Source: Actinomycetota bacterium (GTDB lineage: Bacteria; Actinomycetota; Actinomycetes; S36-B12). From it: a DNA stretch of 42,956 bases. The first letter of the stretch is position 1. Every line of letters begins with the position of its first letter. A model generated the notes under the pieces. The model searched no databases. It was not told the DNA's origin and worked only from the letters and a program-made list of their open reading frames with translations. The stretch is from the NCBI GenBank assembly GCA_030652695.1, contig JAUSQD010000106.1:1-42956 (forward strand), written 5' to 3'. The translations under genes and the position numbers were made by a program. Of this stretch, positions 1 to 42,956 are shown piece by piece.

Positions 1-219
1 GTCGGGGCCCACCACCAGCACCGCCTCGGCGAAAGCGTCGGTGGCGCCGCGGCGTACGTCGGGAAATCGATACAGCCCCCTGGCCATGTTCTTCAGGGCG
101 CCTCGACCGGCTAGCTTGCGCAACTCCACGGCTGGCACCCCCAGGGCGCGCGCGTCACGGGTAGTGACATAGCCATGCTGGTTCTCAGCGAGTTCACGCA
201 GCACGCTTCGGTAGCTCAC
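1..219 (-). CDS. AbiEi-family antitoxin (type IV toxin-antitoxin), N-terminal DNA-binding domain; partial, continues past the left window edge
   Basis: This ORF is not in the ORF track because it is open at the window edge. Reverse-strand reading from GTG (219-217, GAGG about 8 nt upstream) gives VSYRSVLRELAENQHGYVTTRDARALGVPAVELRKLAGRGALKNMARGLYRFPDVRRGATDAF... This fits the pattern I recall for AbiEi_4-type N-terminal domains (HG.VT.RDA..LG.....L..L...G.L....RG.Y.F). Recognition is from memory only. Confidence 0.5.
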   Translation of the reverse strand, partial: MSYRSVLRELAENQHGYVTTRDARALGVPAVELRKLAGRGALKNMARGLYRFPDVRRGATDAFAEAVLVVGPD

Positions 220-256
220 CGCAATACCTCACTGTCCCTCTACCTGAGGCATAACC

Positions 257-272
257 GTACCACTACTGGTAC
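257..272. promoter_or_regulatory. Perfect 6-bp-arm palindrome GTACCA-ctac-TGGTAC between the integrase stop and the AbiEi start; possible operator
   Basis: The sequence gtaccactactggtac is read directly from the sequence, 38 nt upstream of the GTG at 219. AbiEi antitoxins are known to autoregulate through inverted repeats in their promoter. The assignment here is inference. Confidence 0.25.
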
Positions 273-325
273 TTTTCTGCCAAACTTTGAGACTAACTAC
301 GGACGATGCTGTTTCCTCGCAACAA

Positions 326-1579
326 CTAGGTCCTCGTCGTCCGCGTGGAACGCCTGTTGATGGGGCGAATGTTCGACGGCTCCCGCGATAGCTCATCCAT
401 GCGCTCCGCGACGCGACGACCATGGTCCGCCGTGGCGTGCAGGTAGATCTCTGCCGCCTGAGTAGTCGACTGGCCGAGGCGATGCTTGAGTTCCGCGAGC
501 GAGGCACCCGCCTCGGCGGCCAGGGTCATGCCGGTGTGCCGGAGGTCGTGGGGGCGCATGTCAGGGCGGCCGATCCGATTGAGGGCACGACGCAGCATCT
601 GTGAGTAGGTCGTGCGAATGTTGCCTCCCGGCACCGTGGTGAATACCAGGCTGGACGGATCGCTCCGCGTGAACTGCTCCAAGTGACGTTCCATCTGCTC
701 TGCCAGCAGCCGAGGGATAGCGATGGTCCGCACGCCCGCCCGGCTTTTGGGAGTGTCTAGGTTATGCACGCCCTTGACGGGGTAGACACGCTCGCGGACC
801 GAAAGGGAGGCGGATCCAGGTGTGAGGTCAAGGTCTCGCCGCTGCAGCGCGGCGGCCTCGCCAATGCGAAGGCCTGACCATACGAGCAGGTGCACGAGTG
901 CCTCGTAGCGATCGGGTACCTCGGTAGCCAGATCCAGCACCTCGGGAATGCTCAGCACGGGGCGTTCCGCGGCCCGGGGCGCGGAGGCTCCTTTGATCCG
1001 GCACGGGTTGCTCGACACGAGGTCGTCCTCCAACGCGGTGGCATAGACCGAGTGCAGGAGTCGGTACGCACGCGCCGCCGTCGAAGAGCCGTCGCGCACG
1101 CTGGCCTCGCTGGGCAGCCGCGGCTTGCGGTGACTGCGCGAGATCTTGGCGAGTTCCTCCTCGCGCTTGATGCGGGCCTCATCCTTGGCCCGAAGGCTCT
1201 CGCGAAGGTTGGCTACAAGCTCGGCATGCCAGTCACGAACCATGGTAGGACTGACTGTGTCCAGCCGCTTGGCTCCAAGGGAGGAACTGACGTGGTTGCG
1301 CCAGCACGACTCGTACTCCGCACGTGTACTCGCCTTCAGCGCATGCCGCTGTGCGATCCACTTCCGGCCGTACTCGTCCAGCGTCAACCGAGACAACCGA
1401 GGAGCCTTCCAAGCGCCACGGACCAAATCGGTACGCACCGAGTCGAGCCAGATCGCGGCCTCAGCTTTCGTGCGGAAGGTCGTCGGCGCGTTGACCCACA
1501 CTCCGTCCAGCCGAACGCGAGATCGGTAGCGGCCCGACGCTACGTGCTCGATAGACCCGAAGGAGCGTCGCTTGCCCAT
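326..1579 (-). CDS. Tyrosine recombinase / phage-type integrase
   Basis: This is a 417-aa ORF. The C-terminal catalytic region reads LRIGEAAALQRRDL ... HDLRHTGMTLAAEAGASLAELKHRLGQSTTQAAEIYLH (R, HxxR and Y signature). The N-terminal region resembles arm-binding plus SAM-like core-binding domains. AGGAGG lies 5 nt upstream of the ATG at 1579. Confidence 0.9.
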   Translation of the reverse strand: MGKRRSFGSIEHVASGRYRSRVRLDGVWVNAPTTFRTKAEAAIWLDSVRTDLVRGAWKAPRLSRLTLDEYGRKWIAQRHALKASTRAEYESCWRNHVSSSLGAKRLDTVSPTMVRDWHAELVANLRESLRAKDEARIKREEELAKISRSHRKPRLPSEASVRDGSSTAARAYRLLHSVYATALEDDLVSSNPCRIKGASAPRAAERPVLSIPEVLDLATEVPDRYEALVHLLVWSGLRIGEAAALQRRDLDLTPGSASLSVRERVYPVKGVHNLDTPKSRAGVRTIAIPRLLAEQMERHLEQFTRSDPSSLVFTTVPGGNIRTTYSQMLRRALNRIGRPDMRPHDLRHTGMTLAAEAGASLAELKHRLGQSTTQAAEIYLHATADHGRRVAERMDELSREPSNIRPINRRSTRTTRT

Positions 1580-1608
1580 GGTGACCTCCTATGCCCGCTG
1601 GTGACCTC

Positions 1609-1624
1609 TGCACTAATTAGTGCA
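1609..1624. promoter_or_regulatory. 16-bp perfect palindrome TGCACTAATTAGTGCA upstream of the integrase, flanked by direct repeats GGTGACCTC (1580-1588 and 1600-1608)
   Basis: Read directly from the sequence. It is an AT-rich-cored palindrome 30 nt upstream of the int start codon, between int and the att fragment. It could be a repressor, Xis or Int binding site, but its function is not shown. Confidence 0.3.
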
Positions 1625-1716
1625 CCCCTGGTTGTTCGCTATGAATTCTCCGTGGAACAATACTCGCAGCGAAAACATGTTGCAAACAAAGGGAAAGTGC
1701 CCGCACTAAATACAGG

Positions 1717-1760
1717 TTCCCAAGCTGACAGTGCGGGTTCGATTCCCGTCACCCGCTCCA
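1717..1760 (+). other. tRNA-Gly(CCC) 3' half (anticodon loop to CCA) lacking the 5' half; att-site remnant
   Basis: The parts are TTCCCAA (loop, anticodon CCC), GCTGA, CAGT, T-arm GCGGG-TTCGATT-CCCGT, acceptor CACCCGC, T, CCA. The required 5' acceptor strand GCGGGTG and the pairing partner of GCTGA are absent upstream, so this is not an intact gene. Confidence 0.7.
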
Positions 1761-1873
1761 GCAAATCGACTGGTCGAACAGCACTTTTCACGTCCATTCA
1801 GTAGCACTGACACTGCTCAGTCTTGTCCTTGAGTGCCCTTTACTCATGTGGGACTGATCTACGTCAGTGGGGA

Positions 1874-1919
1874 CTGAAAATCGGAAGGTCGGTGGTTCGA
1901 CCCCCGCCACTGGCCACCA
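1874..1919 (+). other. tRNA-Phe(GAA) 3' half lacking the 5' half; second att-type remnant
   Basis: The parts are CTGAAAA (anticodon GAA), TCGGA, AGGTC, GGTGG, TTCGACCC (8-nt T-loop, one extra C), CCGCC, ACTGGCC, A, CCA. This closely resembles the 3' part of actinobacterial tRNA-Phe as I remember it. No GGCCAGT acceptor 5' strand lies upstream. Confidence 0.6.
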
Positions 1920-2109
1920 GTTTTCCTCGCATGATGGGCCCAACCTCCTTAGGATGGTGGGGCGTGCAGAGGACTCCACAACAACACGGGTAATCGCTGC
2001 AACCGCCAGACGAACATCTGGTGACGTTTGATCGACAGAGCCAAAGTAGGCGAGCGCAACGTCATGCCGGCGTCTAGCCTGCAACGTGATACCTCACAGG
2101 GGAGCACAG

Positions 2110-3900
2110 ATGAGCAGCGGCGCAACGACACCTATCAGTCTGATCCGGCGAGTAGTGACCGCAAGTACCACAGCAACGCTGCTGCTGGCGGGCCTGACGC
2201 TGGGGTTGTCGACGGCTTCCGCAAGTGGCCAGGCAGCACCACCGGTCGTCGGTTCGGCTCAGCAGACTGGTGTGGTCCGACTGCAGTTGCTGGCGATCAA
2301 CGACTACCACGGCAGTCTTGACAGGACGACGCCCGGCACCGTCGACGGTCAGGCAGGTGGTGGTTCGGAGTTTCTCGCCGCCAAGCTCAGTCAGCTTCGA
2401 GCGGGAAGCAAGCACAGCCTCACCGTTGCCGCTGGCGATCTCATCGGAGGCTCCCCCGCGCTCTCCGGCTTGTTCCACGACGAGCCGTCGGTCGAATCGC
2501 TCAACGCGATGAAGCTCAACGTTTCCAGTGTCGGCAATCACGAGTTCGACGAAGGTGTGGCCGAGCTCCTGCGGATGCAGAACGGCGGTTGCCATCCCGT
2601 CGACGGGTGCTACTTCCCGAGCCAGCCGTTCGCAGGCGCCAACTTCAAGTGGCTTGCCGCAAATGTCATCAACACCTCGACCGGCAAGACACCCCTGCCG
2701 CCCTATTGGGTCACCGAAGTCGACGGCGTCAAAGTCGGTTTCATCGGCATGACATTGGAGGCCACGAACACCCTCGTGGCCGCCTCCGGAGTCGCCGGCT
2801 ACACCTTCCTTGACGAGGTGCGCACAGCCAACCGGCTCGTTCCCGTGCTGAAAAGGCAGGGCGTCGAAACGATCGTCGTGCTGCTCCACGAAGGCGCGAC
2901 GCAGGATCCGGCGCCAGGCGACATTAACGGGTGCGCGCGCATCAGCGGTCCCATCGTCGAGATCAACAGGGCCCTGGACGTCGAGATCGACGCGGTCATC
3001 ACCGGCCACACACATCAGCCCTACAACTGCCGACTCGGCGGTCCGGACGGCGCGCGTCGGATCGTGACCAGTGCGTACTCAAACGGCCGAGTCGTCAGCG
3101 AGGTGAACCTCGTGATCGACAAGCGCACTGGCGATGTGCGGCGCACACTGAGCAAGGCGACCAACCACGCGGTGATCCAGTCGGCGCTGACGCCCGACCC
3201 GGCGCTCACCGCGGTGATCAACAAATGGAACCCGCGGTTTGAGGCCGCCGGCAACACGCCAGTCGGTGCGATCAGCGCCGACATCCTCCGCGGTGGCACA
3301 CCGCCCGGAAACGACCGCGGCGTAGAGTCGCCGCTCGGCAACCTGGTCGCGGACGCGCAGGCGTGGGCAACATCGTTCAACGGCGCGCAACTCGCATTCA
3401 TGAACCCTGGCGGGCTGCGTGCCGACCTGCGCTTCACCCAGTCCGGCGCGGAGGGCAACGGCGTTGTGACCTACAGCGAAGCGTTCGCCGTGCAGCCGTT
3501 CGGCAACACGTTGGTGACAATCCCGATGACCGGCCAGCAGATCGTGTCCGTCCTGAGGCAGCAGTGCCAGCCAGCCGGCTCGTCGCGGCCGTTCCTGTCC
3601 CTGAGCTCATCGGCCGGGTTCACCTACACCCAGTCGCGAACGATCGCGGGCGGGAACTGCACGTCGGTGAACATCACCGACGTGAAACTCAATGGCAAGG
3701 CGCTGGAGCTGGCGGCCACCTACCAGGTGACGACGAACAACTTCCTCGCTGATGGCGGCGACAACTTCACCGCCTTCGCGCAGGTACCTGCGGCGAAGCG
3801 TCTCGCGGGCGGCAACGATCTGCTCGCTCTGACGAACTACCTCAACACCTTCAAGCCGGTGACCTCGCCAGCCACCGACCGCATCAACGAGGTGCCGTAG
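2110..3900 (+). CDS. Secreted bifunctional metallophosphatase / 5'-nucleotidase (UshA-like)
   Basis: Metallophosphoesterase motifs are present: INDYHG, AAGDLIGGS, GNHEFD, LLHEG, GHTH. A 5'-nucleotidase C-terminal-type domain follows. There is an N-terminal signal sequence. I prefer the ATG at 2110 (GGGGAG 6 nt upstream) over the ORF-track start at 2086. Confidence 0.85.
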   Translation: MSSGATTPISLIRRVVTASTTATLLLAGLTLGLSTASASGQAAPPVVGSAQQTGVVRLQLLAINDYHGSLDRTTPGTVDGQAGGGSEFLAAKLSQLRAGSKHSLTVAAGDLIGGSPALSGLFHDEPSVESLNAMKLNVSSVGNHEFDEGVAELLRMQNGGCHPVDGCYFPSQPFAGANFKWLAANVINTSTGKTPLPPYWVTEVDGVKVGFIGMTLEATNTLVAASGVAGYTFLDEVRTANRLVPVLKRQGVETIVVLLHEGATQDPAPGDINGCARISGPIVEINRALDVEIDAVITGHTHQPYNCRLGGPDGARRIVTSAYSNGRVVSEVNLVIDKRTGDVRRTLSKATNHAVIQSALTPDPALTAVINKWNPRFEAAGNTPVGAISADILRGGTPPGNDRGVESPLGNLVADAQAWATSFNGAQLAFMNPGGLRADLRFTQSGAEGNGVVTYSEAFAVQPFGNTLVTIPMTGQQIVSVLRQQCQPAGSSRPFLSLSSSAGFTYTQSRTIAGGNCTSVNITDVKLNGKALELAATYQVTTNNFLADGGDNFTAFAQVPAAKRLAGGNDLLALTNYLNTFKPVTSPATDRINEVP

Positions 3901-4122
3901 CCCGCGAGGACGAGGCGCGCTGCGGCGGCTCGCGTACCACCAGTGCACGTCATCCGGGCCACTCGTCGAGGCTTTCAATCCGGTGTACTGGTCGATCCAC
4001 CTTGCTACGTACCGGCACACAGTCTCATTCGATTGAACGGGCGCTCGTCAGGTCGCCCGGGTGATCCCCGCCGGGATCGTCGCAAGGCCTTGGGCTTCAA
4101 GCCATTGCCTGCTCTCACTGCC

Positions 4123-4566
4123 TCAACCCGCAGCACTGAATTCAGGTTCTCCCGAAAAGACGGCAGCTCCTGCCACGGCCAGCTCAACGTCTTCGTTGGC
4201 TGAGCAAGCCAGTGCAAGGCTGGCCTTGAACTCATCGACCATTGCATCCGGTGGAAGCTCGTCGCTGATACCGGCATCGCTGCGAGATGCCAAGAGCATG
4301 TCAGCAGCCGCAACCCATCGTTCCTTCTCTGTCATGCCAAGCGTGTAGTCACCGCATGGCGTCTGGTCGTAGGGGGTTGTCCACGTCTGCTCGTACTTGT
4401 CGACTTCTGGATCTGTGACTGGCTGATCGCTCGGCACGTCCTGCACCACGGAGGCACTCGGAGCAGGGTCCGATGCGGATTCAGAACTGGAACAACCAGC
4501 GAGCAAGAGCGCTCCGAGAGCAATAGGAACGGTGAGCAGTTTCTTTGGCATGCTGTTCATACGCAT
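4123..4566 (-). CDS. Hypothetical lipoprotein
   Basis: The signal peptide carries a lipobox (ALLLAGCSSS). The mature part is acidic and has no recognisable family. Confidence 0.6.
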   Translation of the reverse strand: MRMNSMPKKLLTVPIALGALLLAGCSSSESASDPAPSASVVQDVPSDQPVTDPEVDKYEQTWTTPYDQTPCGDYTLGMTEKERWVAAADMLLASRSDAGISDELPPDAMVDEFKASLALACSANEDVELAVAGAAVFSGEPEFSAAG

Positions 4567-4636
4567 GTTGTTCTCCCCCGAGTGCTGCGCCGCGTTGCGG
4601 GAACACTAGACGCCGCCGCGCCGTTCTGCGAACGTT

Positions 4637-5710
4637 CTAGGTTCGTGTCCCATCAGCTTGAATCACGACGAGGCGATCCCCGTGCTGCAGAACATCCAGT
4701 TGCTCGTCGAAGCGAAAGACCCGACCTGAGCGCAAGACTGCGAGAACGAGCTGGCCGCTTGCATCGAGACGGGCCGGAGACACTCCCAGTTCCTCACGAG
4801 TGATGTCCCGCTCAGAAATATTGAGTCCACGCGTGGCATCCAGCAGGTCTTCCATGATTTCGCCCGCCACCGGCGAGATCAGCGACAGGCCCATGAGGTG
4901 CCCGGCCGACTCTGCTGTGGGGATCACGATGTTGGCACCGGACTGGCGAAGAATTTCTGCGTTCACCGACTCGCGGGCCGCCACGACGATGGTGGCATCT
5001 GGCGCCAGCCGCCTGGCAGTGAGCGTCACGAGCACCGAAGCGTCGTCTTCGTCGATCGCGATGACAATGCGCGCGGCTCGACTGATTTCAGCGTCCTTGA
5101 GCACTTCCTCCCGACGTGCGTCGCCCACGACGCCGACGTAACCCAGCCGAGCGGCTTCCTCGGCTGCGCCATGATCACTGGTGACCACCACGATGTTGTC
5201 TGCTGGAACACCACTGTCGATGATGGTGCGCGCAGCTGAGCGGCCCTTCACTCCGAAGCCGACGATGATTGTGTGGTTCTCCACGTGCTTCCTCCATCGG
5301 TTGGAACGCCATTCATGTCTCGTGCGCTGAGTGAGCACCTCGATCGTCGTGCCAACAAGCACGATGAGAAAGAGGAACCGCAGCGGGGTAATGATCAAGA
5401 TGTTGGCTGCTCGCGAGGAGTCGCACACTGGAACGATGTCGCCGTAGCCAGTCGTGGACAGCGAGACAGTCGCGTAGTAGAGCGAGTCGAGCAGGCTGGC
5501 AGTTCCGGTGACTCCTCGGTCGGCGTAGCAATCTCGCTCGAAATACACCAGCAGTGTCGTGATCACGATAGCCCCGACCGCCAGGAGCAGACGAACAAAA
5601 ATGCTGCGGATCGGACTGAAACGCCTGCTCGCAAACAGCAGGCGGTTGCCCAACTTGTCGGCTGACCCATCATCAGCGGCATTCGGAGCGGGGCGCCGCA
5701 CAGGAGGCAT
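4637..5710 (-). CDS. Potassium channel with RCK/TrkA-N and TrkA-C gating domains
   Basis: It has the K+ selectivity filter TTGYGD, the Rossmann motif IIVGFGVKG and a C-terminal TrkA-C-like domain. The ORF-track start at 6004 would overlap the hsp20 gene and its promoter. The ATG at 5710 (MPPVRR...) is the first start that avoids this. Confidence 0.8.
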   Translation of the reverse strand: MPPVRRPAPNAADDGSADKLGNRLLFASRRFSPIRSIFVRLLLAVGAIVITTLLVYFERDCYADRGVTGTASLLDSLYYATVSLSTTGYGDIVPVCDSSRAANILIITPLRFLFLIVLVGTTIEVLTQRTRHEWRSNRWRKHVENHTIIVGFGVKGRSAARTIIDSGVPADNIVVVTSDHGAAEEAARLGYVGVVGDARREEVLKDAEISRAARIVIAIDEDDASVLVTLTARRLAPDATIVVAARESVNAEILRQSGANIVIPTAESAGHLMGLSLISPVAGEIMEDLLDATRGLNISERDITREELGVSPARLDASGQLVLAVLRSGRVFRFDEQLDVLQHGDRLVVIQADGTRT

Positions 5711-5784
5711 GGGCCGACTATCCCATCTCCTGAGCGCGCATCTGCAGTGTGCGCGGCAATAACCGAGAAGAACCCCAACGACAC

Positions 5785-5811
5785 TTGGCACTCCCCAGAC
5801 CTGAGTGCTAA
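5785..5811 (+). promoter_or_regulatory. CIRCE element (HrcA operator) upstream of hsp20
   Basis: The sequence is TTGGCACTC-N9-GAGTGCTAA, against the consensus TTAGCACTC-N9-GAGTGCTAA (one mismatch). It lies 64 nt upstream of the hsp20 ATG. Confidence 0.75.
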
Positions 5812-5875
5812 ATTCTTCTCGCGAAAATGCGCCCGTCACTGGGGCGGGCGACCCGCTATCGCTTAGGAGGTTGTC

Positions 5876-6331
5876 ATGTCCGTACTGCGTTTTGATCCGT
5901 TCCGCGATGTCGATCGCCTGACTGAGCAACTTCTCGGCGCGCCATCTGGATCCCAGCGAGTGCCTCGATTCATGCCTATGGATTTGTTCAAGTCCGGCGA
6001 TCACTACGTGCTTCTGGCGGACCTGCCTGGCGTGGATCCAGGCAGTGTCGATGTCAGTGTCGACAACGGAACTCTGACGATTCGAGCTGAGAGGTCTGGC
6101 CGCAGCGACGACGGCATCGAGTGGATATCCAGCGAACGATTCGCTGGTTCGTACATGCGTCAGCTGTCGCTTGGTGATGGAATCAACGCCGCCGAGATCG
6201 CTGCGACCTATGAAGAAGGCGTGCTCAGCATCTCCATCCCGCTGGCCGAGAAGGCAAAGCCACGCAAGATCGACATCGCAACATCAGTTGGCCAACAGGC
6301 CATTTCCGGAAACGTGTCAGCGGCTTCATAG
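5876..6331 (+). CDS. Hsp20 / alpha-crystallin family small heat-shock protein
   Basis: It is a 151-aa protein with alpha-crystallin domain motifs (DHYVLLADLPGV, GVLSISIP). AGGAGG lies 7 nt upstream of the ATG. Confidence 0.9.
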   Translation: MSVLRFDPFRDVDRLTEQLLGAPSGSQRVPRFMPMDLFKSGDHYVLLADLPGVDPGSVDVSVDNGTLTIRAERSGRSDDGIEWISSERFAGSYMRQLSLGDGINAAEIAATYEEGVLSISIPLAEKAKPRKIDIATSVGQQAISGNVSAAS

Positions 6332-6347
6332 GTCGAACGGCAAGACA

Positions 6348-6383
6348 ATCGTGGGGACAAGCCATCTGGCTTGTCCCCACGAT
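6348..6383. terminator. Bidirectional intrinsic-terminator-type hairpin between convergent hsp20 and the antiporter gene
   Basis: It forms a perfect 16-bp stem, ATCGTGGGGACAAGCC / GGCTTGTCCCCACGAT, with the 4-nt loop ATCT. Confidence 0.7.
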
Positions 6384-6405
6384 CACTGTGCACAGTCGAT
6401 TGAAT

Positions 6406-7506
6406 TTACGGACTGAACGCGAGCACCATGAATCCTGCAAACACGGCGAGGTGCACACCGCCTTGCAACAAAGTGGCCCGACCCGGAGTCACGGTGAGCA
6501 CGCTGACGATCGCGGTGATGCCAAGCAGCACCAGCTCAACAGGCGCTAGTCCGAGTTCAAGCTGGGTATCCAGAATCCACGAAGCCACCGCGACAGCAGG
6601 GATGGTCAGACCAATGCTGGCCATGGCCGATCCGTAGGCAAGATTGAAACTGGTCTGCACTCGTCCACGGCGCGCCGCCCGCCAGGCAGCCAGTGACTCA
6701 GGAAGCAGCACGATCAAGGCAATAGCCACTGCAACAACGGTGATCGGCAACCCTGCATCAACAACGGCGTTCTCGATCGATGGCGAGGCGACCTTTCCCA
6801 GCCCGACGACTGAGATCAGTGCAACGACGAGCAGCACCGAACTTGCCCACACATTGCCGTGATGTTCAGGGCCCGTCGCCCCGGCTTTGGTCGCTGAATC
6901 CGCTGGAGGCAGGAAGTAGTCACGATGTCTGACGGCTTGCACAAACACATAGAGCAGATACAGGCCCAGTGAGGCGATGGCGGCAAAGACCAGCTGTGTC
7001 GTGGTGAACGTGGGTCCGGGGGTGCTCGTCGTGAAAGCCGGCAAGACCAGACTCAAACCGGCAAGGGCGACGATGCTCGCGAGTCCAGCGCCGGTTCCCG
7101 CTGAGTTGAAGCGAGCGATGCCGCCGCGAAACGTGGCGGTGAGGATGGCGAGTCCCACGATGCCGTTGCAGGTGATCATGATCGCCGCAAAGACCGTGTC
7201 ACGAGCCAAGGTCGGCTTGCCAGAGTCCGAAGAGATCATCAGCACCACGATCAGCGACACCTCGATCACGGTTACGGCAACTGCGAGCACAAGGGAGCCA
7301 AAGGGCTCGCCTACCCGTGCGGCGATGACTTCCGCGTGATGCACTGCTGCGACTACGGCGCCACCAAGGAGAAGCAGGGTGACCACCAGCAGGACGCCAC
7401 CCAGATCACGTCCCCACGTCAACGCAAGAAAGACAAGTGCCAAGAGCGGCACCCCAGCAGTCCAGGAAGTCAGGGCGCGCACTATTGAGCTCGCATGTGG
7501 GGCCAC
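6406..7506 (-). CDS. Ca2+/H+ (cation/proton) antiporter, ChaA/CAX-like
   Basis: It is a 366-aa polytopic membrane protein of about 11 helices, with two internally repeated halves carrying acidic intramembrane motifs (VIEVSLIVV; LLPESLAAW). Confidence 0.65.
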   Translation of the reverse strand: MAPHASSIVRALTSWTAGVPLLALVFLALTWGRDLGGVLLVVTLLLLGGAVVAAVHHAEVIAARVGEPFGSLVLAVAVTVIEVSLIVVLMISSDSGKPTLARDTVFAAIMITCNGIVGLAILTATFRGGIARFNSAGTGAGLASIVALAGLSLVLPAFTTSTPGPTFTTTQLVFAAIASLGLYLLYVFVQAVRHRDYFLPPADSATKAGATGPEHHGNVWASSVLLVVALISVVGLGKVASPSIENAVVDAGLPITVVAVAIALIVLLPESLAAWRAARRGRVQTSFNLAYGSAMASIGLTIPAVAVASWILDTQLELGLAPVELVLLGITAIVSVLTVTPGRATLLQGGVHLAVFAGFMVLAFSP

Positions 7507-7581
7507 GGACGAATCATCTCGCGGATGAGTGATGGCAACATCAGGCGTCGAGCAACTTCTGCAGGAGCAGCTTGAGCCTTC

Positions 7582-8196
7582 CTACGCGGAGGGAGCCTGG
7601 AGTTCTGCAGCGCCGAAGGACACTGAGAACCGGTCGCACCAGATGGTCACACTCGTGAGCTTTGAAAGATTGGCCTTAGCCGGGATCTTGTAGTTCTGGC
7701 TTCCCTTGTTCCCCTTGAGCGCTCCAAGGTCCACGTAGGCGCCATCGTCAAAGACAAACCAGCCACTTGGGCCTTCAATGACCGGTGCGTCGGTCAGCCA
7801 GACCTTGAGGTCAGGCCCATTGCTGGTGTCAAGATTCTCGATGCGCAGCACTCGCGAGCCATCGGCCAGGCTGATGATCTTGGCGGTCCCAGAGGTCCCG
7901 TGTTCATGACTGATGAACTTCCCAGTGGTCAGCACCTTGGCCGCCTTGGTGGCGGGTGCAGGTGAGGATGCGGCCGAAGGAGCAGCCGACCGCGAGGGCT
8001 CACGCGAAGGGGCCGGCGATGTCGTTGGGCTGGCAATGGCTTCGACGGGCGCGCTTGCCGCTATCGGGGAGGGTTCATTGACTGTCGTGTCGGTGAACAA
8101 TTTCCAGGGCTGGAACAAGTACATCCCCACGGTCAGCGCCCCCACGGCGATGATGGCGACTGGAACCAGAATCATTGGGCGAAAGAACGACTTCAC
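7582..8196 (-). CDS. Membrane-anchored DM13 domain protein
   Basis: The C-terminal region reads GKFISHEHGTSGTAKIISLADGSRVLRIENLDTSNGPDLKVWL ... VTIWCDRFSVSFGAAEL, which matches the DM13 pattern. It has an N-terminal TM helix and a Pro/Ala/Ser linker. I prefer the GTG at 8196 (GGAG 5 nt upstream) over the ORF-track ATG at 8289. Confidence 0.7.
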   Translation of the reverse strand: MKSFFRPMILVPVAIIAVGALTVGMYLFQPWKLFTDTTVNEPSPIAASAPVEAIASPTTSPAPSREPSRSAAPSAASSPAPATKAAKVLTTGKFISHEHGTSGTAKIISLADGSRVLRIENLDTSNGPDLKVWLTDAPVIEGPSGWFVFDDGAYVDLGALKGNKGSQNYKIPAKANLSKLTSVTIWCDRFSVSFGAAELQAPSA

Positions 8197-8388
8197 GTGA
8201 GCTCCTCTGGTGGATGCGGGCGCAAGTGGAGCTCCCACGCGGCCTTGGACGTGCAATGCAGAGTATGCGTTCCCAGATCCAGAACCCAAAAAATCAAACT
8301 GGCGATGATTGACACCAATCCGCCCCTGCCGTGGCTACGAACTCCCCTGTGAAAGCACCACCCATCACTCATCCACTGGGAGTCACTT

Positions 8389-9435
8389 GTGAAAACTTCA
8401 ACCAAGACAGCGATTGCGGGAGCAGGTGCTGCCACGCTCGTTCTTGCGTTCGCAGGACCACAGCTCATCGCAGGGGCTGCTGACCACCTCGATGCGCCGG
8501 GCCTCACTGCACCCTCGGGTCGCGCAGACGCAGATATCACCGACATGTACGCATTCCAAGGCAAGAATCCAAAGAACACCGTGCTGGTCATGAACACCGG
8601 GCCCGGCGCTGGCGCAATCGCTCCCCTTGATTACGGCAGCGATGTGCAATATGTGATCTCCGTTGACAAGAACGGTGACGCAAAGCGCGACGAGGCATTC
8701 GTCTTCCGCTTCGGAGCAGGCAACAAGACTGGCAAGGGTCAGGCGTACACCGTCACGAAGTACGTCGGAGCCAACGCTGGTTCGCTCAAGAAGGGCAGCA
8801 TTGTCACGACGGGCGTCACCGGCACCACGAAGATGATCGGCAAGAGCTCAAAGGTCTTCGCGGGCCTTCGCTCTGATCCCTTCTTCTTTGACCTTGATGC
8901 TTTCCAGGGCGCAGTTGGCGGCAACGGCAACGGCCGCACCTTCTGTGACGCAAAGGCGACCGACTTCTTTGCACCGCTGAACGTCAACTCGATCGTGCTT
9001 GAGGTTCCCGACAGTTCACTCGGAAAGAACATCGGCGTATGGGGCATGACCGTGCAGCCAAGTGGTCGCGTTGACCGCATGGGTCGTCCGGCCATCAACA
9101 CGGTGTTCAACAAGGGCGCAGACAAGAACGCGTTCAACGTGACACTGCCAGTGAACGATCCAGCGCTGTACCGCACCAATGTGATCAACACGCTGAAGGC
9201 CCTCGGAAAGTACACCGATGAAGCAGCCGGCAAGTTGGCCGACGTTCTGCTGCCAGACATCTTGACCTACGACACCAGCACCAAGGCCGCTGGTCCTCTC
9301 AATGGTCGCGCACTTGGCGATGACGTCATCGATGCCGAACTCGGCATTGTCACTCAAGGCGGAATCAAGGGTGACTGCGTAGCAGCTCACACCGACTACA
9401 GCACTTCGTTCCCTTACCTGGGCGCAGCGCACTAG
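8389..9435 (+). CDS. Secreted DUF4331-like protein
   Basis: It has a signal peptide, then HLDAPG, DITDMYAF, LRSDPFFFDLDAF and GRPAINTVF. I associate these motifs with DUF4331. GGGAG lies 7 nt upstream of the GTG start. Confidence 0.7.
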   Translation: MKTSTKTAIAGAGAATLVLAFAGPQLIAGAADHLDAPGLTAPSGRADADITDMYAFQGKNPKNTVLVMNTGPGAGAIAPLDYGSDVQYVISVDKNGDAKRDEAFVFRFGAGNKTGKGQAYTVTKYVGANAGSLKKGSIVTTGVTGTTKMIGKSSKVFAGLRSDPFFFDLDAFQGAVGGNGNGRTFCDAKATDFFAPLNVNSIVLEVPDSSLGKNIGVWGMTVQPSGRVDRMGRPAINTVFNKGADKNAFNVTLPVNDPALYRTNVINTLKALGKYTDEAAGKLADVLLPDILTYDTSTKAAGPLNGRALGDDVIDAELGIVTQGGIKGDCVAAHTDYSTSFPYLGAAH

Positions 9436-9443
9436 TCAGCTTG

Positions 9444-9479
9444 GGAGGTGGTGGTGAGCCCATGCTCATCGCCACCTCC
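9444..9479 (+). other. Intercistronic stem-loop between the DUF4331 gene and the TPR gene
   Basis: GGAGGTGGTG (9444-9453) pairs with CGCCACCTCC (9470-9479), giving 10 bp including one G-U pair. An inner GAGC/GCTC pairing lies within the 16-nt loop. No T-tract follows. Confidence 0.35.
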
Positions 9480-9521
9480 ACCCCAGTTTCGAAATGAGAC
9501 CAAAGCCGAGAGGTCACCACC

Positions 9522-11033
9522 GTGCCGACGATCACCCCCAGCTCGCAAGGTTCAGCAGCTCATGAACACCCACACCCGCATCCACACGGACACGGACATG
9601 GGGATGACCACATTCATGGCGATGATGATGGACACGGTCCACATCGCGAGTCGCGCAGCCGTTTTCTTGGACCTGCTGCAGCAGTCATTGGGATATCAGT
9701 CGTCTTGGTCGCCCTTGGCTACTTCGTTCGATCCGAAGGCCCTGAGAGCGCTCCCTACGCAGAGTTCACGCTCTCTGATGCTGCCGATGTCACCACGCCA
9801 CCGCTGCCCGCGACTACGGGCAGCGGCATCACACTCGCGGACAATGCGACGCAGCAGACCATTGACCGACTTCAAGCCAGCACCGCAGCTTCAGCCACCT
9901 CGGGCCAACTGGGCCTGCTCGCTCGGCTGCTGCTCCAACGCGCTGCAGTGACAGGCGACGCAACCGCATACACGCGAGCCCTGGCAACATTGGACCGCGC
10001 AGTAGCACTAGCCCCAAACAATCTCGACATTCGCGCGCAACGAGCATCGGCTCGCATCACCACCCACGAGTTCATCGCAGCAGGGCGAGACGCAGAGCGA
10101 GTACTGGCAAGCAACCCTGATCATCCAGGTGGCCTCGCGGCTGGATTTGACGCTGCACTGGAAACCGGCAACATCTCCTTGGCACAGCGCCACCTGGCTC
10201 GGCTCGTCCGGCTTGCCCCTGAGTCACCACAGGTTCTCTACCGTCAATCTCGGTGGGCTGAATTGAACGGCAACACGGCGCAGGCAGCAGCGTTTGCCTC
10301 CCAGGCCCGCATCGCTGCTGAAGACGCCGGCCTTGTGGGGACCAGTCGCGCCAGCTACGAATTGCTTGCCGGAAAGCTTGCGATCGACGAAGGCAACTAC
10401 CCCATCGCCATCAGTGCCTACGAGGCGGCACTTGTGGCGGCACCTGGATGGCACGCAGCCCTTGCCGGTCTCGGACGAGCGCAAGCGGCGGCCGGCGATT
10501 TGCGCAGCGCGGAACAGTCGCTGAGCAAATCGTCCGATGCGCTTCCGCTGCCGGACACTCTGAGCTCGCTCGGAGATGTGCGCACTGCCCTTGGCGACAT
10601 TGCCGGAGCCAAAGTCGCGTACGGAACTGTCGATGTGGTTGCGCAGTTGGAGTCAGTGCATCAACTCTTCAACCGGGCCATCGTTGTCTCACAGGCTGAT
10701 CGGGGAATCAACACCGCATCCGCCGTTCGCGATGCTCGTGCCGAGTTGAAGACGCGCAAGGACGTCTACGGATACGACGCACTTGCCTGGGCATTGCTTG
10801 CCAACGGTCAGCCGAAGCAGGCAGTGCAGTTCGCCGACGCATCTCTTGCGCTCGGAACCAAGGATCCGCGCCTGCTCGCACACGCTGGGTTGGTCTATGC
10901 GGCAGCCGGTGAAGTCACCAAGGCCAAGGCCTCACTGACTCGGGCCCTTGAGCTGAGCCCGAGCTTTGAGCCCGTGCTTGTCGAACGAGCCAAGGTTGCT
11001 CTATCTCAGCTCAACGCAGGAGTTGCAGCGTGA
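9522..11033 (+). CDS. Single-pass membrane protein with a His-rich N-terminal tail and an extracytoplasmic TPR-like repeat domain
   Basis: The N-terminus reads HEHPHPHPHGHGHGDDHIHGDDDGHGPH. Next come RESRSRF and a TM helix (AAAVIGISVVLVALGYFV). About 430 aa of Ala/Leu-rich repeats of TPR type follow. It has a GTG start with GAGAGG upstream. Confidence 0.6.
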   Translation: MPTITPSSQGSAAHEHPHPHPHGHGHGDDHIHGDDDGHGPHRESRSRFLGPAAAVIGISVVLVALGYFVRSEGPESAPYAEFTLSDAADVTTPPLPATTGSGITLADNATQQTIDRLQASTAASATSGQLGLLARLLLQRAAVTGDATAYTRALATLDRAVALAPNNLDIRAQRASARITTHEFIAAGRDAERVLASNPDHPGGLAAGFDAALETGNISLAQRHLARLVRLAPESPQVLYRQSRWAELNGNTAQAAAFASQARIAAEDAGLVGTSRASYELLAGKLAIDEGNYPIAISAYEAALVAAPGWHAALAGLGRAQAAAGDLRSAEQSLSKSSDALPLPDTLSSLGDVRTALGDIAGAKVAYGTVDVVAQLESVHQLFNRAIVVSQADRGINTASAVRDARAELKTRKDVYGYDALAWALLANGQPKQAVQFADASLALGTKDPRLLAHAGLVYAAAGEVTKAKASLTRALELSPSFEPVLVERAKVALSQLNAGVAA

Positions 11034-12655
11034 AGCGGCGGATCGCCTCTGCGATGCTCGGCACAGTTGCCGCAGGCGCATTCGCCGCAATAGCGATGGC
11101 ACCGGTCGCCTCTGCGCATCCGCTGGGCAACTTCACCCACAACACCTACGTGGGCTTTGCGATCAGCCCAGATCGCATCCAAGCCGATCACGTGCTTGAT
11201 CTGGCCGAGATTCCCAGCTTCCAGGCGCGCAGTGGCATGGACGCCAATGGCGACGGATCCCCATCGGCCGCCGAATCCCAGGCTTGGGCAGATGCTCGGT
11301 GCCTGGCAGCTGCGAGCCAGATCAAGGCATCGACAGATCTGGGAGCAGTGAACTGGTCAGTCGGCAAATCAACCATCACCTTTCCGCAGGGCCAGGCCGG
11401 ACTGTCCACCACGCGGCTGGTCTGCGCATATGAGGCGGCGATTGCTGATGCCAGTTCATTCAGCGCAGTCGTGTCAATTGAAGAGGGCCGCACCGGATGG
11501 CATGAGATCACGGCTCGAGGCGAGGGCGTTCGCCTCAGCGCCGACGTGCCCACCACATCAACGAGTGCCCGTCTGACCGCCTACCCAGTTGATGCCAGTC
11601 CAGCGGACTTCACCACTGTTCAGGCGCGGTGGAACGGCGCCGCTCCAGTTGCTGCAGGCACGACCACTCAAGAAGTCCAAGCCCCAGCTCCAGCCGTTGA
11701 GTCAACTACCGCTGCCGCAGCCACGACGATCGCTCCCTTTGGTCTGGACGGACCTACACAGGCCTTCACCAACCTCATCAGCGAGCAGGACCTGACTGTG
11801 GGCTTTGGGCTCCTGGCGTTGTTGATCGCGATCGGGCTGGGGGGGCTGCACGCTTTGGCCCCAGGTCACGGAAAGACCTTGATGGCTGCCTCGCTGATTG
11901 GCACCAACGGACGCAAGCGTGATGCCGTGGTGCTGGGTGCTTCGGTCACCACAGCACACACTGCAGGTGTTGTAGCCCTGGCGCTGGTGCTTTCGATCTC
12001 ATCCGCATTCGCTGCCGAATCGACCTACCCGTGGCTGGGATTGTTCAGCGCTGTGCTTGCAATCGGCGTTGGTGTCAGCTTGTTGCGCCAGGCTCGGCGG
12101 GGCGGGGGATTGGGCCACCACCACGGTCTCGGCGGTGGACACTCACACGGCACCCACGCACATGTTCATCACGACCACGACGATCATCATGACCACGGTT
12201 CAGATCATCCGCACCCGCATGACGAGTCACCTCACCCGCACCCTCACGCACACCCACACGAACAGACGGCCGGCTCCTTGGCCCTGGCCACGTCAGTGTC
12301 AGCTGCTCCGGCAGTCACGACGACTCCCCGCAACCGCCGCATCATCGCGCTGGGTTTGGCCGGTGGCATGGTTCCCTCCCCGTCGGCGGTGGTCATTCTG
12401 CTGGCTGGATTTGCACTGGGGCGTGCGTGGTTCGCCTTGCTTTTGGTGTTGGCGTACGGGATCGGCATGGCACTGACCCTTTGCTTCACTGGTCTGCTGC
12501 TGGTACACGCCGGCAATCTCTCAGAGCGCGTCGTCGCAGGAACTGCAGTGCCGCGTCCGGTTGCCGCCGTACTGAAGCATTTGCCGTTGATCGCTGCGAT
12601 CACCGTCGTTGCCGCTGGCATCTGGCTCGCAGTGCGGAGTCTTGTCGCCCTGTAG
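11030..12655 (+). CDS. RcnA/NicO-type nickel/cobalt transporter family protein fused to an N-terminal ectodomain, with a His-rich loop
   Basis: The signal peptide ends in VASA. An ectodomain of about 240 aa begins HPLGNFTHNTY. The membrane core carries GLHALAPGHGKTLMAA. A His-rich loop (GHHHGLGGGHSHGTHAHVHHDHDDHHDHGSDHPHPHDESPHPHPHAHPH) splits the core. The start overlaps the upstream stop as GTGA. Confidence 0.7.
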   Translation: MKRRIASAMLGTVAAGAFAAIAMAPVASAHPLGNFTHNTYVGFAISPDRIQADHVLDLAEIPSFQARSGMDANGDGSPSAAESQAWADARCLAAASQIKASTDLGAVNWSVGKSTITFPQGQAGLSTTRLVCAYEAAIADASSFSAVVSIEEGRTGWHEITARGEGVRLSADVPTTSTSARLTAYPVDASPADFTTVQARWNGAAPVAAGTTTQEVQAPAPAVESTTAAAATTIAPFGLDGPTQAFTNLISEQDLTVGFGLLALLIAIGLGGLHALAPGHGKTLMAASLIGTNGRKRDAVVLGASVTTAHTAGVVALALVLSISSAFAAESTYPWLGLFSAVLAIGVGVSLLRQARRGGGLGHHHGLGGGHSHGTHAHVHHDHDDHHDHGSDHPHPHDESPHPHPHAHPHEQTAGSLALATSVSAAPAVTTTPRNRRIIALGLAGGMVPSPSAVVILLAGFALGRAWFALLLVLAYGIGMALTLCFTGLLLVHAGNLSERVVAGTAVPRPVAAVLKHLPLIAAITVVAAGIWLAVRSLVAL

Positions 12656-12741
12656 ACCAGCGCGCCTGGGAAGCACCACGTCGAATGGCCGATATTCGGA
12701 CAGATCACATCTGCTCACGAATCATCTGGGCGACAGCAGGG

Positions 12742-14226
12742 GTGATAAACGTTTACTCTGGTCCAGTGAGATCCCGCTCGGCAGCGCCACAACAGTCAGG
12801 CTTCTCGCGTCTTTGGTGGGCAACAGCTATCGGCGGAGGCATCGCAATCGTGGCGATTGCGATCTTGCCTGTTGACTCATTTCAGCGTTCGTTTGTGGCT
12901 CGCGGACTAGGTATCGCGGCCATTGCTCTGTTCTTCTATGCAATGACATCACTGCCTTCAGCCGTGCGCAAGATCTGGCTCTGGGTCGGGGTATTTCTCG
13001 TCATCACCGTGATCGCTGACATGATCTTTGACTACCAGGCGCTGGTCTTGGAAGTTCGGCCCTTCCCGGGCATCACGGATGTCCTGTACATCTCGGCATT
13101 CATCTGCGCAGTGACAGGTCTCATCAAGCTGTCTCGCTTGTTGAATCCTCGTGCAGATGTTGCCGCCTGGATTGACATCTCAATCATGGTGATTGCTGCC
13201 TCCGCATTCATCGGAATCTTCGTGATCAACTCAATGTGGGAAACGAGTGAAGTCTTCAGCATCACCAGTGCTCTGGATTTAATCTACCCACTGCTTTCAC
13301 TTCTTCTGCTGACTGCATTGGTGCGCTTGTTCATTCTGCCGCACTCACGAAATATTGCCATCACATTGCTCGGTGCATCATGTGTGTGCTTCCTGGCGTG
13401 CGATTTGATTTTCAGCAACCAGCTCATTGTGGGACGCACACCTGTCGTCGCCATTGAGGTGCTGTGGGCAGCAGCGCTCATCTGCCTGCCTCTCGCAGTC
13501 ATGTCGCCCGGAGCCTCGCAGTTCACGCCGGTTGACTCAAGACGAGCGAGCGAGGTCACCCCGACTCGACAGGTGCTCATCGGCGTGAGCGCGATTGGCG
13601 TCCCAGCAGTGGTGCTCGTGGAACTCCTGCTGACTGGGACTCTGGTGGCGAATTGGCTGCTCCCAGTGATCATCGTGATGGTTGCGCTTGTGCTGTTGCG
13701 GCTGCACCTGCTGCTGCGCGCTTCACAGCGACAGACAACAGCCCTCGCGGCTCTGGCCTTCACCGACGCACTCACCGGCCTGCCCAATAAGCAGGGCTGG
13801 GATCTTCGCGTGCAAGAGCTGCTTTCGCAAGTGCGCGAAGGCAGCGATGTATGCACAATTGCGATGCTCGACATTGACAATTTTACTGGGCATCGCGAAT
13901 CGAAATCACAACACCAGGTTGACCTGCTCTTGATTTCCGCCAGCCTTGCCTGGCTTGCGGAGTTGTCCGTCGAAGATGTGCTGGCCAGATGCGGCATGGA
14001 CGAGTTTGCACTCTTGATTCGACGCTCGTCCCTTGCAGAAACTCAGGAGGTCTTGCGCCGAGTCCTGCGTTCAACTCCAGCTGACCTTTCGGTCTCGGTC
14101 GGCGCCGCGCTGCTTCGTCAGGACGAAGACCCAGCTCAAGCCCAGGCACGCGCCTCCAGCGCGCTGTATGCGGCGATGGCCGAGGTCCAGCCCATGTCAG
14201 ACATTGAGCAGCCCATTCCTAGCTAA
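12742..14226 (+). CDS. Polytopic membrane protein with a degenerate C-terminal GGDEF domain (CGMDEF)
   Basis: It has about 9-10 TM helices, then DALTGLPN, MLDIDNF, RCGMDEFALL, SVGAA and ALYAAM. I chose the GTG at 12742 because the start context (cagcaggg GTG ..aaac.tttactctg) is duplicated at the paralog's start at 14268. The ORF-track start at 12427 lies inside the upstream gene. Confidence 0.7.
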   Translation: MINVYSGPVRSRSAAPQQSGFSRLWWATAIGGGIAIVAIAILPVDSFQRSFVARGLGIAAIALFFYAMTSLPSAVRKIWLWVGVFLVITVIADMIFDYQALVLEVRPFPGITDVLYISAFICAVTGLIKLSRLLNPRADVAAWIDISIMVIAASAFIGIFVINSMWETSEVFSITSALDLIYPLLSLLLLTALVRLFILPHSRNIAITLLGASCVCFLACDLIFSNQLIVGRTPVVAIEVLWAAALICLPLAVMSPGASQFTPVDSRRASEVTPTRQVLIGVSAIGVPAVVLVELLLTGTLVANWLLPVIIVMVALVLLRLHLLLRASQRQTTALAALAFTDALTGLPNKQGWDLRVQELLSQVREGSDVCTIAMLDIDNFTGHRESKSQHQVDLLLISASLAWLAELSVEDVLARCGMDEFALLIRRSSLAETQEVLRRVLRSTPADLSVSVGAALLRQDEDPAQAQARASSALYAAMAEVQPMSDIEQPIPS

Positions 14227-14267
14227 GCCCGCACATTTCACCCCAAAACAGGGGGGCAGCAGGCAGG

Positions 14268-15755
14268 GTGTCAAACCTTTACTCTGAGCACGTGACATCA
14301 CGCCAATCGCTTGCGGACACCAATGGCTTCTCGCGCCAGTGGTGGATCACCGCAATTGGCGGGGCATTGGTCCTGGTTTCGCTTGCCTTCATTGACGTGG
14401 ACTCTGTCGAGAGAGCGGTGCTTGGTCGTGTCGCGGGCATGGTGGCGAGCGTCATCCTGCTGGGCGCCATCTTGACCATGCCAAAATCAGTCAGATCAGT
14501 GTGGTTGTGCATGGGCACCTTCTTGTTGCTCACGGCTATCGCTGACGTGATCTACGACTATCAAGACCTGATACTGGAGATATCGGCATTCCCCGGTATT
14601 GCCGACGGGTTCTACCTGGTGTCCTACATCTTTGCGATTACTGCGCTGTTCCTGCTCGCCCGCAAGATGAATCCTGGCGCTGACTTGTCGTCATGGATCG
14701 ACATTCTGATCATGTTCGTCGCGGCCTGCGCAATCGTCGGGGCCTTTGTGATCGCGCCTGGCTGGACTTCGACTACGCAGATGGATCTGCCAACCATTTT
14801 GTGGCTGACCTATCCCCTCCTCGATCTCGTGCTGCTGGCAGCACTGACTCGCTTGCTGATGCTCCCGCACGCGCGCAACCCTGCCATCAGTCTGCTGGCA
14901 GTTTCCATGGCACTCTTCCTTGCCTACGACTTGCTGTTCAACAACCAGTTGCTGTCTGCCGACTGGACCCCTGCCAATGCGATGGAGTTGGTCTGGTCGG
15001 CTGCCTACCTCTGCCTTGCGCTGGCCGCATTGTCCCCGGGAGCACGGCAGTTCGTGCCCGTGGATCCTTCACGCGTAGGCGTGGTGACCACCACTCGGCA
15101 ACTCATGATCGGGATTGCCGTGCTGGCAGTGCCGGCCATCATCCTTCTGGAACTGAGCATCGCAGGCGAAGTGGTGTTGTACTGGCTGGTGCCTGGGATC
15201 GTGCTCTTGCTCGCTCTTGTGCTGATCCGGATGCACTTATTGCTGCGCACCTCACAGCGACAGGCCTCTGCGTTGGACGAGCTTGACCGAAAGGATCTCC
15301 TTACTGGTCTACCGAATCGCACCACGTGGAACACTCAACTCAGTTCACGAGTCTCATCCACGTCGGAGACTGGCACGGTGATCACGATCGCCATTGTGAG
15401 CATCGACAATTTCACTGAATTGCGGCAGGCCAAGAGCCAGCACATTGGTGATCTCCTGATCATCTCCGCCACGATCGCCTGGCTCGGCGAACTCACATCG
15501 ACCGATGTGCTCGCGAAGTACACGGACAATGAGTTTGCCGTCCTCATTCAACGCGATTCTGTCGCGCAGACTCAGGAAGTCCTGCGGCGCCTGCTCCGGG
15601 CAAGCCCGCAGGGCATGCACGTTTCCTCCGGTGCTGCACTCCTGCGCGCTGACGAGGAACCGGTTGAAGCCGAAAGACGAGCAGCAAAATCACTGCGTGC
15701 ATCGCAATCCGGCAGCGCGATTCAGTCCGCGTTGGATGAGAACATCACGAACTGA
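14268..15755 (+). CDS. Paralogous polytopic membrane protein with a more degenerate GGDEF domain (YTDNEF)
   Basis: It has the same architecture as the upstream gene and aligns with it along its full length by eye. Its motifs are DLLTGLPN, IVSIDNF, KYTDNEFAVL, SSGAA. Confidence 0.7.
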   Translation: MSNLYSEHVTSRQSLADTNGFSRQWWITAIGGALVLVSLAFIDVDSVERAVLGRVAGMVASVILLGAILTMPKSVRSVWLCMGTFLLLTAIADVIYDYQDLILEISAFPGIADGFYLVSYIFAITALFLLARKMNPGADLSSWIDILIMFVAACAIVGAFVIAPGWTSTTQMDLPTILWLTYPLLDLVLLAALTRLLMLPHARNPAISLLAVSMALFLAYDLLFNNQLLSADWTPANAMELVWSAAYLCLALAALSPGARQFVPVDPSRVGVVTTTRQLMIGIAVLAVPAIILLELSIAGEVVLYWLVPGIVLLLALVLIRMHLLLRTSQRQASALDELDRKDLLTGLPNRTTWNTQLSSRVSSTSETGTVITIAIVSIDNFTELRQAKSQHIGDLLIISATIAWLGELTSTDVLAKYTDNEFAVLIQRDSVAQTQEVLRRLLRASPQGMHVSSGAALLRADEEPVEAERRAAKSLRASQSGSAIQSALDENITN

Positions 15756-15760
15756 TCGCC

Positions 15761-17794
15761 TCAGGGAGTGGAAAGCACGGAGACGAGCAGCGGCGCCAGA
15801 TTCTTGCTGGCACCGATCGAGATGTGTCCCGCATCGCGATACAGATAGAGGTCGCCAATTTGTGTCGCGCATTGGTCTTGCGGGCAGAAATAGACGCGAG
15901 GATCGAAGATGCGTGCTCCAGTCGCTCGAGCAACCGCTTCAATTCCCGTGCGCGAGGCCTGCTGATTCTGATCGGCAACGGAGCGCGGCATTGCAGACCT
16001 CAATTGCGAACCGCTGGCAATCTCCAGCGCCGAGAACTGGCGCGGGTCGGCCGCCAAGGGCTCAGCAAAGTACGGCACATCCTGAGCCAGGATCACCCGA
16101 TGGCCCGAATCCTGCAACTGCCTGACCGTTGACTCAAGCCCGCTTCGAAGATTGGCAACCTTGCTTCGCGCTTCATTTGTCACTGCATCAGCCGTGAGTC
16201 CCGCTGAGAACACCGAAGAATTCCAGTAGACACTTGAACTGGACAAGATGACATCTCCTGGTGGCGCAGACTCCAGCCACTTCAGGGTCTTCTGCACAAA
16301 GGGCCGGCACTTGGCAAGACGTGCCGCCGACGATTTGAAGTGCACATCAATGAACGGGCAGGCGTTCGCCGTCCCGATGGTCAGCGGCCTTCCAGCAGCC
16401 GTTGCAGCACTTATGGCCGCCTCGCTCAAATGATCTGCGTGCGAGTCACCGATGAGGTAGATGGGCGATCCAGATGCCTGGGCGTTCCAGAGGCAAGTCC
16501 TGGGTTTGCGCTCACTGGGCGCTATGGACTCATTGCATCCGGCGGCATTGCCTGCATGCATGGGAGACACGGCAGCGATGAAGTCTTGAACGCGAGGGTT
16601 CCAGAAGCCATTCTCCGCAGCTGACCACAGGATCAGCGCCAACGCCATTGGCGGAACCATCGTGAGTGCGACCAGCCGAGCCATCCGCGGCTTGCTCACA
16701 TCGCGAAGGCTGCGGATTGGCTGTTCAAGCCACTGATACGAAGCGATGGAAGGCAACAGAGATGCCACCGCGGCAATGAAGGCGATGCCTGGCGTGTTTG
16801 GCCACAACATCAGCGCGAAAACGATGCACGGCCAATGCCAGAGGTACCACGAATAAGAGATGTTGCCGACCGCTACGAAGGGAGAACGCCCAAGGAAGCG
16901 ACTCACGGCATTGCCTTCATGCATGCCGCAAGCGAGCAGCAGCACGGTGCTGACGACCGGAATGATCGTCATCGGTCCGGGCCACACTGTCGTGTCATTG
17001 ACAAGCCACAGGGATGCAGCAAGGCCGACTATTCCCAAGATTCCGAATATCAATGCCATCACTCGCGAGATGCGCAGCTCGACCTTGGTGGCAGCAAGAG
17101 CGAGCAAGGCGCCGACTGCAAACTCCCAAGCGCGGCTCAATGGACCATAGAAGCCACCAAGCCACTCAGGCATGAAGGGAATGCGATGACCACGTGCCTC
17201 CAGCATTGCGATCGCAAAGGACAGCACAGCGACCCCACCGACCAAGGCAGCAGGAATCCAAGGCACTCTTGCCTTCTTGGCCAGTTTCCATCCCAGGAAA
17301 AGCAAGAGAGGAAACACCAAGTAGAACTGCTCTTCAACTGACAATGACCAGGTATTCAGGAGTGGGTTGGCCGCCGCCGGCGCATCGAAATATCCACCTG
17401 TCGTTTCGGCGATCACAAAGTTCGCCGAGAGAAGCAGCGCGCCAATACCGGTCTGCGCTGCAATCTGTTGGTCGCCCATGGGCGACTGGATCAGCACAGA
17501 CACGATGACCACCACTGCCACCAGGAGCGCGAGTGCTGGGGTCAGCCTTCGAAATCGGCGAGCATAGAAAGTCGAGAATTTCAGACTCTGCGTCCGGACC
17601 CATTCACGAGCGAGCATTGCGGTGATGACGAATCCAGAGATGACGAAGAACACGTCGACCCCAAGAAAGCCGCCAGGCACTGGCAATCCGGCATGAAATG
17701 CGACAACAAACCCCACGGCCAGAGCCCTCAGGCCCTGGATGTCCTCACGGCGGTTGTCTGGCATGGAGGACGAGGGCAGGGACTGCGGCGTCAT
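15761..17794 (-). CDS. Acyltransferase family 3 (OafA/OatA-like) fused to a C-terminal SGNH domain
   Basis: The N-terminus reads DIQGLRALAVGFVVAFHA and is followed by about 10 TM helices. The C-terminal extracytoplasmic domain carries IGDSHADH (SGNH block I). Confidence 0.8.
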   Translation of the reverse strand: MTPQSLPSSSMPDNRREDIQGLRALAVGFVVAFHAGLPVPGGFLGVDVFFVISGFVITAMLAREWVRTQSLKFSTFYARRFRRLTPALALLVAVVVIVSVLIQSPMGDQQIAAQTGIGALLLSANFVIAETTGGYFDAPAAANPLLNTWSLSVEEQFYLVFPLLLFLGWKLAKKARVPWIPAALVGGVAVLSFAIAMLEARGHRIPFMPEWLGGFYGPLSRAWEFAVGALLALAATKVELRISRVMALIFGILGIVGLAASLWLVNDTTVWPGPMTIIPVVSTVLLLACGMHEGNAVSRFLGRSPFVAVGNISYSWYLWHWPCIVFALMLWPNTPGIAFIAAVASLLPSIASYQWLEQPIRSLRDVSKPRMARLVALTMVPPMALALILWSAAENGFWNPRVQDFIAAVSPMHAGNAAGCNESIAPSERKPRTCLWNAQASGSPIYLIGDSHADHLSEAAISAATAAGRPLTIGTANACPFIDVHFKSSAARLAKCRPFVQKTLKWLESAPPGDVILSSSSVYWNSSVFSAGLTADAVTNEARSKVANLRSGLESTVRQLQDSGHRVILAQDVPYFAEPLAADPRQFSALEIASGSQLRSAMPRSVADQNQQASRTGIEAVARATGARIFDPRVYFCPQDQCATQIGDLYLYRDAGHISIGASKNLAPLLVSVLSTP

Positions 17795-17962
17795 TCATCC
17801 TCCAACAGCACGACAGCCCTCATGGCAACACGAAGTCTATTGACTGGCCCAGATGTGACGAGCGCGACAACCGGTGTTGTGGAGGCAGGCCAATCGCGAC
17901 AATGACGTACGCTGAATGACCGGCCGTTGGCCACACCCCACCAAATTTGCAGGAGCACAGTC

Positions 17963-19573
17963 TTGACCGAGGTACACGGCCGCAAGCGAGTCGAGGTCAC
18001 GGCTGCGGCCGTCACCACGATCGGCGTGATCATCGCCGTGTTCGCTCTGCTGATGGTCGGTCTCTCAAATTCGGCACGGGCTGGTGAAGCACTGCCAGGT
18101 GACAGCCCAGCACCTGGCGCCTCTGACTCCTCCTCCCCAAGCGCGACGCCCGATCCCACCGCCAGCGGCTCGACATCACAAATCAAGAACGTGGTCATGT
18201 TGCTTGCAGACGATCTGGACTGGACGGCGTTCAATCAGGTGCCGCGCCTTGCGGCCTTGAAGAATGCCGGAACTACTCTCACCGACTTCGTCGTGACCAA
18301 TTCGCTTTGCTGCCCCTCACGCACTTCCTTCATGCGCAGTCAATTCGTGCACAACCATCGCGTGATTTCCAATGTGGCCGAAACCGGCGGCGGCTGGCCA
18401 AAGTTCTATGCACGTGGCCTGCAGAAGGACTGCCTGCCCACCTGGCTTCAGGATGCAGGGGTCAACACCTCACTGTTTGGCAAGTACTTGAATGGATTTC
18501 CGATTGGCACACCTTCGGAGAACTACATTCCCCCGGGCTGGGACTACTTCGAAACCTCAACCTCAAAGAATCAGGCATATGAGGGATTCAACTACACGCT
18601 GAACGTCAATGGGACTCTGGAAAAGTACGGCTCAGCACCCAATGAGTTTCTCAACGACGTGCTGACTCTGGATGCAGCGCAGTACCTCTCAACAGCGCAA
18701 ACACCTTTCTTCATGCTCTACGCCTCATACAACCCTCATACTCCCTTCCCTGCCTCACCACAGAACACTCAAACGCACCTGACGGATGTCCAACCACGCG
18801 TCCCGTCCTTCAATGCCAAGGGCACCAATGAAGTGAGCTGGCTGGCAGATCTGCCAGCATTGACGGCCAAGCGTGTGGACAATCTCGACAATCTGTGGCG
18901 CAAGCGCCTGCGATCAGCAGAGTCAGTTGCTGACTCCTACGACGCACTCCGAGCGCAGCTCCAAGCTTCGGGCAAGCTCGATGAGACGCTCATCATTGTG
19001 ACGTCCGACAACGGGTATCACGCAGGAGTGCATCGACTGTCGACCGGCAAGCAGTCGGCATTCCGCGAGGACGCTGTAGTGCCAGCGGTCTTCATTGGGC
19101 CTGGCATTGCCCAGGGCGCAACGATCAGCAAGACGACGTCCATGGTTGATCTCGCGCCGACAATCAGCGACATCTTCCAAGCCCCGACTCCCAGTTTTGT
19201 CGATGGTCGCAATCTGATGCCGCTGCTGAATGGCCAGGCAGACGCGCCTTGGCGGACGGCCACGCTCACCGAGAGTCTCTCGCGGACCCAGCCAGGTGAT
19301 CCCGACTATTCACGTGTCGTGCCACCCAACTTCCACGCTCTTCGAAGTCAGCAGTGGCTCTATGTCGAGTACGTCAATCGCGAGGTCGAGCTCTACGACC
19401 TGGTGAATGATCCCTACGAGATGAGCAACATTGCCCGCACAACGAATCCGGCGATCCTGGCTCAACTCCACGCTCAGCTCGACGCGATGAAGACATGCAC
19501 AGGGGAGAGCTGTCGCGTTGCCGACAGCATGCCCAACGGAACCATTAGTTCGCCAGCATTACTCGTTCAATGA
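17963..19573 (+). CDS. Membrane-anchored Cys-type (formylglycine-dependent) sulfatase
   Basis: Sulfatase motifs are LLADDLDW, LCCPSRTSFMRSQF (CxPSR), TSDNGYH and GKQ. It has an N-terminal TM helix and a Ser/Pro linker. I prefer the TTG at 17963 (AGGAG 7 nt upstream). The ORF-track ATG is at 17927. Confidence 0.8.
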   Translation: MTEVHGRKRVEVTAAAVTTIGVIIAVFALLMVGLSNSARAGEALPGDSPAPGASDSSSPSATPDPTASGSTSQIKNVVMLLADDLDWTAFNQVPRLAALKNAGTTLTDFVVTNSLCCPSRTSFMRSQFVHNHRVISNVAETGGGWPKFYARGLQKDCLPTWLQDAGVNTSLFGKYLNGFPIGTPSENYIPPGWDYFETSTSKNQAYEGFNYTLNVNGTLEKYGSAPNEFLNDVLTLDAAQYLSTAQTPFFMLYASYNPHTPFPASPQNTQTHLTDVQPRVPSFNAKGTNEVSWLADLPALTAKRVDNLDNLWRKRLRSAESVADSYDALRAQLQASGKLDETLIIVTSDNGYHAGVHRLSTGKQSAFREDAVVPAVFIGPGIAQGATISKTTSMVDLAPTISDIFQAPTPSFVDGRNLMPLLNGQADAPWRTATLTESLSRTQPGDPDYSRVVPPNFHALRSQQWLYVEYVNREVELYDLVNDPYEMSNIARTTNPAILAQLHAQLDAMKTCTGESCRVADSMPNGTISSPALLVQ

Positions 19574-21827
19574 TGTTGCGGGCCGCTTGTCCATCATCGA
19601 AGCCGCAGAACCGCTGCCGGAACTCGTCCAGCCGTTCAATGCTTTCCTGACTCTCAAATTCGCTGTTCACAAAGATCCTGACCAGTTCCGCCTGATTGAT
19701 CGCCACTGCCCCAGGAGGGCTGGCGAGCAGATCGAAGTAGGTGCCACGTGCTTCCTGGTACGCCTCCCAGTCGTCGGCAAAAATCACGATAGGGCGGCCA
19801 AGAACCGCGTAGTCAAACATGACACTTGAATAGTCAGTGATCAACAGGTCGGCCGCGAGAAAGCAGTCAACAATCGATGGCAATGACGATCCATCGATGA
19901 CTCGTCCGGAGGCCACGAGGTCGTTGATCCTTGGGCCAAGGCTGGTGGTGTGGTGCGCACGGACAATGAACACAAAGTCTTCTGAGACCTGCTCGATCAG
20001 ATCAGCGAAGTCAATTCGCAGGGATGTGTCACCCGCGACGTCGCGATACGTGGGCGCGTACAACACCACCTTCTGATCAGGTCGGACGCCAAGGCGAGCC
20101 TTGGCGTCCAGGACATCTTCAGGCGATGCATTCACCAGCACGTCATTGCGCGGATACCCGTATTCAAGCCAGGTGTACGAGCACGGATACGCGTGTCCCC
20201 ACATCTCCGTTGAGTAGGGGTTCGAACTCACAGCAAAATCCCAGTTGTCGCTGCGACGCAGGAGATCAACGAACTCCTGACGACTGCGAGCTGCATCGGT
20301 CGCAACGATCTGATTTCCTTTGCGCGGAGCCACCCGTTTGGGATCGATGGCATTGCTTGCCGCGTCGTGTCCCATCACATCCAGCCCACAGTGCTTGAGC
20401 GGGGTTCCGTGCATGGTCTGGATCATCTGCTGTCCCGGACGTTTGACGAAAGCTCCCGGGAAGTTGACGTTGTTGACCAAGTACTTGGCACGCGCAAGCA
20501 CCACCCATTGCTTGAGGGAGTTCGGCGCGACATGGGCGACGCCATCCGGCAGGCGCGATGCCTTGTCCTTCTCCATGATCCATACGGCTTTGAGGTGCGG
20601 GGCAACATCAGGCAGGGCATCGAAAATGGCCTTGGGATTGCAGCCGAAGCCAGTGCCCCAGTATTCAGAGAAGACCACGAGATTGGGATCCATCGGTCGC
20701 ATCCGAGCGAACACGTAGTAGAGGCGGCCCACGGCACGAACCTTGCGCAAGGTGCGCCGAACTGGCCAGTAGATACGGCCAAGGAAACGTCGGGTGGGGA
20801 CTCGCTTCTGATCCACCCAGCTGTACAAGGCAAAGGATGCATAGGACTTCTTGCGGAAGAGTCGAGCTCGGATATTGCTCGGCCGATTCTGCCTGTGATC
20901 ACCCTCGGAAGCCGGAGTGTGCTGCTCGACTGACAACGCGGATTGCTCGAAGAAGCGTCGTCGTTCAGACTTCGCGAGCCTGCCGCCGTGTTGAAGGATG
21001 ATCACGTAGTGATTCACCATGATGTCGAAGAGGTGTCGGCGCATGCCCTCACTGATTTCAAGCCGATCAACTTCAGCAAAGACCCGGTCGTACTGCGCAA
21101 AGACATCAAAGTGTCTCGGGCTAGTGGTGCCAAGTATGTTGCCCGATCTGCGCTGTCGATAGAGCAAGACGACGCGGTTCAATGAGACGGCCGTGCGTGC
21201 GTTCAACAGCACCGTGTACGTGTACGAGATGTCCTCGTACAGCCCCGTTTGAAAATGCACGTCAAGCTGTTGCAGGAAATCCCGTCGATATGCCTTGTTG
21301 CAGGCGATCGGAAGAAGGTTGAACAGCCGCCTGTGATCCTGCGGGCGAAACACTCCCACTGAGAGATTGGCCAGCAGTTCGGCACCCCAGCTGACGGCCT
21401 GTCGACCGTCCCACCACACGCGTGAGTAGTTGTAGATCAACACCTCTGGCAGGTTGCTTGCGCGAAGTTTGTCGGCGATGGCCTTCAGCGATCCTGGGGC
21501 GAAGGAGTCGTCACCGTCAAGAAACAGGATGTAGTCACCCGTCGCGGCGGCCACTCCAGCATTTCTGGCCAGACCCAAGCCCACATTGGATTCCAGGTGA
21601 AGGGGGCGGATGCGGGAGTCAGTACTTGCCATCTCATCAACGATGAGGCCGCTGTGGTCAGGCGTGCAGTCATTGACGACCACGATTTCGAAATCTGAGA
21701 AGTTCTGGTCGATCACCGATTCCAAGCAGGCTCGAATGTACGACTGCACGTTGTACACCGGAACGATGATGGAGAAGAACGCCATGAGGGTTGAGGATAG
21801 GGCTTGTGAACCGGCCCTCCTGCGCAT
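19545..21827 (-). CDS. Fusion of a family-2 glycosyltransferase (N-terminal) and a TagF-like CDP-glycerol/ribitol phosphotransferase (C-terminal)
   Basis: The GT2 part reads FSIIVPVYNV...VVNDCTPD...FLDGDD. The TagF-like part reads VLYAPTYRD and LITDYSSVMFDY. The real start may be the ATG at 21785 (MAFFSIIVPVYN). Confidence 0.8.
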   Translation of the reverse strand: MRRRAGSQALSSTLMAFFSIIVPVYNVQSYIRACLESVIDQNFSDFEIVVVNDCTPDHSGLIVDEMASTDSRIRPLHLESNVGLGLARNAGVAAATGDYILFLDGDDSFAPGSLKAIADKLRASNLPEVLIYNYSRVWWDGRQAVSWGAELLANLSVGVFRPQDHRRLFNLLPIACNKAYRRDFLQQLDVHFQTGLYEDISYTYTVLLNARTAVSLNRVVLLYRQRRSGNILGTTSPRHFDVFAQYDRVFAEVDRLEISEGMRRHLFDIMVNHYVIILQHGGRLAKSERRRFFEQSALSVEQHTPASEGDHRQNRPSNIRARLFRKKSYASFALYSWVDQKRVPTRRFLGRIYWPVRRTLRKVRAVGRLYYVFARMRPMDPNLVVFSEYWGTGFGCNPKAIFDALPDVAPHLKAVWIMEKDKASRLPDGVAHVAPNSLKQWVVLARAKYLVNNVNFPGAFVKRPGQQMIQTMHGTPLKHCGLDVMGHDAASNAIDPKRVAPRKGNQIVATDAARSRQEFVDLLRRSDNWDFAVSSNPYSTEMWGHAYPCSYTWLEYGYPRNDVLVNASPEDVLDAKARLGVRPDQKVVLYAPTYRDVAGDTSLRIDFADLIEQVSEDFVFIVRAHHTTSLGPRINDLVASGRVIDGSSLPSIVDCFLAADLLITDYSSVMFDYAVLGRPIVIFADDWEAYQEARGTYFDLLASPPGAVAINQAELVRIFVNSEFESQESIERLDEFRQRFCGFDDGQAARNIIERVMLAN

Positions 21828-21871
21828 GTTTGGTCAGGAGTTCCACAAGTGCGCTGTAGTAGGCTCAGCGG

Positions 21872-22768
21872 GTGAATTTGGGATCCGATGACTGCCTCAA
21901 TCCAGTACTCGTAGGTGGCACCGGCCGCAGCGGATCGACCATTCTCGGTCAGATTCTTGGCCATCATCCTGAGCTCATGCTCACTGATCCACCCGAGATC
22001 CGATTCCTGGCAAATGACCACGGCGTCGCTGAAGCACTGACCATGGCAACGGGCTCACTGCGTCACCGCCTGCGCTCCAAGCGCGAGGCACGCCTGTGTC
22101 TTGAGCGAACCAAGACACTCTGGTTCTGGCGGGCGGCCAAAATTGGCCTGCACACCTCGATCACCATCGAAGAGCTGAATGCCCTGGGTGAGACCTATCT
22201 CGCGGAGTTCGGCAAGGATCCGGTTGCCGCATCGCAGAAGTTCACGTTCGCGATCATGTCGAAGGTGGCCCGTGAGGCCAAGGGTCGACGCTGGGTGGAC
22301 ACCACGCCAGCCAATGCCCGCATCTCCGAGCAGATTGAGCCGATCTACCCGCAGTCACAGGTGATTGCGATGATCCGCGACGGGCGCGATGTGGCGGCGT
22401 CTTTTGTCGAGCAGAATTTCGGCCCGAATGAGATCTTCGCCTCCCTGCGCCAATGGGAGAAGCGCACCCTTCTGATTCACCAGGCCACACTGGCAAGCGC
22501 CCCGGGACGCTGCATCATCGTGGACATGCTTGATCTGGTGGATCGTGAGCGAGATCAGACCCTGCAGCGCATTTGCGACTTCCTCAATGTGCCGGTGGAT
22601 TCAGGGATGAAGTCGTGGTTTGACGACACCGTGAATGCAGAGAACGCGCACGTCGGTCGGTGGCGCACACAGTTCGACTCAGCGACCACGCTGGAAATCG
22701 ATCGCGTCTATGGCGAAATGGTCGAGCAATTGCGCGACCAAGGAGTCCAGATCCCCCTTGTTTCCTGA
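21872..22768 (+). CDS. PAPS-dependent sulfotransferase family protein
   Basis: The 5'-PSB-like motif is VGGTGRSGSTILG and the 3'-PB-like motif is MIRDGRDVAASF. It has no signal peptide, so it is probably cytoplasmic. The start is GTG and is uncertain by a few codons. Confidence 0.7.
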   Translation: MNLGSDDCLNPVLVGGTGRSGSTILGQILGHHPELMLTDPPEIRFLANDHGVAEALTMATGSLRHRLRSKREARLCLERTKTLWFWRAAKIGLHTSITIEELNALGETYLAEFGKDPVAASQKFTFAIMSKVAREAKGRRWVDTTPANARISEQIEPIYPQSQVIAMIRDGRDVAASFVEQNFGPNEIFASLRQWEKRTLLIHQATLASAPGRCIIVDMLDLVDRERDQTLQRICDFLNVPVDSGMKSWFDDTVNAENAHVGRWRTQFDSATTLEIDRVYGEMVEQLRDQGVQIPLVS

Positions 22769-22828
22769 GACGATGCAATCAGGGGCAGGCGAACCGGCCC
22801 GAAATGAAGGCAACAGGACTTCTAAGGT

Positions 22829-23770
22829 ATGGAGTCCCATGAAAAAAGTAGGCAATCGATGAGCGAGACCACGGAGACTGTGAGCCGACCGGTTCAGACC
22901 TTCTTGCCGCATCGCGCTGGCCTGCCCCGCCTCAGCACCTATTTCGTCACTCTGTGGCGCCGACGTCACTTTGCGATCGAACTCTCGCGAGCCTCGATGC
23001 GAGCCGCACACACCAACACCTTCTTCGGGCAGTTCTGGCTGGTCATCAGCCCAGCTCTGAATGCCGTCGTGTACTTCCTCCTGGTCAACATCATCCGCGG
23101 CGGCAACAGCGGTCCGGACTTCTTCCTTCACTTGCTGGCCGGCTTGTTCGCCTTCAACTTCATCTCAGCCACGATGAGCGCTGGCGCGAATTCGGTCGTC
23201 AGTGGCGGCAGTCTCGTGCTCAACACCGCTTTCCCACTGTTATTGCTGCCATGGTCTGCGCTGCGCACGGCCTTCTTCCGCTTCCTGCCCTCACTCATCA
23301 TCCTGTTGGCCTTCTTCAGCTACTTTGCCTTCATCGGACCCCACCCGGTGGCCTGCGATGCGGCTGGCGCCTGTGTCGAGCTCAACACGGTTCACTTCAG
23401 CCCAGTTCAGCTCATGGCCATCCCAGCATTCATGCTGATATTCGTCTTCGCAGCTGGTCTGGCTGCACTCATGGCAACCGTGCAGGTCTACTTCCGCGAC
23501 ACCACGCAGTTCTTGCCGTACGCCACCAGAATCTGGCTCTACTTGTCACCGGTGCTGTACTACGCCGACCAACTGCAGCCGTGGATGCTGAAGCTGGAAT
23601 ATTTCAATCCTCTGTTCCCCATGCTCGGCATCTGGACCGACACGCTTGCTCGCGGAATCATGCCGCCCATGAGTTGGTGGCTGGGCTCAGCAGCCTGGGC
23701 ATTTGGGACTCTGCTGATCGGAACCTTCTACTTCATTTCGCGCGAACGAGAGTTTGCGGTGCGCATTTGA
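22829..23770 (+). CDS. ABC-2 type polymer-export permease (TagG/Wzm-like)
   Basis: It has about 6 TM helices. The N-terminal segment is typical of this family (LWRRRHFAIELSRASMRAAHTNTFFGQFWLVISP). It lies immediately upstream of the cognate ATPase. Confidence 0.75.
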   Translation: MESHEKSRQSMSETTETVSRPVQTFLPHRAGLPRLSTYFVTLWRRRHFAIELSRASMRAAHTNTFFGQFWLVISPALNAVVYFLLVNIIRGGNSGPDFFLHLLAGLFAFNFISATMSAGANSVVSGGSLVLNTAFPLLLLPWSALRTAFFRFLPSLIILLAFFSYFAFIGPHPVACDAAGACVELNTVHFSPVQLMAIPAFMLIFVFAAGLAALMATVQVYFRDTTQFLPYATRIWLYLSPVLYYADQLQPWMLKLEYFNPLFPMLGIWTDTLARGIMPPMSWWLGSAAWAFGTLLIGTFYFISREREFAVRI

Positions 23771-23792
23771 CCAGGACCGTGAATCGAGGTGA

Positions 23793-24620
23793 GTGCTGAT
23801 GGAAGATGAGATGGGCGAACCGATCCCACAAATCGCGCACCGCTCCGTGTCCAACGAAGTGGCGATCACCGTCGCTGATCTTGATGTCACCTACCGGACG
23901 ACCATCGAGAAGCGCCCAACACTGAAGCAGGCCATCGTTCGTCTTGGCCGTGGCAAGAGATCCGTGCGTACAGTCGAGGCGCTCAAAGACGTGTCCTTCC
24001 AGGTCAATCGCGGCACGGTGCTTGGCATCATCGGTCACAACGGTGCGGGCAAGAGCACGCTCATGCGCACGGTGGCCGGGATCGTTCCGCCAACGCGAGG
24101 CAAAGTTGAGGTGGTAGGCCGCACCAGCACTCTGCTCTCACTCGGCGTGGGATTCAATCGCCAGCTGACCGGTCGCGAGAACGTGATCCTTGGTGGGCTG
24201 GCGGCTGGACTGACCAAGGATGAGCTCGAGGATCGTTACGATCGCATCGCTGAGTTCGCCGACATTGGTGACTTCATTGAAATGCCAATGCGGTCGTACT
24301 CATCTGGCATGGCTGCTCGACTCGCATTCAGCGTCGCTGTTCATCTGGATCCTGACATTCTGTTGATCGACGAGGCGCTTTCAACCGGCGATGCTGTGTT
24401 CAAGGAGAAGGCCACTGAGCGTATGCAGCAACTGGTTGACAATTCCAGCACCATGCTCCTGATCTCGCATGCGCTCCGCACCATCATCAACATGAGCACC
24501 GAGTGCATCTGGCTGGATCATGGCAAGTTGATGATGCGTGGAAATCCTGAAGAAGTGGTCGATGCCTACACCGAGTACATGCACGTGAAGAAGACTTCAG
24601 CAGTGCTCAACGACATGTGA
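23793..24620 (+). CDS. ABC transporter ATP-binding protein (TagH/Wzt-like)
   Basis: Walker A is GHNGAGKST, the signature is YSSGMAARLAF and Walker B is ILLIDEAL. The ATG at 23799 is an equally plausible start. Confidence 0.85.
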   Translation: MLMEDEMGEPIPQIAHRSVSNEVAITVADLDVTYRTTIEKRPTLKQAIVRLGRGKRSVRTVEALKDVSFQVNRGTVLGIIGHNGAGKSTLMRTVAGIVPPTRGKVEVVGRTSTLLSLGVGFNRQLTGRENVILGGLAAGLTKDELEDRYDRIAEFADIGDFIEMPMRSYSSGMAARLAFSVAVHLDPDILLIDEALSTGDAVFKEKATERMQQLVDNSSTMLLISHALRTIINMSTECIWLDHGKLMMRGNPEEVVDAYTEYMHVKKTSAVLNDM

Positions 24621-24626
24621 TTGCTG

Positions 24627-26150
24627 CTACTCCTCAGCAATCTGCACCCGCGCCGGAAAATAGCGCCAGGCAATCAGCACGCCACAGGCCGCAATCACCG
24701 CACCTATCGTCATAGCCCAGGTCATGCCTGAGACGAATGCGTCGCCGGCCACCTCGCTGTAGATCGTGGCGATATTTGACGGAATCGAACCGGCAGCTAT
24801 CGACGCTGCTGCCAAGGATTCACGGGCAGCGTCCACCGCAAACGACGGCACCAGATTGATGCGATCGCCAACTGCGGTGATCTCTGCCTCGATGTGCTGT
24901 CGATAGGTGATCGACATGGTCGCCCCGAGGATTGCCACTCCGAATGATCCGCCAAGCTCAGCCACCGAATCGTTGACCGCCGAGCCCATCCCTGATCGTT
25001 GAGTCGGCACAGCGCTCAGCACCCCATTTGTTGCCTGGGGCAGTGTCAGTCCAAGACCGATGCCCATGAAGCCAAACACACATGCGATGAATGCGTACGG
25101 GGTAGTCGAGTTCAAGGCGCTGAATCCCAACAACCCCATGGTGACGATCGACAATCCCGTCATCACGACTCGACGTGCACCAAGGCGTTCCGCAAGTCGG
25201 GGGCTGACGACCGATGCCAACAGCAGCCCTAGCGCGCCGGGCAACATGGCAATCCCGGACTCCAATGGACTCATGCCCTGAACGAGTTGCAGGAATTGCG
25301 GAAGGAAGAACATGGCGCCCATCAGGGCGAAATAGACCACGCCAACAATCACAATCGCTGTGGAAAACAGGCGATTGACGAAGAACTCCATCGGTAGCAT
25401 CGGTCTCGGAGCTCGACGCTCCCACCAGACGAAGGTCAGCAGACTCACGATGGCGACTGCTCCAGTGCTGACGGTGAGGACTCCGATCCCAGCGTCTGGC
25501 AGTTCGATGATGGTGACCACGAGAGTGATGAGCCCCAGTGCCGAGAGTGCCGCACCGATGAGATCCAGCCGTGGCTTCTCGGGATCGCGTGATTCGGGCA
25601 CGAGGACCACCACGGCGGCAAGCAAGGCCAATGCAATGGGCGGATTCACCAGGAAGATTGCCTGCCAATCGAAATGCTCCAGCAGCACGCCTCCAACAAT
25701 TGGGCCAATCGCTACCCCTAGTCCCGCGACAGCTGCCCAAATGCCAATCGCCCTGGCGCGCTCAGTGCGATCGGGAAAGACCTGTACCAGCACACTCAGG
25801 GTTGAAGGCATGATGCACGCACCACCAATGCCCATCACTGCACGGCACACCGTCAACTGTGAAGCACTCACGGCCATGGCAGCAGACAGGGAGCCAGCGG
25901 TGAAGATGAGAAGACCGATCACGAGCATTCGCTTGCGTCCGAAGCGGTCGCCAAGTGAGCCAGCGATCAACAGACTTCCAGCGAACAGCACCGAGTACGC
26001 ATCAACCACCCATTGCAACTGCGCAGTGGACGCTTGGAGATCTTGCTGAAGTCTGGGCAGGGCAACATTGACGATGGTGTTGTCCAGGGAGATCAGAGCA
26101 AGGGCGCCAGAGAGCACGGCCAGAACGGTCCACCGATTCACAGAACGCAC
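24627..26150 (-). CDS. MFS transporter, DHA2 (EmrB/QacA-like, 14-TMS) family
   Basis: Motifs are LDNTIVNVALPRLQQDL, QWVVDAYSL and GSLGDRFGRKR. It has about 14 predicted helices. Confidence 0.8.
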   Translation of the reverse strand: MRSVNRWTVLAVLSGALALISLDNTIVNVALPRLQQDLQASTAQLQWVVDAYSVLFAGSLLIAGSLGDRFGRKRMLVIGLLIFTAGSLSAAMAVSASQLTVCRAVMGIGGACIMPSTLSVLVQVFPDRTERARAIGIWAAVAGLGVAIGPIVGGVLLEHFDWQAIFLVNPPIALALLAAVVVLVPESRDPEKPRLDLIGAALSALGLITLVVTIIELPDAGIGVLTVSTGAVAIVSLLTFVWWERRAPRPMLPMEFFVNRLFSTAIVIVGVVYFALMGAMFFLPQFLQLVQGMSPLESGIAMLPGALGLLLASVVSPRLAERLGARRVVMTGLSIVTMGLLGFSALNSTTPYAFIACVFGFMGIGLGLTLPQATNGVLSAVPTQRSGMGSAVNDSVAELGGSFGVAILGATMSITYRQHIEAEITAVGDRINLVPSFAVDAARESLAAASIAAGSIPSNIATIYSEVAGDAFVSGMTWAMTIGAVIAACGVLIAWRYFPARVQIAEE

Positions 26151-26196
26151 TTGCCGGAGCCTAGATGCCGCGATGGTGCATCAGTTCGCAATATCC

Positions 26197-27771
26197 TCAG
26201 TTCGCAATGTCCTCGACTTCATTGCGGGTGTGCGGGCTTTCCTCGTGATGCGAAATCCGAGAGGGAATTGCTCGGACAGCGTAGGCGGCGCCGGCGAACG
26301 CCAGCATCGCCGCAACCACCAACGCCAGTCGCATGCCAAAGATGTACGAGGATCCGGCGATGTCCAGCAGCGGGCCTCTCAGAGCCTCCGGAAGTGAATC
26401 GGCCAAGTGCACAGCTGCCGAAAGTGACCTGCCTGCCTCTGATACGGCCTCGGCTGACACGTTCTCAATTGCCGGTGCGCTTTCACTGAAGCGCGCCTGG
26501 AATCCGACAGTCGCTATTCCACCCAGCAATGCGATACCCAATGCCTGACCGGCCTGACGAGTGATCTGGTTCAGGGCAGATGCCCCGCCAGATCGCTCAG
26601 GCGATACCGCTGTCATCATCGCCTCAGTGCTTGCCGGCATGAACACGCTGAAGGCGACTGCCATGAAGGCGAATCCCAGACCCAGCATCCAATAGGCCGA
26701 AGTCGTCGACGTCGTCGTGATTGCCAGCGCTGCCACACCTGTCATCGCAGTGCCAAAGGCGATCGTCCGGCGCAGGCCAAAGCGCTGCATGATCCAAGGA
26801 GCACGCGGTACAACGATCAGATTGACGATCACAATCGGACCAGACGTGGCGATGGCCGCTTGAAGTGGTGAATAGCCCTTGACCAACTGTAAAGAGATGG
26901 TCGCCAGAAACATTGCGCCTGACATTGCGATGAAGGCAATCGTCAACGTGAGCGCAGCTGCACTCAATTGCGGAATCTTCAACAATGACATCTCAAACAT
27001 GGGAGTCGGCGTGTAGTTCTCCCACATGACGAACAGGAGACTGGCTACCACACCGATGGCAAAGCCGCTCAGTATTGGAAGACTGGTCCAGCCATGACTT
27101 GGTCCCTCAATCACCGCCCAAATGAGAGCGCCGAGCGCGAGGGTCGAAAGCAGTGCGCCGAGAAGATCAAAACGTGCGGCGTCAGGATCGCGCGAATCGG
27201 GCACCATCACCCAGCACAGGACGATCGTCACAGCGAGCAAGGGCAGATTGACGAGGAAACATGCCTGCCAGCTGAACCACGCCAGCAGCAGACCACCGGT
27301 GATCGGTCCGATGAAGGAACCGATGGCGTTCATCAGCGACCAATAGGCGATCGCCTTGCGTCGCTCCATTGCCTCGCGAAACACATCGACCAGGATTGAG
27401 AGAGTGGCGGGAAGGGTGAGTGCCGCGCCAACGCCCATGAACCCACGCCAGATGATGAGCTGGAGAGGGTCAGTTGCCAGCGCAGCACCGGCAGTGGTGA
27501 AGAGCGTGACAATCAGGCCTGCGATCAGCGCCTTCTTGCGTCCGTACTTGTCTCCGAGCGCAGCACCGGTCAGCAACAGGCCAGCTAGAACCACGATGTA
27601 CGAGTCAACGATCCACTGCAATTGAGAGTCACTAGCGCCGAGTTCGTGCACGAGCGTTGGCAAGGCAGTGTTGAGGATGGACACCTGCATGGTGACCGTG
27701 ACCAGCACTACACAAAGAACGACAAGTACCCACCAGCGCTGTGCATGCCCATGGTCTTGGGCTTGAGACAT
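26197..27771 (-). CDS. MFS transporter, DHA2 family (paralog of the downstream gene)
   Basis: Motifs are ILNTALPTLVHELGAS, QWIVDSYIV and ALGDKYGRKK. It has about 14 helices. Confidence 0.8.
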   Translation of the reverse strand: MSQAQDHGHAQRWWVLVVLCVVLVTVTMQVSILNTALPTLVHELGASDSQLQWIVDSYIVVLAGLLLTGAALGDKYGRKKALIAGLIVTLFTTAGAALATDPLQLIIWRGFMGVGAALTLPATLSILVDVFREAMERRKAIAYWSLMNAIGSFIGPITGGLLLAWFSWQACFLVNLPLLAVTIVLCWVMVPDSRDPDAARFDLLGALLSTLALGALIWAVIEGPSHGWTSLPILSGFAIGVVASLLFVMWENYTPTPMFEMSLLKIPQLSAAALTLTIAFIAMSGAMFLATISLQLVKGYSPLQAAIATSGPIVIVNLIVVPRAPWIMQRFGLRRTIAFGTAMTGVAALAITTTSTTSAYWMLGLGFAFMAVAFSVFMPASTEAMMTAVSPERSGGASALNQITRQAGQALGIALLGGIATVGFQARFSESAPAIENVSAEAVSEAGRSLSAAVHLADSLPEALRGPLLDIAGSSYIFGMRLALVVAAMLAFAGAAYAVRAIPSRISHHEESPHTRNEVEDIAN

Positions 27772-27830
27772 TGCTGCAGTGTGTCATTGCAAGGCGGGCG
27801 AAATCTCCCTTTCCGCCATGCGCGAACCCT

Positions 27831-27998
27831 TCAGCGAGGCAGTTTGCGAACGACCGGTCGCGGCAGAGTTTTGGGCCCAGCCATCACTAAGCGCAGCAGC
27901 AGTCCCGGCGCGTACACCGGCTCACGACCGTTGCGAAGTGCCTTGACGACGATCTCGCCTACTGCCTGCGGATCAACCGACAAAGGAGCTTCCGTCAT
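27831..27998 (-). pseudogene. 55-codon ORF matching only the C-terminal tail of a DprE2-like short-chain dehydrogenase; probable gene remnant
   Basis: It is below the ORF-track size cutoff. Translation: MTEAPLSVDPQAVGEIVVKALRNGREPVYAPGLLLRLVMAGPKTLPRPVVRKLPR. This resembles the DprE2 C-terminus as I recall it (..EAPLTVD...KGKELVWAP..RYVM..LRHIPR.IFRKLPI). No Rossmann or catalytic part lies upstream in any frame. Its ATG overlaps the upstream stop as ATGA. Confidence 0.5.
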
Positions 27999-28504
27999 CG
28001 CGAATGCAGTTGCAGCTCGCGGTGTTCGCTTGCTGAGGGTTCAGAATCGCCTGCGATACGTGCCAGTTGAGGCACGATCAGGAACCACGCCACCACATGC
28101 ATCACGAGCAGCCAGATCCGGGTCGACCACAACACCTCACTTGGCTGCATCGCCGGCATTGCCACCGTGGACAGAGCCACGATCGCCCCAACCCACCAGA
28201 CGATTGCTCGGGCATGCCGACGGCCCAGCACCAGCATCGTGGCAAGCCCTGCGAGCAGTGCAGAGACCAGCGGAAATATCACCGGCATGAACCAGCCCAG
28301 CTGCACCGGGGCCTGATCTGCACCCAGCACCACGGTGAAGGGCACTCCGAGCAGGCGACCCAGGGAGTAGATGGCGAGTGAAAAAAATCCAGCCCACAGC
28401 CCAGTCACAGTCGCCGCGTACAGCAGGGTCCGCACTCCCGGGTTGGCCGACCGCGGCGGCGCAATGGGCGTCACCGAGTTCAACCACAGGCGTGTCATGT
28501 GCAT
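27995..28504 (-). CDS. Hypothetical small membrane protein (about 4 TM helices)
   Basis: The hydrophobic segments are clear, but I am not confident of any family. I prefer the ATG at 28504 or 28498, because the ORF-track start at 28624 overlaps the divergent CopD/CtaG gene. Confidence 0.45.
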   Translation of the reverse strand: MHMTRLWLNSVTPIAPPRSANPGVRTLLYAATVTGLWAGFFSLAIYSLGRLLGVPFTVVLGADQAPVQLGWFMPVIFPLVSALLAGLATMLVLGRRHARAIVWWVGAIVALSTVAMPAMQPSEVLWSTRIWLLVMHVVAWFLIVPQLARIAGDSEPSASEHRELQLHSR

Positions 28505-28578
28505 ATTGTGCCGAATCCAGCCGCGATCCCCACACGGGCAAGCCCGCAAGCCTCGGCGTAGGGTCGCGATGTGGGTGA

Positions 28579-30597
28579 ATGGGGATTGGCATGGCGGTGA
28601 GGACTTCAGCCACACCAGCAACACGCGTTCCAGTCGGCCTGCTCGCGATGGCCCTGGTCATTGCGCTCATCAGCGTGCTTGCGGTGGGACTGGTGGTCAC
28701 CGGGGGCTCATACCAGGCTCCCGCTCTGGGACTGCCAGATCCAGGGCCCTTGGTCATCTGGGGATCACCCATCCTGCGCCTGCTCACCGATCTTGCAGCT
28801 ATCGCCACCATCGGCTGGCTGCTGGCCGCCTGCGTCCTTGATCCGGCCGGCAAGAATGGGGTGGTCTCACCAGCGGGACGAAAGGATCTGATCCGCGCTG
28901 GCTTCGCGTCGTTCATCTGGGCAGGCCTTGCCCTTGTGCAGATGGTCTTCGCCCTTGCCAATGTTCTGGGACTTTCCCTCGTGGAGGCCCTGAATCCGCA
29001 GGTCATCGCCACCTATGCCAACGAGGTGCCTGCGACGCGGGCCCTGATCGTCGTGAGCATCCTGGCGATCGTTGTCGCCATCGGCAGTCTTCTCAGTTCG
29101 ACCACGGGTGCGGGCATGGGGTGGCTGGTCACTGCGCTGCTGGCATCGGCGCTACCTGCACTTGGCGGGCACGGCGCTGGGCTGGGTGATCACGCGATGG
29201 CCTTGACTAGTGGGGTCGCGCACGTGCTGGGTGCCTACCTTTGGGTGGGTGGGCTGTTCGCCCTGGCACTGCACGCTGTGCGCAGGGACATGCCCATTCA
29301 ACGTGCGGCTGGCAAGTTCTCAAGCATTGCACTGATCGCATTCGTGCTGGTCGCGGTCAGCGGTGTGGCCAACGCCTACACCCGACTCGACACGATCAAT
29401 CAGCTCTTTTCCACCGGCTACGGCCAGGTCATCTTGTTCAAGCTCTTCCTGCTGGTCACCTTGGGTGTCATTGCCTGGCTGATGCGACAACGCGTGATCA
29501 ACTCCATCACCGCGTCTCGCGTCAGCGTCTTTGCAAGGATTGCGGCACTCGAGCTGATCACCATGGGCGTGGCCATTGCCCTGGGGGTGGCTTTAGCCTC
29601 CACTGCGCCGCCACGGATCGCCACCCAGTTCCTGTCGTACGGCGAAAGCCTGCTCGGATTCGCCTACCCACCTGCTCCAACGATCAGCTCAGTCATCTTT
29701 GGATTCCAGCTGGATCCCCTGTTCTTCTCAGGCTGTGTGATTGCCGCAGTGCTGTACATCGTCGGCGTGGTTCGCATGCGCTCCCGTGGTCATCACTGGC
29801 CGTGGGGTCGGACCATTTCCTGGATGCTCGGTCTCATCATCGTGATCTGGTGCACGAATGCAGGCATCTCCCAGTACGCCCAGGTGTCCGTGGGTCTGCA
29901 CATGCTGCAGCACATGACCTTGACCATGCTCGCGCCGATCCTGCTCGTGCTTGGAGCACCGGCCACGCTTGCGCTACGGGCCCTGCGACCCTCGCATGGA
30001 CACGAACGAGGTCCACGAGAGTGGCTGGTCTGGTTCCTGCACAGCTGGATCACTCGGATTCTCACCAATCCCTTCTACGTATTCCTGGTCTATGTGCTGG
30101 GCCTGTATGGCCTCTATCTCACTCCGGCATTTGGCTGGCTGATGGGCAGCCACATCGGCCACATCGTGATGCAGACCCACTTCCTGCTCTCGGGCTACCT
30201 GTTCTATTGGGTGGTCATCGGCATCGATCCTCGACCCAGACCCCTGTCGTACTGGGCTCGACTGCTCCTATTGCTGTTGGCGCTGGCAGTACACGGATTC
30301 TTTGCCGTCATCTTGATGATGAGTTCGGTTCCTCTTGCAGAGGAGTGGTACGGCGTAGTTCGACCACCGTGGATTCCTGATCTGCTGCAAGATTCATTGA
30401 ACGGCGGTCAAGTGGCCTGGGCGCTCTCAGAAATCCCTACGCTCATCGTAATGATCGTGATCTCCATCCAATGGGCGCGCAGCGATGAGCGCGAGGCAAA
30501 GCGCAACGATCGGCAGGCCGATCGTGACGGGAACTCCGAGCTCAACGCATACAACGAGCATCTCGCGCGACTAGCCGAACGCGACCAACGCCGATGA
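28579..30597 (+). CDS. Fused CopD-like copper resistance domain / cytochrome c oxidase assembly factor CtaG (caa3-type)
   Basis: It is a 672-aa polytopic protein. The N-terminal half is CopD-like. The C-terminal half carries GLHMLQHMTLTMLAPILLVLGAP, typical of Caa3_CtaG. The exact start is uncertain. Confidence 0.7.
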   Translation: MGIGMAVRTSATPATRVPVGLLAMALVIALISVLAVGLVVTGGSYQAPALGLPDPGPLVIWGSPILRLLTDLAAIATIGWLLAACVLDPAGKNGVVSPAGRKDLIRAGFASFIWAGLALVQMVFALANVLGLSLVEALNPQVIATYANEVPATRALIVVSILAIVVAIGSLLSSTTGAGMGWLVTALLASALPALGGHGAGLGDHAMALTSGVAHVLGAYLWVGGLFALALHAVRRDMPIQRAAGKFSSIALIAFVLVAVSGVANAYTRLDTINQLFSTGYGQVILFKLFLLVTLGVIAWLMRQRVINSITASRVSVFARIAALELITMGVAIALGVALASTAPPRIATQFLSYGESLLGFAYPPAPTISSVIFGFQLDPLFFSGCVIAAVLYIVGVVRMRSRGHHWPWGRTISWMLGLIIVIWCTNAGISQYAQVSVGLHMLQHMTLTMLAPILLVLGAPATLALRALRPSHGHERGPREWLVWFLHSWITRILTNPFYVFLVYVLGLYGLYLTPAFGWLMGSHIGHIVMQTHFLLSGYLFYWVVIGIDPRPRPLSYWARLLLLLLALAVHGFFAVILMMSSVPLAEEWYGVVRPPWIPDLLQDSLNGGQVAWALSEIPTLIVMIVISIQWARSDEREAKRNDRQADRDGNSELNAYNEHLARLAERDQRR

Positions 30598-31355
30598 TGA
30601 ACCTGAGGTCGATCGTCAAAGCGGTACTGTGCGGCAGCTTGGCTCTCACGGCCATCACCGTCAGTCCGACACCTGCATTCTCTGCACCGGGTGACCTGCC
30701 GGGCACCAGCGCGAGCAGGCAGCTTGTGCTGGTCACGGCAACGAGCATGCGGTCCACGACTGCCACCCTTGCGACGTACGAACGCGACACCAATGGCTGG
30801 AAACAGGTGGGGCGAACCATGACTGCCTACCTTGGTCGGCGCGGACTCGTCGTTGGCGACCAACGTCGTCAATCGACTGGCACGACACCTACAGGGACCT
30901 ACGCGCTCAACACAGCGTTCGGCAGGCTGCCTGATCCCGGGGCCAAACTTCCGTACACCCAGATCGATCGCAATGACGCCTGGACGTACAACCCTCGATT
31001 CCCGTCGACATACAACCTCTTCCAAGATGTCAATCGCAGTTGGCGATCGTACGGCGGCTACGTGGAACACCTTTGGCAACTAGGGCCTCAGTACGACTAT
31101 GTCGTGACCACGAGCTTCAATGAACCCAGAGGACCCATCACGCGCACCAAGGACGGCGTGCGGAGAACCGCAAACCCCAGCAATACTCAGCGTGGCGGCG
31201 GCATCTTCCTGCACGTGTCAAAGGGTGAGCCAACAGTCGGGTGCGTGAGCATGCCTCGCGCCGACATGCGACGGATTGTGCAGTGGCTGGATCCCGACGC
31301 GAACCCGGTAGTCGTCATCGGTCTGGCCGAAAGTCTCAAGCTTCAAAGTACGTAG
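30594..31355 (+). CDS. L,D-transpeptidase family protein (YkuD fold)
   Basis: It has a signal peptide and the catalytic motif GGGIFLHVSKGEPTVGCVSM (His ... Gly-Cys). The start overlaps the upstream stop (ATGATGA). Confidence 0.75.
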   Translation: MMNLRSIVKAVLCGSLALTAITVSPTPAFSAPGDLPGTSASRQLVLVTATSMRSTTATLATYERDTNGWKQVGRTMTAYLGRRGLVVGDQRRQSTGTTPTGTYALNTAFGRLPDPGAKLPYTQIDRNDAWTYNPRFPSTYNLFQDVNRSWRSYGGYVEHLWQLGPQYDYVVTTSFNEPRGPITRTKDGVRRTANPSNTQRGGGIFLHVSKGEPTVGCVSMPRADMRRIVQWLDPDANPVVVIGLAESLKLQST

Positions 31356-32148
31356 TGCGAGTGATATCACCCAGCACAGGAAAAGACTCTCGCAGCGCAC
31401 TCACCAACGAAACATCCACCGAGGCAAAGATCAGGCCCTCCTCTGAGCCGCCCTCGACTACTACCTGACCCGATGGATCGACCACCGCCGAGCGGCCGCC
31501 GAGCAGGACCGGGCCGCTCGGTGAGTCCTGCAAACCGACCTCATTGCACGCAATCATCCAGCATTGATTCTCGATGGCCCTGGCTCGCAGCAGGACGGCC
31601 CACTGCTCAATGCGTGCGCTCGGCCAACCCGAAGTGACGAGCATCGACTCAGCGCCACCAATTGCCAAAGCGCGATAGAGCTCCGGAAATCGCAGGTCAT
31701 AACACGTGCTCAAGCCTGTGAATCCGAGAGGTGTCAGCCTCTGCACCAATTGTGTTCCAGGTGACATCACCGAGCGCTCACCGGTGGCAAAGCCGAAGAG
31801 GTGAATCTTGCGATAGCTGGCAACCAGCTCGCCATTGGGCGCAAAGAGCAGACTGGTGTTGAAGAGATCACCCTGTGAGTCTCGCTCGGCTATCGAACCG
31901 GCATGCAGCCAAATGCCCTGCGCGCGTGCAGCAGCGCTCAATTGCCTGGACAGTGGACCATCAATGGATTGGGCGTGGTTCTTGATGGATTCAAGATCAA
32001 ATGCACCGACATGCCACAGCTCTGGGAGCACGAGAAATTCTGCGTTGGCTGCCGCTTGAGGGATCATGTTCAACACTCGGGCAACCCGCGAGTCTGGAGT
32101 CTCTGCACTCGACACATCCAGTTGCAAGAGCGCTACCGACACCGACAT
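31336..32148 (-). CDS. Carbon-nitrogen hydrolase (nitrilase superfamily) protein
   Basis: The Glu-Lys-Cys triad contexts are LVLPELW, YRKIHLF and LSTCYDLRFPE. Confidence 0.8.
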   Translation of the reverse strand: MSVSVALLQLDVSSAETPDSRVARVLNMIPQAAANAEFLVLPELWHVGAFDLESIKNHAQSIDGPLSRQLSAAARAQGIWLHAGSIAERDSQGDLFNTSLLFAPNGELVASYRKIHLFGFATGERSVMSPGTQLVQRLTPLGFTGLSTCYDLRFPELYRALAIGGAESMLVTSGWPSARIEQWAVLLRARAIENQCWMIACNEVGLQDSPSGPVLLGGRSAVVDPSGQVVVEGGSEEGLIFASVDVSLVSALRESFPVLGDITRTTYFEA

Positions 32149-32180
32149 GCAAGAAGCCTAGGCCGAGTGCGCACTCACCG

Positions 32181-33950
32181 TCACTCCCGCAGAATCCCGA
32201 AACCGTTCGACTGCATCAGCTCGAAGTCCCACTGAGACTGAAACTGTTCAGCAAACCAGCCACCGCCATGTTGGAGTTCGCTACACGTAGCCGATTCGGT
32301 GATCCGCCCGTTCTCAAGCACGAACACCCGGGCAGACGCAGGAATGGTGAGGAGCTGATGTGTGATGGTGATGCTCGCCGTGGATGCAAACTGCTCAGAC
32401 AGCATCGCCTCCAGCGCTCGCGCGTTCTCCCCGTCAAGGTGCGCTGTGGGTTCATCGAGCAGCATGAGGTCGCGCGGCTCTATCAGAAGGCGTGCGACTG
32501 CAATGCGCTGTGCTTCGCCGCCTGAGATGGACGAACCAAAGGTGCCGACGCGTGTGTTGATGCCTTCCGTCATGCGATCAAGCAGGGGTTCCAGTTGTGC
32601 GTCTGCGAGCGCTTGACGCACATGCTGCTCGTCTCCCGCATCTCGACCAAGTGCAACGTTCTCTTGAATTGTCGTGCCGAAGATATGTGCACGTTGCTCG
32701 AGCAGCCCAACTCGTTGCCGCAGTTGCTCCTGGCTCACTGAATGCAGTTCAACCCCATTGATGGCGATGCTTCCGCTGTACCTCGTGAATCCCATGAGCA
32801 CTGAGGCGAGGGTTGATTTGCCGGCTCCGCTTGGTCCGACAACGTAGACATGCTCATGTGGCGCTATCCAGAGACTGATATCAGCCAGAATCGCGTTTGG
32901 GCTGCTGCCCAGCGCAACATTCACATGTTGCAGTGAGAGCCCAGAAAATCCCGCAGGCAGGTGGACAGGAGCGCTGGGATCATCGACAGGAGTCTTCAGA
33001 TCATTCAGAGACTCCAGTCGAAGTGCGGCGGCGCGAACTTTCTTGTCGGCGATGGCTGCGGCAGGAATCACCGCGAGCACGTCAAACGCCGCAAGTGGCA
33101 GGAGCGCGGCTACAGCCAGCCAGACCGCAGCGATCTGACCATCGATGACGGCCGGTCCCACAAGGCAAAGGCTCGCGACGACGGCAATTCCCTGCACTGC
33201 CGTCATGAGTGCTCCCGCTAGCCCAAGCCCAAAGGCCTCCCTGCGACCCAGGCGCGTGAGTTGGGCATCAATGTCTGCCAATTGCTGTTCGACTCTGTCG
33301 CTTGCACCGAACGCCTGGATGTCGGACGCACCAGCGAAGGCTGTGACCAGAGACGCGGAAAGCTCGCCTCGCAACGGCGCCAGCCGTGATTCGGCATGTG
33401 CTGTCAGTCGTGCGATCAGCCAGGGCACGAGTACCACTGCCACAAGGCCAAGAACGATCATCAGCACAGCAGCAGCAGGCAACAACCACCAAAAGAAGAC
33501 CACGGTGCCGACGACAACGAGCACTCCTTGCATCCAAGGCAGCACCACTCTCAAGGGAAGATCCACTGCGCTGTCGACGTCGGCCACCATCCGGACCAGC
33601 AAGTCACCACGGCCAAAGTGAGCGATACCGCTGGGAGCCAGCCGTTCCAGCTGTTGAAACACCGCAACCCGAAGGCCTGGCAACCCTCGGAAGGCGGCGT
33701 CATGTCCAGTCAATCGTTCGACGTATCGAAATATCGCCCGACCCAGGGCGCACGCACGCACCAGTGCTGCTGCGACGGCCAAGGTGATCACAGGAGGCGC
33801 GCCGGCGGCAGTTGCGATGAGCCATGCTGCGGCTCCGAGCAGGACTACTGAGCAGGCAGCTGCCATGAAACCCAACAGGGTGGCACCAGCGAATTCCCAG
33901 CGCTGAGCTCGCATTGACTGCCACAGCTTGCGCTCGGCCGCCAGGGTCAT
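32181..33950 (-). CDS. cydC: Thiol reductant ABC exporter subunit CydC
   Basis: It has an N-terminal 6-TM domain. Walker A is GPSGAGKSTL, the signature is ISGGEAQRIAVARLL and Walker B is LMLLDEPTAHLD. It is the last gene of the cydABDC arrangement and overlaps cydD by 4 nt. Confidence 0.8.
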   Translation of the reverse strand: MTLAAERKLWQSMRAQRWEFAGATLLGFMAAACSVVLLGAAAWLIATAAGAPPVITLAVAAALVRACALGRAIFRYVERLTGHDAAFRGLPGLRVAVFQQLERLAPSGIAHFGRGDLLVRMVADVDSAVDLPLRVVLPWMQGVLVVVGTVVFFWWLLPAAAVLMIVLGLVAVVLVPWLIARLTAHAESRLAPLRGELSASLVTAFAGASDIQAFGASDRVEQQLADIDAQLTRLGRREAFGLGLAGALMTAVQGIAVVASLCLVGPAVIDGQIAAVWLAVAALLPLAAFDVLAVIPAAAIADKKVRAAALRLESLNDLKTPVDDPSAPVHLPAGFSGLSLQHVNVALGSSPNAILADISLWIAPHEHVYVVGPSGAGKSTLASVLMGFTRYSGSIAINGVELHSVSQEQLRQRVGLLEQRAHIFGTTIQENVALGRDAGDEQHVRQALADAQLEPLLDRMTEGINTRVGTFGSSISGGEAQRIAVARLLIEPRDLMLLDEPTAHLDGENARALEAMLSEQFASTASITITHQLLTIPASARVFVLENGRITESATCSELQHGGGWFAEQFQSQWDFELMQSNGFGILRE

Positions 33951-35638
33951 TGCACTCTCCCGGGAACGCGAATGACTTGATCTGCAATTGCCAGCATGGC
34001 CTGACGGTGCGCGACCACCAGCACAATCGCGCCTTGTCGAGCTGCTCGCTGAAGTGCTTGGACCACAGCGCTCTCACTCTTGGCATCCAACGCCGCCGTT
34101 GGCTCATCCAGAATCAGAATGCGCGGCTCTCGAATCATGGCCCGAGCCAGAGCCAACCTCTGCGACTGTCCGATTGAAAGTCCACTGCCATCGACACTGA
34201 TCATTCGATCAAGACCAGCCGTGTCCACCGCGAATTCATCGACAACACCGGCTTGCGTGAGGCAATTCCAGACTGCGTCATCTGATGCAGCCGGAGCACC
34301 CAGCGTGACTGCCTCGCGCAGAGAAATCTGCGGGCGCAGCGAAGCTGAGACCAGCCGTGGAAACTGGGGAACCCAGCCGATCTCGCGCAGCCAGGCCTCA
34401 CGCGAGACGGTCGCCTGGTCAACTCTGTGATCCGTCAGCAGACTGACGCGACCGCTCGTCGGCTGCAGCAGCCCCATAATCACTGCAAGCAGGGTCGACT
34501 TGCCTGCTCCCGATGGTCCGGCCAGAGCAGTGATCTGACCCGCGTGCGCACTGAAGCTGATTGGGGCCAGCGCCTGCTGCTCCCCGAAACTGACACTGAC
34601 TTCGTGCACAGTCAGTTCGCGTACATCGCCCACGACCATGGCCTGATCAACGAAAGTGCGTGGCGCTGACTCGATGAGTGCAAAGATCTGTTCTGCAGCA
34701 CCCATGCCTTCGGCCGCAGCATGAAACTGCTGACCCACCATGCGCAGTGGCAGATATGCCTCCGGTGCAAGCAGCAGGACAAACAGCGCTGTGCTGTATT
34801 CCATCTGCCCACCTGCCAGGCGGAAGCCAATCGACACGGCAACGAGCGCCACGGAGACGGTGGCCAATAGCTCAAGTGCCAAGGAGGAGAGAAAGGAGAT
34901 GCGCAGCACTCCCATGGTCGATGAGCGATATTCCTCACCGATGCCCCTGATCGCTCGCTCTTGTGCCTTTGCCCGTCCAAACGCCTTCAAGGTCGGCAAC
35001 CCTGAAACCAAGTCGAGGAAATGCCCTGACAGTTGACCGAGCACCTTCCATTGCCGGTCCACTCTGGACTGTGTGTACATGCCAATCAACGCAAGGAACA
35101 ACGGAATCAATGGAATCGTGACTGCCAGGATCACTGCGCTCAGCACATCAGCGCCAAGAACGACCCCGAGAATGGTCAGAGGAACAATGACCGCGAGCAC
35201 GAGCTGCGGGAGGTACCTCGCATAGTAGGCATCCAGGCCATCGATCCCGCGCGACAGCAAAGCCGCCATCTCACCAGGCCTGGTGCCTGCTGGTCCGTAA
35301 TGGCCACCGCGCAGCACAGCCGCGCCCGCTGCTGCGCGCAACTCCCTCTTTGCCAGAGCAGCCGACCGAAAAGCCGTGGTCTCCGCGAACCAGTTGAGCA
35401 GCGCGCGCAAAAGGAAGACACAGGCCAGCGCAATGACCGTGGGAGCCACGTCCGCCCAACTGGCACTCCCCGTTGTGAGGTTCACGATGACATCGGACAG
35501 CAATCGCGCCTGAATGACGACCACGACGGCAATGCCCATGCCGACCAGAATCGCCAGCACCAGGAAACCGCGCGAGCTGCGTGCGTACTTCAGCAGCCGA
35601 GGATCAACGGGTTTCACTTCGTCATTCTGACCGATCAC
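33947..35638 (-). CDS. cydD: Thiol reductant ABC exporter subunit CydD
   Basis: It has a TM domain plus a nucleotide-binding domain. Walker A is GPSGAGKSTL, the signature is LSIGQSQRLALARA and Walker B is ILILDEPTAALD. It lies directly downstream of cydB. Confidence 0.8.
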   Translation of the reverse strand: MIGQNDEVKPVDPRLLKYARSSRGFLVLAILVGMGIAVVVVIQARLLSDVIVNLTTGSASWADVAPTVIALACVFLLRALLNWFAETTAFRSAALAKRELRAAAGAAVLRGGHYGPAGTRPGEMAALLSRGIDGLDAYYARYLPQLVLAVIVPLTILGVVLGADVLSAVILAVTIPLIPLFLALIGMYTQSRVDRQWKVLGQLSGHFLDLVSGLPTLKAFGRAKAQERAIRGIGEEYRSSTMGVLRISFLSSLALELLATVSVALVAVSIGFRLAGGQMEYSTALFVLLLAPEAYLPLRMVGQQFHAAAEGMGAAEQIFALIESAPRTFVDQAMVVGDVRELTVHEVSVSFGEQQALAPISFSAHAGQITALAGPSGAGKSTLLAVIMGLLQPTSGRVSLLTDHRVDQATVSREAWLREIGWVPQFPRLVSASLRPQISLREAVTLGAPAASDDAVWNCLTQAGVVDEFAVDTAGLDRMISVDGSGLSIGQSQRLALARAMIREPRILILDEPTAALDAKSESAVVQALQRAARQGAIVLVVAHRQAMLAIADQVIRVPGRVQ

Positions 35639-35653
35639 TTCCGGCCATGCCGA

Positions 35654-36679
35654 TCAGCCCGGGATCATGGCTCCGGTAAGTCGCTTGCGGAAGACCCAGT
35701 ACGTCCATCCCTGATACAGCAGAACCAGTGGCGTCATGACCACAGCGACCACAGTCATCACCGTCAGCGTATAGGACTGGCTCGAGGCATTGTTCACCGT
35801 GAGATTGAAAACGGAGTCGATGGAACTCGGCATGACATTGGGATACAGGCCCACGAACAATGCGGCAACTGCAAAAAGGATCGTGCCGGCACTGAGCAGG
35901 AACGCCAGGCCATTTCGATCTCGAATATTCATGGCGAGGCCCGCAAGCCACAACACAGCCGCGATGAGGACGAGTGGCAACGTCACACCCACGCGACCAC
36001 TGAAGGTCTGCGCCCACAACAGAGCGACAACGGCGATGACAGCCGCAATCAGACCAACGCGAGTCGCCGTGCGTCGTGCCATTTCATGCACCGAGCCCGA
36101 GGTCTTCAGTGCCAGGAACATTGCGCCGTGCGTGGCGAAAATGCTCAGAGTCATCAGGCCAAGGAGCAGCGAGAAGGGGTTCAGGAGATTGAAGAAGTTT
36201 CCGACATAGTTGATTGAACCTGCATCAGCGGCATCTCCTGAAATCGAGTTGAGGAGCGATCCACCCACGACGTTCCCGAAAATCACGCCAAAGATGAAAG
36301 CAGGCACGGCCGAACCCACAACTATCGCGATATCCCAGCCCCGACGCCAGGCAACGGTGTCGTGCTTGCTTCGATATTCAAATGAGATCCCGCGAAAAAT
36401 CAGGGCGACCAAAATCGCGAAGAAGAGCAGGTAGAAGCCGCTGAACATCGTGGCGTACCAAAGGGGAAATGCTGCGAATGTTGCCGCTCCGGCCACCACG
36501 AGCCAGACCTCATTGCCATCCCACACCGGACCGATCGCATTGATCATCACTCGACGATCAACCTGGTTGCGGCCAATAATCGGCAACAGCATGCCCACAC
36601 CAAGATCAAAGCCATCGAGGATGAAATAGCCAATCCAGAAGAACGCAATGGCGATGAACCAGAAGGTCACAAGATCCAT
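35654..36679 (-). CDS. cydB: Cytochrome bd ubiquinol oxidase subunit II
   Basis: It is a 341-aa polytopic protein with the motif GPVWDGNEVWL. It follows cydA. Confidence 0.9.
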   Translation of the reverse strand: MDLVTFWFIAIAFFWIGYFILDGFDLGVGMLLPIIGRNQVDRRVMINAIGPVWDGNEVWLVVAGAATFAAFPLWYATMFSGFYLLFFAILVALIFRGISFEYRSKHDTVAWRRGWDIAIVVGSAVPAFIFGVIFGNVVGGSLLNSISGDAADAGSINYVGNFFNLLNPFSLLLGLMTLSIFATHGAMFLALKTSGSVHEMARRTATRVGLIAAVIAVVALLWAQTFSGRVGVTLPLVLIAAVLWLAGLAMNIRDRNGLAFLLSAGTILFAVAALFVGLYPNVMPSSIDSVFNLTVNNASSQSYTLTVMTVVAVVMTPLVLLYQGWTYWVFRKRLTGAMIPG

Positions 36680-36700
36680 GTCAGAGTCCCAGGGCGTTCA

Positions 36701-38104
<1,404 letters not shown>

Positions 38105-38179
38105 TGCAGCACTCCCCCCGTCGCCTTTCTGGCGCAAGAGTACTGGTGGGCGAAGGCACTCAGCTTTGGCATTGCGCCA

Positions 38180-39697
38180 GTGTCATTGCCGAACGCCGAA
38201 CAGCGTTCTACGGTTGCGCTCGAGCATTGCGCATTGGGGGGTGCCGCCTTGTTGAGTCTGACATTCGGGGTACGAGCCATCACCATTGCGAGCCTGAGTC
38301 TGATTGCCATCTGCGGCATCCTCATCATTGAAGAAGAGCTCGATGCTCGACAGTCACGCGCTGCTCTTGAGGACTTCTGGATCCCCGCTCGAACGATGAA
38401 TCGTGAACTCCTGGCGGCTGAGAAGGTCGCTGAGCAGTCCATTACTGCACTCATCGCATCGCCCAGTTCCCAGCATCGAAGGGATGCAAGGCTGGCCATC
38501 GCGGATCTACGGACAGCTGTGTCCCGAAGCACATCGCTGAAGTCTGAGCCAGCAACAATGGATTTTGCCCTTGAGCCCAAGAGAGCTGCACAGTCATGGC
38601 TGGATCAGTATGCGAGGTCTTTTGAATCTGACGCTTCCACAACACTGCTAGCAACCAGCTTGCGCTCTGAACGCGCCCTTATGCAGAACACCAGTCTTCG
38701 CCTGGCACAGATCAATGCTCGTGCTTCGGACGTGCGAGATTCCCTGAATCAGCTGAGCACCACGCTCAGAACAACCATTGCGATCGAAACTGCGCTGCTG
38801 ATCTCGCTACTCATCCTGCTGATTCTGGGACTGAAGTTTCGTGTGCTGACGCCCTTGCTCACTTTGCGTCAAGATCTCGATCGCAGCGCTCGGCAACTCG
38901 TGCATGTGATCAAGCCCAGCGGGCCTCGTGAGATTTCGGCCGTCGCCCAGGACGCAGAGCAACTGCGTCGCTCTCTCATCCATGAGCACGATGTCAGCGA
39001 TCACGCCACAGAGGCACTCGTTCAAGCCTCACCACTCACCCTGGCATTTCGTGCGGAACTGGATCGACAAGTGGGACCGGTGCCAGGAGTCATCGGCGTG
39101 CACTTTCCGGTCGAGGGACTGATCGCTGGAGACTGGTGGTGGGCTGGCAAGCAGGGCAGCGGCACCCAGCTGCTGGCCATCGCAGATGTCAGTGGCCATG
39201 GCGTGGCCGCAGGCATGCTGGCCTTGGAGACCAGGACTCTGGTGAGCCGCGACTTGATGGCCTTGGATTCACCGGAAGTCATCTGCTCCCAGCTTGCCCT
39301 TCATGCCTTCCCGCCAGGCATGTTTGTGACCTTGTTCGTCGGCGTCATCAAAGAGGGCACCTTGAAGTACTGCTCTGCTGGTCACCCCAACGCGGCTGTC
39401 GTCTCCGAGCATGGAGTGCAGGAGCTCTTCACCACCGGACCCGTGATCAGTGCCTTGGGCGGAAGCTGGGTCCTGGGACAGTTGCCCTTCGAGCGGGGTT
39501 CTGCCCTGCTCCTGGCTACCGATGGGCTGCTTGATCAGCTACCCGAAGCCGATTTCAGTCAACTCGCACAACGAGCCTGGCTCCGATCAGGAGGAACTGC
39601 TCAGGAATGCCTCGATGCGCTTGTGGGACAAGCGCGTGAGGCCACCGGTGTGTGGAAGGACGACGTGACAGTGATGATTGCCACGGCAAAGTCCTAG
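38180..39697 (+). CDS. Membrane sensor with a HAMP-like linker and a PP2C-type (SpoIIE) phosphatase domain
   Basis: The order is TM1, a helical extracytoplasmic region of about 170 aa, TM2 (LLISLLILLILGL), a HAMP-like segment, then the SpoIIE motifs GDWWW, ADVSGHGVAAGM and LLLATDGL. The 775-aa ORF-track entry starts antisense inside cydA and cannot be real there. The true start is a non-ATG codon: GTG at 38180, or TTG at 38234 or 38249. Confidence 0.75.
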   Translation: MSLPNAEQRSTVALEHCALGGAALLSLTFGVRAITIASLSLIAICGILIIEEELDARQSRAALEDFWIPARTMNRELLAAEKVAEQSITALIASPSSQHRRDARLAIADLRTAVSRSTSLKSEPATMDFALEPKRAAQSWLDQYARSFESDASTTLLATSLRSERALMQNTSLRLAQINARASDVRDSLNQLSTTLRTTIAIETALLISLLILLILGLKFRVLTPLLTLRQDLDRSARQLVHVIKPSGPREISAVAQDAEQLRRSLIHEHDVSDHATEALVQASPLTLAFRAELDRQVGPVPGVIGVHFPVEGLIAGDWWWAGKQGSGTQLLAIADVSGHGVAAGMLALETRTLVSRDLMALDSPEVICSQLALHAFPPGMFVTLFVGVIKEGTLKYCSAGHPNAAVVSEHGVQELFTTGPVISALGGSWVLGQLPFERGSALLLATDGLLDQLPEADFSQLAQRAWLRSGGTAQECLDALVGQAREATGVWKDDVTVMIATAKS

Positions 39698-39742
39698 TGT
39701 TCTGACAGAGACTTCACAGGTGCAGATGCGACTATTGCAATC

Positions 39743-40999
39743 ATGCGTCTGAACAAAACCCTTGCCCTGCTGACTGCCGCACTGATTGCCGGCACAGTTG
39801 TTGCTCAAGCCAATGCTGCCCCCAAGTCCAAGCCAGCGGCTCAAACCAAGGGTCAAGTGGTGCCCGCAACATTGTTTGGCATGCACGTGCAGAATGCCGA
39901 GAACGGTCTGTGGCCCACGATTCCGATCGGCTCTTTGCGCCTGTGGGACAACCAGACCAGCTGGGCCAACATTGAAAAGACTCAAGGCGTCTTCGACTGG
40001 ACTGCCCTCGATACTGCGGTGGCAACGGCCCAGACCAATGGCGTCAATGACATCTTGATGGTGCTTGCGGGCACTCCAGCATGGGCAACCGATGATCCCT
40101 CACCCGATGCCCTGCCCGTTCCCGGCGCAGCCGGCATGCCAAGGAATCTTGATTGGTGGAATGCCTGGGTCACGGCAGTGGTCACTCGCTACAAGGGCAA
40201 AATCACCTCATACCAGCCTTGGAATGAAGCCAATCTCAGCACCTTCTCCACGGGTACTCCCCAAGAGATGGCCGATCTGACCAAGCGTGCCTACGACATC
40301 ATCAAGGCGATCGATCCGGCTGCACTCGTGGTGGCGCCAAGCACTGGCACCCGCCTTGGCGGTCCTTTCATGAAGTTCTACCCCGCATTCCTGGCAGCGC
40401 TCGGTGCCAAGGGCTGGCCCATTGATGTGTGGGCCGCACACACCTACCCCGCAAGCCTGGGCACTCCCCTAGATCGCGCAAAGCTGGCCTTGGACTGGCA
40501 GAAGGTGTTGAAGCAGGCCAAGGCACCGGTGAAGCCGATGTGGGACACCGAGAACAACTTTGGCCTCAAGGGTCCCGGGCCCAAGAATCCAGATGTCGAC
40601 ATTGACGGCACCAAGGCTGCCTCGTGGGTCGCCCGTACCTACCTTGATGCCCTTGCCCTGAATATCGAGCGCGTCTACTGGTACCGCTGGGAGCCATACA
40701 ACGACCTCTGGGGCATCCAGATGTTCACCGATACGCCGGGAGCCAAGGGTCTTGCGACTCTTGAAGACTGGATCGTGGGCGCTCGATTCAATGGCTGCGA
40801 CACCAAGGCCAAGGCCACGACCTGCAAGTTCGTCAAGGATGGCGAGGCATTCCAGGTGGTCTACAGCACCACTGAGAAGCCGATGACCTTCCCTGTGCCC
40901 AAGGGCGCCACGCAGATGTGCAATCTGCTGGTTGGCTGCAATCCGATCAAGGGCAAGACCATCAAAACTGCCGCACCGGTGCGTTTGAACGCAGCCTGA
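39743..40999 (+). CDS. Secreted glycoside hydrolase-like protein (clan GH-A TIM-barrel type)
   Basis: It has a signal peptide (AQANA). The segment LRLWDNQTSWANIE...FDWTALD... and the YQPWNEANL motif (Asn-Glu acid/base context of clan GH-A) support the call. The GH family cannot be assigned by eye. Confidence 0.5.
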   Translation: MRLNKTLALLTAALIAGTVVAQANAAPKSKPAAQTKGQVVPATLFGMHVQNAENGLWPTIPIGSLRLWDNQTSWANIEKTQGVFDWTALDTAVATAQTNGVNDILMVLAGTPAWATDDPSPDALPVPGAAGMPRNLDWWNAWVTAVVTRYKGKITSYQPWNEANLSTFSTGTPQEMADLTKRAYDIIKAIDPAALVVAPSTGTRLGGPFMKFYPAFLAALGAKGWPIDVWAAHTYPASLGTPLDRAKLALDWQKVLKQAKAPVKPMWDTENNFGLKGPGPKNPDVDIDGTKAASWVARTYLDALALNIERVYWYRWEPYNDLWGIQMFTDTPGAKGLATLEDWIVGARFNGCDTKAKATTCKFVKDGEAFQVVYSTTEKPMTFPVPKGATQMCNLLVGCNPIKGKTIKTAAPVRLNAA

Positions 41000-41003
41000 G
41001 CGT

Positions 41004-42245
41004 TCAGGCGCTTGCGGCTCGGGGACGACCAACAAAGCGCGCATGCGCTTGGTTCAACCCAAGACTCAGCGCCTGTTGGCTTGCGGCCTGCGCCTCGTCG
41101 AGCCTGCCAAGTCTCATGAGCAGTTCCGCTCGCGAAGCGTGCCACCAGGGGTACCCGTCCAGTCCTGCGATCGCATCAACTTCGACAAGCCCGGCTTGCG
41201 GTCCGTCGCGTTCAGTGATGGCTCCAGCACGCCCCAGGCGAGCAGTCGGTGAATCCTGGATGCGCAGGAGAACGTCGTACCACGAAATAATCGCGTCCCA
41301 ATCAGTGCTCGCATAGTCCGCTGCAATTGCGTGACAGGCGGCAATGGCAGCTTGCATTGCGTACGGGTCAGGAACTTCTGGGGTTCGTCGAAGCGCTTCA
41401 CCCACGAGTTCCACGCCCTCGCGAATCAAATCCTCACGCCAAAGCCCGCGATCCTGATCAGCCAGCAACACCACGGCGCCATCGCGGTCGACCCTGGCAG
41501 CCCTGCGCGAGTCCTGCAGCAGCATCAAAGACAACAGGCCAGAGATCGATGCTTCATCAGGCATGAGCCGATGCAGCAGCCGACCCAGCCGAATCGACTC
41601 ATCGACCAGATTTGCACGCATGGCGTCTTCACCGTTGGCCGCGGCGTAGCCCTCATTGAATATCAGGTACACCGTGGACAGGACCGCAGGCAATCGCCCA
41701 GGAAGCTCAGCATCCGACGGCACTCGATAGGGGATGTGCGCCTGTTGGATCTTTTGCTTCGCGCGGGTCAGCCTTTTGGCCATCGTCGCCTCGGGCACCA
41801 TCAAGGCCCGCGCCACTTCACCTGTGCTCAGGCCGCCAAGAGTGCGCAGACTCAAGGCGACCTGAGCATCAAGGGACAGGCTCGGGTGACAGCAGGTGAA
41901 GACCAGGCGCAACAGATCATCACGCACGACGGAGGCCTCCGGCTCTGGAGGCTCATGCTCAAGTAGCCACACGGATTCAGCCTCCTTGCCCTCTCGCGCC
42001 TTGTCGCGGCGAATGCGATCCACTGCGCACCTTCGAGCCACCACAGTCAGCCAGGCTCGCGGTTCATCTGGCACTCCATCGCGTGGCCAGGTTTGCAGTG
42101 CACGCACGGCTGCCTCTTGCAAGGCATCCTGCGCCAAATCAACATCTCTGGTCATTCGGATCAGGGTGGCCAGGATCCGCGAATAGTCAGCACGAATTGC
42201 ACGCTCAGCTGCTTGCGCGGGCGAGACAGGCTCCTCTGTGGTCAA
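41004..42245 (-). CDS. ECF-type sigma factor with a long C-terminal extension (ECF42-like)
   Basis: Region 2 reads DLAQDALQEAAVRALQTW...AWLTVVARRCAVDRIRR. Region 4 reads LSTGEVARALMVPEATMAKRLTRAKQKI. A helical extension of about 230 aa follows. I prefer the TTG at 42245 (GAGGA 8 nt upstream), just after the YciI stop, over the overlapping ATG at 42296. Confidence 0.8.
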   Translation of the reverse strand: MTTEEPVSPAQAAERAIRADYSRILATLIRMTRDVDLAQDALQEAAVRALQTWPRDGVPDEPRAWLTVVARRCAVDRIRRDKAREGKEAESVWLLEHEPPEPEASVVRDDLLRLVFTCCHPSLSLDAQVALSLRTLGGLSTGEVARALMVPEATMAKRLTRAKQKIQQAHIPYRVPSDAELPGRLPAVLSTVYLIFNEGYAAANGEDAMRANLVDESIRLGRLLHRLMPDEASISGLLSLMLLQDSRRAARVDRDGAVVLLADQDRGLWREDLIREGVELVGEALRRTPEVPDPYAMQAAIAACHAIAADYASTDWDAIISWYDVLLRIQDSPTARLGRAGAITERDGPQAGLVEVDAIAGLDGYPWWHASRAELLMRLGRLDEAQAASQQALSLGLNQAHARFVGRPRAASA

Positions 42246-42255
42246 CGAGGAGTCC

Positions 42256-42603
42256 TCACATGATTGGCAGGACAGGGCGAACTTCAACTGCGCCATTCCA
42301 GGCGGCTGGAATCAGCGCTGCGGTCGCGATGGCCTCGTCCAAGTCCGCGCACTCCAAAATGAAAAAGCCAGTCAGTGCTTCCTTGGTTTCAGCGTATGGC
42401 CCATCTGTGGACAAGATATCGCCACCCTTGCCACCAGACACACGCACAGTGGTGGCAGTTGCCGTGGGATACAGGGCTGCGCCACCACGAATGACCGCTG
42501 CCGCCGCCTCATTGAATGCCCCGTATTCAGCCATTTCTGCGGCATTGTCGGGGTGACTCCAGTCGACGTCCTTGCTGTACACGATTGCGACGTACTCGGG
42601 CAT
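42256..42603 (-). CDS. YciI/DGPF-family protein
   Basis: It is a 115-aa protein with the YCII-like pattern (MPEYVAIVY...; GFFILECADLDEAIA). AGGAGG lies upstream of the ATG. Confidence 0.75.
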   Translation of the reverse strand: MPEYVAIVYSKDVDWSHPDNAAEMAEYGAFNEAAAAVIRGGAALYPTATATTVRVSGGKGGDILSTDGPYAETKEALTGFFILECADLDEAIATAALIPAAWNGAVEVRPVLPIM

Positions 42604-42676
42604 TGCGACCTCCTATGCGGCTGGCGCGGTTCGCCAGCTTCATCCTAGGGACGAACGGCAGGCCCAAAAAAGGACA

Positions 42677-42718
42677 AAGCAAAGCCCCCAACTTTGGATC
42701 GTGTTGGGGGCTTTGCTT
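42677..42718 (-). terminator. Intrinsic terminator downstream of etfA
   Basis: It forms a 16-bp perfect stem, AAGCAAAGCCCCCAAC / GTTGGGGGCTTTGCTT, with a 10-nt loop. On the minus strand it is followed by TTTGTCCTTTTTTGGG. Confidence 0.8.
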
Positions 42719-42734
42719 GACGTGCTTGTGCTGA

Positions 42735-42956
42735 CTAGCCCTTGCGCTTGGTGACCTCTTCGGTCAGCTGGGGCAGCACGACGAACAAGTCACCGACCAC
42801 GCCGAAGTCTGCGAGCTCGAACATCGGTGCTTCTGCATCCTTGTTCACAGCCACGATCATCTTGGGGGTCTGCATGCCGGCGCGGTGCTGGATTGCACCG
42901 GAGATGCCGTTGGCGATGTAGAGCTGAGGCGAAACGGTCTTGCCGGTCTGGCCCAC
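42735..42956 (-). CDS. etfA: Electron transfer flavoprotein alpha subunit, C-terminal part (partial at the window edge)
   Basis: The translation is [57 protein letters not shown], the conserved FAD-binding C-terminus of EtfA/FixB. Confidence 0.85.

Follow-up and report, generated by a model that had tools for sequence, protein, structure and literature searches.

An operon for a DUF4331 protein, a TPR protein and an RcnA/NicO-like permease as a putative envelope module for copper or nickel capture

The window, i.e. the whole stretch of DNA that was analysed (42,956 nucleotides from an Actinomycetota bacterium, contig JAUSQD010000106.1), contains three genes on the same strand that encode a secreted DUF4331 protein, a membrane-anchored TPR protein and a permease with an ectodomain (Table 1). 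An earlier note on this DNA had described the three genes and a GTGA stop/start overlap between the last two, and both the open reading frames and the overlap (positions 11030–11033) were recovered exactly. Genes 1 and 2 are separated by 86 nt, and a purine-rich ribosome-binding site is located 6–8 nt upstream of each gene (GGGAG, GAGAGG and AGGAG for genes 1, 2 and 3, respectively). Because of the common strand, the 86-nt gap, the overlap and the ribosome-binding site in front of each gene, the three genes are read as one co-transcribed operon. No riboswitch or metal-specific regulator was found within the window. The gene for a DM13-domain protein lies divergently upstream; such a gene was seen beside the system elsewhere in only one case (L036) among ∼170 related loci, so the neighbor is a possible but weakly linked accessory.

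Table 1. Positions of the genes and features in the window
Feature	Position	Strand	Basis
DM13-domain protein, membrane-anchored, divergent neighbor	7582..8289	-	PF10517, E=3.4e-32
ECF (SigK-type) promoter-like motif CCAATCCG-N15-CGAA, 48 nt 5′ of gene 1 start	8315..8341	+	Motif search
Gene 1, secreted DUF4331 protein, 348 aa	8389..9435	+	Pfam PF14224
Gene 1 signal peptide, residues 1–30, end I-A-G-A	8389..8478	+	Hydrophobic segment 9–27
Gene 1 predicted mature N-terminus A31-D32-H33 (X-X-His, ATCUN-type Cu(II)/Ni(II) motif)	8479..8487	+	Invariant columns
Gene 2, N-in single-pass protein with extracytoplasmic TPR domain, 503 aa	9522..11033	+	TPR HMMs
Gene 2 cytoplasmic His/Asp/Gly-rich tail, residues 13–41, 11 His	9558..9644	+	Window-specific
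Gene 2 transmembrane helix, residues 48–66	9663..9719	+	Hydropathy 2.29, RESRSR on N-terminal side
Gene 2 His182	10065..10067	+	Invariant, TPR partner family
Gene 3, signal peptide, His1 ectodomain and six-TM RcnA/NicO-like permease, 541 aa	11030..12655	+	NF007454
Gene 3 His30, predicted mature His1	11117..11119	+	A|HPLGNFT in homologues
Gene 3 ectodomain, residues 30–∼254, anglerase-like β-sandwich, EF-hand-like DxNGDG loop	11117..11791	+	AF2, Foldseek
Gene 3 RcnA/NicO-like core, TM1–3, His loop, TM4–6	11792..12652	+	Hydropathy, NF007454
Gene 3 TM1 motif H-A-L-A-P-G-H-G-K, residues 274–282	11849..11875	+	HAxxPGHGK in homologues
Gene 3 cytoplasmic His-rich loop, residues 363–410, 48 residues, 21 His	12116..12259	+	Read from sequence

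The promoter-like motif upstream of gene 1 is the only match of CCAATCCG-N15-CGAA in the 43-kb window, in which 0.03 matches would be expected by chance. The same motif precedes gene 1 in related loci (L001, L003–L009, L032, L077 and the Streptomyces loci L081 and L082) and also sigK in L004, L005 and L050, and in 43 of 80 loci gene 1 is preceded by a looser form, ATCC-N15–17-CGAA (the background is 0.026 per 320 nt). In L005, the NCBIfam SigK model gives the adjacent sigma factor 276.7 bits (cutoff 226), and the anti-sigma factors that adjoin the system in relatives carry RskA_C. Pairs of sigK and rskA are located beside the DUF4331-TPR genes in 23 of 80 loci and also in Pseudoalteromonas; in most loci, as in this window, no sigma factor gene is a neighbor. 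The element is therefore best described as a putative SigK/RskA-type ECF promoter.

The assignment of gene 1 to DUF4331 in the earlier note agrees with the Pfam search (E=1.7e-38, 133 bits; cutoff 27), and the motifs quoted there fall in invariant columns. The family comprises 4509 clusters at 50% identity (E<=1e-3). The AF2 model of gene 1 has a pLDDT of 69 and a pTM of 0.73, with the N-terminal region of DUF4331 modelled at low confidence, and structure and sequence comparisons found no solved structures that resemble gene 1 and no likeness of DUF4331 to any enzyme in fold or sequence. The −1 and −3 residues of the signal peptide are small throughout the homologues. After predicted maturation, His occupies position 3 in 107 of the 112 representatives; the X-[D/S]-H start would arise through a signal-peptidase site in 95 of them and through Met excision in 12, which are without a signal peptide and begin with M-[A/S]-D-H. 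Long forms of DUF4331 from Streptomyces, Proteobacteria and Nostoc, which read A|SSHREAP or A|SDHQD, are cell wall- or membrane-anchored, and one adjoins a sortase gene. Beyond the N-terminal motif, ∼95 columns are invariant in a 24-sequence alignment, among them many Asp residues, a Cys pair and a C-terminal H-x-D. The mature N-terminus of gene 1 is thus predicted to be an ATCUN-type, putative Cu(II)/Ni(II) site, and we infer that DUF4331 proteins bind metal.

For gene 2, the single transmembrane helix with a positively charged N-terminal side and the TPR repeats were borne out: the Arg-rich side of the helix is kept in homologues, and in residues 281–491 the Pfam models TPR_2, TPR_14, TPR_19, TPR_9 and TPR_16 exceed their own cutoffs. 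Based on the positive-inside rule, the TPR domain and the gene 3 ectodomain are placed outside the membrane and the gene 3 His loop inside. His182 is present in all 67 sequences of the orthologous family, and F184 in 66 of the 67; this set includes Nostoc, Streptomyces, Adhaeribacter, Marinobacter, Lichenicola and Pseudoalteromonas. Gene 2 is a member of this specific TPR family, and its TPR domain may act as a scaffold for metal hand-off.

The signal peptide, ectodomain and 48-residue His loop of gene 3 were likewise found as described earlier, with the signal peptide at residues 1–29. Among 40 clustered gene 3-type proteins, the sequence A|HPLGNFT occurs in every one that has an N-terminus, and it is also found in Nostoc and Streptomyces; in alignment A2, H1, P2, L3, G4, F6 and N9 are invariant. 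The predicted mature position 1 is His in all of the gene 3-type proteins and HupE-type partners examined. The AF2 model of the ectodomain has a mean pLDDT of 79.9 (>90 for residues 10–150), and its top PDB match in Foldseek (E=2.5e-5, probability 1.0) was 9GCE, a crystallised Cu-bound Ang-1 domain from a HupE/UreJ-2 protein; the Zn-binding proteins PA4063 and ZrgA came next. TM-scores against Ang-1 are 0.34 and 0.44, sequence comparison of the ectodomain with 9GCE gave no match, and hhalign against five HupE-type ectodomains returned a probability of 28%. Ang-1 is therefore the best match of the modelled ectodomain in a relation that is structural only. Anglerase domains were described in 2025 and proposed to feed metal to their own permease; one of them, RbAng-1a, binds Cu2+ with a Kd of 74 nM and Ni2+ with a Kd of 220 nM through His1 (PMC12537917).

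The remainder of gene 3 contains six hydrophobic segments in a 3+3 arrangement (residues 255–273, ∼300–330, 334–352, 438–456, 454–486 and 517–535). Residues 259–539 match the NCBIfam model NF007454 of RcnA-type Ni/Co efflux transporters (E=1.7e-36) over model positions 12–279 of 283, with 125.9 bits, which is below the curated cutoff of 195. Pfam NicO (PF03824) did not match gene 3, whether or not the His loop was cut out, but homologues such as P0005 (44 bits) and P0104 (52.6 bits) pass that model (cutoff 27.7), and P0005 shares 56% identity with gene 3 from end to end. The family proposed in the earlier note is thus retained as an RcnA/NicO-like core, because of the NCBIfam match and these homologues, although not through Pfam NicO on gene 3 itself. 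The TM1 motif HAxxPGHGK is found in 40 of 40 clustered homologues and is nearly invariant in alignment A2. By sequence, the PDB yielded a single match, to the His loop of ZnT7, a zinc transporter. The idea of cytoplasmic His buffering was only partly upheld: both the loop and the gene 2 tail exist, but the tail is not conserved (the 60-residue pre-TM segment of 62 gene 2 homologues contains 0–3 His), and the loop of gene 3 homologues has between 3 and 24 His in its richest 50-residue window. Such buffering therefore appears to be an accessory trait that is particularly developed in this organism.

The three genes travel together in both directions of comparison and across phyla, far beyond close relatives; the earlier note had made such co-occurrence a test of its idea. 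In 60 of 65 genome loci, the gene that immediately follows DUF4331 is a TPR gene, and 41 of 64 loci contain the full triad; conversely, gene 3-like genes in metagenomes have a TPR gene directly upstream in 42 of 54 cases and DUF4331 upstream in 26 of 33. The triad occurs in Actinomycetota, Chloroflexota and Nostoc, including Streptomyces sp. NBC_00210, an S. anulatus plasmid and Nostoc punctiforme pNPUN01. In Proteobacteria (Marinobacter, Lichenicola, Comamonadaceae and Pseudoalteromonas), the permease behind the same DUF4331 and TPR genes is of the HupE_UreJ_2 type, which takes the place of the NicO core; here too, a signal peptide comes first, then His1 and an ectodomain. By gene order, the triad is a tight module kept across several bacterial phyla. 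A permease is missing beside the DUF4331-TPR pair in about one third of its loci, and some DUF4331 genes stand alone; together with the 12 representatives without a signal peptide, this implies that DUF4331 has a role that is not strictly dependent on this permease.

We consider it an even proposition that the operon is an ECF-controlled envelope module for the capture and import of copper or nickel. On a rough split, these two metals are equally plausible, each somewhat short of even, and another metal is unlikely. The earlier proposal that metal is captured outside the membrane is strengthened, because it now has behind it the near-invariant X-X-His of DUF4331, the predicted His1 of gene 3 and the Ang-1-like modelled fold. 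Transcription would depend on an ECF sigma factor of the SigK/RskA type, the gene for which would lie elsewhere in the genome. Signal-peptide cleavage of secreted DUF4331 would expose A-D-H, which would bind Cu(II) or Ni(II), and the N-in gene 2 protein would hold or dock soluble DUF4331 beside the permease via its TPR domain, with the invariant His182 possibly joining in the transfer. Mature His1 of gene 3, probably together with the invariant Asp28 or Glu31 (mature numbering), would form a mono-histidine brace that would take the metal and swing it onto the mouth of the six-TM channel (TM1 HAxxPGHGK, TM4 GGxVPSPS). Inside, the 21-His loop would receive or buffer the metal, as would the gene 2 His tail in this organism. 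This order of hand-off is a proposed one. An ATCUN site binds Cu(II) much tighter than the 74 nM of the anglerase domain, so that a downhill hand-off of Cu(II) could proceed only through reduction or a ternary intermediate.

The direction of transport, import rather than export, is likewise suggested, and the best HMM match of the core, the exporter RcnA, counts against it. His-rich cytoplasmic loops are typical of exporters (RcnA, CDF family). The RcnA-like core could expel Ni, Co or Cu from the cytoplasm in an efflux or detoxification system. In that case, the His loop and the gene 2 tail would gather metal inside, while outside the ATCUN protein and the His1 ectodomain would serve as acceptors or sinks that block re-entry, and metal or envelope stress would induce the system through the ECF sigma factor. 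Apart from the family match, this fits the source names of many homologues (nickel/cobalt exporter or RcnA), the very His-rich loop and extra tail here, the ECF sigma/anti-sigma control typical of stress responses and a CopB-like P-type ATPase near L079 and L080. However, P-type ATPases adjoin only ∼4 of 174 loci, and many homologues have only a small loop, with as few as 3 His, which makes the loop dispensable for the mechanism. In Proteobacteria, moreover, the DUF4331-TPR pair and the His1 ectodomain are coupled to HupE/UreJ-2 cores, a family known only as importers (Brito 2010, cited in PMC12537917), and the published model of permease His1 ectodomains is capture and uptake (PMC12537917). 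Efflux is therefore considered unlikely.

DUF4331 might instead be the end user of the metal, a secreted metalloenzyme or other metalloprotein matured by a TPR chaperone or assembly factor while the permease and its His1 domain supply or insert the metal. Membrane TPR proteins chaperone exported apo-proteins in cytochrome c maturation, which offers a precedent; the ∼95 invariant columns are more than a simple metal-carrying tail needs, and the loci without permease, the solitary and signal peptide-less DUF4331 proteins and the anchored long forms point the same way. Against it, the comparisons found no enzyme that DUF4331 resembles, its most strictly kept trait, the placing of His with respect to the free N-terminus, is metal-chelating rather than catalytic, and the anglerase domains tested had no substantial oxidase or peroxidase activity (PMC12537917), so that maturation seems improbable, slightly more so than efflux. 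It is very improbable that DUF4331 and TPR form an extracytoplasmic sensor reporting metal or envelope status to RskA, with the permease as just one of several regulon members. The neighboring sigK-rskA pairs are in line with such a sensor, as is the fact that the RskA stimulus is not known (PMC7509140), but the operon itself bears a SigK-type promoter, which would place it among the outputs of the sigma factor, a sigma factor gene adjoins only a minority of loci, and DUF4331-TPR is tied closer to the permease than to sigK.

In summary, capture and import of copper or nickel is the preferred reading of this operon. The domain that the gene 3 ectodomain model most resembles belongs to a HupE/UreJ-2 protein, whereas in gene 3 such an anglerase-like fold is fused to a NicO-type core.

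The three genes that the earlier note had placed on one strand were recovered as open reading frames, including the GTGA overlap between genes 2 and 3 (see the table below). Genes 1 and 2 are separated by a gap of 86 nt, and a purine-rich ribosome-binding site precedes each of the three start codons. Assignment of gene 1 to DUF4331 was confirmed with Pfam (PF14224, E = 1.7e-38, 133.4 bits; gathering cutoff 27). The same was true for the TPR repeats of gene 2, which scored over the cutoffs of several models, i.e. TPR_2 (56.8 bits, cutoff 27), TPR_14 (48.3, 23.5), TPR_19 (46.2, 25), TPR_9 (44.2, 35), and TPR_16 (41.4, 32.7). The proposed tail and membrane anchor of the gene 2 protein are also present, as 11 His residues and a single TM helix (residues 48–66) that follows RESRSR, and the gene 3 protein has the expected layout of a signal peptide, an ectodomain of ∼225 residues, and a 48-residue loop that contains 21 His. 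In the hydropathy profile, gene 3 comprises six hydrophobic segments arranged as 3+3, with the loop at residues 363–410. The cytoplasmic His tail of gene 2 is peculiar to the window (0–3 His in homologues), and the His loop of gene 3 lies near the top of the homologue range of 3 to 24 His. Within the TPR family, H182 is invariant (67 of 67 sequences across phyla) and H454 nearly so, which suggests that the TPR protein is more than a scaffold.

Positions of the three genes and of other features in the window and in related genome loci (L-numbers)
Sequence	Feature	Position	Strand	Length
Window	Gene 1, DUF4331 protein	8389–9435	+	348 aa
Window	Gene 2, TPR protein	9522–11033	+	503 aa
Window	Gene 3, permease with ectodomain	11030–12655	+	541 aa
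Window	Phage-integrase-family gene	326–1579	-	
Window	DM13-domain membrane protein	7582–8289	-	
Window	Terminator-like hairpin with T-run	8295–8322	-	10-bp stem
Window	SigK-type motif	8315–8341		
Window	Multi-TM GGDEF protein	12427–14226	+	
Window	Multi-TM GGDEF protein (paralog)	14268–15755	+	
Window	Sulfatase to ABC-2 transporter cluster	17927–24620		
Window	CopD + Caa3_CtaG fusion	28579–30597	+	672 aa
Window	ECF-like sigma factor fused to DUF6596	41004–42296	-	
L007	SigK-type motif, second copy	11091–11117		
L036 (Dormibacterota)	DM13 gene	2726–3259	-	
L079 (Acidimicrobiia)	CopB-like P-type ATPase	11026–13086	-	
L080 (Acidimicrobiia)	CopB-like P-type ATPase	14951–17029	-	
L081 (Streptomyces)	hmgA	1–945		
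L081 (Streptomyces)	Long DUF4331 gene	4972–6516		
L083 (Streptomyces)	Long DUF4331 gene	5911–7521		
L083 (Streptomyces)	Long DUF4331 gene	11270–12919		
L084 (Proteobacteria)	Gene between DUF4331 and TPR	7455–7700		
L090 (Proteobacteria)	Gene between DUF4331 and TPR	7508–7813		
L085 (Pseudoalteromonas)	Gene between DUF4331 and TPR	7543–8061		
L085 (Pseudoalteromonas)	hmgA	340–1641		

Elsewhere in the window, two paralogous GGDEF proteins are encoded directly 3′ of gene 3; the listed reading frame of the first starts before gene 3 ends, which makes a later true start probable. The CopD + Caa3_CtaG fusion, of the copper-handling/cytochrome-oxidase-assembly type, lies 16 kb from the three genes and showed no synteny tie to them. 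A further cluster combines a sulfatase, a 760-aa GT2 + CDP-glycerol glycerophosphotransferase, a sulfotransferase, and an ABC-2 permease plus ATPase; it resembles a locus for a polymer of the wall teichoic-acid type, possibly with added sulfate.

Cleavage of the gene 1 signal peptide is predicted at AGA/ADH (the slash marks the cleavage site), leaving a mature protein that would begin with A-D-H; its third residue would be His and its second would not be Pro, as in an ATCUN-type N-terminus. A His third from a free N-terminus constitutes the ATCUN motif for Cu(II) and Ni(II), which is established chemistry. In every homologue, the DUF4331 signal peptide ends in small residues at -1 and -3, and the predicted mature protein starts with an invariant [A/S]-[D/S]-H (e.g. 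ADHLDAP, SSHREAP, SDHQD). The N-terminal region was covered by 112 of 150 family representatives selected at 50% identity, and 107 of these have His at predicted mature position 3, leaving five misfits. In 95 representatives, X-[D/S]-H follows a signal-peptidase site. The other 12 (P0291, P0297, P0305, P0314–P0316, P0325, P0332, P0353, P0367, P0368, and P0370) carry no signal peptide, appear to be cytoplasmic forms, and start with M-[A/S]-D-H, from which Met excision would yield X-D-H. That two maturation routes both retain the His position argues most strongly for the importance of a free N-terminus in DUF4331. The AF2 model is of low confidence here, a result compatible with a flexible tail but no proof of one. 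The family comprises 4509 clusters at 50% identity. When the DUF4331 model was compared with the PDB using Foldseek, only weak Ig-like matches were obtained, none at E ≤ 1e-3, and a PDB sequence search with gene 1 returned nothing. Several Streptomyces DUF4331 proteins are long (∼510–550 aa) and terminate in a hydrophobic stretch plus a basic tail, and on a Streptomyces anulatus plasmid a sortase gene comes after the second of two DUF4331 genes. These sequence features suggest that the long forms are anchored to the cell wall or membrane.

The predicted cleavage site of gene 3 is VASA/HPLGNFT. A/HPLGNFT was found in all homologues examined, and mature residues H1, P2, L3, G4, F6, N9, D28, and E31 are invariant (alignment A2). 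Residues 30–258 gave a confident AF2 model, with pLDDT > 90 for residues 10–150. Among 350,542 PDB chains, the top Foldseek match of this model was RbAng-1a (PDB 9GCE; E = 2.5e-5, probability 1.0), with moderate TM-scores of 0.34 and 0.44, followed by the Zn-binding proteins PA4063 and ZrgA (probability 0.96–0.98). RbAng-1a is one of the domains for which the name anglerases was coined (Nat Commun, October 2025; PMC12537917). It binds Cu2+ and Ni2+ with Kd values of 74 and 220 nM, respectively, through a mono-histidine brace of His1 and Asn41, and MmAng-2a binds Cu2+ with a Kd of 62 nM at a predicted site composed of His1 and Asp33; the domain is proposed to ‘fish’ the metal and then feed the permease (PMC12537917). 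Ang-1 domains are described as confined to Pseudomonadota and Ang-2 domains to Actinomycetota, all in HupE/UreJ-2 fusions; the main text does not mention DUF4331, TPR, or NicO, and the supplementary neighbor table contains DUF4331 with a count of 2 (PMC12537917).

Like the anglerases, gene 3 is predicted to have a cleaved signal peptide that exposes His1 and a β-sandwich with helices between strands 2 and 3, followed by a linker and a multi-TM Ni-type permease. Its invariant acidic residue near position 30 (D28 or E31) resembles the His1/Asp33 arrangement of Ang-2. In contrast to the anglerases, it has its own N-terminal signature, HPLGNFT, lacks the HupE/UreJ-2 core (PF13795), in place of which it carries a NicO/RcnA-like one, and shows no detectable sequence similarity to 9GCE, which was not retrieved in a profile search of the PDB. 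Comparison of the gene 3 ectodomain with HupE-type ectodomains gave no significant result, either with hhalign (five ectodomains, 28% probability) or with BLASTP. Their putative kinship is thus based on the predicted fold, the position of His1, and the operon context. As the published fusions are of the HupE/UreJ-2 type only, gene 3 would represent an anglerase-like domain on a different permease superfamily.

Assignment of the gene 3 core to the NicO family stood when NCBIfam and homologues were used but not with the Pfam NicO model (PF03824) on gene 3 itself, which gave no match at E ≤ 10 for the whole protein, either half, or the core without the His loop. The NCBIfam model NF007454 (RcnA-type Ni/Co efflux) aligned through positions 12–279 of 283 with residues 259–539 of gene 3 (E = 1.7e-36). 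The score of 125.9 bits is below the curated cutoff of 195, and gene 3 is, as judged from this alignment, a relative of the RcnA-type subfamily and not a member. One homologue (P0005; 56% identity to gene 3 with 100% length coverage, E = 7.7e-186) scores 44 bits with Pfam NicO, and further homologues score 52.6 (P0104), 41.9 (Nostoc), and 30 bits (S. anulatus), all against a cutoff of 27.7. The core is therefore best described as RcnA/NicO-like. The sole match in a PDB sequence search with gene 3 was that of its His loop to ZnT7.

Co-occurrence of the three genes, which the earlier note had proposed as a check, was analyzed as synteny in both directions across phyla. A DUF4331 alignment was scanned against one genome per species, which yielded 80 loci with gene 1 identity of 43–82% from Actinomycetota, Acidimicrobiia, Chloroflexota/Limnocylindria, Dormibacterota, and a few others. 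A TPR gene lies immediately 3′ of DUF4331 in 60 of the 65 loci with enough downstream DNA, a gene for an ectodomain plus NicO core is found downstream in 42 of 64, and the full triad is present in order in 41 of 64. In the reverse scan of metagenomes with a gene 3 alignment (80 loci), the TPR gene is immediately upstream in 42 of 54 loci and DUF4331 is upstream in 26 of 33. These counts reject chance adjacency. The triad also occurs on the chromosome of Streptomyces sp. NBC_00210, on an S. anulatus plasmid, and on pNPUN01 of Nostoc punctiforme PCC 73102, in which gene 3 is annotated as ‘TauE/SafE’ and has the N-terminus ADA/HPLGNFTINHY. In Proteobacteria, the third gene encodes a HupE_UreJ_2 permease (PF13795, E = 3.1e-43) that likewise has a signal peptide, His1 at its mature N-terminus, and a ∼170-residue ectodomain, and all HupE-type partners start with His; this version was found in Marinobacter adhaerens (pHP-187), Lichenicola, a Comamonadaceae plasmid, and Pseudoalteromonas CF6-2. 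DUF4331 and TPR occur without the permease in Adhaeribacter (Bacteroidota) and Miltoncostaea, and DUF4331 occurs by itself in Sulfitobacter and on one Streptomyces plasmid. The locus survey thus defines DUF4331 and TPR as the conserved core and a His1-headed permease with either membrane core as the usual third partner.

Neighboring genes were compared by clustering open reading frames across the loci (the DNA is roughly 60% GC). A GlcD-like oxidase, a SorC regulator, an FGGY kinase, an ABC ATPase, and others that neighbor DUF4331 at loci devoid of gene 3 were dismissed as lineage-specific housekeeping synteny. DM13 was rejected as a conserved partner since it occurs at two loci only, in both cases divergent from DUF4331: the window, and the distant L036, where it comes after sigK-rskA. 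The DM13 protein could be a redox partner or a coincidence. In proteobacterial operons, an extra small gene is inserted between DUF4331 and TPR, which encodes either an 81–101-aa lipoprotein-like protein (Marinobacter and Comamonadaceae) or a Big_9/cadherin-like Ig protein (Pseudoalteromonas). The homogentisate 1,2-dioxygenase gene hmgA lies within ∼5 kb of DUF4331 in one Streptomyces and one Pseudoalteromonas, a proximity that may be coincidental. Close relatives carry sigK-rskA upstream of the triad where the window has DM13/ChaA, the module is often plasmid-borne (41 plasmid records), and the window contains an integrase gene near its left end. Together, the differing upstream regions, the plasmid occurrence, and the integrase gene suggest that the module is mobile as a cassette.

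A motif of the form CCAATCCG-N15-CGAA is located 48 nt 5′ of gene 1 and is the sole match in the window (0.03 expected). We take it to resemble the published SigK consensus. The motif, in the general form CCMATCCR-N15-CGAA, also precedes gene 1 in close relatives and Streptomyces, as well as the ECF sigma gene (sigK) at three related loci (L004, L005, and L050). A promoter common to the operon and the sigma gene is the hallmark of an autoregulated ECF regulon, to which the operon may belong. The looser pattern ATCC-N15-17-CGAA is present upstream of gene 1 in 43 of the 80 loci; its background rate is 0.026 per 320 nt. An ECF sigma gene adjoins in 23 of 80 loci, mostly followed by an anti-sigma gene, and also in Pseudoalteromonas; the sigma factor of L005 scores 276.7 bits with the NCBIfam SigK model NF007228 (cutoff 226), and the adjacent anti-sigma factors contain RskA_C. 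Neither sigK nor rskA is present within the 43-kb window, and a sigma-70 promoter scan of positions 7500–13200 found nothing. The window does contain an ECF-like sigma factor fused to DUF6596, which is probably not the operon regulator because it is not of the SigK type and is 25% identical to L005 SigK over 134 aa. The terminator-like hairpin lies between the divergent genes and shares sequence with the -35 part of the putative SigK-type promoter. In L007, the motif occurs a second time, between genes 1 and 2.

The reading that we favor, an ECF-controlled capture-and-import module, is in our judgment about as likely as not to be right. In such a module, the ATCUN head of DUF4331 would bind Cu(II) or Ni(II) outside the membrane, and the TPR protein would keep DUF4331 at the membrane; the His1 anglerase-like domain of gene 3 would take the metal and deliver it to the NicO-like channel, and the His loop would receive it in the cytoplasm. 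The direction of transport could be questioned, as the nearest HMM to the gene 3 core is that of the exporter RcnA and His loops are typical of exporters. We nevertheless regard efflux as unlikely and favor import, since HupE-type cores, which belong to a family known solely for import, have the same partners, and since import fits the published anglerase model (PMC12537917). Two points weigh on the module itself. An ATCUN site binds Cu(II) with far higher affinity than a mono-His brace does, and handing over Cu would then require reduction, which counts against a relay; and in a third of the DUF4331–TPR loci the permease is not adjacent. Alternatively, DUF4331 could be a secreted metalloprotein undergoing maturation with the TPR protein as its chaperone, to which we give a slimmer chance than efflux. 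That the system instead serves as a signal input to RskA, the anti-sigma factor encoded next to sigK, seems very improbable. The redox sensitivity of the SigK–RskA interaction has been described (PMC7509140).

For the capture-and-import module, the ATCUN sites and the published anglerase data would point to Cu or Ni as the metal, and the NicO and HupE families to Ni or Co. An Rfam scan of the whole window detected no riboswitch, including the B12 and NiCo types; no metal regulator was found in the window, nor a metal-enzyme neighbor that would point to the metal. Adjacency of P-type ATPases was rejected as a clue, with ∼4 of 174 loci. In two Acidimicrobiia MAGs, a CopB-like ATPase whose N-terminus is rich in His is encoded a few kb away from DUF4331-TPR-sigK-rskA. 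Extended to the whole family, the proposal would be that DUF4331 proteins are an overlooked family of ATCUN-headed metal binders, which form with dedicated TPR membrane proteins and anglerase-type His1 permeases (NicO or HupE/UreJ-2) a three-component Cu(II)/Ni(II) acquisition relay in at least five phyla, and that SigK/RskA-type ECF systems have this relay as a core output; we put this forward tentatively and with more doubt than conviction.

The ATCUN site, TPR repeats, anglerase-like domain, NicO core, and capture-then-permease logic are of known kinds. Within the literature searched, the NicO-core anglerase variant, DUF4331 as a putative ATCUN-headed family, the conserved DUF4331–TPR–permease triad, and its presumed SigK-type control appear to be new: no ATCUN-defined family of secreted bacterial proteins was found, DUF4331 was absent from ∼8 million full texts, and PF14224 and PF13795 likewise yielded no papers. 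If the proposal is correct, the SigK regulon would gain a metal-acquisition function, the large DUF4331 family would gain a testable function, and the anglerase concept would be widened to a second permease superfamily (NicO/RcnA), with two conserved partners that were not recognized previously (PMC12537917). The prediction is defined in sequence and singles out three residues, His33 (gene 1), His30 (gene 3), and His182 (gene 2), and experiments are feasible because the module is present in cultured Streptomyces sp. NBC_00210, S. anulatus, N. punctiforme PCC 73102, M. adhaerens HP15, and Pseudoalteromonas. Given its SigK-type promoter, the operon may also help to explain which stimulus SigK/RskA systems, first described in mycobacteria, respond to.

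The relatives of the operon share with the mycobacterial SigK–RskA regulon a sigma factor that fits the SigK model (in L005), an anti-sigma factor with RskA_C, and a promoter common to sigK and the operon. In M. tuberculosis, the regulon consists of mpt70, mpt83, and a few others, and to our knowledge does not include DUF4331. Among transporters, E. coli RcnA resembles the gene 3 core in its 3+3 TM arrangement and central His-rich loop, and the RcnA-type model aligns almost throughout; the two presumably also have the TM1 motif H..PGH.K in common. RcnA/RcnB is similar to the operon in that the permease has an extracytoplasmic partner. However, RcnA is an exporter that lacks both signal peptide and ectodomain, and RcnB has no relation to DUF4331. 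Classical HupE/UreJ proteins are secondary Ni permeases whose processed N-terminus begins with His, as predicted for gene 3, and their HupE_UreJ_2 relatives stand in for the NicO core in proteobacterial operons. The membrane core of HupE/UreJ is of a different fold family, and classical HupE has no large ectodomain. A tie of HupE/UreJ to DUF4331 or TPR is not described in the literature searched.

The free N-terminus with His at position 3 that is predicted for DUF4331 is found in serum albumin (DAH) and the ectodomain of human Ctr1 (MDH). In Ctr1, the ATCUN site is on the outer face of a metal importer and takes Cu(II) before uptake. In DUF4331, by comparison, the putative motif heads a large, conserved, folded protein that is encoded by a separate gene. 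The DUF1775 protein YcnI and the CopC-CopD fusion YcnJ of B. subtilis serve in copper uptake; YcnI is extracytoplasmic and has an N-terminal His brace, and the YcnJ permease alongside it has its own extracytoplasmic His1 metal-binding domain. YcnI and YcnJ are from families unrelated to those of the operon, have no TPR partner, and are controlled by a repressor, not by an ECF sigma factor. ZrgA of V. cholerae and PA4063 of P. aeruginosa have a β-sandwich similar to the modeled gene 3 ectodomain and are accessory to metal uptake. They differ from it as free periplasmic proteins that lack a His1 brace, bind Zn, and have ABC transporters as partners.

What the first reader, a model, noticed from the sequence alone, without database searches (positions are those of the whole stretch)
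15761..24620. Wall-glycopolymer cluster combining TagF/TagGH-type machinery with a sulfotransferase and an exported sulfatase
Seen, in order:
- an acyltransferase_3-SGNH protein (-)
- a TM-anchored CxPSR sulfatase (+)
- a GT2::TagF-like fusion (-)
- a cytoplasmic sulfotransferase with GxxRSGST and RDGRD motifs (+)
- an ABC-2 permease and its ATPase (+)

Established: TagF-like polyol-phosphate transferases with TagGH-type exporters build and export teichoic-acid-type polymers. Sulfotransferases of this type use PAPS. OafA/OatA-like proteins O-acylate glycans outside the membrane.

Inference: the locus may make a wall polymer that is sulfated in the cytoplasm, exported, O-acylated and then trimmed by a surface sulfatase. 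That would be a writer and eraser pair for polymer charge. To my knowledge, sulfated teichoic-type polymers are rarely documented, and a dedicated surface sulfatase in the same locus is unusual.
Basis: partly seen in the sequence, partly recalled or inferred. Interest (0 to 1): 0.65.

Follow-up and report, generated by a model that had tools for sequence, protein, structure and literature searches.

The report
Sulfation cassette in teichoic-acid-like locus
Uncultured freshwater actinobacteria keep a teichoic-acid-type polymerase, a sulfate-adding enzyme and an exported sulfate-removing enzyme side by side next to a polymer exporter, which predicts a sulfated cell-surface polymer of a kind not yet described, though no chemistry has been done.

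Summary
All six genes are present at the stated coordinates, with the stated domains and motifs. One correction: the permease is ORF 22829-23770, not the overlapping frame 22954-23799.

The core is a conserved cassette. Every sulfotransferase of the window's clade (50-82% identity) sits next to a GT2::TagF gene. All 23 loci with enough flank also carry the sulfatase. Flanking genes differ between loci. An ABC-2 exporter is usually adjacent and an AT3-SGNH acyltransferase often is. All hosts are freshwater Actinomycetota MAGs, labelled Ca. Nanopelagicales and similar.

The TagF domain keeps its catalytic motifs. The sulfotransferase has intact PAPS motifs and folds like PAPS sulfotransferases. 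The sulfatase has a complete formylglycine active site and an N-terminal membrane helix, and its model best matches exo 6-O carbohydrate sulfatases.

A sulfated TagF-type polymer is therefore the best reading, at about 0.5. It is inferred, not shown. PAPS-synthesis and FGE genes could not be checked, and the window lacks the rest of a wall-teichoic-acid pathway.

The "eraser" role is weaker. Sulfatase relatives at 50-59% identity sit beside SulP sulfate permeases instead, which suggests sulfate recovery. A sister sulfotransferase clade has no polymer genes nearby.

I found no literature on sulfated teichoic acids. Verdict: new variant of a known kind, moderately interesting.

The parts
15761..17794 (-). 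AT3-SGNH O-acyltransferase (OatA/OafA/SucT-like). About 9 or more hydrophobic segments plus a C-terminal SGNH domain.
   Evidence: Pfam Acyl_transf_3 2e-25 and SGNH 6e-37. Best NCBIfam hit is SucT, far below its cut-off. Hydropathy. Present in 12 of 23 triad loci.
17795..17926 (.). 132-bp divergent intergenic region between the acyltransferase and sulfatase genes (presumed promoters).
   Evidence: ORF coordinates. Not analysed further.
17927..19573 (+). Exported or membrane-anchored Cys-type (formylglycine) S1 sulfatase. The database gene call starts 12 codons downstream (536 aa).
   Evidence: Pfam Sulfatase 1e-38 and SGSH_C. CCPSR motif. Invariant DD, CCPSR, K, H, DN and K across 45 homologues. 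AF2 pLDDT 87.7 with an N-terminal helix and a disordered linker. Foldseek top hits are exo 6-O-sulfatases 5g2v, 7p24, 7sno and 7lj2.
19545..21827 (-). GT2::TagF-like glycerol-phosphate transferase/polymerase. Its 3' end overlaps the sulfatase 3' end by 29 nt.
   Evidence: Pfam Glyphos_transf 4e-109 and Glycos_transf_2 2e-34. S. epidermidis TagF 3l7i 4.7e-66, Cps3D 2e-27. HGTPLK, RAHH and DYSSVMFDY align with TagF. NCBIfam TarF 210 bits.
21828..21871 (.). 44-bp divergent intergenic region between the GT2::TagF gene and the sulfotransferase-exporter operon.
   Evidence: ORF coordinates.
21872..22768 (+). Cytoplasmic PAPS-type sulfotransferase (Sulfotransfer_3), clade A.
   Evidence: Pfam 4e-21. 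Invariant GGTGRSGST and RDGRDxxxS in 63 homologues. AF2 pLDDT 93.4. Foldseek hits at E<=0.001 (25 hits) are all PAPS/PAP-binding sulfotransferase-fold proteins: OLS/CurM ST, TPST2, Stf1/Stf9, NDST, 3-OST. No hydrophobic segment.
22829..23770 (+). ABC-2 (Wzm/TagG-type) permease.
   Evidence: Pfam ABC2_membrane 4e-8. NCBIfam galactan-export Wzm/RfbD 1.5e-11. At least 5 hydrophobic segments.
23793..24620 (+). ABC ATPase (Wzt/TagH-type), with no C-terminal carbohydrate-binding extension.
   Evidence: Pfam ABC_tran 6e-22. NCBIfam Wzt/RfbE 5e-66, TagH 7e-62 and 9e-53.

Best explanation
The six genes form a module that makes, sulfates, exports and then modifies a glycerol-phosphate-containing, teichoic-acid-like surface glycopolymer.

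Proposed steps:
1. On the cytoplasmic face, the GT2::TagF enzyme adds glycerol-phosphate from CDP-glycerol to a lipid-linked acceptor. It probably also adds a sugar through its intact GT2 domain.
2. The adjacent soluble sulfotransferase transfers sulfate from PAPS onto the nascent polymer, probably onto a sugar hydroxyl.
3. The Wzm/Wzt-type ABC-2 transporter exports the finished chain.
4. Outside the membrane, the AT3-SGNH enzyme O-acylates the polymer.
5. The membrane-tethered formylglycine sulfatase removes sulfate esters from it, either to tune surface charge or to recover sulfate.

Shown: gene identities, intact catalytic motifs, topology, and conserved adjacency of the core triad.
Inferred: the acceptor of the sulfotransferase, the substrate of the sulfatase, and the polymer structure.
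For: Synteny:
- 31 loci carry GT2::TagF directly beside a clade-A sulfotransferase.
- 23 of the 23 loci with at least 4.2 kb upstream also carry the sulfatase.
- An ABC-2 permease is nearby in 22.
- Flanks differ between lineages. One locus has a transposase beside the cassette. The unit is therefore kept together by more than shared ancestry of a region.
- In relatives the triad lies inside a larger glycopolymer cluster with a second TagF-like gene, GT4 and GT2 enzymes, NTP_transf_3 and CDP-OH_P_transf.

Structure:
- The sulfotransferase model matches only PAPS-type sulfotransferase folds at E<=0.001.
- The sulfatase model best matches exo-acting carbohydrate 6-O-sulfatases.

Topology separates a cytoplasmic 'writer' from an extracytoplasmic sulfatase.

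Precedent: Cobetia marina makes a sulfated, glycerol-phosphate-bearing capsule through an ABC-transporter pathway (PMC11766843).
Against: - There is no chemistry, and all hosts are uncultured MAGs.
- No PAPS-synthesis genes (cysDN/cysC) and no FGE occur in the 43-kb window. An APS-kinase probe found nothing in the 1.38 Mb of held flanks. That result is uninformative for whole genomes.
- Cultivated Nanopelagicales lack complete assimilatory sulfate reduction (PMC12817590).
- The window lacks TagO/A/B/D and LCP genes.
- Sister-clade sulfotransferases at 45-53% identity sit next to Cpn10-like, DUF3618 and CysM/CysO-like genes, with no polymer genes. The acceptor class is therefore not fixed by family membership.
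- Sulfatase relatives at 50-59% identity are paired with SulP sulfate permeases rather than with TagF.
Confidence: 0.5

Rival explanations
1. Sulfate-economy reading. The exported sulfatase is not an editor of surface charge. It recovers sulfate, from shed or turned-over polymer or from environmental organosulfates. That sulfate is re-imported and used for PAPS. The sulfatase is linked to the sulfotransferase through sulfate supply, not through a regulated writer/eraser cycle.
For: - P0146, 59% identical to the window sulfatase and closer than many triad copies, is divergently paired with a SulP sulfate permease.
- P0203 and P0209 lie in MFS-sulfatase-SulP arrangements next to a Cys/Met PLP enzyme.
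- In the NJ tree the P0146 clade nests among triad-linked clades.
- These relatives keep the same N-terminal anchor and linker.
- Genomes with SulP-linked sulfatases also carry a clade-B sulfotransferase. L075 and L090 come from the same assembly, and L005 and L087 from the same contig.
Against: - There is no SulP gene in the window or next to any triad examined.
- The strict 23/23 adjacency to TagF argues for a polymer-specific role.
- The NJ tree is crude (midpoint root, no support values).
Confidence: 0.25
2. Transient sulfation. Sulfate is added in the cytoplasm as a temporary handle, such as a chain-end cap, an export signal or an activated leaving group. The sulfatase removes it obligatorily after export, so the mature polymer carries little or no sulfate.
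For: - The writer is cytoplasmic and the sulfatase extracytoplasmic.
- The sulfatase model resembles exo-acting, end-specific sulfatases.
- The nearest sulfotransferase structures include CurM/OLS ST, which use sulfate as a leaving group.
- From established knowledge: ABC-transporter-dependent O-antigen systems use terminal caps to end chains.
Against: - The Wzt-type ATPase is only 275 aa, with no C-terminal cap-binding domain.
- I know of no precedent for sulfate caps.
- Some relatives carry a possible second sulfotransferase (motif level only), which suggests extensive rather than terminal sulfation.
Confidence: 0.1
3. The sulfotransferase acts on something other than the TagF product, such as a glycolipid, a small metabolite or a protein tyrosine. 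The adjacency reflects co-regulation of envelope functions only.
For: - Clade-B homologues (45-53% identity) occur without any glycopolymer genes.
- The best sequence and structure matches are TPSTs, CurM/OLS ST and mycobacterial Stf1/Stf9, not polysaccharide sulfotransferases specifically.
Against: - 31 of 31 informative clade-A loci have GT2::TagF immediately adjacent.
- In the window-type loci the sulfotransferase heads the exporter operon.
- The transporter is a polysaccharide-type ABC-2 exporter, not a peptide exporter.
- No small peptide ORF is evident in the short intergenic gaps.
Confidence: 0.12
4. The 'sulfatase' is a formylglycine-dependent phosphodiesterase (PMH/PehA-like). It trims or releases the phosphodiester-linked polymer, acting as a teichoicase rather than hydrolysing sulfate esters.
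For: - The best PDB sequence hit is a phosphonate monoester hydrolase (4upk, 1.8e-21).
- The best NCBIfam hit is PehA (92 bits, far below its cut-off).
Against: - Those matches cover only the C-terminal third.
- The whole-fold comparison ranks carbohydrate 6-O-sulfatases first and PMH 22nd.
- Co-conservation with a sulfotransferase, and elsewhere with sulfate permeases, points to sulfate chemistry.
Confidence: 0.04

Closest known systems
Wall teichoic acid pathway of Bacillota (TagF/TarF polymerase + TagGH exporter; S. epidermidis TagF, PDB 3L7I)
   Same: - The TagF domain matches at 4.7e-66, with aligned catalytic His motifs.
- Both have an N-terminal GT2-like domain.
- Both use an ABC-2 exporter of the TagGH/Wzm-Wzt type.
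- Both have cytoplasmic tailoring before export.
   Different: - The window has no TagO/TagA/TagB/TagD or LCP genes.
- The tailoring enzymes are a PAPS sulfotransferase and an exported sulfatase. Neither is part of any described teichoic acid pathway, to my knowledge and in the searched library.
TagF-like capsule polymerases of Gram-negative group 2 capsules (e.g. Cps3D, PDB 8QOY)
   Same: Multidomain TagF-like polymerases that work with ABC-transporter export to build glycosyl-polyol-phosphate polymers.
   Different: - Similarity is much weaker (2e-27).
- The partner domains differ.
- The envelope is Gram-negative, with KpsMT machinery.
- There is no sulfation module.
Sulfated, glycerol-phosphate-bearing capsule of Cobetia marina KMM 1449 (PMC11766843)
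   Same: An ABC-transporter-dependent polymer that carries both sulfate esters and glycerol phosphate, with a sulfotransferase in the cluster.
   Different: - It is a Gram-negative kps-type locus of about 70 genes with its own PAPS genes.
- The text mentions no sulfatase (0 occurrences).
- No TagF polymerase is reported.
Heparan sulfate 6-O-sulfation and extracellular Sulf1/Sulf2 editing in animals (PMC1892809)
   Same: Logic only. A PAPS-dependent writer acts inside the cell or secretory pathway, and an extracellular formylglycine 6-O-sulfatase remodels the finished polymer. The window's sulfatase model best matches 6-O-sulfatases.
   Different: - No homology beyond the superfamily.
- Sulfs are endo-acting, whereas the best structural matches here are exo-acting.
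- The editing role here is untested.
Mycobacterial Stf sulfotransferases / Sulfotransfer_3 enzymes (Stf1, Stf9, CurM ST, TPST)
   Same: Same fold and same PAPS motifs.
   Different: - TM-scores are only about 0.5-0.6 and identity is at most 20%.
- The acceptors differ (glycolipids, polyketide intermediates, tyrosine).
- None is paired with TagF.

Membership tests
TagF/TarF CDP-glycerol glycerophosphotransferases (PF04464) | Full-length Glyphos_transf domain | tested here: met
   Pfam 4.4e-109 covering profile positions 2-366 of 367. TagF 3l7i 4.7e-66.
TagF/TarF CDP-glycerol glycerophosphotransferases (PF04464) | Catalytic and substrate-binding His residues (TagF HGTPLK and RMHY regions) | tested here: met
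   The query's HGTPLK, RAHH and DYSSVMFDY align column-for-column with S. epidermidis TagF. The residue roles come from my knowledge of the TagF structure paper.
TagF/TarF CDP-glycerol glycerophosphotransferases (PF04464) | Uses CDP-glycerol to extend a lipid-linked polymer | not testable with these tools
   Needs an enzyme assay. TarF is the best NCBIfam match, but at 210 bits against a cut-off of 550.
Wall teichoic acid biosynthetic system | Linkage-unit and precursor genes (TagO, TagA, TagB, TagD) and an LCP ligase in the locus | tested here: not met
   None among the annotated ORFs of the 43-kb window. Relatives have extra TagF-like, GT4, NTP_transf_3 and CDP-OH_P_transf genes. The rest of the genome could not be examined.
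S1 formylglycine-dependent sulfatases | C-x-P-x-R motif and the full metal, sulfate-binding and catalytic residue set | tested here: met
   CCPSR. Invariant D83/D84, C116-R120, K174, H259, D349/N350 and K363 in 45 homologues.
S1 formylglycine-dependent sulfatases | Sulfatase fold | tested here: met
   AF2 pLDDT 87.7. Foldseek 5g2v E 5.7e-29, TM 0.69/0.75.
S1 formylglycine-dependent sulfatases | A maturation enzyme (FGE or anSME) in the genome | not testable with these tools
   None in the window. The whole genome is not available.
PAPS-dependent sulfotransferases (Sulfotransfer_3) | 5'-PSB loop and 3'-PB (R-x7-S) motifs | tested here: met
   G15-T23 (GGTGRSGST) and R169...S177 are invariant in 63 sequences.
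PAPS-dependent sulfotransferases (Sulfotransfer_3) | Sulfotransferase fold | tested here: met
   AF2 pLDDT 93.4. All 25 Foldseek hits at E<=0.001 are PAPS/PAP-binding sulfotransferase-fold proteins.
PAPS-dependent sulfotransferases (Sulfotransfer_3) | PAPS supply (ATP sulfurylase + APS kinase) in the organism | not testable with these tools
   Not in the window. An APS-kinase probe found nothing in the 1.38 Mb of held flanks, which says nothing about whole genomes.
ABC-2 polysaccharide/teichoic acid exporters (Wzm/Wzt, TagGH) | ABC2_membrane permease plus a cognate ATPase encoded together | tested here: met
   Wzt/RfbE 5e-66, TagH 7e-62.
AT3-SGNH O-acyltransferases (OatA/OafA) | N-terminal AT3 membrane domain fused to an SGNH domain | tested here: met
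   with hydropathy.

The most novel reading that the evidence does not exclude
Abundant freshwater actinobacteria run a complete sulfation cycle on a wall polymer. A cytoplasmic PAPS sulfotransferase writes sulfate onto a TagF-built teichoic-type chain. A surface-tethered 6-O-type sulfatase erases it, and the released sulfate is recaptured (by SulP in related genomes). This would be the first sulfated teichoic-acid-class polymer and the first bacterial counterpart of heparan-sulfate/Sulf editing. It could also matter for phage adsorption, grazing resistance and sulfur budgets in lakes.
Probability: 0.2. Interest if true: 0.8.

Novelty: new variant of a known kind. Interest (0 to 1): 0.58.

Why it matters
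- Teichoic-type polymers are known to carry D-alanine, sugars, acyl and pyruvyl groups. I found no report of sulfate on them in the searched library.
- A conserved cassette that pairs a TagF polymerase with a sulfotransferase and an exported sulfatase predicts a new class of anionic wall modification.
- The hosts are a very abundant group of lake bacteria that has not been cultured.
- The cassette gives three compact, expressible enzymes to test.
- It links envelope chemistry to sulfate handling in lineages whose cultivated relatives cannot assimilate sulfate.
- It offers a candidate determinant of phage or grazer interactions.

Tried and rejected
- ORF 22954-23799 as the permease: no family hit. 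Rejected in favour of 22829-23770.
- tRNA and Rfam scans of the window: nothing.
- Search for PAPS or FGE genes: none in the window. An APS-kinase probe, using an E. coli CysC sequence recalled from memory, found nothing in the 1.38 Mb of held loci. This is uninformative for whole genomes.
- Peptide-tyrosine sulfation (RaxST-like), suggested by the TPST hits: set aside. The transporter is of the Wzm/Wzt type and there is no peptide gene.
- PMH-like phosphodiesterase reading: down-weighted by the fold search.
- The 376-aa neighbour 'unk376' as a second sulfotransferase: it has PAPS-like motifs, but Pfam, NCBIfam, PDB profile search and HHalign were all negative. It remains a lead only.
- Literature searches found nothing directly relevant. 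I searched for sulfated teichoic acids, for TagF + sulfotransferase + sulfatase together, for Nanopelagicales + sulfotransferase, and for actinomycete wall polymers with sulfate.
- Whether clade-A genomes also carry a clade-B sulfotransferase could not be decided, because only the best 80 of 147 genome hits were returned.
Full report
**1. Observation**

The window has about 59% G+C throughout. ORF listing and Pfam scans confirm each of the six genes at the coordinates given:
- an AT3-SGNH acyltransferase, 15761-17794(-)
- a Sulfatase + SGSH_C protein, 17927-19573(+)
- a Glycos_transf_2 + Glyphos_transf fusion, 19545-21827(-)
- a Sulfotransfer_3 protein, 21872-22768(+)
- an ABC2_membrane permease, 22829-23770(+)
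- an ABC ATPase, 23793-24620(+)

One correction is needed. The overlapping 281-aa ORF 22954-23799 is not a gene product with any family match, and the permease is the other frame.

The neighbours are two GGDEF proteins upstream and two MFS transporters downstream. The rest of the window encodes unrelated functions: ion channels, DUF4331/TPR, a CopD-CtaG fusion, an L,D-transpeptidase, cydABDC and an ECF sigma factor. The stated boundaries are therefore right. There are no tRNA genes and no Rfam matches.

The gene layout gives four transcription units:
- acyltransferase (leftward)
- sulfatase (rightward)
- GT2::TagF (leftward, overlapping the sulfatase 3' end by 29 nt)
- sulfotransferase-permease-ATPase (rightward)

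**2. The individual proteins**

*GT2::TagF.* The C-terminal domain matches S. epidermidis TagF at 4.7e-66 and the capsule polymerase Cps3D at 2e-27. In the alignment, HGTPLK, RAHH and DYSSVMFDY coincide with the TagF motifs. The N-terminal GT2 domain also aligns with the N-terminus of TagF itself. The 'fusion' is thus the archetypal TagF architecture. The GT2 part keeps a DGDD motif and resembles TarS/TarP-type and TuaG-type transferases. TarF is the best NCBIfam match, at 210 bits and below its cut-off.

*Sulfotransferase.* It has no hydrophobic segment. It has invariant 5'-PSB and 3'-PB motifs across 63 homologues. Its confident model (pLDDT 93.4) hits only PAPS/PAP-binding sulfotransferase-fold proteins at E<=0.001: OLS/CurM ST, TPST2, Stf1/Stf9, NDST and 3-OST, with TM about 0.5-0.6. 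It is a real PAPS-type enzyme of a distinct subfamily. Its acceptor cannot be read from the fold.

*Sulfatase.* It has the complete S1 active-site set, invariant in 45 homologues. It has an N-terminal helix followed by a disordered Ser/Pro/Thr-rich linker. Its fold best matches exo-acting carbohydrate 6-O-sulfatases: BT4656 GlcNAc-6S, BT3177, and two Gal-6-sulfatases. The sequence-level similarity to phosphonate monoester hydrolases is confined to the C-terminal part.

*Transporter and acyltransferase.* The transporter is of the Wzm/Wzt-TagGH type, and its ATPase has no cap-binding extension. The acyltransferase is OatA/OafA/SucT-like.

**3. Relatives and context**

The sulfotransferase has hundreds of homologues. 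All those that carry a name come from freshwater Actinomycetota MAGs, labelled Ca. Nanopelagicales, Actinomycetes and the like.

A scan of one genome per species found 147 relatives, of which the best 80 were returned. All 80 are MAG or uncultured-isolate records, nearly all labelled as Actinomycetota. tblastn of the six window proteins against these loci splits them cleanly into two clades.

*Clade A* (50-82% identity):
- 31 loci, counting those fetched by exact-protein look-up.
- Every one has GT2::TagF immediately upstream and divergent.
- All 23 loci with at least 4.2 kb of upstream sequence also have the sulfatase convergent behind it.
- 22 have an ABC-2 permease nearby, in two different versions.
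- 12 of the 23 clustered loci have the AT3-SGNH gene.

The flanks differ from lineage to lineage. The closest relatives share the window's full order and flanks. In one locus the cassette lies beside a transposase, without an adjacent exporter.

In more distant relatives the triad sits in the middle of a larger glycopolymer cluster. That cluster includes a second TagF-like gene, GT4 and GT2 enzymes, an NTP_transf_3 nucleotidyltransferase and a CDP-alcohol phosphatidyltransferase. This is good evidence that the three genes work together on a TagF-type product.

*Clade B* (45-53% identity, about 53 loci):
- It is never next to TagF or the sulfatase.
- It follows DUF3618 and a Cpn10-like gene, often with CysM/CysO-like genes downstream.

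Very similar sulfotransferases therefore operate outside glycopolymer loci.

**4. The sulfatase family outside the triad**

Homologues at 50-59% identity are found in other settings. In a crude NJ tree, one of them nests among triad-linked clades.
- P0146 is divergently paired with a SulP sulfate permease.
- P0203 and P0209 lie in MFS-sulfatase-SulP arrangements beside a Cys/Met PLP enzyme.
- P0177 is in an unrelated neighbourhood.

All keep the N-terminal anchor and linker. Two of these genomes also carry a clade-B sulfotransferase. The family is thus repeatedly tied to sulfate import. This makes 'sulfate recovery' a serious alternative, or a complement, to 'charge eraser'.

**5. Mechanism**

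The best-supported reading has five steps:
1. GT2::TagF builds a glycerol-phosphate-containing, probably glycosylated, chain on the cytoplasmic face.
2. The sulfotransferase sulfates it with PAPS before export. A soluble PAPS enzyme cannot act outside the cell.
3. The ABC-2 transporter exports it.
4. AT3-SGNH acylates it outside.
5. The tethered sulfatase removes sulfate from it.

What is shown: gene identity, catalytic competence at the motif and fold level, topology, and conserved linkage.

What is inferred: the acceptor, the sulfatase substrate and the final structure.

What could not be tested: PAPS supply and formylglycine maturation. Neither is encoded in the window, and an APS-kinase probe of all held sequence found nothing. 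Cultivated Nanopelagicaceae lack complete assimilatory sulfate reduction (PMC12817590). They are low-GC relatives, however, and PAPS synthesis was not addressed there.

The rivals are laid out with their evidence in the corresponding fields. They are the sulfate-economy role, transient sulfation, an unrelated acceptor, and a PMH-like phosphodiesterase.

**6. Comparison with what is known, and novelty**

The machinery is a member of the TagF / ABC-2 exporter kind. As a wall-teichoic-acid system, however, it fails the locus-level test in this window, which has no TagO/A/B/D or LCP genes.

The closest chemical precedent is the sulfated, glycerol-phosphate-bearing capsule of Cobetia marina, a Gram-negative kps-type locus with PAPS genes and no sulfatase. 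A 2026 paper on Actinoplanes states that bacterial sulfated polysaccharides are known essentially from cyanobacteria, and only infers one in an actinomycete.

Searches for sulfated teichoic acids, and for TagF together with a sulfotransferase and a sulfatase, found nothing. The library omits most subscription journals, so this is absence in the searched library only.

I rate the finding a new variant of a known kind. It is predicted from sequence, robustly conserved and untested. The polymer-sulfation inference stands at about even odds, and the writer/eraser idea is weakened by the SulP-linked relatives.

Noticed in passing
L002 4713-5846(-); L004 4854-5984(-); L092 8002-8973(+); L091 5512-6660(+) (not in the window): A ~376-aa protein with no Pfam, NCBIfam or PDB match sits beside the sulfatase in 13 triad loci, and about 9 kb from a SulP-sulfatase pair in another genome. 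Its invariant 'HxGVHKxGTT' and 'R-N-x6-S' motifs resemble the two PAPS-binding motifs of sulfotransferases, so it may be a second sulfotransferase. Profile comparisons were negative.
   Followed up: partly
L005 9300-10888 and about 50 other loci (L032-L086): A sister clade of the sulfotransferase (45-53% identity) is preceded by DUF3618 (52 of 53 loci) and by a 125-127-aa Cpn10/GroES-like gene whose stop overlaps the sulfotransferase start. CysM/CysO-like PALP+ThiS genes lie downstream in 23 loci. Its function and acceptor are unknown.
   Followed up: partly
L087 8790-13331; L090 6706-11317; L089 6342-9560: Exported sulfatases of the same family are encoded as MFS-sulfatase-SulP, or divergently from SulP. 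This suggests a sulfate-release-and-uptake unit in freshwater actinobacteria whose cultivated relatives cannot assimilate sulfate.
   Followed up: partly
L092 622-8973: A triad variant (46-55% identity) lies next to an rve-type transposase and an NTP_transf_3 gene, with no exporter adjacent and with flanks unrelated to the window's. This is consistent with the triad moving as a cassette.
   Followed up: no
L091 4896-5090: A 65-aa stretch matching the C-terminus of the sulfatase lies just upstream of the unk376 homologue. It looks like a relic of a lost sulfatase gene.
   Followed up: no
window 326-1579 (-): A tyrosine-recombinase (phage integrase family) gene sits at the left end of the window, with no tRNA gene detected anywhere in the window.
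   Followed up: no
window 8389-12655 (+): An apparent operon of a DUF4331 protein, a TPR protein and a 541-aa protein with no family match. A DM13-domain protein lies divergently upstream (7582-8289).
   Followed up: no
window 12427-15755 (+): Two consecutive membrane proteins with C-terminal GGDEF domains lie directly upstream of the cluster. The same GGDEF neighbour is present in the closest relative (L093) but not in L001.
   Followed up: no
L027, L040, L048, L052 (record titles): Some MAG records carrying these genes are titled 'Bifidobacterium breve', 'Bifidobacteriaceae' or 'Rubrivirga', although their genes are close to those of freshwater Nanopelagicales-type MAGs. These are probably mislabelled submissions.
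   Followed up: no
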